A stretch of DNA of 64,000 bases. Source: an uncultured Enterobacteriaceae bacterium (GTDB lineage: Bacteria > Pseudomonadota > Gammaproteobacteria > Enterobacterales > Enterobacteriaceae). The stretch covers positions 2,958-66,957 of the forward strand of contig CANRKT010000008.1 in NCBI GenBank assembly GCA_947631255.1, written 5' to 3'. The position numbers and the translations under genes are program-made. Positions 1-64,000 of the stretch are shown piece by piece (position 1 is the stretch's first letter; each line of letters starts with the position of its first letter). The notes beneath the pieces are model-generated. The model was not told where the DNA came from and made no database searches. It saw nothing but the letters and a program-made list of their open reading frames with translations.

Positions 1-16
1 AAAAAATAGCGGATAG

Positions 17-94
17 AAAAAGAAAAGGCCACATACCTGTGGCCAAAAATTCATCGCTGAATACAGAGATGATGATAATAAATGCGCGTCTTTC
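17..94 (-). ncRNA. micA: MicA (SraD) sigmaE-dependent Hfq sRNA
   Basis: Minus strand reads GAAAGACGCGCATTTATTATCATCATCTCTGTATTCAGCGATGAATTTTTGGCCACAGGTATGTGGCCTTTTCTTTTT, closely matching the MicA seed and terminator. It lies divergent from luxS, as in E. coli/Salmonella. Not in the ORF track. Confidence 0.92.
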
Positions 95-100
95 ATATAT

Positions 101-127
101 TCAGACTCGTACTGGAAAGAATAGTTC
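101..127 (-). promoter_or_regulatory. sigmaE promoter of micA
   Basis: Minus strand GAACTA-N16-TCTGA, 6 nt before the MicA 5' G; matches the sigmaE consensus GAACTT/TCTGA. Confidence 0.75.
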
Positions 128-165
128 ATTTATTTTTAAAAAAATCACTTATCGGAGGTAATGAG

Positions 166-681
166 ATGCCATTGTTGGATAGCTTCACCGTAGATCATAC
201 ACGTATGGATGCCCCAGCTGTTCGTGTTGCGAAAACGATGAATACGCCTCACGGCGATACCATTACTGTGTTTGACCTGCGTTTTTGTATTCCAAATAAA
301 GAAGTCATGCCAGAAAAAGGGATACATACACTGGAACACCTGTTTGCTGGTTTTATGCGTGACCATCTCAACGGTAATGGTGTTGAGATTATCGATATCT
401 CACCAATGGGTTGTCGTACTGGTTTCTACATGAGCCTGATTGGTGTGCCAGAAGAACAGCGTGTTGCTGATGCCTGGCTGGCAGCAATGGAAGATGTGCT
501 GAAAGTTAAAGAGCAGAAACAGATCCCTGAGCTGAACGTGTATCAGTGCGGAACCTGGCATATGCACTCTCTGGAAGAAGCGCAGAATATCGCGCGTCAC
601 ATTATTGAACATGGCGTCGGTGTTAACAGCAATGAAGCTCTGGCACTGCCAAAAGAGACGTTGAAAGAACTGCATATCTAG
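166..681 (+). CDS. luxS: S-ribosylhomocysteine lyase LuxS (AI-2 synthase)
   Basis: [14 protein letters not shown]..., HTLEH metal motif, GCRTG. True start is ATG 166 after GGAGG; the ORF-track extension from 82 overlaps micA. Confidence 0.98.
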
Positions 682-711
682 TACAGTGCTACAGACTAAC
701 GATATTTTAAG

Positions 712-746
712 AGGCCCCTTGCAGCATATGCAAAGGGCCTTTTTTT
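712..746 (+). terminator. Rho-independent terminator of luxS
   Basis: AGGCCC-C-TTGCA/GCATA/TGCAA-A-GGGCCT stem followed by a T run. Confidence 0.8.
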
Positions 747-747
747 G

Positions 748-1030
748 GTGTGCCGGGCATAGCGCGTTGCCCGTAAGCTCAACCGGCTGACTCTGGCAGT
801 TAAACGGATGACTCGGAGGTGAAAGTTCTCAACACACTCGGTAAGGGGAAGTGTTAGCTTGTTCACCGCGAGGTGAGTTCCGAAGGACGCTGAAAGCAAA
901 ACCGTAGTAGTCCTAACTTACCAACAGTGCGAAGGGCTGAACATGCTAACCGCAATTAGGATACGGGTACTCGATATCGATTAATAAGACACAAGGATAA
1001 ATAATGGCCGTCACAGCTTAGGGGGTAGAT
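748..1030 (+). mobile_element. Group II intron 5' remnant (domain I region; no RT ORF, no domain V seen)
   Basis: Starts GTGTG (GUGYG 5' boundary) 1 nt after the terminator T run. Contains GGAGGTGAAAGTTCTC, GAAGTGTTAGC, a CACC-GCGA-GGTG GNRA hairpin and TCCGAAGGACGCTGAAAGCAAAACC, in the order I recall for IIC-type domain I. The right end is approximate. Confidence 0.65.
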
Positions 1031-1048
1031 ATTCTCTATCTTACTGTC

Positions 1049-2068
1049 CTAGATAACCGGTTTGATTGAAGACTGGCGGATAATTAAATCACCTTCAACT
1101 TTCATTTTTAATGAGAGTATCGGTTGCTGCCAAATGGTTTTAAGTAAAGTATCTACGGCAAGTTCACCCATTTCGGCATAAGGTAAGTCCACTGAACTTA
1201 ATTCAGGCGTGAGTTCAGAGGAGATATTCTGGTTATCATAGCCAATGACCGCGATATCATCAGGAATGCGTAACCCCTGCGCTAAAATGGCCTGGTAACA
1301 CCCTAGCGCAATATAGTCACTGCTGCAGAATATGGCTTCTGGGCGAGGGGTAAGTTCGAGCAATTCCAGCGTTTTGTTATAGGCTTGTTTTAATGACCAG
1401 TTGGTGACCTGGATATAACGTTCATCAGGGTAAATATCATGATTTATCAGCGCATTTCGATAACCCTGTATCCTATCATTGGCCGCATCCATCCACAGTT
1501 CACCCGCTAGAATGGCAATCCTTGTATACCCTTGCTCTAATAAATGGTGTGTTGCTTTGTAGGCACCAATGGCATCGGCGGGTAATATACAGGGGATGGT
1601 AGGTTGTTCTGGGCTATAACCATTCAATATAACCATTGGGATCGCTAAATCCTGGAACATCGGCACTAACTGACTGGTCATACAGGATGCATAAATTATT
1701 CCTTGGTAGCTACCACTTCTGAGCTCTTGCTCTAACGCGATGCAATGTTCAGGTTCATTTTCTTGATCAAAAATAGCCAGCAACTTATTGTGTTGCCATG
1801 CTGCTTGCTGTGCAGCACTCACCGCTTCAATAAAGGGGTCGTGATTAATTAATCCATTAATGACGAGTGCAATTTTCTCTCTGGCAGCAGGACGTTCTGC
1901 CGTTTTATGGATATAACCCATTTCTTGAGCGATCAGCTGTACTTTCTCGCGAGTATCATCGGCTAATTTGATGCTATATGATCCATTTAAGACTAATGAA
2001 ACTGTTGATTGTGAGACGCCCGCCTTAGCCGCAATGTGGCTCATGGTCACCTTGTTTTTCTTGCTCAT
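1049..2068 (-). CDS. LacI/GalR-family transcriptional regulator
   Basis: N-terminal HTH VTMSHIAAKAGVSQSTVSLVLN, periplasmic-binding-protein-like effector domain, IPDDIAVIGYDN motif. Confidence 0.95.
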   Translation of the reverse strand: MSKKNKVTMSHIAAKAGVSQSTVSLVLNGSYSIKLADDTREKVQLIAQEMGYIHKTAERPAAREKIALVINGLINHDPFIEAVSAAQQAAWQHNKLLAIFDQENEPEHCIALEQELRSGSYQGIIYASCMTSQLVPMFQDLAIPMVILNGYSPEQPTIPCILPADAIGAYKATHHLLEQGYTRIAILAGELWMDAANDRIQGYRNALINHDIYPDERYIQVTNWSLKQAYNKTLELLELTPRPEAIFCSSDYIALGCYQAILAQGLRIPDDIAVIGYDNQNISSELTPELSSVDLPYAEMGELAVDTLLKTIWQQPILSLKMKVEGDLIIRQSSIKPVI

Positions 2069-2263
2069 TATTAGCTCTTTAATTACTAATGTGGGTTAAG
2101 TTTCGTCTCTGATAGTAACAGATTTCAGTCAATATAATGGTGTGTGACTTCCACCTGCATTGACTCCACATACTTCGACATTACTTCTCCCTCTGATTAG
2201 ATTCTTCACGATATCGTATAAGATATTGATATTAAATTGTTTTATTTCCGTCTGAAAAAATTT

Positions 2264-2279
2264 CGTGAATCAGCTCACC
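2264..2279. promoter_or_regulatory. Putative CRP site upstream of the glycosidase operon
   Basis: CGTGA-ATCAGC-TCACC versus consensus TGTGA-N6-TCACA. Confidence 0.5.
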
Positions 2280-2309
2280 CTTAAGCTATTGCGACGTTGT
2301 TATTATCCC

Positions 2310-2331
2310 ATTAGCTAATATATTAGCTAAT
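2310..2331. promoter_or_regulatory. Putative LacI-family operator (two ATTAGCTAAT palindromes; 20-bp perfect palindrome 2311-2330)
   Basis: TTAGCTAATATATTAGCTAA is a perfect inverted repeat ~30 bp before the glycosidase start, in the divergent regulator/operon spacer. Confidence 0.6.
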
Positions 2332-2361
2332 AAGACTAATAAACATTAGGGGTGAAGAGCA

Positions 2362-3426
2362 ATGAAGCAATGGTCTGCAGAAAAAGCATGGGAATGGCAT
2401 AAAAAACAGGGATGGCTATGTGGTTTTAACTATCTGCCACGTACTGCTGTTAACTGGACCGAAATGTGGCAACGCAGCACTTTCGATCCTGAAACCATGG
2501 CTCAGGAACTCGGCTGGGCTGCTGAGAGCGGATATAACACGTTACGCACCAATTTACCTTTTGTCGTCTGGCAACACGACAGAGATGGATTAATTTCTCG
2601 TATTGAACAGTTTCTCGATATTTGTCACAAAGTGGGTATTAAAGTGATGTTAACCCCGATGGATGACTGTGGTTTTTCAGGTGACCATCCTTATATCGGG
2701 CAGCAGAAACAACCAGTATCTGGTTTACATAACAGTCAGGCCGCAGCGAGCCCGGGTCGTAATATTGTTATGCAGCCTTATTTATGGGGACAGGTAGAAA
2801 GTTATATCAAAGATATCATTGGTCATTTCTCTCAGGATGAGCGTATTGCAATTTGGGATCTTTACAACGAGCCCACTAATCGCATGATATTCACATTAAC
2901 CGGTGAAGAAGCTTTCGATCCAGAACTGGAAAAATATAGCCACCAGTTAATGGAGAATGCGTTTGAGTGGGCACGTGAAGTTAATCCATCACAACCACTT
3001 ACTGTTGGTGCATGGCATATCGCAAATATTCTGGATCTACAGGCTCCTATTTATGAGCACCCGACAGACCGTCGGGCATTAGAGTTATCCGATGTTATTT
3101 CTTACCATGCTTATGTACCGTTAGATCTAATGCATAAAGCAATTGAAATTCTGAAAGAATATAAACGCCCCTTGTTGTGTACTGAATGGTTAGCTCGACA
3201 TGCAGAATCTAAAATCCATGAGCAGTTACCTTTATTTAAGGCTGAAGGTATTGGCTGCTATCAATGGGGGCTTGTAAAAGGTAAAACACAAACTCATATT
3301 CCATGGCCAGAAATAAAACGCATCGATGAAAATCATCATGAGCGTTGGTTCCATGATGTCTTAACTGAAGAAGGCATTGCCTATGATCCAGACGAAATAG
3401 CGATGATAAAAAGTTTAATAAAATAA
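2362..3426 (+). CDS. Clan GH-A (GH5-like) glycoside hydrolase, cytoplasmic
   Basis: WDLYNEP acid/base motif, LCTEW nucleophile motif, W..MW....FDP..M..ELGWA N-terminus; no signal peptide. Confidence 0.8.
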
Positions 3427-3516
3427 AAAATTCCCGCTATAGCTTTAAAAATAAATAGATTGCTATAACGGGAGTGAATAATTTTACTTGTATCCTATAT
3501 CATATAAAGGAAAAGA

Positions 3517-4881
3517 ATGGACATTAATCATTCTAGTGAAAAAATCCCAATGCGAGAACTCGCTTCTTATTTTGGGTATGGGGTAGGCCAATGCTTTAGT
3601 TTCGGTCTGGTGGGAACATTTATTCTTTTCTTTTACACCGATATCATGGGTATCTCACCCGTTGCCGCGAGTGTTATCTTCTTGATTGCCAGGGTCTGGG
3701 ATGCAGTGCATGATCCATTGATTGCTGGTCTGATGGATACCGTTAATATGCGGCGTGGTAAATTCCGTCCATACTTATTTGGTGCGCCTTTTTTAATTTT
3801 CATCGTCACGGTCATTGCATTTTATAATATTGAAGCCAGTCTGATGACGAAAACAATTTATGCAGGTGTAACCTATATTTTATGGGGGACATTATATGCT
3901 ATTTCTGATATTCCTTTTTGGTCAATGAGTACGGTCATGACCGATGAGCCGCAAGAACGGGCGAAAACGGCAACCTGTGCTATGCTGGGCGTCAATGCGG
4001 GTATTGGTGCTACCATGGTACTGTTTCCTTATGTTAGCGGATTTTTTGCCGAAAACAGTTCAGACAAAGGCTACCTTGCGGGCGTTATTACCTTGATGGT
4101 ATTCGGTTTAATACTGATGCTAAATGGCTTCTTTAATACTAAAGAGCGCGTAAAAGTCACGGTGGGCGAAAAAGTCACGTTAAAACATACATTCATTGTT
4201 GTTTGGCAAAACAAGCCGCTATTCTTTATTCTTAGCGCCTTCTTTATGAATGTGTTTTCCAATATTGTTAGCGCATTTTATATCTTCTTTTTCACCTATA
4301 ATATGAGAGATGCTGATCTCGTTTCAGTCATCGGTTTCATTACTTTTACCTGTGCATTAGCTTGCCTGGCTACACCATTTTTAACCCGACATTTTAAAAA
4401 GAGAGACTTGTTTATTGCTCTCTGTGTTCTTGAAATCATTGCGCGTATCGGCTTCTGGTTTACGGGGTATCATAATGTCGTCTATGTGATGATTTGGCTC
4501 ACTGTCATTACCGCTATTTTTATGATGACTAACCCTCTTATTTCAGCAATGATCGCAGATACCGTTGAGTATTCTTACTACCATACAGGTAAACGTTGTG
4601 CCGCTATCACTTTTTCGGGACAAACATTTGTGGGTAAACTGTCGGTTGCTGTGGCCGGGGGATTGTCTGGTTTAATTCTCGCAGTATTAGGCTATGTTCC
4701 TAATGTGGAACAGTCTGAGTGGACATTAAATGGGTTGTTCTTCTGTATTTCTCTGCTACCAGCATTGGGTGCAATAATTCGTATCCTGATTATGAGGAAA
4801 TATAAATTCACCGAAGATGAGCATGCTATTCTTCGTGAAAAATTGAAACAAGGTGAATTCCATCCATCGGTTAATAATTAG
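3517..4881 (+). CDS. MFS glycoside-pentoside-hexuronide (GPH):cation symporter
   Basis: ARVWDAVHDPLIAGLMD, RGKFRPY, SDIPFWSM, MIADTVEY motifs typical of MelB/XynP/GusB-type transporters. Confidence 0.92.
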   Translation: MDINHSSEKIPMRELASYFGYGVGQCFSFGLVGTFILFFYTDIMGISPVAASVIFLIARVWDAVHDPLIAGLMDTVNMRRGKFRPYLFGAPFLIFIVTVIAFYNIEASLMTKTIYAGVTYILWGTLYAISDIPFWSMSTVMTDEPQERAKTATCAMLGVNAGIGATMVLFPYVSGFFAENSSDKGYLAGVITLMVFGLILMLNGFFNTKERVKVTVGEKVTLKHTFIVVWQNKPLFFILSAFFMNVFSNIVSAFYIFFFTYNMRDADLVSVIGFITFTCALACLATPFLTRHFKKRDLFIALCVLEIIARIGFWFTGYHNVVYVMIWLTVITAIFMMTNPLISAMIADTVEYSYYHTGKRCAAITFSGQTFVGKLSVAVAGGLSGLILAVLGYVPNVEQSEWTLNGLFFCISLLPALGAIIRILIMRKYKFTEDEHAILREKLKQGEFHPSVNN

Positions 4882-4910
4882 AACTGTTCATTATTATTTT
4901 ATCATCTCGA

Positions 4911-4950
4911 AAAGGCTGGCGCAGGTCATGACTTACCTGCGCCAGTCTTT
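4911..4950 (+). terminator. 16-bp hairpin ending the glycosidase-transporter operon
   Basis: AAAGGCTGGCGCAGGT-catgactt-ACCTGCGCCAGTCTTT. Confidence 0.7.
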
Positions 4951-5044
4951 ATCCATGGTGTTCAAAATTCGCGGGTATGGATACAGCCCAATCCCCAATG
5001 TCCCGACTGAAAATATGAAAAGAGGGAAATCGTCGCCTCAAAAT

Positions 5045-5320
5045 TGTCAGTTCTTTACCATCAGTGAATGCTGTTATCGCTCTACGCGGAAAATCAGCAA
5101 AGCGATTTTATGCATGCTCACCTGTCAGATAGGCGTTCTGTGCGTTTGCTGAATACCATTGATAATTTCAATCGAGAAGCACTGGCTATTGAGGTTGATT
5201 TTTCACTCCCGGCTATTCGTGTCATAAGAACGCTGGAGCAGATCATCGAATGAATGGCAGGGAGTATGCCACAAAATGGCAATGGGTCTATAATCATGGG
5301 TGACCGAATAAGGCATGCGG
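5045..5320 (+). mobile_element. Degenerate IS3-family (IS407-group-like) transposase remnant
   Basis: Three collinear OrfB pieces: [12 protein letters not shown] (N-term), [49 protein letters not shown] (integrase core) and ATKWQWVYNHG*PN (C-term), separated by deletions and stops. Confidence 0.8.
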
Positions 5321-5435
5321 AGTTATTCTACTTTCTGCATAAGCTATAAGGTGAAGATAATTTTTCTAATTCTCAGCATTTCTCTCTGGTTCATAATTGT
5401 TATGCTAAGACAGTATCTCATTCAATCGGTTAACT

Positions 5436-6200
5436 ATGTCAACAGAGCTGTTGTTTGATTTCTCAACTCGCCCGATGGTGCCTTTTGCCCAGGATTATCA
5501 ACATGGTGCAAAGGAACCCTGGCATAGCCATAATTGTGCGCAGCTCTTGCACACGCTCAGCGGTGTGGTACGTGTAGAAACCGACCAGGGACATTGGATT
5601 GTGCCGCCGAGCCGGGGGGTCTGGTTACCTGCTGGCACACGTCATCGCTTGCAGGCGACCGGTGATGTGGCCGCCAGAACCTTGTTTATCGATCCTTTTG
5701 CCAGAGCGGATCTGCCTTCTGTTTGTCAGGTGGTACAGATTTCGGCTTTGCTACGTGAACTGATCATTAATGTTCTGACACTTCCGGAACGTTACAGTGC
5801 CGGTAGCAGAGAAGAGCGAATTTATGAGCTAATTCTCGATGAGATCCGGGTGATGGATACCTTACCTTTTAACTTACCGGAACCTCAGTCAGAGGCGTTA
5901 CTGTCGCTGTGCCGTCAGATTCAGGCACAACCGGGAATTCCCTGGACGACGGCGCAAGCAGCCCAAAAAATTGCTGTCAGTGAAAGAACCTTGTTGCGTC
6001 ATTTTCAGCAACAGACTGGCCTGGCATTCAGTGAGTGGGTCAGGCGGGCGCGACTGATGGAGGCTCTTAGTCTGCTGGCTCAGGGACAATCAGTGCTCCG
6101 GGTGGCTCTCGAATTGGGTTACGAGAGTCCCGGAGCCTTCAGTGCAATGTTTCGTCGCACACTGGGTGTGTCACCCAGCGATTACTTTACGCATCAGTAG
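5436..6200 (+). CDS. AraC-family regulator with cupin sensor domain (NimR-like)
   Basis: WHSH..AQLL cupin N-terminus; C-terminal double HTH with VALELGYESPGAFSAMFRRTLGVSPSDY. Confidence 0.93.
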   Translation: MSTELLFDFSTRPMVPFAQDYQHGAKEPWHSHNCAQLLHTLSGVVRVETDQGHWIVPPSRGVWLPAGTRHRLQATGDVAARTLFIDPFARADLPSVCQVVQISALLRELIINVLTLPERYSAGSREERIYELILDEIRVMDTLPFNLPEPQSEALLSLCRQIQAQPGIPWTTAQAAQKIAVSERTLLRHFQQQTGLAFSEWVRRARLMEALSLLAQGQSVLRVALELGYESPGAFSAMFRRTLGVSPSDYFTHQ

Positions 6201-7857
6201 CTGGGGGCAGGGTATTGAGCAATGCCTGTAAAGAGGCGCGTGAGATATCGTTGTCAATACCGACGCCCCAGTGGCTTTCGCCGTGAGTGAAGTTACAGCG
6301 AATATAGGCCGCAGAACGACTCTCGCTATGCCGTCCCAGAGTGTGCTCATGATAGTTATCAATCGCCAGAGCGATATTAAATCGGCTTTTCAGTGCATCG
6401 GCCGCAGCAGACAGCAAGCCATTTCCTTTCCCCTGTAGGGTCATCATTCCTTCAGGCGTCTGAATGCGTGCCACCAGCAGTAAGGTACCGTCGGCATGAC
6501 TTTCACTGCGGTAGTCCAGCAACTGGCGTGAAGCCAGCTGGTGGGGACCGTATAAATCACGGAACAACTGCCACAGTGCAGTCAGGGTCATTTCATTTCC
6601 ATGACGATCGGTCTGTACCTGAACATGATGGCTAAAGTCTTGTTGCAAGCCACGCGGCAGTACCAGACCGTGATTCTGTTCAAGTATCCACGCAGCTCCA
6701 CTTTTACCTGACTGGCTATTGACGCGAATAACGGCTTCATAAGTACAGCCCATATCTTCAGGATCAACCGGTAAATAAGGCATTTCCCACAGCGGGGAAG
6801 GGGATGACTGACGGGCGGTAAAGCCTTTTTTAATTGCATCCTGATGTGAACCAGAAAAGGCAGTAAAGGCCAGTTTTCCGGCATAAGGATGACGAGGATG
6901 AACAGGTAACTGGTTACACTGCTCTACACACTCGACGACACTTTTAATATCGCTAAAATCCAGTTGAGGATCGATACCCTGACTATAGAGATTCATGGCC
7001 AGCGTCACCAGACAGACGTTACCGGTACGTTCACCGTTACCGAACAGGCAGCCTTCAACCCTGTCAGCGCCAGCCAGAATAGCCAGTTCAGCAGCGGCAA
7101 TACCACAGCCTCTGTCATTATGAGGATGAACGCTGATACAGACATCACTGCGTCTTGAGAAATGGCGGCAGAAATATTCAATCTGATCCGCGTAGACATT
7201 CGGGGTATTCACTTCCACCGTTGCTGGCAAATTAAGGATCATAGGTCGGGTGCTGGATGGCTCCCAGACATCTGCCACCGCTTCACAAATTTGCAGCGAA
7301 AAATCAGGTTCAGTGAAACAGAAGGTTTCTGGGGAGTATTCATAGCTCCACTCAGTATTGGGGGCCGCCTCAGATAAAGCTCTGACCTGGCGTGTGGCAT
7401 TGACCGCCAACTGGACTATCTCTTCCTTGCTTTGACGGAAGACCAGTTCACGGAATAAAGGTGCGGTCGCATTATAGACATGGACTGTGGCGCGCTTTGC
7501 TCCTTCCAGGGCGGCAAAGGTGCGATCAATAAGATCACTGCGTGCCTGGGTCAGTACTTGAATAGTGACATCGTCCGGAATACGTTTTTCTTCAATCAGC
7601 ATACGGACAAACTGAAAGTCGGTTTCAGAGGCAGCCGGAAATGCGACTTCGATCTCTTTGAAACCAGAAGCAATAAGCAGATCCCAGAAGCGCAGTTTAC
7701 GATCGCTGTCCATAGGTTCGGCCAGGGACTGATTGCCATCACGGAGATCGGTGGAGAGCCAGCGAGGTGCCTGAGTCAGAACCTTATCCGGCCATTGACG
7801 ATCGGGTAATGAAATAGGGGGATGCGGGCGATATTTTTGTGATGGGATTTGCAACAT
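6187..7857 (-). CDS. leuA: 2-isopropylmalate synthase, yeast/actinobacterial-type (LeuA type 2)
   Basis: WLSTDLRDGNQSL, YEYSPETF, ISVHPHNDRG, GNGERTGN, FSGSHQDAIKKG, IRVNSQSGK; differs from the canonical enterobacterial leu-operon LeuA. Confidence 0.93.
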   Translation of the reverse strand: MLQIPSQKYRPHPPISLPDRQWPDKVLTQAPRWLSTDLRDGNQSLAEPMDSDRKLRFWDLLIASGFKEIEVAFPAASETDFQFVRMLIEEKRIPDDVTIQVLTQARSDLIDRTFAALEGAKRATVHVYNATAPLFRELVFRQSKEEIVQLAVNATRQVRALSEAAPNTEWSYEYSPETFCFTEPDFSLQICEAVADVWEPSSTRPMILNLPATVEVNTPNVYADQIEYFCRHFSRRSDVCISVHPHNDRGCGIAAAELAILAGADRVEGCLFGNGERTGNVCLVTLAMNLYSQGIDPQLDFSDIKSVVECVEQCNQLPVHPRHPYAGKLAFTAFSGSHQDAIKKGFTARQSSPSPLWEMPYLPVDPEDMGCTYEAVIRVNSQSGKSGAAWILEQNHGLVLPRGLQQDFSHHVQVQTDRHGNEMTLTALWQLFRDLYGPHQLASRQLLDYRSESHADGTLLLVARIQTPEGMMTLQGKGNGLLSAAADALKSRFNIALAIDNYHEHTLGRHSESRSAAYIRCNFTHGESHWGVGIDNDISRASLQALLNTLPPATDA

Positions 7858-8080
7858 ACTGACTCTCCTTAGTTAGGTCAGTCTCTATCCTGACCGAGAG
7901 CCTTTCAAGATACTCACGCAAAACTGACAACATAGCATGAGTAACCGCCATTATATCGGTGACGGGTAGTGCGGGGGATGTCTGACAAGACAGGTCAGTC
8001 GCTCTTATCAGACCTGTCAGTATAGGTTTCAGGACAATTTGTACACTAAGAGGGAGAATGCCGTTAATGGTCAGAATGGA

Positions 8081-8599
8081 TCAACCAAGGTGTGATCCTT
8101 CATCCATTTGGTCAAGACGCGTCAGCAGCTTGCGGGTGATCGCTTCAAGCTGTGTTTGTTCATCTTTATTGAGTACTGACCAGATTTGATGAAGACAATT
8201 ATGCTGCGGAGGCAGTAACTGGCTTAAAAATTCGCGTCCTTGTGTCGTCAAATGTAAATGCAAACAGCGGCGATCGTTATCACTTTCATGGCGTTCAATC
8301 CAGCCACGCTTTTCCAGTTCGTCGGCAATACGCGTCGCATTGGTACGTGAAGAACCCAAAGCACAACTGAGTTCAGAAGGCTGGATACTGTGATTTTCCT
8401 GGGATTCTAACGTGATTAACGCCATAAATAATGTTTCGTTGATCCCTTGCGATTTCAACATTTTATTTCTATTTTCCAAAAGCTTACTATGCATATGCAT
8501 ACACATTCTGGTGAGAAGAATTTCCTGATACGGAAAATCCTCACAACGCTGCGCACGTGTTGTAAGCATCTGTTCAATAGGGGCAAACGAACTGTCCAT
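8081..8599 (-). CDS. mprA: MarR-family repressor MprA/EmrR
   Basis: [12 protein letters not shown]...[32 protein letters not shown]. Confidence 0.95.
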
Positions 8600-8876
8600 T
8601 TTAGTATGACCTCATTAATTTCATCCAGTATAGTAACGGCGGTTGCAAATAAAGTAAATTTCTGATTCATACAAAAAAATACATTTATATACATTTTAAT
8701 CTTCTTGTTCGGTGGATTTTTTCCACGGGAAATTCAGCCACTGAGCGTTAAGCTGTGGAACAAAAGATAAAACGCCATGGGAGTATTATAGTTCGTTTTA
8801 ATGTCTTCAAACGATTAAAAGTAGACAGTTTCCCTGGTGAACTCCCCGGTCACTCAGACCGGGAGCAATAATATCA

Positions 8877-10055
8877 CTAAGCGGGTTGTTTGTGATAACC
8901 GAGCCACCAAACCAGCAGCCCCAGCAAAGAAACGATGACACCAGCAATACAGACCCCGGTCCATCCAGCATGCTGATAAGCACTTGCCGAAATTAATGAA
9001 CCCGCTGCCCCGCCAATAAAATAGCTGGTCATATACCCGGCCGTCAGACGGTTACGAGCCTCGGGCATCATATGATAAATGACACTTTGATTGGTGATAT
9101 GAACGCCCTGTACCGTCAGGTCGAGGATCAGTATGCCGATAATCAGAGCGATAACTGAGTACTGACCAGCCGCAGTTGCTCCCCAGGACAACAGTAACAG
9201 TAGCAGTCCGATGCTGGTGGTGAGGTGAGCTTTGCCTTTATCCGACAGACTTCCAGCCGGACGTGCGCCTAATGCACCGGCCGCGCCCACCAAACCAAAC
9301 AGACCAATCATTGCATCTGAGTAGTTAAAGGGAGGAGAGGCGAGCAGAAATGCCATGGAAGTCCAGAGAATACTGAAGTTAGCGAAGGTCAGGCAGCCTA
9401 ATAAGGCACGTGTCCGCAGTAAAGGATGTTTGATAAAAAGACTGAACACTGACCCCAGGAGTTGTGGATAATTAAGGTGGTTTTCCTGCTTGATCCGAGG
9501 TAAACCACGCCATAAGGCCAGTGCCATCAGGATCATCAGTACGCTGGCAACCCAGTAGACTGTCCGCCATCCCCCAAGACTGGCAAGCAAACCCGCCACA
9601 GTACGGGCCAGCAGAATACCCAGTAATAAGCCACTCATAATCGTGCCGACGACTTTTCCGCGTTTTTCTGGTGCAGCCAGTGTTGCGGCCAGAGGAACGA
9701 GGATTTGTGCGACGACAGAAAAAAGACCGGTCAGTGCGGTGCCAAGGATCATGACCCATAAAGACTGGCTGCTGGCAGTAATCAGCATGCCCCCTGCGGC
9801 CAGCAACGTCATGGTGACAATCAAACGACGACGTTCAAACATATCTCCCAGCGGAACCAGGAAGAGCAAGCCTGCGGCATAACCCAGCTGCGCGGCGGTG
9901 ACAATAAGTCCTGCCTGATTGATGGAGAGTGCAAACGCATTTGCGATAGTGTCGAGCAAGGGCTGTACATAGTAATTACTGGCGACTGCGAGCCCGGTAG
10001 CGACAGACATCAGGATGATAAGTGTGGTGCTGAGTCCAGGTTGATTATTTTTCAT
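8877..10055 (-). CDS. ygaY: MFS transporter YgaY-like (intact)
   Basis: MSVATGLAVASNYYVQPLL, LVPLGDMFERRRL; position between proX and mprA. Confidence 0.85.
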   Translation of the reverse strand: MKNNQPGLSTTLIILMSVATGLAVASNYYVQPLLDTIANAFALSINQAGLIVTAAQLGYAAGLLFLVPLGDMFERRRLIVTMTLLAAGGMLITASSQSLWVMILGTALTGLFSVVAQILVPLAATLAAPEKRGKVVGTIMSGLLLGILLARTVAGLLASLGGWRTVYWVASVLMILMALALWRGLPRIKQENHLNYPQLLGSVFSLFIKHPLLRTRALLGCLTFANFSILWTSMAFLLASPPFNYSDAMIGLFGLVGAAGALGARPAGSLSDKGKAHLTTSIGLLLLLLSWGATAAGQYSVIALIIGILILDLTVQGVHITNQSVIYHMMPEARNRLTAGYMTSYFIGGAAGSLISASAYQHAGWTGVCIAGVIVSLLGLLVWWLGYHKQPA

Positions 10056-10190
10056 TATTAACGTCGACTTACCAAAGAGAGGGAAAAATCATAACCAATA
10101 AATGGCTCAGACAAAAATAAGAAGGGTGTTAGTTTGTGCGGTTATCGTCGAATGACATATTTGGAAGTGACAGGAAGTATTTAGACTTAT

Positions 10191-10221
10191 AAAAAAGAGA
10201 CAGGGCGTTATCGCCCTGTCT
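10191..10221 (-). terminator. proU operon terminator
   Basis: Minus strand AGACAGGGCG-ATAA-CGCCCTGTCT followed by CTTTTTT. Confidence 0.8.
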
Positions 10222-10260
10222 GATATAGCAGTAAAGCTGTTTTCGCGTACTCAGCTCTAA

Positions 10261-11259
10261 TTATTGAGCAGCAAGGGCTTCATTAACCCAGCCATCAAAC
10301 TCTGCCTGGTGTGCTTTTATCCAGCCATCGACATGGTTATTGATATCGGCTTCTGAAGATTTACCACTGTGCATCATGGCATTCTGAGCATTGATATCAG
10401 CCAGAGGAATCTTCATGGTAGCAAACAGTTTGGCAGCCTGAGGATTCTCCTCAGCCCATTGCTTGTTAGCCGCTATATGCATGGTACTGACTGGGAAGCC
10501 ATAGTTGGCGCCATTAGGCAGCTTGGTATCGATGTCTTTCTGAACGCCAGGTAAGGAAGAGAACGGAACCTGTAACCAGACCACATCTTTACCGGGTTTC
10601 AGAACATCGCTTACCCAGTAAGGTGTCCAGGTGTAATAAAGCACAGGCTTACCTTCTTTGAAGCGAGCAATGGTATCTGCCATCATTGCAGAGTAGTTAC
10701 CGTGGTTAACATTGACCGTCTTCTCAAGACTGTAGGCAGTATTCTGATGATTGATCACTGCTTCACAACCCCAGCCAGGCGCACAGCCTGTGAGTTCTGC
10801 TTTACCTTCGCCATTTCTGGAGAATAGCTTAGCAATTTCTGGGTCTTTCAATTGCTCAATATTAGTAATTTTATATTCATCAGCAGTTTTTTTATCGATC
10901 AAGTAACCTTGTGCGGCTCCGGAAACCAGTATGCCTTCACGATAAAATGCGTCATCGCCGCCTGCTGCTGCATACATATCATCATGCAACGATTGCCAGT
11001 TGACGGCAGTGAAGGTGGCATCGCCAGAAGCTATCGAAGTGTATCCGACGTTATAATCGACTTCGCTGGGTTTGTTGACGGTGTAGCCCATTTTTTCGAG
11101 CGCCCGACTCACCAGCAAGGTCTGGAAAGTTTCTTCGGCAATGGTACTTTGTACCGGTTGCACTGTGATGCCTTTGCCTGGCAGCTCGGCTGCAAAGGCG
11201 AAGGCGCTTGTGGTAACGAGTGTCGCAAAAGCCGTAGCTAAAATAGCGGTATGTCGCAT
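10261..11259 (-). CDS. proX: Glycine betaine/proline ABC transporter substrate-binding protein
   Basis: [38 protein letters not shown]. Confidence 0.97.
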
Positions 11260-11318
11260 CGTTATTCCTTTTTATGTTGTGATGGGCGTGAGCGGCGGCC
11301 CAGGGCCACCGCTCTGGC

Positions 11319-12407
11319 TTATTTCATGAAGGGACGAGTTAATAAACCCAGTGGGCCGGTGGTATACCAGCGATGATTGCCTTTGGAGCGTGCATCACGA
11401 CCAATAGACTGAGTTAAGCGATCGAGAATGATGGCAAGGATGACAATCCCGACACCACCGACGGTAGCCAGTCCCATATCAAGGCGACCAATGCCGCGCA
11501 ACACCATCTGACCTAACCCACCAACAGCAATCATTGACGCAATAACCACCATTGACAGAGCCAGCATCAGTGTCTGGTTAACACCTGCCATAATGGTTGG
11601 CATAGCCAGTGGTAATTGAACTTTAAACAGCATCTGACTCGGACTGGCACCAAATGAGCGTGCAGCCTCGATTAAGTCTGCTGGTACTTGTTTAATACCG
11701 AGTATGGTCAAACGTATAATCGGTGGCAGTGCAAAAATAATGGTAACCACTACGCCTGGTACATTACCGATACCAAACAGCATGACAATCGGCACCAGAT
11801 AAACGAAGGCCGGTGTCGTTTGCATCGCATCAAGCAATGGACGAACCACTCTGGCGGCCCGGTCACTACGTGCCAGCCAAATACCTATTGGCAGGCCTAT
11901 TATTGCGCAGAAGAATAACGACGTAAGCACCAGAGCCAGCGTCACCATGGCTTGCGACCAGGCACCAATCGCCCCGATAGCAATCAGTGATATCAGCGTT
12001 GCTACGCCCATGCCAAAGGTTGACATCTGCCAGGCAATCAGCGCGAAAACGATGATTGCGACGACCGAGGGCATACCCAGCAGGGCCTGCTGAAAGCCAC
12101 TCAGAATATAATCGACAGGAACCCGTATTCCCTGAAACAGAGGGCGAAAATGGGTCACTACCCAATCGATCCCTTCGGTAACCCAGCTATCAAGCGGGAT
12201 CAGCGTTTTATGAAAGGGATCTAGAATGTTGAAAGGTTCTACTGGTGCGCTGGAGGTTGAGGACAGCCAGTCACTCGAGCTACTGGCAGCATCAGCCCCT
12301 GGTCCCGTAGCGGCATCTGTGGCAGGACTTCCCCATGCATCCTCGGCACCTGCAGTACTTTGTACCGTTTCACTTCCGGTATCCCACGGATTTGCTGTAT
12401 CACTCAT
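11319..12407 (-). CDS. proW: Glycine betaine/proline ABC transporter permease
   Basis: [22 protein letters not shown] loop. Confidence 0.97.
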
Positions 12408-13602
12408 TATTCGTTCCCTCGCGATCTAAAGCCTGCAATAACACCCCTTTCGAGATAACGCCGATATACTGTTTATTCTCTCCGATGACTGGCACTGCAC
12501 AGTCAGACTGACCAACATGGGAGAGTAATTCACTGAGTGGCGTATCTGCAGCGACAGGCGCTGGACTTTCAAGAAAAGCAGATTCCAGTCCCTGGCCTGT
12601 GGCAAGAGCATTTTTGAGCGAATCGGTAGAAACAATGCCGAGGAACTTTTGGTCACGTTCGATAACATAGCCATATTCACGGTCTGCATCCTGCAATAAT
12701 TTCAGTGCAGAGCGCGGACCAAAGCCAGCGGTTTTACGTAGCAGGCCAGTAGGATTACGACGAGAAATATCCTTCGCACTAAAGACCTGACTAATATCCA
12801 CACCTCGGAAGAAGGTGCGTACATAATCATTGGCCGGATTATTAAGAATTTCATCCGGCGTACCGATCTGAATAACCTCTCCGCCTTGCATAATAGCAAT
12901 TCTGTCACCAATTCGCATGGCTTCATCGAGGTCATGAGAAATAAAGACAATTGTGCGTTGATGTCTGGCTTGCAGGTTAATTAATTCATCCTGCATTTCA
13001 GTTCTAATTAATGGGTCGAGTGCTGAGAAAGCTTCATCCATCAATAATATATCTGGATTAATCGCTAATGCTCGAGACAGGCCAACACGTTGCCGCATTC
13101 CGCCAGAAAGTTCATCCGGATAAGCATGGGCATAATTTTCCAGGCCAACTTGGCGAAGGGCATCTAATGCTTTTTCCTGGCGTTCTGCTACAGGAACACC
13201 GGCCAGCTCCATACCGAATGCCGCATTATCCAGCACCGTCATATGTGGCATCAGAGCAAATGACTGGAAGACCATTGCAATCTTATTTTTGCGAACCTCA
13301 CGAAGCTCCGCATCAGATATTTTCGCAATATCGACACCGTCTATCATTACTTGACCACGGGTCGGTTCAATCAGGCGATTGAGAAGGCGAACCATGGTGG
13401 ATTTTCCTGAACCGGAGAGCCCCATGATGACAAAAATCTCGCCTTCTTCAATGGCCAGACTGGCGTCTTTAACGCCCAGCGACAGACCTGTTTTCTCCAG
13501 CAGCTCGCTCTTCGATATTCCTTTATCGATATATTTAAATGCGCGCTGAGGATTTTCGCCAAATATCTTATATAAATTCTTTACTTCTAATTTAATTGCC
13601 AT
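12400..13602 (-). CDS. proV: Glycine betaine/proline ABC transporter ATPase
   Basis: [32 protein letters not shown]-terminal CBS domains. Confidence 0.97.
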
Positions 13603-13671
13603 GCAACAAACATCTTCCTGTGTTTTGATCTATCTATACTTATTCCCGATAAGAAATAATTTAAGCTCTCT

Positions 13672-13699
13672 ACCCTAACATATCGAAAATCTGAGACAA
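13672..13699 (-). promoter_or_regulatory. proU P2-type sigma70 promoter
   Basis: Minus strand TTGTCT-N16-TAGGGT; the E. coli proU P2 promoter is TTGCCT-N16-TAGGGT. Confidence 0.75.
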
Positions 13700-13905
13700 C
13701 CCTCAATTTTGATATTATAAAATATCCACGCTTTTAATTTTGGGCGTCATTCCCCGGTATCAAAGGGCTGAGGCCGTATAATTACCGGTGAATATTTTTT
13801 GATATTACTGAGTGTCAGAAGCGATATTTTGTGAGGTGAGAGCAGATTCGGGGGATATGTTTAGCAATAATCTTTACGTGATCGGTTGTTTTTATTTCGC
13901 CGATT

Positions 13906-13959
13906 GATAACTGATATGGAAATGCTAATTATCAGAATAATGATAAGTATGGTCATAAT
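13906..13959. promoter_or_regulatory. Fur-box-like in-phase hexamer array
   Basis: GATAAC TGATAT GGAAAT GCTAAT TATCAG AATAAT GATAAG TATGGT CATAAT; 13936-13954 matches GATAATGATAATCATTATC at 14/19. Confidence 0.4.
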
Positions 13960-14746
13960 ATGACACGAAAAAAAACAGCTATGGTGCTGGCCTGTTTCTT
14001 CTATGTGCGTTGAGCATGACGCATAGCCCGGCCATGTATTCAACCCGGAGAGCAGAATGATAAGCCATGTCCACGCTCAATGAATGTGGTGATAACTTAA
14101 TCATGTCTCTCCGCTGATTTAGAGTAACCTAACGCCTTAGGATTCAATCGTTTTAAGCGGTGCCTCAGGTTTGAAATTTCTCTTTCTATTCTCTGTATAT
14201 AAAACTTAATCACCACATGTTTTTGTTTTGGGGACACTGGGGATAATTAATTGACTGTGCTTTAGAATTAATACACTCCTCATGCTTAAAGTGACTTTGG
14301 TATATAAGAGGTGGTTTCTCATTTATATATGACTATTACCCAGATAGATATAGGGTATAGGTTAAGAATGAAATCACATAAAGAAAAAGTATGAATTTCT
14401 TATTACACACGCATTGGTCTTTTAACGTTATGATTTTATTTGTTTTTTATGAATTCCTGAGGTGTGATGAAAATGCGCTTAATTCCATGGTTTTTACGTG
14501 AGTGATTAATTGTTATTGATGAATTAAATTGGTTTGGGATTGTATTTAATCAATGAAGAGAGGCTTTAATATGGCTTGTTAGTACATCAGTGGTGAATGA
14601 TGCTTTTCTTGTCACTGAATACCTTATAAAGGAGGGTTAAAATACCCTAATGTTTTTATTATATTAGTAAACAATATCAGATTGTTAAAGGTTTTTTTGG
14701 CAAGAAATGCTTAATTCATTGTTTATTGTAAGGTATTGCCATGAGG

Positions 14747-14762
14747 TGTGATTTTTATCACG
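14747..14762. promoter_or_regulatory. Putative CRP site
   Basis: TGTGA-TTTTTA-TCACG (9/10 core positions). Confidence 0.6.
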
Positions 14763-14770
14763 TAATATTT

Positions 14771-14788
14771 CTGTCATACACCTGTCAA
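14771..14788 (+). promoter_or_regulatory. Pho box (PhoB site)
   Basis: CTGTCAT-ACAC-CTGTCAA, 11-bp direct-repeat periodicity, 45 bp upstream of the ATG. Confidence 0.8.
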
Positions 14789-14833
14789 ATTTCCTTGTTC
14801 TGATATGCGCAACAAAATGACAGGGGATTGACC

Positions 14834-15811
14834 ATGAGTAATAAAAATGTGCTTGCAGCATTGCTGCTAACTATTATGAGTGCATCGGCTGCTGCAAAAT
14901 CCACATTGAGTCTCTATACCAGTCAGCTTAATGACGATGCGCAGATGACAGTCAACGCCTTTGAAAAAGCGCACCCAGATATTGAAGTGAAATGGATCCG
15001 CGACGGAACCACAAAGCTGACTGCACGCTTGCAAGCTGAACTGGCTGCGGGCGCTGCCACGCCGGATGTGCTGCTGCTGGCAGACAGTGTGACTATGGAA
15101 TCCCTGAAGAATCAAAATCTGTTAACGTCTTATAAATCACCGCAAACGGCACGCTTTGATAGTGCGCTGTATGATAAAGACGGTTATTACTCTGGGACGA
15201 AACTCATTACCACCGGGATTGCTTACCACAGTAAAGCCCCGGTAAAACCTGAGTCATGGGACTCTCTGCTCAAGCCAGAAGTCAAGAATATGACCACTCT
15301 GCCAAGTCCGCTGTATTCCGGAGCAGCACAAATTCACCAGGCCGCAATCATGAACAACCCGAAATTGGGTTGGGCTTATTATGAAAAATTGAAAGAAAAC
15401 GGTGCAATGCCGCAAAGTGGTAACGGTGCGGTAATGAGTGCCATCGCCTCTGGTAGTAAAGCTTATGGCGTGCTGGTGGATTATATGGCTATCCGTGAAA
15501 AAGCGAAGGGCGCACCAATTGAGTTTTTATTTCCAAAAGAAGGGGTTAGTGTTGTCACCGAACCGGTTGCCATTATGAGCAACAGTAAAAATCCAGAAGC
15601 GGCCAAAGCTTTTGTTGATTTTGTGCTATCACCGGAAGGTCAGCAACTGGTGCTTGAGCAAGGTTTTTTACCCGCAGATGCCAGTCTGCCTGTTCCGCAA
15701 GGCTTCCCGCCTCGTGACAGTATCAAGCTGATGCCACTGGATGCAGCTAAAGCGCTGGCTGATACCGAAACCAACAAAAAACGTTTTTCTGATTTGTTCG
15801 GTAATCGCTAA
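14834..15811 (+). CDS. ABC transporter substrate-binding protein (FbpA/AfuA-like family)
   Basis: Signal peptide, LSLYTS...PDVLLLAD, FPKEG...EPVAI, AKAFVDFVLSPEGQ; ATG 14834 after GGGGA. Confidence 0.9.
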   Translation: MSNKNVLAALLLTIMSASAAAKSTLSLYTSQLNDDAQMTVNAFEKAHPDIEVKWIRDGTTKLTARLQAELAAGAATPDVLLLADSVTMESLKNQNLLTSYKSPQTARFDSALYDKDGYYSGTKLITTGIAYHSKAPVKPESWDSLLKPEVKNMTTLPSPLYSGAAQIHQAAIMNNPKLGWAYYEKLKENGAMPQSGNGAVMSAIASGSKAYGVLVDYMAIREKAKGAPIEFLFPKEGVSVVTEPVAIMSNSKNPEAAKAFVDFVLSPEGQQLVLEQGFLPADASLPVPQGFPPRDSIKLMPLDAAKALADTETNKKRFSDLFGNR

Positions 15812-15834
15812 TTCACTTTCACTGACAATCAGAT

Positions 15835-15872
15835 AGCCAGTAATAGCGGATAACAGACTATTACTGGTTTTT
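15835..15872 (+). other. Intercistronic stem-loop after the binding-protein gene
   Basis: AGCCAGTAATAG...CTATTACTGGTT followed by Ts; typical attenuating/stabilising hairpin in ABC operons. Confidence 0.6.
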
Positions 15873-15902
15873 ATCGTATCTCGTTTTGGAAGTTGTTAAG
15901 TC

Positions 15903-17615
15903 ATGACAAGTATGACAATGCATCAGAATGCCAGTAATCACTCCATGAAAGGGCTACTCTGGTTATTATTGTGTCTCGTTGCATTACTGAGTTTATTACC
16001 CAGTTTACGCCTGCTGCTTTCAGCTTTAATGGACTGGCGGCAGGGCAGCGACAGTAGTCTGTGGCGAGTATTGAATAACCAGGCCACCTGGGTAGCGCTA
16101 TATCACAGTATTTATACCAGTGGGTTAGGTACTCTTATTTCTTTGCTTCTCGGCAGTTTGTTTGCCTTTTGTCTGGCGCTGACCAATATCCGTATGAAAC
16201 AGATATGGGTCTTTTTGTTTATGCTGCCAATGATGATCCCTCCCCAGGTCACTGCACTAAGTTGGTTACAACTATTTGGCTCCAATAGCATCCTACTGAA
16301 CAGTCTTGGCCTGGCACCGGAATTTGGTAGTGTTAATCCACTTTATTCCCCTGAAGGGATCGCACTGTTACTGGGTATTCAGCACGCACCTCTGGTCTTC
16401 CTGGCGTTACGCACGCAATTGCAATGTTTACCGAAAGAGCATATTGAAGCTGCGCGCTTAAACGGTGCTTCGCTGTGGCAAGTTTTTTTCGATATCGTGC
16501 TGCCACTTTGCCGTACTGCACTCTGGGGGGGAGCGACGATTGCCTTTGTTTCTGCGCTGGGGAATTTTGGTATTCCGGCGATGCTCGGCATCCCTATCTC
16601 TTATTTTGTCCTGCCTATCTACATCTATCAGGCGCTATCCAGCTTTGGGCCGTCGATGATCAACGAAGTGGCTGCTCTGTCAGTGCTGATGGGCATTCTG
16701 GCGATTGCTATTGTGACCCTACAGGCGCGCATGCAACGGCGATACGCTTTGCCATTAATTGGTATGGCAGGCCGTTCGCTAGCATTTACTTTAGGTAAAT
16801 GGCGTCTGGGTGTAGAAGTGCTCATGGGGCTGGTATTATTTGTCATTCTGGTTGCTCCCTTGCTGGCGCTAATTGCGACCTCACTGGTTCCTACCATGGG
16901 GGTGCCGCTCAATGGGGATACCCTCACTTTCGCCGCCTGGCACAGCGTTTTTGATGTAAAAAGTTCGGCATGGCGAGCACTCACTAACAGCATGGTACTG
17001 TCGGTATCGGCGGCCATGGTATTGCTGGTACTCAGTCTCCCCCTGGCCTGGTTGTTGGTGCGCTACTCCAGCCGTCCACTGCGCTGGCTGCATAGCATGA
17101 TAGATATTCCTTACACGTTGCCGGGTGTCGTGCTGGCTATCGCCTGTATTCTATTGTTTTCCCGTCCATTACCCATTTTAGAAATAAGCCTGAGTGGAAC
17201 GCTCACGATTATCTTTATTGCCTATCTGGCGCGTTTTCTCACCGTCTGTTTAAAACCGGTGCACAGCAGCATGATGCAACTGGACCCGGCGATGGAAGAG
17301 GCTGCCAGCCTGGCCGGAGCGCATTTCTCCCGGCGTTTGACTGATATCGTTTTACCTCTGCTGGCACCGGCAGCCTTTGCCGGTGCTCTGCTGGTGTTTT
17401 TGACAGCGGTGAATGAACTGACCGTTTCTGCTCTGTTATGGAGTGCAGGGAAAGAAACTCTCGGGGTAGTGATATTCAGTCTGGATGAAAGTGGTAATAA
17501 GGTACTGGCATCCGCCATTTCGGTATTCGTTGTCGTATTAGTTGCAATGGTGATGTTGCTTCTGAGTGCATTTAGTAAGTATTTACCAAAAGGAGTTATC
17601 CCATGGCAGAGCTAA
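15903..17615 (+). CDS. ABC transporter permease (duplicated domain, FbpB/AfuB-type)
   Basis: Two EAA loops (EAARLNGAS, EEAASLAGA); 570 aa, multi-TM. Confidence 0.92.
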   Translation: MTSMTMHQNASNHSMKGLLWLLLCLVALLSLLPSLRLLLSALMDWRQGSDSSLWRVLNNQATWVALYHSIYTSGLGTLISLLLGSLFAFCLALTNIRMKQIWVFLFMLPMMIPPQVTALSWLQLFGSNSILLNSLGLAPEFGSVNPLYSPEGIALLLGIQHAPLVFLALRTQLQCLPKEHIEAARLNGASLWQVFFDIVLPLCRTALWGGATIAFVSALGNFGIPAMLGIPISYFVLPIYIYQALSSFGPSMINEVAALSVLMGILAIAIVTLQARMQRRYALPLIGMAGRSLAFTLGKWRLGVEVLMGLVLFVILVAPLLALIATSLVPTMGVPLNGDTLTFAAWHSVFDVKSSAWRALTNSMVLSVSAAMVLLVLSLPLAWLLVRYSSRPLRWLHSMIDIPYTLPGVVLAIACILLFSRPLPILEISLSGTLTIIFIAYLARFLTVCLKPVHSSMMQLDPAMEEAASLAGAHFSRRLTDIVLPLLAPAAFAGALLVFLTAVNELTVSALLWSAGKETLGVVIFSLDESGNKVLASAISVFVVVLVAMVMLLLSAFSKYLPKGVIPWQS

Positions 17616-18631
17616 AGCTGGAACAGCTTAGCAAGGTATTTGGCGACCAGACTGTTGTCCGGGATCTCAATCTGACTATCCCTCAGGGAGCCTTCACTGC
17701 ACTACTGGGGCCGAGTGGCTGTGGTAAAACCACGACGTTACGTATTCTGGCTGGACTTGAGGAGCTCAGTGGCGGGCGTTTATTGCTGGGTGACAAACTA
17801 CTGGCAGATAACATAACTCATACCCCCCCTGAGCTGCGTGATATGGGGATGGTATTCCAGTCTTACGCTCTGTGGCCCCATATGACGGTCGCAGAAAACG
17901 TCGGCTATCCATTAAAACTGCGGAAGGTCAAAGGGGCTGCGCGGCAAAAACAAATAATGAATGCGCTGGATATTGTTGAACTAGGGGCTTATGCCGATCG
18001 TTCTCCCCAGGAACTCAGTGGCGGACAGCGCCAGCGTGTTGCCCTGGCACGCTGCCTGGTTTCTGAACCGAAAGTGGTACTACTGGACGAGCCGCTGGCT
18101 AACCTCGACAGACACCTGCGTGCCACCATGGAACAAACCTTCCGTGATTTTCATCGTCGAACTGGCGCTACCTTTGTCTATGTAACACACGATCAGGCTG
18201 AAGCGATGGCGCTGGCCAGTCATATCGCCGTGATGCACAAAGGCGAGTTAATGCAGTGGGGCACACCTCAGGATTTATATCAGCGTCCACAACATGCCTG
18301 GGTGGCGAGTTTCATTGGCAAGGGGAGTATCTTGTCATTAGCGACTCCCGCAGATGTACAGCATCTTGATAATCAGGTACTGCATGGCAGTTTTAGCGAC
18401 GGGACTCCTTATGGAATGCAACCGGTGCTCGTACGCCCGGAACATGTTCAGATAACCGATACTGGGCTGAGTGCCAGAGTGGAAGGATGTATATATCAGG
18501 GAGAGCGCTATCTGGTTGATTTGCGCCTGTCTGATGGCCAGCCACTCACTGCTTTTCATCATGCCTCTTTGCAACAACAGCAGAATGTTTGTGTGCGCTT
18601 ACATCAGGGCTGGCGTCTGGAGGCCGCATGA
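17603..18631 (+). CDS. ABC transporter ATPase (FbpC/PotA-like)
   Basis: GPSGCGKT, LSGGQRQR, LLDEP, YVTHDQ; overlaps neighbouring genes. Confidence 0.95.
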   Translation: MAELKLEQLSKVFGDQTVVRDLNLTIPQGAFTALLGPSGCGKTTTLRILAGLEELSGGRLLLGDKLLADNITHTPPELRDMGMVFQSYALWPHMTVAENVGYPLKLRKVKGAARQKQIMNALDIVELGAYADRSPQELSGGQRQRVALARCLVSEPKVVLLDEPLANLDRHLRATMEQTFRDFHRRTGATFVYVTHDQAEAMALASHIAVMHKGELMQWGTPQDLYQRPQHAWVASFIGKGSILSLATPADVQHLDNQVLHGSFSDGTPYGMQPVLVRPEHVQITDTGLSARVEGCIYQGERYLVDLRLSDGQPLTAFHHASLQQQQNVCVRLHQGWRLEAA

Positions 18632-19686
18632 AAATAGAGATTATCAGCGGTTTGAATCGTAAAGCACCGGCGGCCATTTTACTGAGTGCTGAAGGTCAGC
18701 GTATTTTGCTGGATGCAGGAGGGGCGCTGGAACCTGATGAAGCATTATGGCAAGTTCCAGAGGATATCGATGCGGTATTACTCAGCCATGATCATGCCGA
18801 TCATATTGCAGGACTCAACCGTTTACCCCGTGAAATACCGGTTTATTGTAGCAAGGTGACTGCCCAAGCATTACCCGCGGGTCATAATGTACGGTGTATT
18901 GATGTCAGGGGGACCTTCCGGATTGGTGAGATAACAGTGACTACCGGGAGCTGTGGTCATGCCTATGGGGGGGTCTGGTTTCATCTTGATATTGATGGTG
19001 GAGTATTTTATAGCGGTGATATCAGTATGGAGTCGGCACTGTTTCATTTTGACCCGCCACCCCCCGCCCGTATTGCTCTGATCGATGCTTCTTATGGTCT
19101 ATATGATGTTCCTCAGCAGCAGCAACGGGATAAGCTACGGCACTATTTATTGCAACCCAGTTTATGCCCGGTTCCCCCTTCAGGTCGTGCGGTTGAACTG
19201 GCTTTGCTTATGGCACGGGACAATCAGCCGAATATCGCTATGGATGAGAGCTGCCGTACCATGATGGAACAAATGGCCTGTCAGAATGATGGTAGCCTGA
19301 GGGCGAATGTGGCAGCGGAACTGCAATCTCTGTTACAAGTCTTGCCGCTATTTTCTACTGAGGCTCCTTTGATTCTGGCTTCTGATCCTGATGGCATGAG
19401 TGGAATGGCGGGGATATTACGGGAACGGCATGATTTTCATCATCGTACTTTATTTACCGGTCATCTAAATCAGCTCTCTTATCAGCAGTGGCTGGCTGGA
19501 GAAGTCGATTTTTGTCGCTGGAATGTCCATCCTACGCTGAGCTGCTTAAAAAAACTGGTGACCATGCTGTCATGTCAGTACTTCGCGCCGCTGTTTACGC
19601 CGCTGGATTGTCCGGTGCAATGGCAGCAGGAATTACAATGTGAAATCATCACTCATTCGACGATTGAAATGGAATTATGTCAATAA
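18628..19686 (+). CDS. Metallo-beta-lactamase-fold hydrolase, beta-CASP-like
   Basis: LLDAG, SHDHADH, GHAYG, YSGD, IDASYG, PVPPSGRAVEL, WNVHP; ATGA overlap with the ATPase stop. Confidence 0.85.
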   Translation: MKIEIISGLNRKAPAAILLSAEGQRILLDAGGALEPDEALWQVPEDIDAVLLSHDHADHIAGLNRLPREIPVYCSKVTAQALPAGHNVRCIDVRGTFRIGEITVTTGSCGHAYGGVWFHLDIDGGVFYSGDISMESALFHFDPPPPARIALIDASYGLYDVPQQQQRDKLRHYLLQPSLCPVPPSGRAVELALLMARDNQPNIAMDESCRTMMEQMACQNDGSLRANVAAELQSLLQVLPLFSTEAPLILASDPDGMSGMAGILRERHDFHHRTLFTGHLNQLSYQQWLAGEVDFCRWNVHPTLSCLKKLVTMLSCQYFAPLFTPLDCPVQWQQELQCEIITHSTIEMELCQ

Positions 19687-20234
19687 TTTGTAAGCCTTTT
19701 GTTTTTGTGCGTCACGGCGAGACTCCCTTAAATCGTGATAAGTTAATCGGCGGTAGTACCGATGTTCCGCTGACGGATACCGGCAGGCGGCAGGCAGAGG
19801 CCGCGCAACCTTTACTGGCACGTTTTCACTGGAGTGGTATCGGCGTTAGCTCATTACTGCGTGCTCAGCAAACGGCTCAACTGGCGGTGCCTGGCGGTAT
19901 TTACACCACCCTCGATGGGCTGCGTGAACGTGACTGGGGCAACTTAGAAGGTTTGCCTGGAGCGGCGATGACTCCTTATGAAGAAACGCCCCCGGGAGGA
20001 GAAAGCTGGGATACCTTTCTTGGCAGAGTCACGACAGCGGTTAATTCGCTATTGAGTGAGTTTGAGTGTCCATTAATCGTTGCGCATTCAGGCGTTTTCC
20101 GCGTACTGAACTATTACGCTTTTGGTTCTCCTTACGGTAACCGTATTGGTAATGTCGAGCCGATGTGGATATTACCCGGAAAAATTCCAGAGGAGTGGCG
20201 TATTATGCCGTTGGAACAGCGGGATAACCTCTAG
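19677..20234 (+). CDS. Histidine phosphatase superfamily protein
   Basis: FVRHGET..N, LRERDWG, VAHSG. Confidence 0.92.
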   Translation: MSIICKPFVFVRHGETPLNRDKLIGGSTDVPLTDTGRRQAEAAQPLLARFHWSGIGVSSLLRAQQTAQLAVPGGIYTTLDGLRERDWGNLEGLPGAAMTPYEETPPGGESWDTFLGRVTTAVNSLLSEFECPLIVAHSGVFRVLNYYAFGSPYGNRIGNVEPMWILPGKIPEEWRIMPLEQRDNL

Positions 20235-20285
20235 TCATATTTGAACAGCCCTGCACAGGAAAAGATGGTGGAGACATTTACCGAT

Positions 20286-20559
20286 TAAGCGCGTAAAGCC
20301 TCACCCAATACGTGCGGGGATATAAGCGTGCGGTTGATGAAACTGATATGTGTAAAACATGAAGCATGCATATCAATACCGTTTTTATCCGACATCTGAA
20401 CAGGCTGAGCTTCTGGCTCAGACGTTCAGCTGTGTGCGCTTTGTCTATAGCTCCTCCTTCACGTCTACCAATGCCTACAACGAAAGACAGGAGAAACTCC
20501 CCTATGCGACATCAGATAAAAAACTCATGTCCTTAAAACAGCAGCCGGTGTTCGTCTAA
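20286..20559 (+). mobile_element. tnpB: Truncated IS200/IS605-family (IS1341-type) element: left end plus first 66 codons of tnpB
   Basis: MKHAYQYRFYPTSEQAELLAQTFSCVRFVY is the TnpB N-terminal HTH. It is preceded by GCGTAAAGCCTCACC...GCGGGGATATAAGCG, resembling a decayed left-end hairpin. No RuvC domain follows. Confidence 0.8.
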
Positions 20560-20578
20560 AAAACGTCCTCTTTCAGAA

Positions 20579-20624
20579 AATGTTATTTGATAACATTAAT
20601 AATCGCATGTTATAACATAACAAT
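20579..20624. promoter_or_regulatory. Two tandem Zur boxes
   Basis: AATGTTAT-TTG-ATAACATT (20579-20597) and CATGTTAT-AAC-ATAACAAT (20606-20624), directly before zinT. Confidence 0.8.
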
Positions 20625-20647
20625 CAGTAAAAAGAGGATCGTAAAGA

Positions 20648-21283
20648 ATGAAAAAAACAGTACTGGCTCTGGGAATGTCTCTTCTGCTGTCATCGGTACA
20701 GGCATTTGCTCATGGCGACCACGGTAAACCGCTATCTGAAGTTGAACGTAAAGCCAGTGAAGGCATATTTGATGATAAGTCTGTGCAAGATCGTAAACTT
20801 TCTGACTGGGATGGCGTCTGGCAGACAGTATATGGTTATTTGCAAGATGGTAGTTTAGATCCGGTGCTGGAGAAAAAAGCGAAACAGGGTCAGAAAAGCG
20901 TTGCTGAGTACCGTGCTTATTACGAGAAAGGCTATGCCAGTAATGTTGATATGATAGGTATTGAAAATAATGTGATGGAGTTTCATATCGGTAAGGAAAC
21001 CAGTTCATGCAAATATGATTATCAAGGCTATAAAATTTTACATTATCCATCAGGAAAGAAAGGGGTTCGCTACCTTTTCACATGTACAGATAAACAATCA
21101 GTCGCACCAAAGTATGTGCAGTTTAGCGATCATACTATCGCCCCACGCCAGTCACGGCACTACCATATTTATATGGGGAATGAGTCCCAGGAAGCGCTGT
21201 TAAAAGAGATGGATAACTGGCCAACATTCTATCCTTACAACCTGACGAAAGAACAGGTTGTCGATGAAATGCTGCACCATTAA
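20648..21283 (+). CDS. zinT: Periplasmic zinc-binding protein ZinT (YodA)
   Basis: Signal peptide, [33 protein letters not shown]. Confidence 0.95.
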
Positions 21284-21293
21284 TGATTTTTCA

Positions 21294-21322
21294 CGTTGCT
21301 GAGTGTTATCCACTCAGCAACG
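21294..21322. terminator. Hairpin between convergent zinT and dcuR
   Basis: CGTTGCTGAGTG-TTATC-CACTCAGCAACG, perfect 12-bp stem. Confidence 0.65.
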
Positions 21323-21335
21323 CTAATGCCCGTTT

Positions 21336-22055
21336 TTACTGGCAGAACTGTTTCAGTAAACCTGCATGTTCAAGCTGCAGGCGATAACGATAGACTGGGC
21401 GTCCAGCGGCACCGTAGTGAATACGGGTATAAAGAATATTAATCTTATCAAGCCAGATAAGGTATTTACGGCAGGACACACGTGAGATATTTACCGATCC
21501 CGCCAGCTCATCAGTAGAAAATTCCTCATGTTGATTTTCATCAATCCACCGACTAATGGTACGCAATGTTTGCAGTGTAAGACCTTTTGGCAGCCGATGT
21601 TGACCGACCGCTGCGGGATAACTCCCATGCAGTAATCGGTCAACATCGGCTTGCTGGTAATGCTTCTGGGCACCGATTAGCGCGCGTTTATCACGCCAGA
21701 GGGTCAGTGCTTCTTCAAAGCGCGCAAACTGAAAGGGTTTAATCAGATAATCCACTACACCATAGTGCAGCGACTTCTGAATAGTGCCAAAATCAGATGC
21801 AGAAGAAATCACAATCACATCAATCGTTTTATTATTTTCTCGTAATGTTGGAAGCAGAGACAAGCCGTTATCTTGCTGCATATAGACATCTAACAGAATC
21901 AAATCTATCTTTTGCTCGGGATCGTTAATATAGGCAAGCGCTTGCTTGAGGGTTGAGGCCGAGCCACAGCAGGTGAATCCTGGGATCTGGCAGATATAAG
22001 CGCGGTTGAGTTCTGCCACCATGGCGTCATCATCAATCACTAAGACATTAATCAT
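21336..22055 (-). CDS. dcuR: Response regulator DcuR (CitB family)
   Basis: MINVLVIDDDAMVAELN, LILLDVYMQ, DYLIKPFQ, LPKGLT, VSCRKYL. Confidence 0.88.
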   Translation of the reverse strand: MINVLVIDDDAMVAELNRAYICQIPGFTCCGSASTLKQALAYINDPEQKIDLILLDVYMQQDNGLSLLPTLRENNKTIDVIVISSASDFGTIQKSLHYGVVDYLIKPFQFARFEEALTLWRDKRALIGAQKHYQQADVDRLLHGSYPAAVGQHRLPKGLTLQTLRTISRWIDENQHEEFSTDELAGSVNISRVSCRKYLIWLDKINILYTRIHYGAAGRPVYRYRLQLEHAGLLKQFCQ

Positions 22056-23668
22056 CTGTTTTTCCTTTCACTGTCCCAGGGAAGCGTGAGAGTAAATTGG
22101 GTGAGGTGACCGGGGACGGATTCAACCTGAATGTTACCCTGACCGTTTTCAATTTGTTGCTTTACCAGATAGAGCCCGACACCATGCTGTTCTCCTTTAG
22201 TGGAGAAACCTTTTTCAAAGATTAACGCGTGGATCTCAGGTTCTATGCCCGGACCATTATCACTGACGACGGCAGTTAGCCTCCCCTGATGATAATGAAG
22301 AAAGAGCTCTATTTCCCCTTCTGGCTTACCTTGCAAAGCATCAATCGCATTTTCCAGGAGGTTTCCAAGAGCGGTTATAAGGATCATTGTCTGATGTTCA
22401 TTGGGGTTATCGGGCAGAAAAGACTCTTCATCCAGAGTTAACTGATGACCCGCTTCCAGCACCCGGCTTATTTTTCCAATCAAAAAACCAGCAACTACGG
22501 GGTGTCTGATTTTACTTTGCAGGGCACCGATTTCGACTTGATAGTTATTGGCGGTCTGTAAAATGTAGGTTTCCAGTTTGTCATAGCGTTTAAGTTGTAA
22601 CAGACCGAGGATCACATGCAGTTTATTCATAAACTCATGGGAGCGCTCACGCAGGGCATCAACATAATTGACCATGCCATTAACTTGCTGAGTCAGCTGG
22701 TTAATTTCGGTTTTATCACGGAAAGTACAAATCGCACCGATTTTCCGTTGGCGCGTATAAATAGGCATGACGTTGCACAGGAGCTGTTGCCCGGAAATGA
22801 TGATTTCCCGATCTTCAATGGCGTTACCGCTTTCCAGTACTTCAGTAAGCGTCGCTATCACCGTTGAGGGAGCAACATTATTATTGGCGCTAAAATCTTC
22901 AGGTGAGAGTAAGACTTTACGTGCAGTCTGATTCATCAAAGTAATATTACCTTGCTGGTCAATCGCAATAATGCCTTCCTTCACCGATTGTAGCATTGCC
23001 TGGCGTTGCTCAAAGAGCATCGAAATTTCGTAAGGTTCGAAACCGAACAGAATACGCTTCAGGGTATAAATCAGCAACGCACAACCGATAGTACCAACCA
23101 GAGCACTAAATAACACACCCCAGAGCATATTCCAGCGGCTGTGGTTAATTTGTTCATCTACTTTACTGAGTGAAATACCCACAATGACCACACCAATTTG
23201 TTCAGAATGGATATTATAAACCGGGGTGAAAACACGTAACGACGTCACCAGGTTGCCGCGGTTGATACCCACAGACTCTTTTCCTTGTAATGCGGGTTCA
23301 AGATCGTCGCCAATAAAATGGGCGCCAATATGCTGTGGATTTGGATGTGAGTAACGGATGCCGTTCATATCGGTGACCACGACAAACAGCAAATGATTGC
23401 GTTCTTTTACCTGTTCCGCGAGAGGGGCAATTACCTTACTGCCTTCGGGAGAGGCGAGCCCTTGTTTAATCACAGGCATATCAGCCAGCGTTCTGGCAAC
23501 GGCCAGACCCGTATCTTTTATACTACTGCGCGTGAGGTGGCTGATTTGCAGGGCGTAGAGTAAATAAACGACAAACAGCACGGAGCCGATAACACCGCAG
23601 AGCATCAGGATAACGGAACTGCTTAATTTTAGAGGGGGCCTCTCTTTTGGTTTCCTGAAGTCTGTCAT
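22052..23668 (-). CDS. dcuS: Sensor kinase DcuS (CitA family)
   Basis: FVVVTDMNGIRYSHP periplasmic sensor, SHEFMNKLHVI H-box, GFSTKG. Confidence 0.88.
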   Translation of the reverse strand: MTDFRKPKERPPLKLSSSVILMLCGVIGSVLFVVYLLYALQISHLTRSSIKDTGLAVARTLADMPVIKQGLASPEGSKVIAPLAEQVKERNHLLFVVVTDMNGIRYSHPNPQHIGAHFIGDDLEPALQGKESVGINRGNLVTSLRVFTPVYNIHSEQIGVVIVGISLSKVDEQINHSRWNMLWGVLFSALVGTIGCALLIYTLKRILFGFEPYEISMLFEQRQAMLQSVKEGIIAIDQQGNITLMNQTARKVLLSPEDFSANNNVAPSTVIATLTEVLESGNAIEDREIIISGQQLLCNVMPIYTRQRKIGAICTFRDKTEINQLTQQVNGMVNYVDALRERSHEFMNKLHVILGLLQLKRYDKLETYILQTANNYQVEIGALQSKIRHPVVAGFLIGKISRVLEAGHQLTLDEESFLPDNPNEHQTMILITALGNLLENAIDALQGKPEGEIELFLHYHQGRLTAVVSDNGPGIEPEIHALIFEKGFSTKGEQHGVGLYLVKQQIENGQGNIQVESVPGHLTQFTLTLPWDSERKNR

Positions 23669-23828
23669 AGATATCCTGGGTAAAACAAAGAAGCATTATC
23701 ACCTAAGTACTTTTTTGATTAAAGCGACATCCTCCTTTGCCCGCAGGGCTCTGTTTAACCCTTGCTTGCCACACTTTGCCGCAAGTGTTAAAAGGTGCGC
23801 ATTATATAAAAGACAAAGGAGAAGGACG

Positions 23829-25202
23829 TTGAAAAATACGTCAAGTGCATCCGGCGATATCTCTGCATCAGAGATCCCAGAGCTAAAACGCGGTCTGCTG
23901 AATCGGCATATTCAACTTATTGCGTTGGGTGGAGCCATTGGCACGGGATTATTCCTCGGAATTGGCCCGGCAATACAGATGGCCGGACCGGCAGTTCTGC
24001 TGGGATACGGGATCGCGGGTATTATTGCTTTCCTGATCATGCGTCAGCTTGGTGAAATGGTGGTTGAAGAGCCTGTTTCAGGCTCATTTGCCCATTTTGC
24101 CTATAAGTACTGGGGACCCTTTGCAGGGTTTCTTTCCGGCTGGAACTATTGGGTGATGTTTGTGCTGGTCGGTATGGCAGAGCTGACCGCTGGCGGCATT
24201 TATATGCAGTACTGGTTCCCGGATATTCCAACCTGGTGCTGGGTGGCGCTCTTTTTCATCATTATCAACGCTGCCAATCTGGTCAATGTGCGGCTGTACG
24301 GTGAAATGGAGTTTTGGTTTGCGCTAATCAAAGTACTGGCTATCATTGGTATGATAGGTTTCGGGATCTGGCTGCTGACTTCAGGTCACGGTGGTGAACG
24401 TACTGGCGTGTCTAACCTTTGGCAATACGGCGGTTTTTTCGCAACCGGCTGGCAGGGACTCATACTGTCACTGGCAGTGATAATGTTCTCTTTTGGTGGC
24501 CTGGAGCTGATAGGTATTACGGCTGCTGAAGCACGTTCGCCAGAAACGACTATCCCTAAAGCAGTAAACCAGGTTGTATACCGTATTTTGATATTTTATA
24601 TCGGTTCTCTGGTGGTGCTACTGTCACTTTATCCCTGGCTGGAGATTAAGTCGAACAGCAGCCCATTTGTGATGATCTTCCATGAAATGGACAGTAATAT
24701 CGTTGCTTCTTCGCTGAACTTTGTCATTCTGGTGGCTTCGCTGTCGGTATATAACAGCGGTGTTTATTCCAACAGTCGTATGTTATTTGGTTTATCGGTG
24801 CAACATAATGCGCCGAAGTTCCTTGCTACTGTTAACCGTCGTGGTGTGCCAGTTCATTCATTATTCTTGTCAGCCGCAATAACCTCATTGGTCGTGCTGC
24901 TTAACTACTTGCTGCCTCATGAGGCATTCGGGTTGTTAATGGCATTGGTGGTCGCCACGCTGTTGCTCAACTGGATAATGATCTCCCTGGCCCACCTGAA
25001 GTTTCGCAAATCGATGCGCCTTCAGGGTAAAGAGACCCACTTTAAGGCTCTGTTTTATCCTTTTGGCAATTATCTGTGTATTGCATTTATGGTCATGATC
25101 CTTGGCCTGATGTGTACTATGGATGAGATGCGTTTATCGGCGATGTTACTGCCTGTATGGATAGTTTTCTTATATGGTGCGTTTAAATTGTTTCGTCGTT
25201 AA
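23829..25202 (+). CDS. pheP: Phenylalanine permease
   Basis: NRHIQLIALGGAIGTGLFLGIGPAIQMAGPAV; probable TTG start at 23829 after AGGAG/GAAGGA. Confidence 0.88.
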   Translation: MKNTSSASGDISASEIPELKRGLLNRHIQLIALGGAIGTGLFLGIGPAIQMAGPAVLLGYGIAGIIAFLIMRQLGEMVVEEPVSGSFAHFAYKYWGPFAGFLSGWNYWVMFVLVGMAELTAGGIYMQYWFPDIPTWCWVALFFIIINAANLVNVRLYGEMEFWFALIKVLAIIGMIGFGIWLLTSGHGGERTGVSNLWQYGGFFATGWQGLILSLAVIMFSFGGLELIGITAAEARSPETTIPKAVNQVVYRILIFYIGSLVVLLSLYPWLEIKSNSSPFVMIFHEMDSNIVASSLNFVILVASLSVYNSGVYSNSRMLFGLSVQHNAPKFLATVNRRGVPVHSLFLSAAITSLVVLLNYLLPHEAFGLLMALVVATLLLNWIMISLAHLKFRKSMRLQGKETHFKALFYPFGNYLCIAFMVMILGLMCTMDEMRLSAMLLPVWIVFLYGAFKLFRR

Positions 25203-25311
25203 GTTTATCCACTGACATTCTTACGGGGTTTTATTTTCGCAGTATCCGGTAAGATGGATAGCACTAATGATCTTATCTTGCCGAGAGTGGCAGGTGCGTT
25301 AAAAGGAAGAG

Positions 25312-26223
25312 ATGATGAACGGAAACCGGAAAGGTATGTTGTATGTATTACTGTCTGCTGTGATGTGGGGCAGTTCTGGTGTCTGTGCGCAATATATTAT
25401 GGAAGTCAGCCACATCTCTTCATCTTCATTGACGATGCTACGCTTATTGTTTTCCGGTTTGATTTTACTGACGCTATCGGTAACCCATGGTGATAAAATT
25501 TTTGCTGTTTTTAAAGAGCGCGAAAGTATTATCTCGTTGTTACTGTTCACTCTGTTCGGAGCAATGGCTGTTCAGCTGACTTTTTTACTGACCATCGAAA
25601 AATCGAATGCAGCAACAGCGACGGTATTACAGTTTCTTTCACCGACAATCATTGTCGCCTGGTCTGCACTGGTCAAAAAGAAACGTACGGGGAAACTGGT
25701 CTTCGCGGCTATTGGTGCCTCGCTGTTAGGGACTTTTCTGCTGGTGACTCACGGTAATCCGCTCTCGCTGAGTATCTCTGGTAGTGCATTATTCTGGGGT
25801 ATAGCCTCTGCTTTTGCCGCCGCATTCTATACCACCTATCCTTCCCGGCTTATTAGCCGCTTTGGTACTTTACCGATAGTTGGCTGGAGCATGCTACTGG
25901 GGGGAATAATGCTGGCGCCTTTCTATGCAACACAGATAGGAAGCTTTACTGCCAGTGGAACCACATTAGTGGCTTTTTTCTATTTGGTGGTGGTGGGGAC
26001 GGCGATGACATTCAGTCTTTATCTGACTGGTGCTCAGATGATAGGTGGGCAGAAGGCCAGTATCCTGAGTTGTGCTGAGCCGTTAAGCAGCGCGCTGTTG
26101 TCCGTTCTGTTGTTGGGCATTACTTTCACATTACCGGACTGGCTGGGAGCATTATTTATTATCTCTTCAGTACTGTTAATTGCGCTGGATTCCCGGGGGC
26201 GACTGCATAGCCAGCAGCGCTAG
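25312..26223 (+). CDS. yicL: EamA/DMT family transporter
   Basis: [33 protein letters not shown]. Confidence 0.85.
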
Positions 26224-26377
26224 TTTTTTAAACTCCCCCGGTTGATTGCAGGAAGAGAATTTCGGTTAAAATAGAGAAGTTAGTGCATTATCGAAGCCGT
26301 GATGTATATCGATAAAAAACGCCGCAAAAGAGAAGCGGCGTTAAAGTCATAGCAGATAGTCTAACCCGTCTGTATAA

Positions 26378-27550
26378 CTATGAGGTGGGGGTATTCTGGA
26401 CCAGCGGTGTTTCAATCTGATAACCACTCAGCTCAGAGACTAAGTCGTTAACACCATCGCTCATGTTCACGAAACGGGTGAGCGGTGAACGGGTGACAAC
26501 GACAAAAACACCGACATTACTTTGTGGTACCATGGCCATATAGGTAATAAATCCGCCAGCACCACCGGTTTTTTGAATAATACCCGGACGTCCGTTTTGT
26601 GGCTGCATATAGACCCAACCTAAACCTAAGGCATCGGCTTTGCCGGGGACATCCATACCTATTACTTTTGTCAACTGATTACGTTGATAGATAAGGGATT
26701 GCATTCTGTCAGCTTGCGGTGTCCGCTGATAAAAATCAGAGGAGAGATACTGCTGCATCCAGCGCATCATATCGCTGGGTGTGGAGTAGACGCCGCCGCT
26801 ACCAATGGCAGCCAGCGCATTATTACAGGGGCTTGCGCCTCTTTCAGCGACCATTAAACGCTTACACTGATCGGGTGAAGGGGTGTAGGTGGTATCTTTC
26901 ATACCGAGTGGGCGCACAATGTTTTCGCGGAAGAGTTCTGTATAGGGCCTGCCTGACGCTTGTGAAAGGGCATCAGCGAGCAAATCGAAAGCCAGATTAG
27001 AATAGGCTGCCACGGTACCCGGTATGGAGGATAATTCAGCTTGCGATAACCAGTCCCAGCGCTGCTTATAAGTCGGCCAGGTAAATACCGGACGATTCGC
27101 CACACCACCCGGTTGCTCCCGGGGTAATGCACTGGTGTGGGTTGCCAGATTGATAAGCGTAATAGGCTGGCCATTAAAATGGGGGATCCGAGCGCCTGTT
27201 GGAGCGTATTTATTCAAGGGATCATCAAGCTTGACTGTACCGTTATCGAATAGCTTTACCAGCATTTCACTGGTCATCAGTTTCGTAATAGAGGCAATAC
27301 GAATGACGGAATCAAGTTGGGGAAGTTGATTATTGCCCGGTCTTGTTTCGCCAAAACTACGAAAAACGCGTTGGTTTCCGTCAATCACCACCATCGCCAT
27401 ACCCGTAGCCTTACTACCGTAAAAAATATGATTTGCATACCGATCAACGACTTCAGCAGCATATTCTTCAGCAGGTGATGATTGCGCCACGCTGGTTCCA
27501 GAAAAAAAAACAGTGGCGAGCAAAAAAAGTCGTGAGAGGCGAGTTTTCAA
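26378..27550 (-). CDS. ampH: D-Ala-D-Ala carboxypeptidase/endopeptidase AmpH
   Basis: IASITK (SxxK), YSN, KTG motifs. Confidence 0.95.
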   Translation of the reverse strand: MKTRLSRLFLLATVFFSGTSVAQSSPAEEYAAEVVDRYANHIFYGSKATGMAMVVIDGNQRVFRSFGETRPGNNQLPQLDSVIRIASITKLMTSEMLVKLFDNGTVKLDDPLNKYAPTGARIPHFNGQPITLINLATHTSALPREQPGGVANRPVFTWPTYKQRWDWLSQAELSSIPGTVAAYSNLAFDLLADALSQASGRPYTELFRENIVRPLGMKDTTYTPSPDQCKRLMVAERGASPCNNALAAIGSGGVYSTPSDMMRWMQQYLSSDFYQRTPQADRMQSLIYQRNQLTKVIGMDVPGKADALGLGWVYMQPQNGRPGIIQKTGGAGGFITYMAMVPQSNVGVFVVVTRSPLTRFVNMSDGVNDLVSELSGYQIETPLVQNTPTS

Positions 27551-27951
27551 GGCACCGAATCCAATTAATAAAATTAATCTATTGTAGCTATTTAACCCTG
27601 CTGAGCCTGTTTATGCAAAGCCGTAATACTGGGATTGAGAGAAGGAAAGCATAACTTTACCTTACCTCACCAGCATAAAGTTAATAATTTTATAACTACA
27701 TGATAAACATTTACTTTTTAGATACATTTTTGAACTTATTTATAAGAAAAAGTACGGTATAATCAGTGGTGGTAAAAATATTCCTAACATAATATTCACG
27801 TTGGTTTTTAACAAAAAAAGGGTACTATCTGTGTAAGTTTTTATGCTGGTAAAATTGTTTACTGTAGTGAATTACAGAAAACTTATGTGTACCGCTAATG
27901 ATTTAATTCTTTATGCGATACAAAACTTGTCGCGTAAATGAGTAAAAAAAC

Positions 27952-28884
27952 ATGTTTAATAATCACTTGTTTAAACAGGGATTGTTGCATCCTCGATACT
28001 GGCTTACTTGGTTTGGTGTCGGCGTGCTTTGGCTCTGGGTTCAGCTACCTTATCCCTTATTGATGAAAATGGGGGACTGGTTAGGTCGATTTTCAATGCG
28101 TTTTCTGAAGCGTCGTGTATCGATTGCCCGGCAGAATCTTCAGTTATGTTTTCCCCATTATACCCAGGCACATATTGATCAGATAGTCCGTCAGAACTTT
28201 AGTTCTTTGGGGCGGGCACTGATTGAAACCGGAATGGGATGGTTCTGGTCCGATGCCAGGATACATAAGTGGTGTTCCGTGAGTGGTCTTGAACACCTTA
28301 TTGCTGCGGGAGCAAAAGGCAAAGGAGTTCTGGTGATTGGTGTCCATTTCATGACCCTTGAACTGGGGGGGCGTGTTATGGGTGTGAATCATCCGATGAT
28401 GGCGGTGTATCGACCACACAATAATAAAGTGATGGAGTTTATTCAGACTCGTGGTCGCTCTCGCTCTAATAAAGCGATGCTGGATCGCCGTAATCTCAGA
28501 GGTATCGTTAAGGCATTAAAGTCTAGCGAAGCGGTCTGGTTTGCTCCCGATCAGGACTATGGTCCAAAAGGTAGCTCTTTTGTTCCCTTTTTTGCAGTGG
28601 ATCAGGCTGCGACAACCAATGGGACATTCACTATTGCCCGACTGGCGAAACCGGCGATACTCACCACCGTATTGATTCGCAAACCTGGCGGAAAAGGTTA
28701 TGAGCTAGTGATTGAGCCTGAGCTTGACGACTATCCACTGACTGAGAACGATGAGCATCTCGCTGCTGCTTATATTAACCGTAAAATTGAGCAGGAAATT
28801 ATGCGGGCACCTGAACAGTATTTATGGCTGCATCGTCGCTTTAAAACGCGGCCGTATGGACAGAATAAGCTGTATTCAGGCTAA
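27952..28884 (+). CDS. lpxP: Lipid A late acyltransferase, LpxP (palmitoleoyl)-like
   Basis: LHPRYWLTWFGVGVLWLWVQLPYP, GVHFMTLE, APDQDYG, PEQYLWLHRRFKTRP; looks closer to LpxP than LpxL by recalled sequence. Confidence 0.78.
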   Translation: MFNNHLFKQGLLHPRYWLTWFGVGVLWLWVQLPYPLLMKMGDWLGRFSMRFLKRRVSIARQNLQLCFPHYTQAHIDQIVRQNFSSLGRALIETGMGWFWSDARIHKWCSVSGLEHLIAAGAKGKGVLVIGVHFMTLELGGRVMGVNHPMMAVYRPHNNKVMEFIQTRGRSRSNKAMLDRRNLRGIVKALKSSEAVWFAPDQDYGPKGSSFVPFFAVDQAATTNGTFTIARLAKPAILTTVLIRKPGGKGYELVIEPELDDYPLTENDEHLAAAYINRKIEQEIMRAPEQYLWLHRRFKTRPYGQNKLYSG

Positions 28885-28939
28885 CGGCGGATAAACCAGG
28901 TTATACCCGCAATCAAGTCTTAATCAATCTAACGATATC

Positions 28940-28968
28940 AGGAGAGAAGGAGACTTCTCTCCTTTTTT
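28940..28968 (+). terminator. Terminator after lpxP
   Basis: AGGAGAGAAG-GAGA-CTTCTCTCCT followed by Ts. Confidence 0.75.
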
Positions 28969-29354
28969 ACTGCCCATTTCAGGTAGCTGTATGATAAGTA
29001 ACCTGACAGGGCTGCTTTGGCAGAGTATCGATGATGAACTTTTATCGAAAAATGATATCAATATATTAGTTATGATTTTTTAACAAAATTGTGTTGTATT
29101 AATGTTATGTTTTTCATCAGAATAGGTTACTTCTGTACGGTCAAGACAACAGGCACGGCAACTGTTGCCAGAGAAATTGTTGATACTACGACTTCTGGTA
29201 ACCATTTGCAGCTATGATTAATTGATAAATTTCTACCTATAGATAATAGCACCCACGAGTCTTTTTTTTGAATCAGACTTTTAAGCCTGTTTGTGCTTGT
29301 TTTTTTTATTTGATGATTTGATATAAAAAAAAATATGTGTCCAGGAGTGAGTCA

Positions 29355-30566
29355 ATGTTTAAATCTTTCTTCCCGTCACCGAGGATGTTCTTCATTTCGG
29401 CGGCTATCTGGGGACTTCTAGCGGTCATTAGCTGGCAAGCCGGTCTCGACCTCTGGCTTGAAAATGCAGTCGGTGCCAGCCAGCAAGAACCTCTCAATGC
29501 CACACGCTTCTGGTCACTTAAAGCGCTGGTTTTTTATGGCTATTATACGGCAAGCGTTGGCCTGTTTGCAGGATTCTGGTGCCTTTACAGACCGCATCGC
29601 TGGCAGCTTTGGTCAATACTGGGTTCATCACTGATTATTTTTGTTACATGGTTTTTGGTTGAGGTCGGCGTAGCAATCAATGCGTGGTATGCCCCGTTCT
29701 ACGATCTTATTCAAAAGGCATTAAGTTCACCCAATTCAGTGACACTCAAACAGTTCTATTATGAGACCGGGGTGTTTCTTGGTATTGCGTTAATTGCAGT
29801 CACTGTATCAGTGCTGAATAACTTTTTTATCAGTCACTATGTTTTTCGCTGGCGTACCGCGATGAATGAATATTATATGACGCACTGGCAAATGCTGCGC
29901 AATATCGAAGGTGCCGCTCAGCGTGTGCAGGAAGATACCATGCGTTTTGCTGCAACACTTGAGGATATGGGAGTCAGATTATTACAATCGGTGATGACAT
30001 TGATTGCTTTCTTACCAGTACTGGTTGCCTTATCTCCTCATGTACAAAGCATTCCGATTCTGGGACAAATGCCTTATGGTTTAGTGGTCGCGGCGATTGT
30101 TTGGTCTCTGGTCGGAACCGGTTTACTGGCCATGGTGGGAATTAAGCTTCCTGGATTACAGTTCAACAACCAGAAAGTGGAAGCGGCATATCGTAAAGAG
30201 CTAGTTTATGGTGAAGATGATGTTAATCGTGCAACACCGCCGACGGTAAAAGAGCTGTTTAGTGCTGTCCGGAATAACTATTTCCGGCTGTATTTCCACT
30301 ATACCTATTTTAATATTGCCCGTATTCTTTACCTGCAAGTCGATAACATTTTTGGTTTGTTCCTGATGTTCCCATCGATCGTCGCCGGAACGATCACGCT
30401 TGGGCTAATGACGCAGATAAATAATGTCTTTAGCCAAGTTCGCAGTGCTTTCCAGTATCTGATCAACTCCTGGACCACGCTGGTGGAACTGATGTCTATC
30501 TATAAGCGTTTACGTAGTTTTGAGCATACCTTGCAAGATATTCCCCATGATGAGGTCAAAGTTTAA
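29355..30566 (+). CDS. sbmA: Peptide transporter SbmA
   Basis: [35 protein letters not shown]. Confidence 0.97.
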
Positions 30567-30758
30567 TTTTCAGGATTAATCCTTCCAGGTGGTAGCAGGG
30601 CAGCGTTAGAAATATTAATGCTGCCCTCAGCCCAATATCTTTCTGTATTCTTTAATCGTATTGTAAAGTTATCTGCAATATTAAGGTTACCTACGACTTA
30701 ATTACCTTTGTTATGCGACAATGCCGAAAGATTTCTTTCTGAGTGAATGAGGCTATTT

Positions 30759-30971
30759 ATGCTAACCCTGAAAATGCGTCGTGACTGGCATTATTATGCT
30801 GTAGCTGTGGGATTCATCTTTATTCTGAATGGTGTTATCGGCATTATGGGGTTAGAAACCACTGGCTGGAAAAGCTACGCAGTGGGCCTTGTGACTTGGA
30901 TTATCAGTTTCTGGCTGGCTGGATTTTTTATCCGCCGTCCTCATGAAGCAGAGAAGACAGCGGAAGAGTAG
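30759..30971 (+). CDS. yaiZ: DUF2754 small membrane protein YaiZ
   Basis: RRDWHYYA..GFIFILNG...GLVTWIISFWLAG; synteny before ddlA. Confidence 0.88.
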   Translation: MLTLKMRRDWHYYAVAVGFIFILNGVIGIMGLETTGWKSYAVGLVTWIISFWLAGFFIRRPHEAEKTAEE

Positions 30972-30977
30972 AGACTG

Positions 30978-32075
30978 TTAATTCATTGAGCTTTTTAATG
31001 CGCTATCTTGCTGGTGGCGCTCTAATGCTAGAGTAATAAGACGCGTAATTAACTCAGAGTAACCAATGCCGCTCGCCTGCCACAGCTTGGGATACATGCT
31101 GATATTGGTAAAACCAGGCAAGGTATTTATCTCATTAATAATAATATCGTTATCGCGAGTCAAAAAGACATCGACACGAGCCATACCGCTGCATTCGAGG
31201 GTTTGATAAGCCTGGATGGCAATAGCACGAATTTTATCGTTAATCTCTGCTGATAGTGCAGCTGGCACGACAACTTTGGCACTTTCTCCGTCGATATATT
31301 TTGTATCGTATGAGTAGAACTCACTGTTAACGACAATTTCGCCACAAGTGCTGGCTTCAGGATTATCGTTACCTAGCACCGCACATTCGATTTCACGACC
31401 ATTAATACCACGTTCAACCACGACTTTATGATCGAAAGTAAAGGCTAAAGCGACGGCATCATGAAACTGTTGTGCAGAGTTGACTTTGTTGACACCGACC
31501 GACGATCCCTGATTGGCGGGTTTAACAAACAAAGGCAGTCCAAGCTGCTGTTCAATATCAGTAAAATTGATTTTCCTACGATTAGCACGGGTCAGGGTGA
31601 TAAAGGGCGCGACATTCAGACCTGCGTCACGCAGCAAGCGTTTGGCGACATCTTTATCCATACTGACAGCAGATCCCAGGACACCAGAACCGACAAATGG
31701 CAGATTCGCAACTTTCAGCAAGCCTTGTAAACAACCATCTTCACCCAGGGTTCCATGGACAATTGGGAAAATAACATCCAGCTGTGAGAGAGGATGCGAA
31801 TTGCTGGCCTCAATCAACTGATGCTGTGCCTGTCCGGGGATAAGGGCAATATTGTTCCCTGAGTGATTGAGCGCAATAAGTGCCGGATCATCTGTATTTC
31901 GTAGATAACTGGTTGCATCATTAAGATGCCATTGTCCCTGTTTATCGATACCCAGTAACACCACATCAAATTTCGACTTATCAATGGCATCAACGATATT
32001 TTTTGCCGACTGCAGCGACACTTCGTGTTCTGCTGATTTTCCACCAAACACGATACCAACTCGCAGCTTTGTCAT
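30978..32075 (-). CDS. ddlA: D-alanine--D-alanine ligase A
   Basis: [46 protein letters not shown]. Confidence 0.97.
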
Positions 32076-32678
32076 GCTTGTCCCTACCTTCATGAATACC
32101 CAAAGAGGACAACATAGCATGGTCATAACTGGGATTCATACGCTTCCGCCACTATCAGGATGAGAAATGACAAAAATATTTCAGTTGACGCGTCATATCC
32201 GATTCATGTTTCGGATCACCGGAATGCGGTTTGGATTCCACTGACTGAATCAGATAGTGTATTTAGCGATAGGGCAGTAGAATAACAAATTACTAAGCAG
32301 TGAATTGATAACCTAAGGTGATAATAGACAGACGAAGGATATTCAGTTTGCTAAGGAAATAAAGGTAGTGATTTAAACTACATGGAGTATATTATTCAGC
32401 AGTAAAAGTGAGCAGGAAGGAATTGTTTTTTTGGTTTTTTATTCTGTTTAATGGCATATTTTAGACTCAACATCAACTACGGTAGCATTTTTTGTTATAA
32501 ACCAATCCGTTTTCGGCATAATAATCTTATCTTAAATACTGATTGAAAATATCATCAAGAAATATTGTTATATTGGTGCTCTTGTTATTTACTGATTTTT
32601 CAATTAATAATATATTGCTGAATACGTTTGGTTTATCTCAGGATAAACATCGCTTCTTAACCCATCGGAATTCAATTC

Positions 32679-32939
32679 ATGAAAAATTTCATTGCAGAGT
32701 TATTAATTAAACTCGCAAAAAAGGAAGAAGAAACGAAAGAGTTGTTGATTCAAATTAGGACGCTGGAAGTTATTGTTACGGGGCTATTACAGTCTCTTGA
32801 CAAAGAACAGAAGCTTAAGCTCATTGGTAGTATAGAGGTCACTCTGGAATCTTTGTCTCATAGTGCATCAATCGATGGCTATGATAGTTATGAGTTAAAT
32901 AAAAACTTGGCAAGGTTACTGTTAATTCAAAACTGCTAG
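32679..32939 (+). CDS. iraP: Anti-adapter protein IraP
   Basis: MKNFIAELLIKLAKKEEETKEL; synteny ddlA-iraP-phoA. Confidence 0.88.
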   Translation: MKNFIAELLIKLAKKEEETKELLIQIRTLEVIVTGLLQSLDKEQKLKLIGSIEVTLESLSHSASIDGYDSYELNKNLARLLLIQNC

Positions 32940-32959
32940 TTCAATATATCGTTATGGTA

Positions 32960-32977
32960 CTGTCATTTGTTATTGCT
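32960..32977 (+). promoter_or_regulatory. Decayed Pho box of phoA
   Basis: CTGTCAT half-site intact; second half-site degenerate (TATTGCT). Confidence 0.5.
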
Positions 32978-33028
32978 ATACTTTTTCCGTTTTATTCTTT
33001 TTAAAACATTTCTTACGGAGAAAATAAC

Positions 33029-33634
33029 GTGAAACTACGTGCTATTATCGTCGCTATGCTGCCTTGATTTTTGCATCCCCCCTTCCTCTCATGCGCAAGA
33101 TAATCTCCCTCTCTGGAAAACCGTGCAGCTCAAGGTGATATGAGTCCGCCCGTGAATACCAAACAAGATGAAAGTACTCCAACGCTGGCACAGATAATCG
33201 AAAAAGCCATTGATTTGCTGAAAGGTAACGAAAATGGATTCTTTTTGCAGGGTGAAGGGAGTCCTATTGGTAAACAAGAGCATGCTGCTAATCCATGTGG
33301 ACAGAGCGGTGAAACAGTAGATTTGGATGAAGCCGTTCAGAGCGTATTAGAATTTGCTCGCAAAGAGGGAAATACCTTGGTGGTGGTAACAGCAGATCAT
33401 GCTGACACTCGCCAGATTGTTGCCCCGGAAACGAAAGCGCCAGGCCTGACTCAAGCACGGAACACTAAGATGGTGCTGTCATGGCTATCAGCCAGGGTAA
33501 CTCAGAGGGTAAACCTCAGAAGCATACGGGTTCTCAACTGTGCATTGCAGTTTATGATCCACATGCTGCTGATGTCGTTGGCTTTAACTGAGCAGAAAAA
33601 TCTATTTTTTACTATAAAATCAGCGTTGAAATAA
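33029..33634 (+). pseudogene. phoA: Alkaline phosphatase pseudogene with large internal deletion and frameshifts
   Basis: GGAGAAAATAAC-GTG start as in E. coli phoA; stop at codon 13. LENRAAQGD is fused directly to [33 protein letters not shown] (C-terminal third). Compensating frameshifts near the 3' end. Confidence 0.92.
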
Positions 33635-33692
33635 GGTAAAAAACGCGGCCGCATTTTGAACGGTGGCCACGTTTTTAGACAGCGGATAAACG

Positions 33693-34502
33693 CTAGCTTT
33701 TGCTGAGTTGCTCAGATTTCTCCATACACTTCACCATGGCTTCAATAACCGCTGAACGGAATCCTTTTTCTTCCAGAACTCTAACGGCTTCAATGGTCGT
33801 ACCGCTTGGTGAACAGACTTTGTCTTTTAGCTCACCGGGATGCGTGTCGGTTTCTAGCACCATTTTAGCTGAGCCCATAAGCGTTTGTGCAGCAAAACGA
33901 TAGGCCTGTTGACGAGGCATTCCGCCTAATACTGCTGCATCCGCCATTGCTTCAATAAACATAAAGACATAGGCAGGAGCAGAACCACTAACACCCACGA
34001 CTGCATTAATCAGTGACTCACTGACCACTTCAGCATGACCAAAGCTGCGGAAAATATTGACAGCATCAGAAATATCTTCTGGTGTGACCAATGAGTTAGG
34101 TGTGACAGAAGTCACCCCTGCATTGACCAGTGCGGGAGTATTCGGCATTGCCCGGATAATTTTCCGGTCATGCCCTAATACTTTTGCGAGCGTCTCTAAT
34201 GTAATACCTGCCGCAATAGAGATAACCACAGTATCTTTGTTCAGACTGGAGTTTACCTCACTCATCACTTTTAGCATGATATTCGGTTTCACCGCACCAA
34301 AGACAATATCTGCAACTTGAGCGACTTGTTGAGCGCTTTCGGCCACATTGATAGCAAATTTTTCGCGTAAGGCCTCGACTTTATCGGGAGACGGAGTGTA
34401 AACCCAGATATTACCAGGAGCGACCTGGCCACTGGCTATCATGCCCTCCAGAATCGCTTGTCCCATATTGCCACAACCAATAAATCCAATTTTCTTATCC
34501 AT
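33693..34502 (-). CDS. proC: Pyrroline-5-carboxylate reductase
   Basis: KIGFIGCGNMG, RAMPNTP, SGSAPAY, CSPSGTT. Confidence 0.97.
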   Translation of the reverse strand: MDKKIGFIGCGNMGQAILEGMIASGQVAPGNIWVYTPSPDKVEALREKFAINVAESAQQVAQVADIVFGAVKPNIMLKVMSEVNSSLNKDTVVISIAAGITLETLAKVLGHDRKIIRAMPNTPALVNAGVTSVTPNSLVTPEDISDAVNIFRSFGHAEVVSESLINAVVGVSGSAPAYVFMFIEAMADAAVLGGMPRQQAYRFAAQTLMGSAKMVLETDTHPGELKDKVCSPSGTTIEAVRVLEEKGFRSAVIEAMVKCMEKSEQLSKS

Positions 34503-34687
34503 CGTCTGACTCCATGGTGATGCATTCATGAGATTTTATTAAAGTTTAATGGTTTTTTAATGATTATGCTTAAGTTTAACCCGTTGCAATCAAATACTAT
34601 CGTCAATAAATATTACCTGGTTTATAGGCCAGAAAGTGGAAAAAATGGCAAAATACCTTTCATTGACGTTAACAATCTGGAGTTGTA

Positions 34688-35146
34688 ATGCAAATTTGGG
34701 TGGATGCTGATGCCTGTCCTAATGTCATCAAAGAGATCCTGTTCCGCGCAGCGGAAAGGGCACAGGTTCATGTGACGCTGGTGGCGAACCAGTTAATAAG
34801 AACCCCGCCATCACGCTTTGTTCGAAGTCTGCAAGTCGCTTCAGGTTTTGATGTTGCAGACAATGAAATTGTTCGTCGCTGCGAAAAAGATGATTTAGTG
34901 ATAACCGCTGATATTCCTCTGGCGGCGGATGTTTTGAATAAAGAAGCTATTGCTCTCAACCCGCGAGGGGAACTCTACACTCCAGCGACTATCCGTGAAC
35001 GTCTTACGATGCGCGATTTTATGGATACCTTACGTGCCAGTGGGGTGCAGACAGGAGGGCCGGATAGCCTGAGTCAGCGCGACAGGCAGCAGTTTGCTAA
35101 CGAATTGGAAAAGTGGTTATTGATGGTTTTCAGGAAAAATAAGTAA
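34688..35146 (+). CDS. yaiI: UPF0178 protein YaiI
   Basis: [20 protein letters not shown]. Confidence 0.95.
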
Positions 35147-35426
35147 TGTTATCGGGATTGGTTTTCCCAGTAAATTTAACCATTATTACTGATTAAGCGC
35201 TTAAAGCTTCACCCACTGTGACCTGCCGCTTACTGAGTTTGATAGCCAATTGAGTAAGCTGCAGGTCATGTATGCTGGGGAGCAGTTAAAGCGTGTAATC
35301 AGGCGTTTTTAACATTAAAGAATAAAGCCATATACAGTGTAACCTTTTGATATGGTATATTTAGTTTACACATTTAGTTGTTTATTACTGTGTAACTACT
35401 GACAATAATATGAACTCGATGAGTTA

Positions 35427-35444
35427 TGTAACGTTATTTTTACG
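35427..35444. promoter_or_regulatory. Putative TyrR box upstream of aroL
   Basis: TGTAAC-GTTATT-TTTACG versus TGTAAA-N6-TTTACA; aroL is TyrR-regulated in E. coli. Confidence 0.55.
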
Positions 35445-35538
35445 TTTTTCTCTTTCTTGATTCGATGGTATTATTCGTGGCCTTGTCTTGCTTTTGTTAT
35501 TACTGACCTGAAGACTGTTCTTCTGAGGATTTGCCCTG

Positions 35539-36072
35539 ATGATTCAACCCGTATTCCTGGTCGGCGCTCGCGGCTGTGGTAAAACAACGATTGGTCGTGC
35601 TTTGGCGAAAACTCTGGGTTATGCTTTTGCTGATACGGACAGCTACTTGCTTACCAGTACGGGTAAAAGTGTTGCTGAGATTGTGTCAGCAGAAGGTTGG
35701 CCAGGGTTTCGAGCGCGTGAGTCTCTGGCATTAAAACACGTCACTGCGGCTTCGACTGTTATTGCGACTGGAGGGGGAATGATCCTTTCAGAAAGTAATC
35801 GCCAGTTTATGGCTGAGCGTGGAGTGACTATCTGGCTAAATGTTCCTGCTGATATTTTAGCTGCGCGACTAGATGCTTCTCCGGAAGAGGCCCAGCGTCC
35901 TACTTTAACCGGAAAAAGTATAGTAGACGAAATAGTCGATGTCCTGGCTGCCCGTGAGGAACTTTATCGTCAAACTGCTCGTCATATTATTGACGCCACG
36001 CACTCTCCGGACAGTATTGTCGAGTCTGTTATTAGTGTATTACAGATGTCTAATGTTAACTCAGCTATTTAG
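35539..36072 (+). CDS. aroL: Shikimate kinase II
   Basis: GARGCGKTT, FRARE, IATGGG, RPTLTG. Confidence 0.95.
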   Translation: MIQPVFLVGARGCGKTTIGRALAKTLGYAFADTDSYLLTSTGKSVAEIVSAEGWPGFRARESLALKHVTAASTVIATGGGMILSESNRQFMAERGVTIWLNVPADILAARLDASPEEAQRPTLTGKSIVDEIVDVLAAREELYRQTARHIIDATHSPDSIVESVISVLQMSNVNSAI

Positions 36073-36415
36073 TTATCCGTTAGTCTGCCGATAACAATGA
36101 TTGTGCACCCTGTTAGCAGGTAGGCTATAGCCTCAAAATAAAGCGGTATTACGTTACTCATAACCTCGAATAATATCTTATATATTAATCATTTATTTAT
36201 AAAAAAGCCGTCTTATTAGTCAATAAATTCTTGTTGGAATAAATACTAGATTGTTACAGGTGTGTTATTTTAATATTGTTTGGAATTGATGTGAAGCTCT
36301 GCCTTACACTGGTTCGTTATCCCATTTTTATTGATATAGCGAATATATAGTGTTGTAGCTCATGACGGATCAATACTGGACATTGAACTGATACGAAGCA
36401 GAGGCGACGCAAAGT

Positions 36416-37096
36416 ATGAAACCCACTGTAGCGATTCTCTCCATTGGCATGGTGCCTGTGGATGAGATCAGAACGATTTTAACAGAACATTTGGAAGATG
36501 AAGCAATTACTCATATTAGTTTATTGGGCGATATGTCACGGGAAGACGTTAGTTTAGAATTCGCCCCGGATATTATTGATGAAGAGCAGCACCTTGTCCG
36601 AATGAGTGATAATCAGCTTGTTAGTGTTAGCTGTAATAAAGTCTCTGCAGCGATGCAAAACTTAGTTTTATTACTCGATAAGCTGAATTATGAAGTTATT
36701 CTGCTCATGAATACCATGCCTCTGGGCGGACTGAAAGTTAAGAATGCAATTCTTTTGGAACCCGATCGCATCCTCCCACCACTTGTCGCCTCTATCGTTA
36801 AGAACCATCAAATGGGGATGATTCTGCCTTTTCCGGAGCTTATCAGGTATCAGCAAAATAAATGGCATTTGCTTGAAAAAATACCACTCTATGAAGTTGC
36901 TAATCCTGTCGATGGTTCTGATGAAGAATTACTCCATGCCGCTCAGCAATTAATTGAGCGGGGAGCCACAGTCATTGTGCTGGATTATTTGGTCTTTATG
37001 CACCGACATCAGCAATTATTAGAACAACATTTTGGTATCCCAGTGCTTCTTTCCAATATGCTGGTTGCCAGACTGGCAGCAGAACTGCTTGACTAA
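36416..37096 (+). CDS. aroM: AroM family protein
   Basis: AILSIG, LLEPDRILPPLV, PVLLSNMLVARLAAEL; synteny. Confidence 0.88.
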   Translation: MKPTVAILSIGMVPVDEIRTILTEHLEDEAITHISLLGDMSREDVSLEFAPDIIDEEQHLVRMSDNQLVSVSCNKVSAAMQNLVLLLDKLNYEVILLMNTMPLGGLKVKNAILLEPDRILPPLVASIVKNHQMGMILPFPELIRYQQNKWHLLEKIPLYEVANPVDGSDEELLHAAQQLIERGATVIVLDYLVFMHRHQQLLEQHFGIPVLLSNMLVARLAAELLD

Positions 37097-37237
37097 ATAA
37101 ACTCAGTGATGGGATGAATTTTATGAAAGCAACATTCAGATAACGTGAAGTCTGACGAGTATAATTATCGTGACAGGACAGAGTATTACCCCCTATATTA
37201 TTTTTTAAAATTTTTTCTTTCGATAAAGGGTTTGTCC

Positions 37238-37531
37238 ATGCTTCAGAGTAACGAGTACTTTTCAGGTAAAGTAAAATCCATTGGTTTCGATAGCAGCAGT
37301 ACTGGTCGCGCAAGTGTAGGTGTGATGGCTGAGGGGGAGTATACGTTTGGGACTGCTGAGCCAGAAGAGATGACGGTGGTAAGCGGTGCCCTGAATGTTT
37401 TACTGCCTGGCGAAATTGAGTGGAAAATTTATGGTGCAGGTGATGTTTTCCATATTCCCGGTAACAGTGAGTTTAATCTTCAGGTCGCAGAGCCAACTGC
37501 TTATCTCTGTCGTTATCTGTCTGATAAATAA
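37238..37531 (+). CDS. ppnP: Pyrimidine/purine nucleoside phosphorylase PpnP (YaiE)
   Basis: [17 protein letters not shown]...[10 protein letters not shown]. Confidence 0.95.
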
Positions 37532-37535
37532 GAAT

Positions 37536-37563
37536 GATACAGAGCGCGTTTGCGCTCTGTATC
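37536..37563. terminator. Hairpin between convergent ppnP and rdgC
   Basis: GATACAGAGCGC-GTTT-GCGCTCTGTATC. Confidence 0.65.
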
Positions 37564-37575
37564 CTGTAGTGTTAA

Positions 37576-38487
37576 TTAATGCTGTGCTTCGCCGCCTAAA
37601 GCATCAATCAGGCTTTTTATCAGAGCGGTTAACTCTGCGGTCATCAGAATAAAGTCAGCATCAAAACGCTGCCCCACATCTTCCCTGTCGATATCGTCAT
37701 TTTGCTCACGCAAAATATCAGAAAACTTTAGCCGCTTAATCGAGGCATCATCAGCAATCACGAACTGCACTCTTTCCTGATAATCTAACGCCAGTTTGGT
37801 GACCACTTTACCTGATTCGATATGATTGGCTATTTCATCACAGACCAAATCTTGCTGCTTACAACGGATCACTCCGCCGCCTTCCAGCATTGACTTCAAT
37901 TCAGCCTCATCCATCAGGGCAAAACCAGCAGGTGTCTCACCAGAACGAACCCATTCAGTCAGCGTTAATTCCAGCGGCTTTTCGAGAGTCAGGGGCACTA
38001 CCGGTAATGATCCCAGGCTTTTACGCAACAAGGCCAGTGTGTCTTCTGCTTTTTTAGCGCTGGCACAGTCCAGCATAATTAAATTATTGGTCGTATCTAT
38101 CCAGACCATCGTCTGATTAAAACGACTAAAAGCACGCGGCAATAAACTATGAAGTACTTCATCTTTTAGTGAATCTTTTTCGGTTTTTTTCAGTTTCCGA
38201 GCTTGTTCCGCTTCCAGCTTATTGATTTTAGCTTCAAGAGTTTGCTTAATGACTGACGCGGGCAGCATTTTCTCTTCTTTACGGGCGCAAATGATAATTT
38301 GACCATCAGCGATATGGGTGAGTGCATCACTGTGCGACCCCATAGGCGAGACCCAACCCGTTTTTGCCATATCCTGGCTACCACAAGGGGTGAAGGAAAA
38401 TTCGGCTAACTGTCTTTCCATTGCGTCCGCCGTTAGCGTGATATCACGACTTAAACGGTACACCATTAAATTTTTAAACCACAGCAT
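37576..38487 (-). CDS. rdgC: Recombination-associated protein RdgC
   Basis: [19 protein letters not shown]. Confidence 0.97.
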
Positions 38488-38581
38488 GACTCAGTCCTGG
38501 ATTGGTCAGTTAAACGCAGAGTGTATGATAACGAATTGATGATGGTCTTTATACCCGTCATGTATTTTTGAGGAAGATATC

Positions 38582-39493
38582 GTGCGTATAGGCATTGATT
38601 TGGGTGGAACAAAAACGGAAGTTATTGCACTGGCTGATAATGGTACTGAGCTTTTTCGGCATCGTTTGCCAACACCTAAAAATGATTATCAGGCAACAAT
38701 TCGTACAATTGTTGAACTGGTCGCTAATGCGGAAGCGGCGACAGGAGAGCGTGGCACAGTGGGGATTGGGCTTCCGGGCTCTATCTCACCCTATACCCGT
38801 GTAGTAAAGAATGCCAATTCGACCTGGCTGAATGGGCAGCCTTTTGACCGTGATTTACAGCTGGCATTAAATCGAGATGTTCGGCTGGCAAATGATGCTA
38901 ACTGTCTGGCGGTATCAGAAGCGATTGACGGTGCGGCGAGTGAGGCACAAATTGTTTTTGCTGTAATTATTGGTACTGGATGCGGAGCCGGAATTGCCAT
39001 TAACGGGCGTAGTATTATCGGCGGTAATGGCACCGCCGGAGAGTGGGGGCATAATCCACTTCCCTGGATGGATAACGAAGAATTACGTATTGGCGAGCAG
39101 CTTCCCTGCTATTGCGGCAAGCAAGGGTGCATTGAAACCTTTGTTTCCGGTAGTGGCTTCAGCGCTGACTTTCAGCGTCTAAGTGGTGAAAGGCTTGGGG
39201 GGCATGAGATTATTGCGCGTGCCGAACAGCGAGACGCTCTGGCTGAACAGGCCATCGGGCGTTATGAAACTCGCCTTGCCAAATCTCTGGCGCATATCGT
39301 GAATATCCTTGACCCGGATGTGATTGTATTGGGCGGGGGAATGAGTAATGTTGACCGGCTCTATCAAACACTTCCACAACTCATTAAACCCTGGGTATTC
39401 GGGCGCGAGTGTGAAACCCCCATTCTGAAAGCGCAGCATGGGGATTCCAGTGGCGTACGGGGTGCAGCATGGTTATGGCCGCTCGAAAAATAG
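38582..39493 (+). CDS. mak: ROK-family fructokinase Mak
   Basis: [30 protein letters not shown]. Confidence 0.95.
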
Positions 39494-39510
39494 CGACCTT
39501 CAGTTTGCCG

Positions 39511-42500
39511 TCAGTTGACGGCAAACGCTTTGTCCAGTTTGCTGATACCGAGTCCGTTTATTTTTTTCACTTTCACTTGTACCGGGATCCGGTCTTTCAT
39601 CGCCTCTACGTGACTTATCACGCCGATAGTTTTACCGCTGGCGTTAAGGGCATCCAGAGCATCAAGAGCGATATCCAGAGTCTCAGTATCGAGAGTGCCA
39701 AATCCTTCATCCAGGAACAGCGAGTCAATGCGTGTCTTATGGCTGACGAGATCAGACAGAGCCAATGCCAGGGCTAAACTGACCAGGAAGCTTTCTCCGC
39801 CCGAGAGTGTTCTGGTATCACGCAGGGCATCAGCCTGCCAGGTATCCACCACCTGGAGTTCCAGAGCCTCGCTATCTTTACGTTGTAACAGATAACGACC
39901 ATGCAGACGATTCAGCTGATTGTTGGCGAGCCAGACCAGATTATCCAGCGTCAGTCCCTGGGCGAATTTACGGAATTTATCTCCTTCTTTTGATCCAATA
40001 AGCGCATTGAGATCCCCCCAGTCTTGTAACTGTTTTTCTTGCTCTTTTATCGTTTGAATCAAAGCCGACTGACGCTGCTGGTTAGCCGCATCATACTGAA
40101 GCTGTTGCTGAATTTTCCCCTGTTGGGTGGTGTTCTCACGCAGTTGTTGCGTATGTTGTGCTATCTGAATTTCCAGTGTTTTTACATCAACTTCATCGCT
40201 CAGTGTCACCGGTCGGGTGGCATGATGTTCCGCCAGCGTCTGTTTTGCCTGTAACAGCAGCGTGGTTTGTTGATGTTGCTGACGTTCAAGTTCTTCTTTG
40301 CGCTCTGTGAGTGCCTGACGCTGGTTTTCATCAAGTAATGCGCTATAGAAATCATCGTCATTACTGAATGGGCTTAGTGTCAAGGCCGCATTAAACTGAA
40401 GCTGAGCCGCAGACAGTTCAGCTTCACTCTGTTGTAACTGTTGTTGCAAGGCGTGGCGCTCCCCCTCCAGGCGGGTGCTCTCGCTGTACAGATGTTGCCA
40501 GTTTTGCAGCGCAGTAAGCTGCTGGCTCTCATCGAGGGCAGGCGGCGTACTGCCATCATCTGGCAGAGTTGAAAGTACTGGCTCCAGGGCAGCAAGTTGC
40601 AGCTGTAGCTGAGGAATCAAAGCTTGCTCTTTTTGCCAGTGATGTGATTCCTTCTGGCGTGCGTCAAGCCATTGGGCTTCTTCGCCACTTTTCGGATGGG
40701 TAAGTCCTGCATTTTCAAGGCTTGTCATCAGAGTATTATGTTGAGCGCTAATCGCTGTCTTCAACTGTTGATATTGTAAGTTGAGTTGTTGATGTTGTGC
40801 TTCCAGCTGCTGGCGTTCATTCAGTTGTCGCAGGCTGTGCTCGTACTGCTCCTGCTTATCCAGCCACTGGCTGATATCTTCATCAAGAGACAGCGTTATT
40901 TCTAAGTCACTACAGCACTGTTGCCACTGTGCAGTGAGTACCGCTTCTTCTTCCTGAATCTGTGTCAGAACCCGTCCTGTTTTTCCACGCTGCTGATGCT
41001 GTGTTTCTAGCTGGCCTTTTATCGCTGCACCTTGTTTAGCAAGTACTTCCACTTCCTGAGTCAGAGAAGCCAGTTGCTGCTGACTTTCCGCGGCCTGGAT
41101 CTGTTGATAGGCGATAACGGCCGGATGCTCTGTAGATCCGCAAAGTGGGCAGGGTTGCCCAGACTCCAGACGTGCCCGTTCAGCTTCGAGACTCTGAATA
41201 CGTTTTTCCAAATCAACGATTTTGGCCTGCGCACTTTCTTGCTGCCGGACATTTTTATAGCGCTGGCGGGTCGCATTGAGCAGTGTTTCTTGCTCGGTTA
41301 TCTGCTTATCGAGTTGCTGCTGATCGGTCGTGAGTTCGGTCTTCTGCTTATTGAGAGCATGGAGCTGTTGATGAAGCAAAGCCAGCTTTTGATGTAAAGA
41401 CCGCGCGGCGATCTGCTTTTGTAAGTAAATACTTACCTCGTTGGCTGTTAACGAAAGTGCGGAGGGCGGTAAGGCCTGTAATTTACGCTGACTAACGTCA
41501 ATACTGTGTTGCCATTCGGTGAGCTGCTGCTCATCACGCCTTAGTCGTTCAAAAGAACCGCTCCAGCCAGCGAGTTCGCTGCCCCACAGGCGATACTTAT
41601 CATGAGCCTTAAGCCAACCTTGCTTTTTTGCCAGGGTGTTTTGCAATTCACTGGCACGTTTTCCGGCCAGTAAGCGAGTCTGCTGCCGATACAAAGCGAT
41701 ATGTTGTAAGCGGGTATTTACCTCAACGCTGTACTGCACTTTCTGCTGGTGTGTTTTCAGTCGTTCTTCCAGCCGTAATGCATCAGGACGTAATCCTTCA
41801 GCCTGTAGTGCACGAGTCAGTTTGTTTTGTTGCGGCGCGAAATCCAGTAGGGTCTGCTGGAGATTGTTGACTGTCTGTTGTTGCTGCTGTTGCTGGAGTG
41901 TCAGCCGGGTAAGTTGAGTTAACCACTGGTGATGGTGCTGGCGTTGTCGTAAGGTTTCAAGCCAGGCCTTTTCACTCGTTGCCAGCGCGTGCAACTGTTC
42001 TGTGAGTTGCTGTTGCTGGGACTCACTCAGTAAGGTGATCCCTTCGGCTTGCGCGAGTTGAATATCGAGCTGATTTTTTATCTGTTTATAGTTTTCAAAG
42101 ACAGCACTCGACAGGAAACCGTAGATCTCTGTTCCGGTTAGTTCTTCCAGTAATGAGGCTCTGTCATTAGCACTGGCATTTAAAAAGGCAGCAAACTGCC
42201 CCTGAGATAACATCATCGAGCGTGTAAAACGACCGTAATCCAGCCCGGTTAATGAAGCAGTGGCTTCCAGTTTATCTTTCACTTTATCGGCAATAATTTT
42301 TCCGTCACTGACGCGTGCCAGCTCGACTCTCGGGGCTTGCAGATTACCATTGATGGCGTTACGTGCACGGTTCTGACTCCAGAAAGCACGCCAGGCGACA
42401 CCTTTCACTTCAAATTCAACCTCTGCCAGACACTCGGCAGTATCTCGCGTCATTAAATCGTTCTGTGACTGAGTCAGGGTATTCAGGCGAGGTGTCTGGT

Positions 42501-42666
42501 GATAAAGAGCCAGGCAGATAGCATCCAGCAGTGTTGTTTTACCGGCTCCTGTTGGTCCGGTGATAGCGAACAGCCCGTTACTGGCGAAAGGCTCCTGAGT
42601 AAAATCGATTTTCCACTCGCCTTTCAGAGCGTTAAGGTTTTTTAAGCGTAGGCTGAGAATTTTCAC
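39511..42666 (-). CDS. sbcC: Exonuclease subunit SbcC
   Basis: [14 protein letters not shown] hook, [16 protein letters not shown]. Confidence 0.97.
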
Positions 42667-43880
42667 GGTGATTCTGACTCTTCATGGAGTGAGGAAAGTG
42701 TTTGTGCAAACAATTTCCGCAGACGGGCAGCATGTTCATCATCAAGTGTTTCCTGGCTTAGCCGGCGTTCAAAGACATCCTGCGGGCTTAACTCACTTAA
42801 TGTTTCCTTAAGTGGGTTTGCCATAAAACGTTCACGCTGAGCGCGGCTTCTGCGGATCAGTAATATTTCTACTGGCAGGTTGGCGGCTAAATCCTGAATG
42901 TGTCTTTGCATATCATTCAGATATTCGTCAGTACTCACTTCGATATCCAGCCAAATCTTACTGTCAGGTGGCGCATCCCGCCATTGCTCTAATTGCTGAC
43001 TAATTTCAGTCATAGAACCTTTTAATGTGACTAACTGCTGTGTAACAGGGACTTCAAGTGGTTCGACGCTTGCCAGCTTACCGGCCTCAAAGGTGACCAG
43101 AAAGACACTTTTGATTCGCGTTGTTTCATCAAAACTGAGTGCAACAGGCGAGCCGCTGTAACGAATATGCTCGCAACCGCCGACTTTTTGCGGGCGATGA
43201 ATATGCCCAAGCGCAATATAGTCAGCAGGAGGAAAAGCGTCCGCCGGGAAAGCATCGAGTGAACCGATATAAATATCTCGCACTGCATCAGAAGTTGTCG
43301 CCCCAACCGTGGTTAGATGTCCGGTAGCAATAATTGGCAGATTCTGCGTTCCACGTAATTGCACTGCGGCTTGATAGCATTGCTGATAATGTTCGCTAAT
43401 GGCAGTCATTAGCGACTGTTGTTTCTCATGTCCATCCAGTCCTGACTGACTACGCTGAATATCTCGTGGTCGCAGGAACGGGATCGGGCAGAGTATTGCC
43501 CCTGGAGTACCGTCTTTTTGATTAATGACCTGGGCATACTGGCCGGGTTCTTGCGCTGCTCTGGCTATCACCTGGGTATTCAGACAAGCCAGCAGTTCAC
43601 GGGACTCATTCAGTGTTGAGACCGCATCATGATTTCCGGCCAGAATAATCAGCTGACAACCCGTGGATTGCAGCTGTACGATAAAATGATTATAGATTTC
43701 ACGGGCATAACTTGGAGGTGAACCGGTGTCAAAAATATCACCTGCTACAATAATGGCATCCACATTATGCTCGACGACGACGTCAAGGAGCCAGTTCAGA
43801 AAAGCGCGATGCTCAGGGGCACGTGTTTTAGTGTAAAAATTCTGACCAAGATGCCAGTCGGATGTGTGGATAATGCGCAT
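42663..43880 (-). CDS. sbcD: Exonuclease subunit SbcD
   Basis: [22 protein letters not shown]. Confidence 0.97.
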
Positions 43881-43988
43881 AACCTGTCTCTGTGGCAAAG
43901 TCACGATGACTGATTATATACCCAAAATAATTTAAGTCGCTTTTCAGCTGTCATCTAATAAATAACGCTTGTTACTGATGCAAATTGC

Positions 43989-44016
43989 GTTCATAAAAAT
44001 GTCATAAAACTGACGC
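43989..44016 (+). promoter_or_regulatory. Pho boxes of the phoBR promoter
   Basis: GTTCAT-AAAAA-TGTCAT-AAAAC-TGACGC, 11-bp periodic, as in E. coli phoB. Confidence 0.85.
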
Positions 44017-44066
44017 ATACTGACATGTAATTAATAAGATATGGCCTTTTTTCAATAGGGTAAATC

Positions 44067-44756
44067 ATGGCAAGACGCATTTTAGTGGTAGAAGATGAAG
44101 CACCGATTCGTGAAATGGTGTGTTTTGTACTTGAACAGAATGGTTTCCTGCCTGTGGAAGCGGAAGATTATGACCGTGCAGTGAATTTGCTGATTGAACC
44201 TTATCCAGATTTAATTTTGCTGGACTGGATGCTGCCTGGTGGCTCTGGTATTCAGTTTATTAAATATCTCAAGCGTGATGCTATCACGCGTGAGATCCCA
44301 GTCATGATGCTCACCGCTCGCGGAGAAGAAGAAGACAAAGTGCGCGGTCTGGAGGTAGGGGCTGATGATTACATCACCAAACCTTTCTCTCCTAAAGAGC
44401 TTATCGCGCGTATTAAAGCTGTTATTCGTCGTATTTCACCGATGGCAGTAGAAGATGTCATTGAGATGCGTGGGCTGAGCCTCGACCCTTCTTCACATCG
44501 TGTGATGACTGGGACTGATCCGCTTGATATGGGGCCAACGGAATTTAGATTATTACACTTCTTTATGACACATCCAGAACGTGTCTACAGCCGTGAACAA
44601 CTGCTTAATAATGTCTGGGGTACTAATGTCTATGTTGAGGACAGAACCGTAGATGTACATATCCGTCGTCTGCGTAAAGCACTGGAATTGACTGGCCATG
44701 ATAAAATGGTACAAACAGTGCGTGGCACGGGATATCGTTTTTCAACCCGATTTTAA
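44067..44756 (+). CDS. phoB: Response regulator PhoB
   Basis: [30 protein letters not shown]. Confidence 0.98.
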
Positions 44757-44778
44757 GATGTTTACCGGAGCGTGATTC

Positions 44779-46077
44779 GTGCTGGAACGATTATCATGGA
44801 AACGGCTGGCACTTGAGCTACTGCTCTGTTGTCTGCCAGCAGCTATTCTCGGATTAATTTATGGTCATTTACCGTGGTTTTTACTGGTTGCGGTAACCAT
44901 TCTTCTGGGGTGGCATTTTCGTAATCTGCTCCGTCTTTCTTGGTGGTTATGGGTTGATCGCAGTATGACTCCGCCGCCCGGACAAGGTAGCTGGGAACCT
45001 CTGTTATATGGGCTGAATCAAATGCAGCTCCGTAACAGAAAGCGTCGTAATGAGTTAGGGAGTCTGATTAAACGCTTTCGTAGTGGAGCGGAGTCGCTCC
45101 CCGATGCGCTGGTGATGACGACGGAAGAGGGGGCTATTTTTTGGTGTAATGGTCTCGCTCAGCAGCTACTGGGTCTGCGCTGGCCAGATGATAATGGTCA
45201 GAATATCACCAACCTGTTGCGTTATCCTGAGTTTACCCGTTATTTGGGGGAGAAGAATTTTACCCTGCCTTTGACCTTAGTACTCAACAATGGCCGTCAT
45301 CTGGAATTTCGTGTTGTGCCCTATTCCGAAGGACAATGGCTGATGGTGGCGCGCGATGTCACTCAAATGCACCAACTGGAAGGGGCCAGACGTCACTTTT
45401 TTGCCAACGTAAGCCATGAGTTACGTACGCCGCTGACGGTGCTGCAAGGCTATCTGGAGATGATGCAGGATAAAAGTCTTGAAGGTCCGTTACGTGATAA
45501 AGCACTCAGTACTATGCGGGAACAAACCTCCAGGATGGAGGGGCTGGTACGACAGTTACTCACGTTGTCGCGTATTGAGGCAGCTCAAGCTATCGCACTG
45601 AATGAAAAAATTGATGTCCCCTTGATGCTCAGAGTGGTAGAACGCGAGGCGCAGACACTCAGTAATGGAAAGCACACACTGACTTTTGAGGTAGAACCTA
45701 ACCTTAAAGTCTATGGAAATGAAGAGCAGCTCCGCAGTGCCATTTCTAACCTGGTTTACAATGCAGTCAATCACACCCCGGCAGGAACACATATTACTGT
45801 TGGCTGGCATCGTTTATCCCAGGGCGTTATTTTTAGCGTCGAAGATAATGGTGCGGGGATCAGTGCAGAGCACTTACCACGGCTGACCGAACGTTTTTAT
45901 CGGGTCGATAAAGCGCGCTCAAGGCAGACCGGAGGAAGTGGTTTAGGGCTGGCGATAGTTAAACATGCCTTGAGCCATCATGATACTAAGCTTGATATCG
46001 AAAGTACTATGGGCAAAGGCTCGACATTTTTGTTTACCTTGCCCGAGCGTTTAATCGTGGCTGAAAAACCGCAGTGA
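44779..46077 (+). CDS. phoR: Sensor kinase PhoR
   Basis: [29 protein letters not shown]. Confidence 0.98.
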
Positions 46078-46583
46078 TACAGGCATAATCCCCCGGATAA
46101 TTCAGGTTATTTGGGGCGATTTTTAACAGCAGCATATTCTACCGTCAGATAAAAAAATATCTTTCATTTACTGTAAAGAAAAGCGTACACATCCGTGCAT
46201 TTCTCTTCTCTGGCATTTTTTGAGCAACATACGTTGTTTAAAAATACGCGTCTGGCTGTTTTTTGTCCGAGTGATAAGCCGGGCTTGATTCGAATCACTG
46301 AATTTATTTACTAGTTAACGCCACTAATTCGTTATATTCATCTGCTTTTCTGATCTCTCCTTGTCTTCAAACGCTATAAGCGTTTTAATTGCCCCCCTGT
46401 CATTACCTGTAAGCTACTATTGAGTGATAAATCGACTCACTATGCTTATACATACAGGATAATAAGCATTTATTGCTGCTGTTAAAGGTAATAACGGTAT
46501 TTTTACCAAAGATTCACAACAACTCTATTTAACGAACACAACTAAGACTTTCAACACAATACATCCACAGGCTGCTTTATCTT

Positions 46584-47903
46584 ATGACTCATCGTTTATC
46601 ATCTCGCGACATCATTGCACTGGGATTTATGACCTTTGCGCTGTTTGTTGGTGCGGGCAATATTATTTTTCCTCCTATGGTGGGGCTCCAGGCGGGTGAA
46701 TTTGTCTGGACTGCTGCCCTGGGCTTTCTGGTGACCGCGGTCGGTTTACCCGTCTTGACGATTGTTGCAATAGCGCGAGTGGGTGGCGGGATTGATAGTC
46801 TCAGCGCACCAATCGGTCGTGGTGCAGGTATTTTGCTGGCCACAATCTGTTATCTTGCTGTCGGTCCGCTGTTTGCCACACCACGTACGACGACTGTCTC
46901 GTTTGAAATCGGTATTGCTCCGCTGACGGGAACGGGTGATTTAGCGCTATTTATTTACAGCTTGGTTTATTTTGCCTTAGTTATCTTTATTTCTCTGGAG
47001 CCTGGTAAATTGCTGGACTCTGTTGGACATGTACTGGCTCCGTTAAAAATTATTGCGCTGTTAATTCTGGCGGCGGCGGCTGTCTTCTTGCCTGCTGGTG
47101 GGATCAGTACTGCCACAGAAGCGTATCAGAATACTGCGTTCTCTAATGGCTTCGTCAACGGCTATCTGACCATGGATACCCTGGCCTCGCTGGTATTCGG
47201 TATTGTTATTGTCAATGCCGCGCGTTCCCGGGGCGTAACATCTTCCAGTTTACTGACCCGTTATACTATTGGGGCGGGCATTATTGCGGGTATTGGGCTG
47301 ACCATTATTTATCTGGCGCTGTTCCACCTCGGGTCAGACAGTGCCAATCTGGTCGAGCAGAATGCCAATGGGGCTGCGATTTTACATGCTTATGTCGCGC
47401 ATACCTTTGGTGGTGGCGGTAGCATATTCCTGGCTGTGCTGATTTTCCTTGCTTGTCTGGTCACCGCTGTCGGCCTGACTTGTGCCTGTGCAGAGTTCTT
47501 TAGTCAGTATTTACCGTTCTCTTATCGCCAACTGGTCTTTATCCTTGGCCTGTTCTCGATGGTAGTGTCAAACTTGGGTCTTGATCATCTGATTAAGTTC
47601 TCAATCCCAGTACTGACCTCTATCTATCCACCTTGTATCGTATTAGTGCTGTTGAGTTTTACCCGTCCGTGGTGGCATAATTCTTCGCGGATTATTGCTC
47701 CGGCGATGTTGGTCAGCCTGTTATTCGGTATCATTGACGGGATTAAAGCATCGGCTATTAGCTCAATATTACCAGCCTGGACTGAACGACTGTGGCTGTC
47801 CGACCAAGGACTTGCCTGGTTACTGCCGACCCTAGCGATGGTTGCTATCACTATTATTTGGGACAAAGCTGCGGGCGAACCTGCGACTTCAGTGAGTCAC
47901 TAA
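46584..47903 (+). CDS. brnQ: Branched-chain amino acid transporter BrnQ
   Basis: [24 protein letters not shown]. Confidence 0.97.
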
Positions 47904-47922
47904 GTTATTATTGTTCATTATT

Positions 47923-47952
47923 AACCACGGTGTTGCTTCCCGTGGTTTTTTT
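47923..47952 (+). terminator. Terminator after brnQ
   Basis: AACCACGG...CCGTGGTT followed by a T run. Confidence 0.7.
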
Positions 47953-47974
47953 ATTGTTAGAGTGTAGAGAATTG

Positions 47975-49339
47975 ATGGAAACGACCAATAAGCTCAAGCG
48001 TGGTTTGAGCACCCGGCATATTCGTTTTATGGCGCTGGGTTCTGCAATTGGTACTGGGCTGTTTTATGGTTCTGCTGATGCGATTAAAATTGCCGGGCCT
48101 AGTGTCTTACTGGCCTATATTATTGGCGGCGTTGCGGCTTATATCATCATGCGGGCATTGGGCGAAATGTCATTGCATCATCCGGTGACGGGGTCATTTT
48201 CTCGCTACGCACACGATTATCTCGGACCACTGGCGGGGTTTATTACTGGCTGGACCTACTGTTTTGAAATGTTACTTGTTGCCATTGCCGATGTAACGGC
48301 CTTTGGTATCTATATGAGTATCTGGTTTCCTACGGTAGAGAACTGGATCTGGGTTCTGAGTGTTGTGCTGATTATTTGTGCCATCAATTTGATGAGTGTC
48401 AGAGTCTTCGGTGAGCTGGAGTTCTGGTTTTCATTTATTAAAGTGGCCACTATCATCATTATGATTGTGGCTGGCATCGGGATTATCGTCTGGGGGATTG
48501 GTAATGGTGGCCAGCCTACTGGTATCAGTAATTTGTGGACCTATGGAGGCTTCTTTAGTAATGGCTGGATAGGGACGGTACTGGCGCTACATATGGTGAT
48601 GTTTGCCTATGGCGGTATTGAAATCATCGGTATTACTGCAGGTGAAGCCAAAGATCCAGAGAAGTCGATTCCTCGTGCGATTAACTCCGTACCATTGCGT
48701 ATTCTGGTGTTCTATGTCGGGACGCTGTTTGTCATTATGTCTATCTATCCCTGGAATATGGTGGGAACAGAAGGCAGTCCCTTTGTGATGACCTTCCAGC
48801 ATATGGGTATTACCGTTGCGGCAGGTATTTTGAATTTTGTGGTGATCACAGCATCAATTTCTGCGATTAACAGCGACGTTTTTGGCGTTGGTCGCATGTT
48901 ATATGGTATGGCTGAACAGGGTAATGCACCGAAAGCTTTCGCTAAACTGTCACGTAAAGGAATACCCTGGGTCACCGTGGTCATTATGACTGGAGCCTTG
49001 CTCGTTGCGGCTTACCTGAACTATGTGATGCCGAAAAATGTCTTTTTGGTGATAGCTTCCCTGGCAACCTTTGCTACGGTCTGGGTCTGGATAATGATTT
49101 TGCTGTCACAGATAGCATTTCGCCGTAAATTATCAGCCGAAGAAGTAAAAGATCTGAAGTTTCGTATACCGGGTGGAGTAGCGACGACCTCAGTGGGAGT
49201 GGTCTTTTTAATTTTTATTATTGGCCTGATTGGTTACTATCCCGAGACCCGTATTTCGCTCTATGTGGGCAGTGCCTGGATAGCCTTGTTATTGCTGACC
49301 TGGTTTATTATCCTGCGTCATAAACGTCTTAGCAACTGA
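47975..49339 (+). CDS. proY: Proline-specific permease ProY
   Basis: [32 protein letters not shown]; synteny after brnQ. Confidence 0.93.
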
Positions 49340-49342
49340 TGT

Positions 49343-49375
49343 AAAAAAGGGGAAAACCAGTGGTTTTCCCCTTTT
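49343..49375. terminator. Bidirectional terminator proY/peroxiredoxin
   Basis: AAAAGGGGAAAACC-AGT-GGTTTTCCCCTTTT. Confidence 0.8.
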
Positions 49376-49402
49376 CGTTATCTTAAGCAAACTCAGGCGT
49401 TA

Positions 49403-50005
49403 TTACAGTTTGCCTGCGTTCTGGCTCAGGTATTTTGCAACGCCGTCTGGAGATGCGTCCATACCTTCCTTTCCTTTTTCCCATTGAGCCGGGCAAACTT
49501 CACCGTGCTCTTCGTGGAATTGCAGGGCATCAACCATACGCAGCATTTCGTCAACGTTACGGCCCAGTGGCAGATCGTTAACCACTTGGTGGCGCACGAT
49601 ACCTGCTTTGTCGATCAGGAATGAACCACGCAGAGCAACACCGGCTTCTGGATGTTCAATGCCGTATGCTTTCTGGATTTCACGTTTGATATCGGCAACC
49701 ATTGCATATTTAACTTCGCCAATACCGCCGTTATCGACAGAAGTCTTACGCCATGCGTTGTGCACAAACTCAGAGTCAAAAGAGACACCAACAACTTCTA
49801 CACCACGTTTCTGGAATTCTGCATAACGCTTGTCGAAAGCAATCAGCTCAGATGGGCAAACGAAAGTGAAGTCCATTGGCCAGAAGAAAACAACGGTAGC
49901 TTTACCATCGGTGTGCTTTTTGAAGTTGAAGTTTTCAACGATTTCGCCGTTTCCAAGAACAGCTGCAGCGGTAAAATCAGGGGCTGGACGAGTAACCAGG
50001 ACCAT
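49403..50005 (-). CDS. tsaA: 2-Cys peroxiredoxin (AhpC/TSA family, TsaA-like)
   Basis: DFTFVCPSE and GEVCPA cysteines. Confidence 0.9.
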   Translation of the reverse strand: MVLVTRPAPDFTAAAVLGNGEIVENFNFKKHTDGKATVVFFWPMDFTFVCPSELIAFDKRYAEFQKRGVEVVGVSFDSEFVHNAWRKTSVDNGGIGEVKYAMVADIKREIQKAYGIEHPEAGVALRGSFLIDKAGIVRHQVVNDLPLGRNVDEMLRMVDALQFHEEHGEVCPAQWEKGKEGMDASPDGVAKYLSQNAGKL

Positions 50006-50201
50006 ATAAACTCCTGTAAATGTAGTTAAGGTGAATGTTAACGTAACTAACGAAGTATAAAGCTCGACTCAATGTAGCTCAAGGCTAAAGCTCAGATTAA
50101 TCAGATAGGTTTTATCTATTAAAGATAGGGGGATTCGATATCTTTAACTAAGATAGACCTTTTTGATAAAAGGGCAAGCCGATATTGAGCGTTTTGTCCT
50201 G

Positions 50202-50783
50202 TCAAAGACTCCGTTGTTCTGCCTGAGTCATCATACGTGGATAAAATGACCAAAATAAGTCTTCCAGTGCATGATAATGCGTTTCAAGGTCTTGCCAGGA
50301 TTCACGAAGCTGTACGAGTTTAGGCCTTCTTTTTGCCATTGCCCCCAGTACGCTGGCAATAAAATGCATATCACTGTAACGCTCCAGCCAGCGTTCATTC
50401 CATAAATGCTGATTCAGATCGACAAATGCGACGGGCATATTTGGTAACTGAGGCTCTATCTGGCCACGGGCATAATCGATAAACTCAGTCAGTGACTGTG
50501 CTGGATTGATTCTCTGCCAGTGAAGAGACAGGAAATGATCCCAGATAATATCCAGTGAAATAGGGGAGACGCGCCGGGTTTCTGGACGAAACCATTGCCG
50601 GGCAATCGCGATTTCTGGCAACCCATCGGTCAGGGCATCTACCCGGCGATGCATATAAATACCTGCCACAATTTCAGGTGAAAAGCTGTCAGCAGGATTA
50701 CCACGGATGAAATCTGCCAGGATATTACCTGACAGTGAACTTCGGGCTAAATGGGCAAGGTGGAGATGGGCAAGAAAATTCAT
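50202..50783 (-). CDS. acpH: ACP phosphodiesterase
   Basis: [27 protein letters not shown]. Confidence 0.95.
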
Positions 50784-50944
50784 AGTTTTATTGTCTCATT
50801 AATCTCTTTTAAGCGGTTTATTCGCTGTGTCTCTGGGAGCAACCTGAAGGATTTTAGCTATAAATAGTGGGGAAGCGAGTTGCAAGGAAGTCCCCCTGGC
50901 ACTAGACTAGTCCGCTTGTTTTTAAGTCTGAGTTCTCTATTATC

Positions 50945-52018
50945 ATGCGCGTTGCTGACTTCTCTTTTGAATTACCTGAAACCCTGATTGCCCACTATCC
51001 ACAAGCTGAGCGTAGCGGTTGTCGCTTACTTTCTCTTGATGGGCCAACAGGTGCGCTCGCGCATGGTACTTTCACCGATCTTCTTGATAAGCTCAATTCC
51101 GGCGATCTTCTGGTTTTTAATAATACCCGTGTTATTCCGGCGCGTCTGTTCGGACGTAAAGCCAGTGGCGGTAAAATTGAAGTTCTGGTTGAGCGTATGC
51201 TGGATGATAAGCGTATCCTTGCCCATATTCGTGCTTCAAAGGCACCGAAACCGGGAGCAGCGTTACTGCTGGGCGATGATGAAAGCGTGCATGCTACCAT
51301 GGTGGCACGTCATGATGCGTTGTTTGAAGTCGAGTTTAATGACGATCGCACTGTGCTGGATATTTTAAACAATATCGGTCATATGCCATTACCGCCTTAT
51401 ATTGACAGGCCAGATGAAGAATCTGACCGTGAACTGTATCAGACGGTATATAGCGAAAAACCAGGCGCGGTCGCAGCTCCTACCGCAGGCCTGCATTTTG
51501 ATGCTCCTTTACTGGAAAAGTTAAGGTTAAAAGGCATCGAAATGGCATTTGTCACTTTGCATGTGGGGGCTGGAACTTTCCAGCCCGTGCGTGTTGATAG
51601 CATTGAAGATCATATTATGCACGCTGAATATGCTGAGGTCCCTCAGTCAGTTGTGGATGCGGTGCTAGCCTGTAAAGCCCGTGGTAATAAGGTCGTAGCG
51701 GTAGGTACCACTTCGGTTCGTTCGCTGGAGAGCGCGGCTCAGGCGGCTACTGATGGGGTTATTGCGCCATTCTTTGGCGATACTCGAATTTTCATCTATC
51801 CAGGTTATAAGTACCAAGTTATTGATGCCCTGGTCACTAATTTTCACTTGCCAGAGTCAACACTTATTATGTTAGTGTCTGCTTTTGCCGGTTATCAGCA
51901 TACAATGCGTGCCTATTATGAAGCTGTTAATGCTGAATATCGTTTCTTTAGCTATGGGGATGCCATGTACATCACGTACAATCCTCAGGCGGTTAATGAG
52001 CGCCCAGGCCAGGAATAA
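50945..52018 (+). CDS. queA: tRNA preQ1(34) SAM ribosyltransferase-isomerase
   Basis: [34 protein letters not shown]. Confidence 0.98.
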
Positions 52019-52066
52019 GCGATTTATTGTTTCATCGCTGGTGTAACCGGCGATGTGTTGTTTTAG

Positions 52067-53227
<1,161 letters not shown>

Positions 53228-53248
53228 TTTAATAATGAGGGATTTTTA

Positions 53249-53581
53249 ATGAGCTTTTTCATTTCTGATGCGGTTGCTGCAACAGGTGCTTCATCGCAAG
53301 GTAGCCCGTACTCTTTGATTCTGATGCTGGTGGTGTTCGGTCTGATTTTCTATTTCATGATCCTGCGTCCTCAACAAAAACGTACAAAAGAGCATAAAAA
53401 ACTGATGGACTCTATCTCTAAAGGGGACGAAGTTCTGACTAACGGTGGTCTGGTTGGCCGTGTAACTAAAGTTGCTGAAACTGGTTATATTGCTATTGCG
53501 TTGAATGACACCAATGAAGTTGTCATTAAACGTGATTTCGTAGCTGCCGTTCTGCCGAAAGGCACCATGAAGGCGCTGTAA
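53249..53581 (+). CDS. yajC: Preprotein translocase subunit YajC
   Basis: [21 protein letters not shown]. Confidence 0.97.
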
Positions 53582-53610
53582 TTTTTTCGTTTTCCCTAAG
53601 GGAACTAAAC

Positions 53611-55458
53611 GTGTTAAACCGTTATCCTTTGTGGAAGTACATCATGCTGGTCGTTGTTCTTATCATCGGCACAGTCTATGCACTTCCCAACCTATATGGT
53701 GAGGATCCGGCTGTTCAATTAACTGGCGCGCGCGGTGCCGCCGCCAGTGAACAAACGCTGATCCAGGTCCATGACATCTTAAAGAAAGACGACATTTCCG
53801 CTAAATCTATTGCGCTGGAAGAAGGCTCTATTCTTGCGCGCTTTGATTCAACTGAGAGTCAGCTACGCGCACGTGAAGTGCTGATGAGTGAGTTAGGCGA
53901 TAATTATGTTGTCGCACTGAATCTCGCGCCTGCAACTCCTCGCTGGTTGTCTGCTATTCATGCTGATCCGATGAAACTGGGGCTTGATTTGCGCGGTGGT
54001 GTGCACTTCCTGATGGAAGTGGATATGGATACGGCGCTTGGTAAACTTCAGGAACAAACCATCGATGGTCTGCGTAGCTCTCTGCGTGAGCAAAGTATTG
54101 CTTACTCCAGTGTTCGTAAAGCCAATAACTACGGTGTAGAAATTGTCTTTCCTGATGCGAAACTTCGTGACCAGGCGATTTCTTATTTAAGCCAACGTAA
54201 CCGTGACTTAGTGTTCTCTCGCGTTAATGATAATGCGTTACGTGCAGTAATGAGCGATGCTCGCCTGAGCGAAGCGCGTGAATATGCTGTGCAGCAGAAC
54301 ATCAATATTCTCCGTAACCGTGTGAATCAGCTAGGTGTTGCTGAACCACTGGTACAACGTCAGGGTGCAGACCGTATTGTGGTCGAACTGCCGGGTATCC
54401 AGGATACCGCACGTGCGAAAGAGATACTGGGTGCGACAGCGACGCTCGAATTCCGTCTGGTCAATACCAATGTTGACGTTAGTGCAGCGACTTCAGGACG
54501 TGTTCCGGGCGATTCAGAAGTGAAACAAACCCGTGATGGTCAGCCTGTGGTGCTGTACAAGCGTATTATTCTGACCGGAGACCATATCACCGACTCTACC
54601 TCTAGTGTGGATGAATATAACCAGTCACAGGTTAATATTTCTCTGGATGGTGCTGGCGGTAATACCATGTCTAACTTCACCAAGGATAACATCGGCAAGC
54701 CGATGGCAACCCTGTTTGTGGAGTATAAAGACAGCGGTAAGAAAGATGCGAATGGTCGTTCTGTTCTGGTCAAGCAAGAAGAAGTTATCAACGTCGCGAA
54801 TATTCAGTCGCGTTTAGGTAGCAACTTCCGTATTACTGGTATTAATAACTCGGCTGAAGCTCGCCAGCTTTCTTTGCTGTTACGTGCAGGTGCGTTGATT
54901 GCGCCAATTCAGATTGTTGAAGAACGAACCATTGGCCCGACCTTAGGTCTGGAAAATATCAAGCAAGGTCTGGAAGCCTGTCTGGCAGGTTTGCTGGTTT
55001 CTATCATCTTTATGCTGTTCTTCTACAAGAAGTTTGGCTTAATCGCAACGACAGCTCTGGTCGCTAACTTAATCCTGATGGTGGGGATTATGTCGCTGTT
55101 ACCCGGGGCGACGCTAACGATGCCAGGGATTGCCGGGGTAGTACTGACACTGGCGGTAGCGGTGGATGCTAACGTTCTTATCAACGAACGTATTAAAGAA
55201 GAACTGAGTAACGGTCGCTCTATTCAACAGGCCATTGATGAAGGTTATAAAGGAGCATTTAGCTCAATTTTTGACGCCAACATCACAACGCTGATTAAAG
55301 TTGTCATCCTGTACGCGGTGGGAACAGGAGCCATTAAAGGGTTTGCGATCACCACAGGTATCGGTGTTGCGACTTCTATGTTCACGGCAATTATCGGTAC
55401 CCGCGCTATTGTAAACCTGCTGTATGGCGGCAAGCGCATTAACAAGCTGTCTATCTAA
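53611..55458 (+). CDS. secD: Protein translocase subunit SecD
   Basis: [33 protein letters not shown]. Confidence 0.98.
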
Positions 55459-55468
55459 GGAGTGCGTT

Positions 55469-56440
55469 GTGGCACAGGAATATACTGTTGAACAATTGAA
55501 CCACGGGCGTAGAGTCTATGACTTTATGCGCTGGGACAACTGGGCTTTCGGCATCTCCGGTCTCTTGCTTATTATTTCCATCGCAATTATCGGCGTGAAG
55601 GGTTTTAACTGGGGACTCGACTTTACCGGTGGTACAGTGATTGAAATTTCACTGGAAAAACCGGCTGAACTGGATGTGATCCGTGGCGCGCTGGAAAAAG
55701 CGGGCTTCGAGGATCCACTGGTTCAGAACTTTGGTAGCAGCCGCGATATTATGGTGCGTATGCCTCCGGTGAGTGATGACGTTGGCGGACAAACACTGAG
55801 TAGTTCGGTCGTTAAGGTGATTGATGAGTCAACTAACCAGCAAAGTGCGGTAAAACGTATTGAGATCGTTGGACCAAGCGTCGGTGCCGATTTGGCACAA
55901 AGCGGTGCTATGGCACTGCTGGTCGCTTTGCTCTCGATTCTGGTCTATGTCGGATTCCGATTTGAGTGGCGTCTGGCTGCCGGTGTTGTTATCTCACTGG
56001 CGCACGACGTCATTATTACTATTGGTATTCTGTCGCTATTCCAGATTGAGGTTGACCTGACTATCGTTGCTTCACTGATGTCAGTTATCGGTTACTCACT
56101 TAACGATAGCATCGTGGTATCGGACCGTATTCGTGAGAACTTCCGCAAAATTCGTCGCGGTACGCCTTATGAAATCTTTAACGTTTCACTGACTCAGACA
56201 CTGAAAAGAACCTTGATAACATCCGGCACTACGCTGGTTGTTATCCTGATGCTTTATCTGTTTGGCGGTTCGATGCTGAAAGGCTTCGCATTGACTATGC
56301 TGATTGGTGTCACTATCGGTACAGCTTCTTCTATCTATGTCGCTTCTGCTTTAGCGTTGAAAATGGGTATGAAGCGTGAGCATATGTTGCAGCATAAAGT
56401 GGAAAAAGAAGGGGCCGATCAGCCTTCTATTTTGCCTTAA
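55469..56440 (+). CDS. secF: Protein translocase subunit SecF
   Basis: [24 protein letters not shown]; GTG start at 55469. Confidence 0.98.
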
Positions 56441-56457
56441 TTTGATGCAAGCTTGAT

Positions 56458-56494
56458 AAAAACCGTAGTCGTTCGTTCGACTACGGTTTTTTTT
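56458..56494 (+). terminator. Terminator after secF
   Basis: AAAAACCGTAGTCG...CGACTACGGTTTTT followed by Ts. Confidence 0.85.
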
Positions 56495-56690
56495 CAGTTC
56501 AGTATTGTCAATGACCCAGTGTGGGATTTCACCTTCAGTCGGCTGAGCAGAGCCGTTGGGTTGTGCATCGATAAATCCATCATAAAAATCAAGTCAACGA
56601 AGTCCTGTAAGCTGCGTAGTGAAGGATTAAACTCACGTTTTATCTATTAAAGAGATGATGAGCTTTCAGAAACTTTGCAATGCACGAGAT

Positions 56691-56719
56691 AAAGGCACTC
56701 AAAGGAGTGCCCTTTTTTT
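56691..56719. terminator. Hairpin downstream of arcA
   Basis: AAAGGCACTC-AAAG-GAGTGCCCTTT; A/T runs on both sides. Confidence 0.65.
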
Positions 56720-56728
56720 ATTGATGAA

Positions 56729-58003
56729 TTAATAGTCGACAGCATCACGAATAATCGGACAGGTCATACAGTGGCCACCGCCACGGCCACGTCCCAGTTC
56801 ACTTCCGACTATCTCGATTACCTCAACCCCTTCCTTACGTAACTGGGTATTGGTCTTGGTGTTGCGATCGTAAGCTAATACCACACCAGGAGAAAGCGCC
56901 ACTATATTGTTGCCGCTGTCCCACTGTTGGCGCTCGGTATCGTAGTCATTACCTTCGGTTTCCACCACCCGCAGTTTTTTCAGGTTCAAGGCGCCGGTAA
57001 TGGTTTCGATAAAGGTTCCCTTATCACGGTTCAGTTTCATGCCGGTTGGGCCATCATCTGGGCGCAGTGAGAAGGTTTTGATCTGATTGACGATAGCCGG
57101 GTAAAGTGTGACGACATCGCGATCGCAGAAGGTAAATACCGTATCCAAGTGCATGGCGGCGCGTAGTTTCGGCATGGCAGCAATCATCACTCGTTCAACG
57201 CCGGAATGCTTGCTGGAAAACAGCGCAGCGGCTAACTGCGTGATTGCCTGATGTGAGGTTCGCTCACTCATGCCAATCAGCACCGTTTTATTGCCGATCG
57301 GCATTACATCTCCCCCTTCGAGCGTTGCGGTGCCGTGGCTCACGGTTGGATCCCCCCACCAGACGTTAACGTTGGCTTCACCAAAGTCTGGGTGGAATTT
57401 ATAAATTGCCGTGGTCAGAATCGTTTCTTCATGGCGGGCTGGCCAGTACAACGGATTCAATGTTACTCCGCCATAAATCCAACAGGTAGTATCACGGGTG
57501 TACAAGGTGTTCGGTAGTGGCGGAAGCAGGTATTCCGTAATTCCCACAGCTTCACGAATTAGCTTCAACTCTTCGTTATCGGCATAGCCTGCTTTAGCCA
57601 GTTCGGAGGTAGACAGCCCACCGATCAGCACCTCTGCCAATGCTCGGGGGGCCAGGCTATCAAGGAAGCTGCGCGTTTCATTTAAGATCCCCAGCGACAC
57701 TTCATTCGGCACAATTTGCAGATCGAGGATCCACTTTCTTGCTTCTGGCAGTGTCAGGGTTTCTGCCAGTAGGTTGTGCATTTCAACCACATCCACGTCG
57801 TGTTCGCGCATTTTGGTCATAAAGTCAAAGTGGTCACGCTTGGCGCGATCAACCCACAACACGTCATCGAACAACAGCTCATCACAGTTACTTGGTGTCA
57901 GCCGGTTATGTGCTTTGCCAGGGGCACATACCATAACCTTGTGTAATTTCCCTACTTCAGAATGCACACCAAACTTGGACGGTATTTTATTTTTAGTCGT
58001 CAT
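56729..58003 (-). CDS. arcA: Arginine deiminase
   Basis: [35 protein letters not shown] with the catalytic Cys. Confidence 0.96.
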
Positions 58004-58018
58004 AATGATTTGCCTCGA

Positions 58019-59536
58019 TCAGATTGTGATTACACCCGTTGCAATACTGTAGATTGCGGCGATGGCGGCGAACATAATGATCACGAAAAGCCCCATTTCG
58101 ACCGGGGTGAACAGTTTCGCGTGTTGTTCACGTTTGGCCTGAATGTACAGCAGTGAACCTGGGCCATAGATGATGGCGGAGAGCAGCAAATATTTCATTC
58201 CCCCGGAGTACAGCATCAGCAGAGCATAGAAAGTGGCTATAAGCGCAATAACCAGATCTTTCTTGCGAGTCGTTTTGTTGTCCCCGTAGGTTTCCCCGGA
58301 ACAAGCCAATTTCAAGCCATAAGCCCCTACCAACAAATAAGGGATAAGGGTCATAGAGCTGGTTAGCTCGAGTGCCAGTTGGAAGGCGTAGTTGCTAAAC
58401 AGCGTCAGGATCAAAAAAACCTGAATGGTGACGTTGGTCAGCCACACTGCGGTAGAAGGCACTGCCTTACTATTTTCTGTGGTAAACACCTTAGGCATGC
58501 TGTTATTTTTTGCTGCGGAATAGAGCACTTCTGCCGCCAGAAGTGACCAAGATAGGTAAGCCCCTAATACCGAAATAATCAGCCCCACGCTGATGAAAAT
58601 GGCACCCCAGCGTCCGACGACAGCTTCTAGTACGCCAGCCATGGAGGGTTGACGCAATACGGCCAGATCGGGACGCAGCATCACGCCATATGACAGCATT
58701 GTTATCAATACCAGCAGGCACAGTACCCCAACGAACCCCAGCACTGTGGCAATCCCGATATGGCGACGTTCTTTGGCATAGCGGGAATAAACGCTAGCGC
58801 CTTCAATCCCTAGAAACACGAATACCGTCACCAGCATGGTACTGCGTACTTGGCTAAATAGGGACTCGGGTTCAGCAGAGGGGGCGATAGCAGCGGCAGC
58901 ATGTCCCACGTAGCCGTATTCATCAAGATGAGAGAGGTCGCCCAAGCTGGCTAAAGAGACGGCAGTCTCTGGCTCTCCCCAGAAGTTAAGCATAAACATG
59001 TCGCTTTTGAAGGCGAAGATTAGAATGATAACGAAGATGAGGATGGGCAGAATTTTGGCTACGGTAGCGATAGTATTGATTGCAGCTGCGTTTTTCACCC
59101 CGCGCAATATCAGAATATGGAATGACCATAGGATAATAGACGAAATCAATATTGCTAACAGGGTATTACCGTCTCCAAAAACAGGAAAGAAGGCACCCAA
59201 TGTTGATTTGATTAACAAAAAATAAGAGACGTTACCAATACAAGTACCGGCCCAGAAACCCAGTGCTGAGGAAAATCCCAGATAGTTTCCGAATCCAGCT
59301 TTAGCATAGATAAATACGCCAGAGTCGAGTTCGGGTTTACGTTGTGCCAGAGTTTGGAATACGAAAGCCAGCATTAACATACCACCGCCAGCAATACCCC
59401 AAGCGATGAGGGCACCAAACCCTCCCGTTGCCCGCCCAAAGGTTGCCGGTAAAGAAAATATCCCGGCACCTATCATGGAACCAACCACTAACGCGGCGAG
59501 GGACCACAGAGGCAATTTATTCGTAGATATACTCAC
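58019..59536 (-). CDS. arcD: Arginine/ornithine antiporter-like APC transporter
   Basis: VVGSMIGAGIFSLP, VFVFLGIEGAS; GTG start 7 nt after TAAGGAG. Confidence 0.9.
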   Translation of the reverse strand: MSISTNKLPLWSLAALVVGSMIGAGIFSLPATFGRATGGFGALIAWGIAGGGMLMLAFVFQTLAQRKPELDSGVFIYAKAGFGNYLGFSSALGFWAGTCIGNVSYFLLIKSTLGAFFPVFGDGNTLLAILISSIILWSFHILILRGVKNAAAINTIATVAKILPILIFVIILIFAFKSDMFMLNFWGEPETAVSLASLGDLSHLDEYGYVGHAAAAIAPSAEPESLFSQVRSTMLVTVFVFLGIEGASVYSRYAKERRHIGIATVLGFVGVLCLLVLITMLSYGVMLRPDLAVLRQPSMAGVLEAVVGRWGAIFISVGLIISVLGAYLSWSLLAAEVLYSAAKNNSMPKVFTTENSKAVPSTAVWLTNVTIQVFLILTLFSNYAFQLALELTSSMTLIPYLLVGAYGLKLACSGETYGDNKTTRKKDLVIALIATFYALLMLYSGGMKYLLLSAIIYGPGSLLYIQAKREQHAKLFTPVEMGLFVIIMFAAIAAIYSIATGVITI

Positions 59537-59626
59537 AATGGATCTCCTTAGTGACATCATGTCATGTCAAGTTAATTCCGTTTTATTTAAGGGATAACAT
59601 TAGCTATATACCGATAATCAAATCAT

Positions 59627-59804
59627 AGACAGAGAAAAGCTAAAGACAGAGAAAAGCTAAAGACAGAGAAAAGCTAAAGACAGAGAAAAGCTAAAGACAG
59701 AGAAAAGCTAAAGACAGAGAAAAGCTAAAGACAGCGAAAAGCTAGAGACAGCGAAAAGCTAGAGACAGCGAAAAGCTAAAGACAGAGAAAAGGCAAAAGA
59801 CAGC
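59627..59804. repeat. Tandem array of 10 x 17 bp (AGACAGAGAAAAGCTAA) plus a partial unit
   Basis: Units 1-6 identical (59627-59728); 7-8 AGACAGCGAAAAGCTAG; 9 AGACAGCGAAAAGCTAA; 10 AGACAGAGAAAAGGCAA. No spacers. Confidence 0.97.
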
Positions 59805-59877
59805 CCTCAGTATAAGAGTTATTTTTATAAATAAAAGTGATTAATTGATTACATCTACGGCCAGCTACCCGTTGATT

Positions 59878-60045
59878 TGTCGTCATGTATGACTAAAAAA
59901 GGTGATAAACATCTACGAACCCTGTTTATTCTCGGTGCCCGGGAGGCATCAGAGTGGCTGAAAATAATAACGAGGGTTACTTAAACTAATGGGTTAATCA
60001 GCTAAAAGAGACGAGGATTCAACAAAACGACCATTGCGGTCGCCT
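59878..60045 (+). mobile_element. IS110-family transposase C-terminal relic
   Basis: MTKKGDKHLRTLFILGAR, then frameshifted NNNEGYLN*WVNQLKE and RGFNKTTIAVA, matching the C-terminal signature of IS110/IS1111-type transposases. Confidence 0.78.
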
Positions 60046-60094
60046 ACAGGCCCATGTCCACAATCAGCCAAGCCACGATTTCTGAGCAGAGCTC

Positions 60095-60125
60095 AAAAAA
60101 GCCCCATCAAAGAATTGATGAGGCT
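60095..60125 (-). terminator. Terminator after tsx
   Basis: Minus strand AGCCTCATCAA-TTCT-TTGATGGGGCT followed by TTTTT. Confidence 0.75.
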
Positions 60126-60193
60126 ATTGTTGTATACCCACCGGATCGTTTGACCGTGCGGTATTCGTTATTAGGTCGGCTTTTCAGCTTAAA

Positions 60194-61054
60194 TTAGAAG
60201 TTGTAACCAGCGACCAAGTAGTATCCAAAGCCGTTTGACTGAATTTTGTCATCCATAAATCCTGGACGGGAGCCATTTTCCCACTGTCCGCCATTATTAA
60301 AGTAACGGGCAACAAATGAATAATGGAAGTGATCGTAATTCAGCGCCAGAACATGGCTGGAAGCGATTGAGTTGCTAGTACGGTACTCTGAATCGCCTAA
60401 GTCTGAACCAAAGTCGAAGTTGGTGAAACCGATATAGGCTAAATCACCGCCCAGAACTTGAGTCAATGGTACGAAATATTTCACTTTAACGCGGTAGCCA
60501 TCCCACTCATTCTGGTTAGCTGCACCATAGTTCTGCCACTGGTATTTAGCATAGACGTTCAGTGCCAGGCTCATTGGCAGGCCGGTATCAATATCGGTAC
60601 CCAGACCCATGTACCAGGTGCTCTGACGACCTTCTTTATTGCGTCCCATATCGTAGATATAGTTGTTAGCAATGAAAAACTCTTTGAATGGGCCAAAGCT
60701 TAGATCAGTGTTGGTCAGTTTATCGATAGAGAAACGCGGTTCAATTTCCATAAACAGTGGGGAACCTTTATTCCAGATACCACGAGCATCGGTATTTCCA
60801 CCGAAAAATACGGGTGCATCAACGTAGCCATAGAAATCCAGCCAGTCTTTACGGGCAAAGGCTTCATATTCCAGATAGGTATCGTTACGCAGCTGTGGTC
60901 CGAAACGGGTGTGATAGCTGCCGACGACGTTAACACTCTGCTGCCACCAGTCTGAAAGATATTCAGAGCGATCGACTTTGACTTCTTCTGCACTTGCAGA
61001 GAACGCGCTAGAAAGTGCAATAGCAGCGCCGGCTGCCAGAATTATTTTTTTCAT
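60194..61054 (-). CDS. tsx: Nucleoside-specific outer-membrane channel Tsx
   Basis: [24 protein letters not shown]-terminal YNF. Confidence 0.97.
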
Positions 61055-61490
61055 ATATTCGCCACTGTTTATTTCATGTTACTGAGAAATTGTGGAAGGC
61101 GTCTCTGCGGAACTGGATCCTGCAGGCTTCTCACGATATGACTATTATATATGCTGCCACTCACAAAAATATGTTCTCTTTCACACTTTTGTTATTTGCG
61201 TAATCGATTGCCTTCACGTTTTTATCCGTTATATCGAATTTAATGCCTTTTTTCATGTCTTATTGCGAATTTTTTAGTTAATGGGTGAGCTTGATTGCTA
61301 TTGCGACCTAAAGAGTGAGGGTAGTGGATAACGCTTACTGATAAACGGGCAAGAAGCTTAACCTTTCGCAGTGAGAAACTGTTTCGGCACCGGATGGATG
61401 TGAATACGTACCCGGCGTAGAAAAAGACAATGATGTCTTCACCTGGTGTTGCTGAACACTACCCCGCATCAACAGTACTACTGAGCATAA

Positions 61491-62075
<585 letters not shown>

Positions 62076-62079
62076 AGAT

Positions 62080-63198
62080 ATGTCAGGTGATGAGCTGTTT
62101 ATGGCACGCGCGTTTGAGCTAGCGAAACGCGGGCGTTTTACCACAATGCCAAATCCGAATGTTGGCTGTGTACTGGTAAAAGAGGGGGTCATTGTTGGCG
62201 AGGGGTATCATCACCGCGCCGGTGAACCTCATGCTGAAGTGCATGCTCTGCAAATGGCGGGTGAAAAGGCACGCGGTGCTACCGCTTATGTGACACTGGA
62301 ACCTTGCAGCCATCATGGACGGACCGCTCCTTGCTGCGATGCACTGATTGCTGCCGGTGTCACCCGAGTGGTTGCTTCAATGCAAGACCCTAACCCACAG
62401 GTTGCCGGCCGTGGGTTGTATCGTTTACAACAGGCTGGTATTGATGTCAGTCATGGCCTGATGATGGGTGAAGCGGAAGCCATTAACCGTGGTTTTCTGA
62501 AACGTATGCGTACCGGATTCCCGTACCTGCAACTAAAATTAGGTGCATCTTTGGATGGTCGTACGGCGATGGCCAGCGGTGAAAGTCAGTGGATCACCTC
62601 ACCTCAGGCTCGCCGTGACGTACAGCGGTTACGTGCCCAGAGCGCGGCGATTCTTTCCAGTAGTGCCACGGTTCTGGCAGATGACCCTGCCTTAACCGTT
62701 CGCTGGGACGAACTGGGTGAAACGACAGGTTCACTGTTTGATGAAGCACAAACGCGTCAGCCAGTACGGATCATTATCGACAGCCAAAATCGAGTGACCC
62801 CGCAGCATAAGATCATCCAGCAACCAGGTCAGACCTGGCTTGCTCGCTGTAGCGCTGATACCCAATCCTGGCCTGACGATGTCGAGCAGCTGATTGTCGC
62901 GCCACATCAAGGACATCTCGATCTGGTGGTGCTGATGATGCAACTGGGTAAACGTCAGATTAACAATATCTGGGTGGAAGCGGGGCCAACCCTTGGTGGT
63001 GCATTATTGCAGGCGGGATTGGTAGATGAATTAATTGTTTATCTGGCACCTAAGCTGCTGGGTAGCGATGCGCGTGGCCTGTGCACGTTACCAGGGCTTG
63101 AAAAACTCGCCGATGCACCAGAATTTGCTTTCAGTCAAATTCGTCAGGTTGGCCCTGATTTATGTCTACACTTAGTTCCAAAACACGCGTACTTGTAA
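62080..63198 (+). CDS. ribD: Bifunctional riboflavin deaminase/reductase
   Basis: PNPNVG, HAE, TLEPCSH, ASLDGR, VEAGPTL. Confidence 0.97.
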   Translation: MSGDELFMARAFELAKRGRFTTMPNPNVGCVLVKEGVIVGEGYHHRAGEPHAEVHALQMAGEKARGATAYVTLEPCSHHGRTAPCCDALIAAGVTRVVASMQDPNPQVAGRGLYRLQQAGIDVSHGLMMGEAEAINRGFLKRMRTGFPYLQLKLGASLDGRTAMASGESQWITSPQARRDVQRLRAQSAAILSSSATVLADDPALTVRWDELGETTGSLFDEAQTRQPVRIIIDSQNRVTPQHKIIQQPGQTWLARCSADTQSWPDDVEQLIVAPHQGHLDLVVLMMQLGKRQINNIWVEAGPTLGGALLQAGLVDELIVYLAPKLLGSDARGLCTLPGLEKLADAPEFAFSQIRQVGPDLCLHLVPKHAYL

Positions 63199-63274
63199 AA
63201 CGTAAGCAGTCGCGAAAAGATTATGGTAAAATCCGCCCCCCTTTGGGGCTAAACAGAACCCGTAAAGGAAGATT

Positions 63275-63745
63275 ATGAACATTATTGAAGCAGCTGTTGC
63301 TACTCCTGACGCTCGTATTGCCATCACGATTGCGCGTTTCAACAACTTTATCAATGACAGCCTGCTGGATGGTGCCGTAGATGCACTGAAACGTATCGGC
63401 CAGGTTGCAGATAACAATATTACCGTTGTATGGGTACCAGGGGCTTATGAACTGCCACTGGCTGCTGATGCATTAGCAAAAACCGGTAAGTATGACGCGA
63501 TTATCGCGCTGGGTACTGTCATTCGTGGCGGTACTGCGCATTTTGAATATGTTGCGGGTGGAGCAAGCAATGGTCTGGCTCATGTCTCTCATGACAGCGG
63601 TGTGCCAGTTGCCTTTGGCGTGCTGACTACCGAAAGTATTGAACAAGCTATCGAACGTGCGGGTACCAAAGCGGGTAATAAAGGTGCCGAAGCGGCATTG
63701 ACCGCACTGGAAATGATTAATGTATTGAAGGCAATTAAAGCCTGA
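63275..63745 (+). CDS. ribH: Lumazine synthase
   Basis: [27 protein letters not shown]. Confidence 0.98.
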
Positions 63746-63764
63746 TTTTTGTAAGGGGAAATTC

Positions 63765-64000
63765 GTGAAACCTGCTGCTCGTCGCCGCGCCCGTGAATGT
63801 GCCGTTCAGGCGCTCTACTCATGGCAGTTGTCTAAAAACGACATCGCTGATGTTGAATACCAGTTCCTGTCGGAACAGGACGTCAAGGATGTTGATATTA
63901 ACTATTTCCGTGAGTTGCTGAGTGGGGTGGCTACTAACAGCGGGTATCTGGATGGGCTGATGAAGCCTTATCTTTCCCGCCAGCTGGAAGAACTGGGGCA
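63765..64000 (+). CDS. nusB: Transcription antitermination factor NusB (5' part; runs off window)
   Basis: GTG start, [22 protein letters not shown]. Confidence 0.95.

Follow-up and report, generated by a model that had tools for sequence, protein, structure and literature searches.

A conserved proteobacterial operon behind a putative Pho box, encoding an ABC importer, a compact beta-CASP hydrolase and a histidine phosphatase

Gene Content and Occurrence

Five co-directional genes for a binding protein, a fused permease, an ATPase, a metallo-beta-lactamase (MBL) hydrolase and a histidine phosphatase lie on the plus strand of the window, the whole 64-kb stretch of DNA that was analysed (Table 1). 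This cassette is a genuine, widely conserved and so far uncharacterised operon. When positions 14300-20600 of the window were used as a megablast query, query positions 363-5943 matched four Enterobacter plasmids at 90.7% identity, and in these plasmid copies the cassette is flanked by IS elements and transposons. The five-gene order is shared by at least 18 loci of Gamma- and Alphaproteobacteria, from Enterobacteriaceae to Rhodobacterales. Among the Enterobacterales it is found on the Enterobacter plasmids and in Citrobacter sp. JGM124, Brenneria, Phytobacter, Pseudescherichia and Siccibacter. It has also been detected in Wohlfahrtiimonas, Billgrantia, Nitrincola, Marinomonas and Marinobacterium, and in Maritalea, Thioclava, Epibacterium, Phaeobacter, Pacificibacter and Pseudooceanicola.

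Overlaps of 13, 4 and 10 nt join the last four genes, whose overlapping start and stop codons had been noted in a preliminary description of this DNA. The ATG of the MBL gene overlaps the ATPase stop codon, and its orthologues begin with MKIEI. For the binding-protein gene an in-frame TTG is also present at 14828. This gene is separated from the permease gene by a 91-nt spacer containing a stem-loop, CCAGUAAUAG...CUAUUACUGG and then UUUUU, for which folding of the window's copy as RNA gave -25.4 kcal/mol and z = -2.58. The stem-loop may possibly serve as a partial terminator or as a stabiliser favouring surplus binding protein.

The N-terminus of the binding protein is, on inspection, of the Sec type (MSNKNVLAALLLTIMSASAAAK). 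On inspection of the N-termini neither enzyme shows a signal peptide, in agreement with the preliminary description: the MBL protein opens straight into its first beta-strand, while the catalytic RHG of the histidine phosphatase is already reached at residues 12-14.

Table 1. Features of the operon and its upstream region (positions in the window)
Feature	Position	Strand	Evidence
Conserved cassette, promoter and five genes	14662..20242	+	Megablast against Enterobacter plasmids
Pho box, putative PhoB site, CTGTCAT-ACAC-CTGTCAA, 18 bp	14771..14788	+	Consensus search, orthologous promoters
Candidate -10 hexamer, TGATAT	14801..14806	+	Inferred by sequence reading; 12 nt downstream of Pho box
Periplasmic substrate-binding protein gene, 325 aa, ATG start	14834..15811	+	Pfam SBP_bac_8/1/11/6
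Stem-loop followed by UUUUU, binding-protein/permease spacer	15837..15872	+	RNA fold
Fused double permease, 570 aa	15903..17615	+	Pfam 2x BPD_transp_1
ABC ATPase, 342 aa, C-terminal TOBE_2 domain	17603..18631	+	Pfam ABC_tran + TOBE_2, NCBIfam
MBL hydrolase, 352 aa, compact beta-CASP, predicted cytoplasmic	18628..19686	+	Pfam Lactamase_B_2
Histidine phosphatase branch 1, 185 aa, predicted cytoplasmic	19677..20234	+	Pfam His_Phos_1

The Upstream Region

A near-perfect Pho box had been reported in front of these genes, and it proved to be exact in its core and unique: CTGTCATACACCTGTCA at 14771-14787 is the sole exact match to CTGTCAT-N4-CTGTCA in the 64-kb window, where the calculated chance expectation is ~0.002 exact core matches per 64 kb on both strands. 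The box starts 63 nt upstream of the binding-protein ATG and ends 45 nt before it. In PhoB-activated promoters the box stands in for the -35 element, about 10-12 bp ahead of a -10 hexamer and near the regulated gene. No canonical sigma-70 promoter overlapping the Pho box was found. The candidate -10 hexamer is not a strong consensus match, as would be expected where a promoter needs an activator. In an alignment of enteric orthologous promoters the block ATTTCCTTGTTCTGAT is kept.

Pho-box-like sites are also present upstream of homologous operons. Most of 17 loci have such a site on the same strand, at 63-92 nt before the binding-protein ATG; in 10 of the 17, no more than 3.7% of 300-nt windows drawn at random from that locus score as well. 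GTCATA-N4-TGTCA is invariant across four aligned enteric promoters, with the core also invariant in Citrobacter sp. JGM124, yet the MBL proteins of those enteric loci are merely 61-93% identical to that of the window. In the five-locus promoter alignment the first half-site is degenerate only in a Kosakonia locus that has kept the transporter alone. Some Rhodobacterales loci have only a single TGTCA half-site, a point against the main reading given below. Synteny is found at the homologous loci and Pho-box-like sites at most of them, and expression of the operon is probably turned on when phosphate runs out.

The Binding Protein and its Transporter

The binding protein is a cluster-D protein of the AfuA/P5PA/PhnS2 group. 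Its closest PDB entries are 8x1a, AfuA (4r72) and P5PA (6wce). The family profile matches AfuA/P5PA-type structures with E values of 1e-26 to 1e-28; the pairwise relationship to AfuA and P5PA is remote (E 8e-20 to 2e-14), and FbpA structures score far below both of these against the profile. Mean column identity in an alignment of 17 orthologues is 68%. Profile and PDB matches alike place the protein nearest to organophosphate binders rather than iron binders; AfuA and P5PA bind sugar phosphates and PLP (PMC8427247, PMC4546632).

The residues described earlier as VDYM are V215-D216-Y217-M218, aligned with AfuA H205-D206-Y207. The tyrosines of FbpA, which bind iron together with a His and a Glu, are missing, and the Tyr-Tyr position reads Val-Asp-(Tyr/Phe), with Tyr at residue 217 in the window and Phe in most of the 17 orthologues. 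This argues against ferric-iron uptake of the FbpABC/AfuABC type, the function given in many database names ('iron(III) transport system substrate-binding protein', 'Fe(3+)-binding periplasmic protein') and in line with the additional Pfam matches to SBP_bac_6/11. There is likewise no convincing Fur box upstream, the best candidate matching at 13/19 positions in AT-rich DNA and being equalled by about 11% of random windows; a Pho box is found instead. The closest solved relatives have themselves moved from iron to organophosphates: AfuABC and P5PA, from Actinobacillus and Citrobacter rodentium, were mis-annotated as iron transporters and carry hexose and heptose phosphates or PLP (PMC4546632, PMC8427247). 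An iron transporter at this locus is extremely unlikely.

The best NCBIfam match of the binding protein is PhnS2 (152.7 bits, cutoff 392.75) and that of the permease is PhnU2 (170.7 bits, cutoff 593.25); the ATPase reaches 303.6 against a cutoff of 457.7 with a PhnS2T2U2-type model. These matches, and the plasmid annotation of the permease as 'putative 2-aminoethylphosphonate transport system permease', could point to a PhnS2T2U2-type importer of 2-aminoethylphosphonate or another phosphonate. However, the scores are far under the equivalog cutoffs, no phnW/phnX/phnA/phnZ-type C-P cleavage domain occurs in the 20-odd loci examined, and the linked enzymes are P-O esterases, which makes phosphonate uptake very improbable.

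Ligand contacts of AfuA (S37, G38, T60, S148, G149 and T150; Y103, H205 and Q269) were compared by sequence alignment. The Ser/Thr/Gly phosphate loops are partly kept in kind (G58-T59-T60, S162-G163-A164). Other contacts are altered in this alignment: T60 is replaced by D84 and the sugar/ring-binding H205 by V215. In place of Ser147 of AfuA there is a Tyr. AfuA-type binding proteins have small pockets, an observation counted against the main reading given below.

The Enzymes

The AF2 model of the MBL protein has a pLDDT of 93.3. In a Foldseek search the best 50 PDB matches listed were all beta-CASP nucleases of the CPSF73/TTHA0252/IntS11/RNase J type (TMq 0.75-0.83, E about 1e-18), and the family profile matches aCPSF, Ysh1 and CPSF73 with E values of 1e-16 to 1e-15. 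The earlier label 'beta-CASP-like' is therefore right at the level of the fold and at that of the profile. The enzyme has the two-domain fold of CPSF73/Ysh1, IntS11, aCPSF, TTHA0252, RNase J and SNM1/Artemis. The CASP domain is inserted between motif 4 and the last metal-site motif, and the profile alignment with aCPSF, Ysh1 and CPSF73 spans both DASYG, with the motif A acid D153, and the PVxxxGRxxE helix (PVPPSGRAxE). Within motifs 1-4 (D; HxHxDH; H; D), residues D29, D55, D58, H59, H111 and D131 are invariant in 22 MBL sequences; H54 and H56 of the HxHxDH motif (H54-H59) are nearly so (at least 90% of the 22), motif 2 being degenerate in one of them. No variation was seen at D153 and H301 in this alignment either.

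There are also differences from the known nucleases. At 352 aa the protein is shorter than the catalytic modules of the PDB matches (430-460 residues or more), its CASP domain is shortened, KH and C-terminal domains are lacking, and its gene is part of a transporter operon with putative Pho control. Secondary-structure register and a weak, non-significant alignment with CPSF73 tentatively place the invariant H301 at motif B, a His in beta-CASP enzymes, and an invariant F323 at motif C. Motif C is His in the RNA branch of beta-CASP enzymes, where it is a Zn ligand in CPSF73, and Val in the DNA branch. With the motif-C His apparently replaced by Phe in this weak alignment, the catalytic chemistry may differ. 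The proteins of the family are without exception acidic (pI 4.8-6.6), and nothing in this points to a long nucleic-acid-binding surface. The family is small and separate, with about 117 clusters (50% identity, E<1e-30). To our knowledge all characterised beta-CASP enzymes act on RNA or DNA, in agreement with the fold and profile match lists. The enzyme is presumed to be a phosphodiesterase.

The histidine phosphatase matches His_Phos_1 with 115.7 bits (cutoff 21.7, E 2.7e-33), and the PDB structures closest to it are those of zebrafish TIGAR and alpha-ribazole-5'-phosphate phosphatase. It reached no NCBIfam equivalog cutoff (CobC, 81 against 162.9). Fuller versions of the operon encode a third enzyme, a HAD protein of 150 aa that shares homology with the 3'-phosphatase domain of T4 polynucleotide kinase. 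Like T4 PNK and Pnkp1 (HAD_PNKP, PF25109), it has the DxDGT nucleophile motif; it aligns end to end with the T4 domain, matches the phosphatase domains of T4 PNK and Pnkp1 with E values of 1e-15 to 1e-10, and shares with them a C-terminal GDF. Unlike T4 PNK, it stands alone without a kinase domain, and it is missing from the operon in the window.

Enzyme families of this kind are typical of RNA end-healing and decay, and the MBL N-terminus has weak Pfam matches to Anti-Pycsar Apyc1. The beta-CASP protein and two phosphatases might then be an RNA-processing, repair or defence module that merely adjoins an unrelated transporter. Against such an arrangement, the start and stop codons of the enzyme genes overlap those of the transporter, the order is identical over two proteobacterial classes, and one Pho-box promoter precedes the whole operon. 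No PADLOC defence model matches the enzymes, and a ligase, kinase or Hen1 partner is lacking. There is only a slim chance that this module is independent of transport.

Trimmed and Fuller Versions of the Operon

In addition to the PNKP-type HAD phosphatase, the fuller loci carry a divergent DeoR/GlpR-type repressor gene with its own operators. The locus in the window is a trimmed form without the repressor and the third enzyme. Vreelandella and Halomonas sp. lack the histidine phosphatase; there the MBL gene is followed by the HAD phosphatase gene. The MBL gene lies directly 3' of the ATPase gene in all 20 other loci that have both, and is absent only from two transporter-only loci, Kosakonia and CP011077, which have kept the transporter without any of the enzymes; their binding proteins are about 80-84% identical. 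The theme of transporter, MBL enzyme and phosphatase is repeated in Alcaligenes, where a member of the same MBL family is found beside another membrane protein (Gate domain, below the Pfam cutoff) and a Y_phosphatase3. In Thioclava a gene for a PF04185 phosphoesterase comes after the locus.

The transporter-only loci count against the main reading given below, since cells may be able to use what they import with no MBL enzyme, which suggests a monoester. A sugar phosphate, vitamin phosphate or nucleotide would then be imported as by AfuABC/P5PA, phosphorus would be released by the phosphatases alone, and the MBL protein would have another role, for example as a lactonase-type or other hydrolase acting on the organic moiety. 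The partly kept phosphate loops and the apparent loss of the motif-C His would fit. Yet in the window a 4-nt overlap couples translation of the MBL gene to that of the ATPase gene, the place of the MBL gene beside the ATPase gene is fixed, the metal site of the enzyme (HxHxDH/H/D) is invariant or nearly so, and the Thr60 and His205 contacts of AfuA have become Asp and Val. Monoester import is judged unlikely.

The repressor and its candidate operators occur together. Nearly all repressor-containing loci have the motifs TTCGWWCGAA and ACGAAAR clustered in the promoter region, and repressor-less loci lack them there, except that one is kept in Kosakonia. The best NCBIfam matches of the repressor are GlpR models (PRK10906, 157-170 bits; haloarchaeal GlpR, 145 bits; cutoff 331). 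It resembles GlpR, a glycerol-3-phosphate sensor, most, rather than DeoR proper, which counts against the main reading given below. This resemblance would be in keeping with a sugar or polyol phosphodiester such as a glycerophosphodiester, a fragment of teichoic acid or capsule, or an opine-like sugar diester, for which the polyol or sugar phosphate made by the beta-CASP enzyme would be both the inducer, via the GlpR-like repressor, and the substrate of the phosphatase. The sugar phosphates and PLP bound by the nearest solved binding proteins and the acidity of the MBL proteins also favour such a compound. On the other side, the GlpR scores are far under the cutoff, the accessory HAD belongs specifically with the 3'-phosphatases of PNKP type, and RNA or DNA is the substrate of the characterised beta-CASP enzymes known to us. 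In E. coli and its relatives, Ugp and GlpQ already fill the glycerophosphodiester niche. A sugar or polyol diester is a serious alternative, though a rather improbable one.

A Proposed Role in Phosphate Scavenging

The operon is, in our assessment from the sequences, probably a member of the Pho regulon that scavenges phosphorus from an organic phosphate taken up intact. During phosphate starvation PhoB~P would bind the Pho box, in place of a -35 element, and activate transcription. The binding protein would catch a small organophosphate in the periplasm, and the fused permease and ATPase would import it. In the cytoplasm the compact beta-CASP metallo-hydrolase would cut a phosphodiester or cyclic phosphodiester bond, and the histidine phosphatase would free Pi from the resulting monoester, as would the PNKP-type HAD 3'-phosphatase in the fuller loci. 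A fold known so far only from nucleases that cut RNA or DNA would thereby help to release phosphate. The sequence of import, cleavage and dephosphorylation put forward in the preliminary description is supported by this analysis: the homologous loci, where a lack of Pho boxes and of the two enzymes would have spoken against it, mostly have a Pho-box-like site and both enzymes. In the full version the divergent repressor would add a layer of control specific to the substrate, presumably through recognition of a sugar-phosphate intermediate. The version in the window, having lost repressor and operators, would respond to Pi alone.

The imported compound is most plausibly a nucleotide-derived phosphodiester. 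Nucleotide-derived esters (short oligonucleotides, dinucleotides, 3'-phosphorylated or 2',3'-cyclic nucleotides) are tentatively favoured because both non-generic enzymes, beta-CASP and PNKP-type, are from families acting on nucleic-acid phosphates.

The preliminary description knew of no characterised pathway with this gene set. This holds for the gene set itself, on which a literature search found no publication, but its logic has well-studied analogues in ugp and acc. By analogy, the operon would fall into the same functional class, ABC import plus a cytoplasmic diesterase under dual Pho and DeoR-type control: the importer genes are joined to those of the predicted cytoplasmic esterases by synteny and overlaps, and a Pho box and repressor-linked operator motifs belong to the unit. 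The likeness is functional only, and the enzymes here are unrelated to theirs. The ugpBAEC-ugpQ operon of E. coli is a Pho-regulated system for uptake of glycerol-3-phosphate and glycerophosphodiesters with a cytoplasmic diesterase. In common with ugp are the Pho-box promoter, an ABC importer for an intact organophosphate, a diesterase gene at the 3' end (predicted here) and phosphorus scavenging. In contrast, the binding protein is AfuA/PhnS2-like here and UgpB-like there, the permease is one fused polypeptide, the presumed diesterase is a beta-CASP MBL protein instead of a GDPD, dedicated phosphatases are encoded, and fuller versions add the DeoR-type repressor. AfuA and P5PA are the closest solved binding proteins, and the system has in common with them the iron mis-annotation and the partly conserved phosphate loops; we know of no Pho box or linked hydrolases in AfuABC/P5PA operons.

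For the logic with a sugar diester there is an exact precedent in acc, the agrocinopine operon of Agrobacterium Ti plasmids. Its ABC importer brings in a sugar phosphodiester, which the cytoplasmic phosphodiesterase AccF splits into a sugar and a sugar phosphate, and the latter acts on the repressor AccR as its effector (PMC4526662). None of its products (AccR, AccA-E, AccF, AccG) is orthologous to those described here. AccA belongs to the Opp-like binding proteins of cluster C, AccF is of the GDPD type and AccG is inositol-monophosphatase-like; AccR is a DeoR-family protein, and the phosphatase gene accG follows. The acc operon is reportedly also induced by phosphate limitation. As far as we know it is restricted to Agrobacterium plasmids, whereas the present locus is spread over many marine, plant- and animal-associated Proteobacteria.

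It is conceivable, if still doubtful, that the operon provides dedicated Gram-negative ABC uptake of intact nucleic-acid breakdown products under phosphate starvation, using a miniaturised beta-CASP nuclease and two phosphatases. If so, all the phosphate would be freed by the histidine phosphatase and the PNKP-type 3'-phosphatase after cutting in the cytoplasm, a private cytoplasmic alternative to periplasmic nucleotidases followed by Pst.

Organization of the Cassette

An ABC importer, a metallo-β-lactamase (MBL) fold hydrolase and a histidine phosphatase are encoded by five co-directional genes (see table). The last four overlap by 13, 4 and 10 nt and are therefore translationally coupled. 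The preliminary description, made from the sequence alone, had placed such a set behind a Pho box, and this arrangement holds up in the ORFs, the Pfam assignments and the overlaps. The Pho box, CTGTCATACACCTGTCA(A), sits 63 nt 5' of the ATG of the binding protein, and its core has no other exact match within the 64-kb window, where about 0.002 would be expected by chance (our own estimate).

The 91-nt spacer from the binding-protein gene to the permease gene holds a stem-loop that may act as a partial terminator or mRNA stabiliser, allowing excess binding protein. A consensus terminator scan did not pick it up because the stem is AT-rich. Scanned with Rfam at a permissive E-value, window positions 13400-20800 matched no family; thus the cassette carries no riboswitch or leader of a known type. 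PADLOC defence models matched neither the cassette enzymes nor the binding protein and gave only generic ATPase matches.

Features of the cassette in the window and forms of the locus in other organisms
Feature or form	Source	Coordinates	Strand	Remarks
Substrate-binding protein gene	Window	14834-15811	+	Pfam family confirmed
Fused double permease gene	Window	15903-17615	+	Pfam family confirmed
ABC ATPase gene, with TOBE_2 domain	Window	17603-18631	+	Pfam family confirmed
MBL fold protein gene	Window	18628-19686	+	Pfam family confirmed
Branch-1 histidine phosphatase gene	Window	19677-20234	+	Pfam family confirmed
Stem-loop, perfect 10-bp stem and U5 (UUUUU) tail	Window	15837-15872	+	RNA fold z = -2.58
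Full seven-gene form	Pseudescherichia, Siccibacter, Marinomonas, Marinobacterium, Nitrincola, Pacificibacter			
Histidine phosphatase absent	Vreelandella and Halomonas sp. (L005, L006)			HAD gene directly after MBL gene
Form without HAD gene	Brenneria, Phytobacter			
Transporter-only form	Kosakonia sacchari (L060)	9001-12710		
Transporter-only form	CP011077 (L063)	7001-10710		
Variant without ABC transporter	Alcaligenes pakistanensis (L003)	5312-10009		MBL orthologue, 44% identity

Distribution and Variants of the Locus

A scan of species-representative genomes gave at least 12 true orthologous loci, none of them enteric among the matches listed, and nine of the 12 listed have the same five-gene order. 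Enteric contexts were retrieved separately, locus by locus, by contig context look-up. This approach brought in loci from Enterobacter plasmids, Brenneria, Marinomonas, Marinobacterium and Phytobacter, as well as from Pseudescherichia, Siccibacter and Citrobacter sp. JGM124. Clustering of flanking ORFs revealed two more conserved genes. One is divergently transcribed and encodes a DeoR-family repressor with HTH_DeoR and DeoRC domains, for which the top-scoring models, below cutoff, are GlpR. The product of the other is a HAD protein of 150 aa that belongs to the PNKP phosphatase family (PF25109); its end-to-end alignment with the T4 polynucleotide kinase and Pnkp1 phosphatase domains (E 1e-15 to 1e-10) includes a shared C-terminal GDF.

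The seven-gene locus of Pseudescherichia and Siccibacter lies between metE and ysgA-udp, the site that holds the transporter-only locus in Kosakonia. Both transporter-only loci encode the permease, the ATPase and a binding protein about 80-84% identical, and both lack genes for the repressor, the MBL protein, the histidine phosphatase and the HAD protein. Because such loci exist, the system could be a plain phosphomonoester importer whose MBL protein has some other function, an unlikely reading.

In Alcaligenes pakistanensis genes for a NIF3/DUF34-like protein and a different membrane protein come before that for the MBL orthologue, and a convergent Y_phosphatase3 phosphatase gene comes after it. 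The theme of transporter, MBL protein and phosphatase recurs here with non-homologous parts, the membrane protein matching the Gate ('nucleoside recognition') domain under the Pfam cutoff (27.2 vs 29.6 bits); transporter and phosphatase may have been swapped for these counterparts. In Thioclava arctica (L008, 9793-11517) the gene directly 3' of the operon encodes a secreted PF04185 phosphoesterase (phospholipase C/acid phosphatase family), suggesting that the neighbourhood serves phosphorus scavenging.

Regulation

Conservation of the five genes and the Pho box in homologous loci had been proposed as a check on the phosphate-starvation reading. The gene order recurs, and most of the 17 loci compared have a Pho-box-like element on the coding strand, 63-92 nt before the binding-protein start. 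In 10 of the 17, no more than 3.7% of 300-nt windows drawn at random from the locus reach its score. The Maritalea Pho box is perfect (CTGTCATTTAGCTGTCAT); some Rhodobacterales have just one clear half-site. The core GTCATA-N4-TGTCA and the next block, ATTYCCYTGTT, do not vary between enteric promoters, whose flanks have diverged; the sole degenerate case is the first Pho half-site of the transporter-only Kosakonia locus.

The DeoR/GlpR-like repressor has two further motifs as its candidate operators. One, the palindrome TTCGWWCGAA, occurs in the alphaproteobacterial loci L007 and L009-L012, where all copies in the 17-kb locus are at this promoter, about -25 from the ATG. In gammaproteobacterial loci that encode the repressor, the promoter carries ACGAAAR repeats. 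Their spacing is 21 nt in Halomonas-type, Marinomonas and Marinobacterium loci, and they lie at about -82 to -148 from the binding-protein ATG in four loci (L005, L006, L057 and L058). Enteric chromosomal copies have one ACGAAAR at -22/-23, 3' of the candidate -10 hexamer. Nitrincola is the only repressor-containing locus without the exact motif and has related GCGAAAR repeats instead. Promoters of repressor-less loci have no operator motifs, except that of Kosakonia with its retained -23 copy; an example of motif loss in the window is the change from CAACGAAAAC to CAACAAAATG. Pho-box conservation, taken with the repressor-linked motifs, points to dual control as the ancestral design, with PhoB activation and substrate-relieved repression combined; of the two, the window's lineage appears to keep the Pho arm alone. 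A dual Pho/DeoR promoter with clear operator motifs offers a ready, testable regulatory model.

The Binding Protein and Transporter

The best models for the binding protein and permease, far under their cutoffs, are the putative 2-aminoethylphosphonate (2-AEP) proteins PhnS2 and PhnU2, and no C-P cleavage gene is linked to the transporter in any examined locus. The solved structures nearest to the binding protein are AfuA-type proteins and P5PA, formerly annotated as iron binders; their ligands are hexose or heptose phosphates and pyridoxal phosphate (PMC4546632, PMC8427247). With contact residues mapped on alignments, the AfuA phosphate-binding loops are kept in kind (G58-T59-T60; S162-G163-A164). 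In contrast, AfuA Thr60 is replaced by an invariant Asp84 and the ring-binding His205 by an invariant Val215. The position of the second iron tyrosine of FbpA is Tyr, or Phe in most orthologues. This kinship and residue mapping therefore leave iron binding unsupported, and no convincing Fur box was found at the cassette. Present database names for the locus (iron, polyamine or 2-AEP transport, 'ribonuclease' and 'cobalamin phosphatase') are probably mis-annotations. From enterics to Rhodobacterales the binding protein is very highly conserved (mean column identity 68%), which argues for one ligand common to all of them.

The β-CASP Hydrolase

The AlphaFold2 model of the MBL protein is confident (pLDDT 93.3, pTM 0.91). 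The best 50 PDB fold matches listed for it are all β-CASP nucleases, including CPSF73, TTHA0252, IntS11, Ysh1, archaeal aCPSF, RNase J and Cas14, with E down to about 1e-18 and query TM-scores of 0.63-0.83. The sequence profile matches aCPSF, Ysh1 and CPSF73 at E 1e-16 to 1e-15, in alignments that span the CASP-domain helix. Fold and profile matches together bear out the earlier label 'β-CASP-like', and at these two levels the enzyme is a true, compact β-CASP protein; at 352 aa it is much shorter than classical β-CASP catalytic modules.

Conserved in the alignment of 22 family members are HxHxDH (H54-H59, degenerate in one member), H111, D131, D153 (DASYG), PVPPSGRAxE and RWNVHP (H301). By secondary-structure register and a weak CPSF73 alignment, the invariant H301 falls at motif B and the motif-C position is apparently an invariant Phe, F323. 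In CPSF73, motif C is a Zn-ligand His; the residue is His in the RNA branch and Val in the DNA branch. An apparent Phe there bears on the completion of the second metal site. The C-terminal half of the family has only marginal matches to PDB sequences, and the motif B/C assignment therefore remains tentative. As a family it is small and distinct: 1.84 billion representatives contain 117 of its clusters (50% identity, E<1e-30). All members examined have an acidic pI, a weak hint that does not discriminate between substrates.

Proposed Pathway and Substrate

Beside the observed operon parts, their conservation and their regulatory motifs, we infer the enzyme activities, reaction order and substrate as follows. 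PhoB would activate transcription. An intact organophosphate would be captured in the periplasm and imported by the ABC transporter, after which the β-CASP hydrolase would cleave a phosphodiester or cyclic phosphodiester. Pi would be freed by the histidine phosphatase and, where encoded, the PNKP-type 3'-phosphatase. The GlpR-like repressor, where encoded, would sense a sugar-phosphate intermediate.

Nucleotide-derived esters (short oligonucleotides/dinucleotides, 3'-phospho or 2',3'-cyclic nucleotides) are tentatively favoured as the substrate, because the families of both specialised enzymes act on nucleic-acid phosphates. RNase T2/I/A-type and micrococcal-type nucleases yield 3'-phospho and 2',3'-cyclic nucleotides. 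The main alternative, rather unlikely in itself, is a sugar or polyol phosphodiester, since the repressor is GlpR-like and the pockets of AfuA-type proteins are small.

Chromosomal and Plasmid Copies

The copy in the window is chromosomal; its upstream neighbour is proVWX, and downstream come zinT and genes for a two-component pair like CitAB/DpiAB. Housekeeping proteins at window positions 12400-13602 and 20648-21283 have cluster mates (at least 90% identity) under three genus labels, and the closest named relatives are labelled inconsistently (Citrobacter sp. JGM124, Klebsiella sp. BIGb0407 and an uncultured Cedecea). The source is probably a poorly classified Enterobacteriaceae lineage. In Citrobacter sp. 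JGM124 the repressor-less five-gene form also adjoins zinT (MBL identity 77%), and this form is therefore old in the window's lineage. From proV to the start of cassette homology (13603-14661) the DNA is AT-rich, with a GC content of about 35-38% over about 1.06 kb. This stretch takes in the proU regulatory region, and its sole ORF of at least 60 aa is one of 60 aa (13861-14043, - strand). Accession numbering suggests about 10 more genes at the equivalent place in Klebsiella sp. BIGb0407.

DNA 90.7% identical over exactly 14662-20242 is found on four Enterobacter cloacae/hormaechei plasmids of human or hospital origin (OW849205, OW849236, OW849498 and NZ_CP059418; L053-L055). These copies are flanked by IS elements and Tn7- or Tn3-type transposons, which marks the DNA as a mobile, putatively nutrient-scavenging cassette, and its movement on plasmids of hospital isolates suggests a selectable fitness benefit. 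The 5,426 complete E. coli genomes searched yielded no copy. Directly 3' of the cassette in the window, at the end of the plasmid homology (20242), lies a truncated transposon remnant. This 66-codon ORF (20359-20559, + strand) matches the N-terminal HTH of IS200/IS605 TnpB in its first 31 residues (PF12323, E 1e-14).

Relation to Known Systems

The cassette is like ugpBAECQ in its predicted function, combining Pho-controlled import with a cytoplasmic diesterase. Functionally closer is the Agrobacterium acc operon, whose repressor AccR is of the DeoR family and which also has a phosphatase, AccG, and added phosphate control. In that operon an ABC importer is joined by the cytoplasmic diesterase AccF, and AccR is released by the sugar-phosphate product (PMC4526662). 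No cassette protein is orthologous to ugpBAECQ or acc proteins, and the cassette is set apart by its β-CASP diesterase fold, PNKP-type phosphatase and AfuA/PhnS2-like transporter. The preliminary description had known of no characterised pathway with this gene set; a full-text literature search likewise found no publication on it. By this comparison the set of β-CASP, PNKP-type and AfuA-like parts would be new and the logic of import plus cytoplasmic diesterase already known.

The cassette can be described as a conserved, mis-annotated, predicted Pho-regulon operon in which a nuclease fold appears to have been recruited to scavenging, and which is mobile on clinical plasmids. If this is true, it would be an unrecognised and phylogenetically broad addition to the Pho regulon, with enteric, plant-associated, insect-associated and abundant marine Proteobacteria as hosts, and would give the β-CASP fold its first metabolic, nutrient-scavenging role. 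It may also point to a pool of dissolved organic phosphorus that is taken up intact, possibly as nucleic-acid fragments, and that would be relevant to phosphorus cycling in marine and soil environments.
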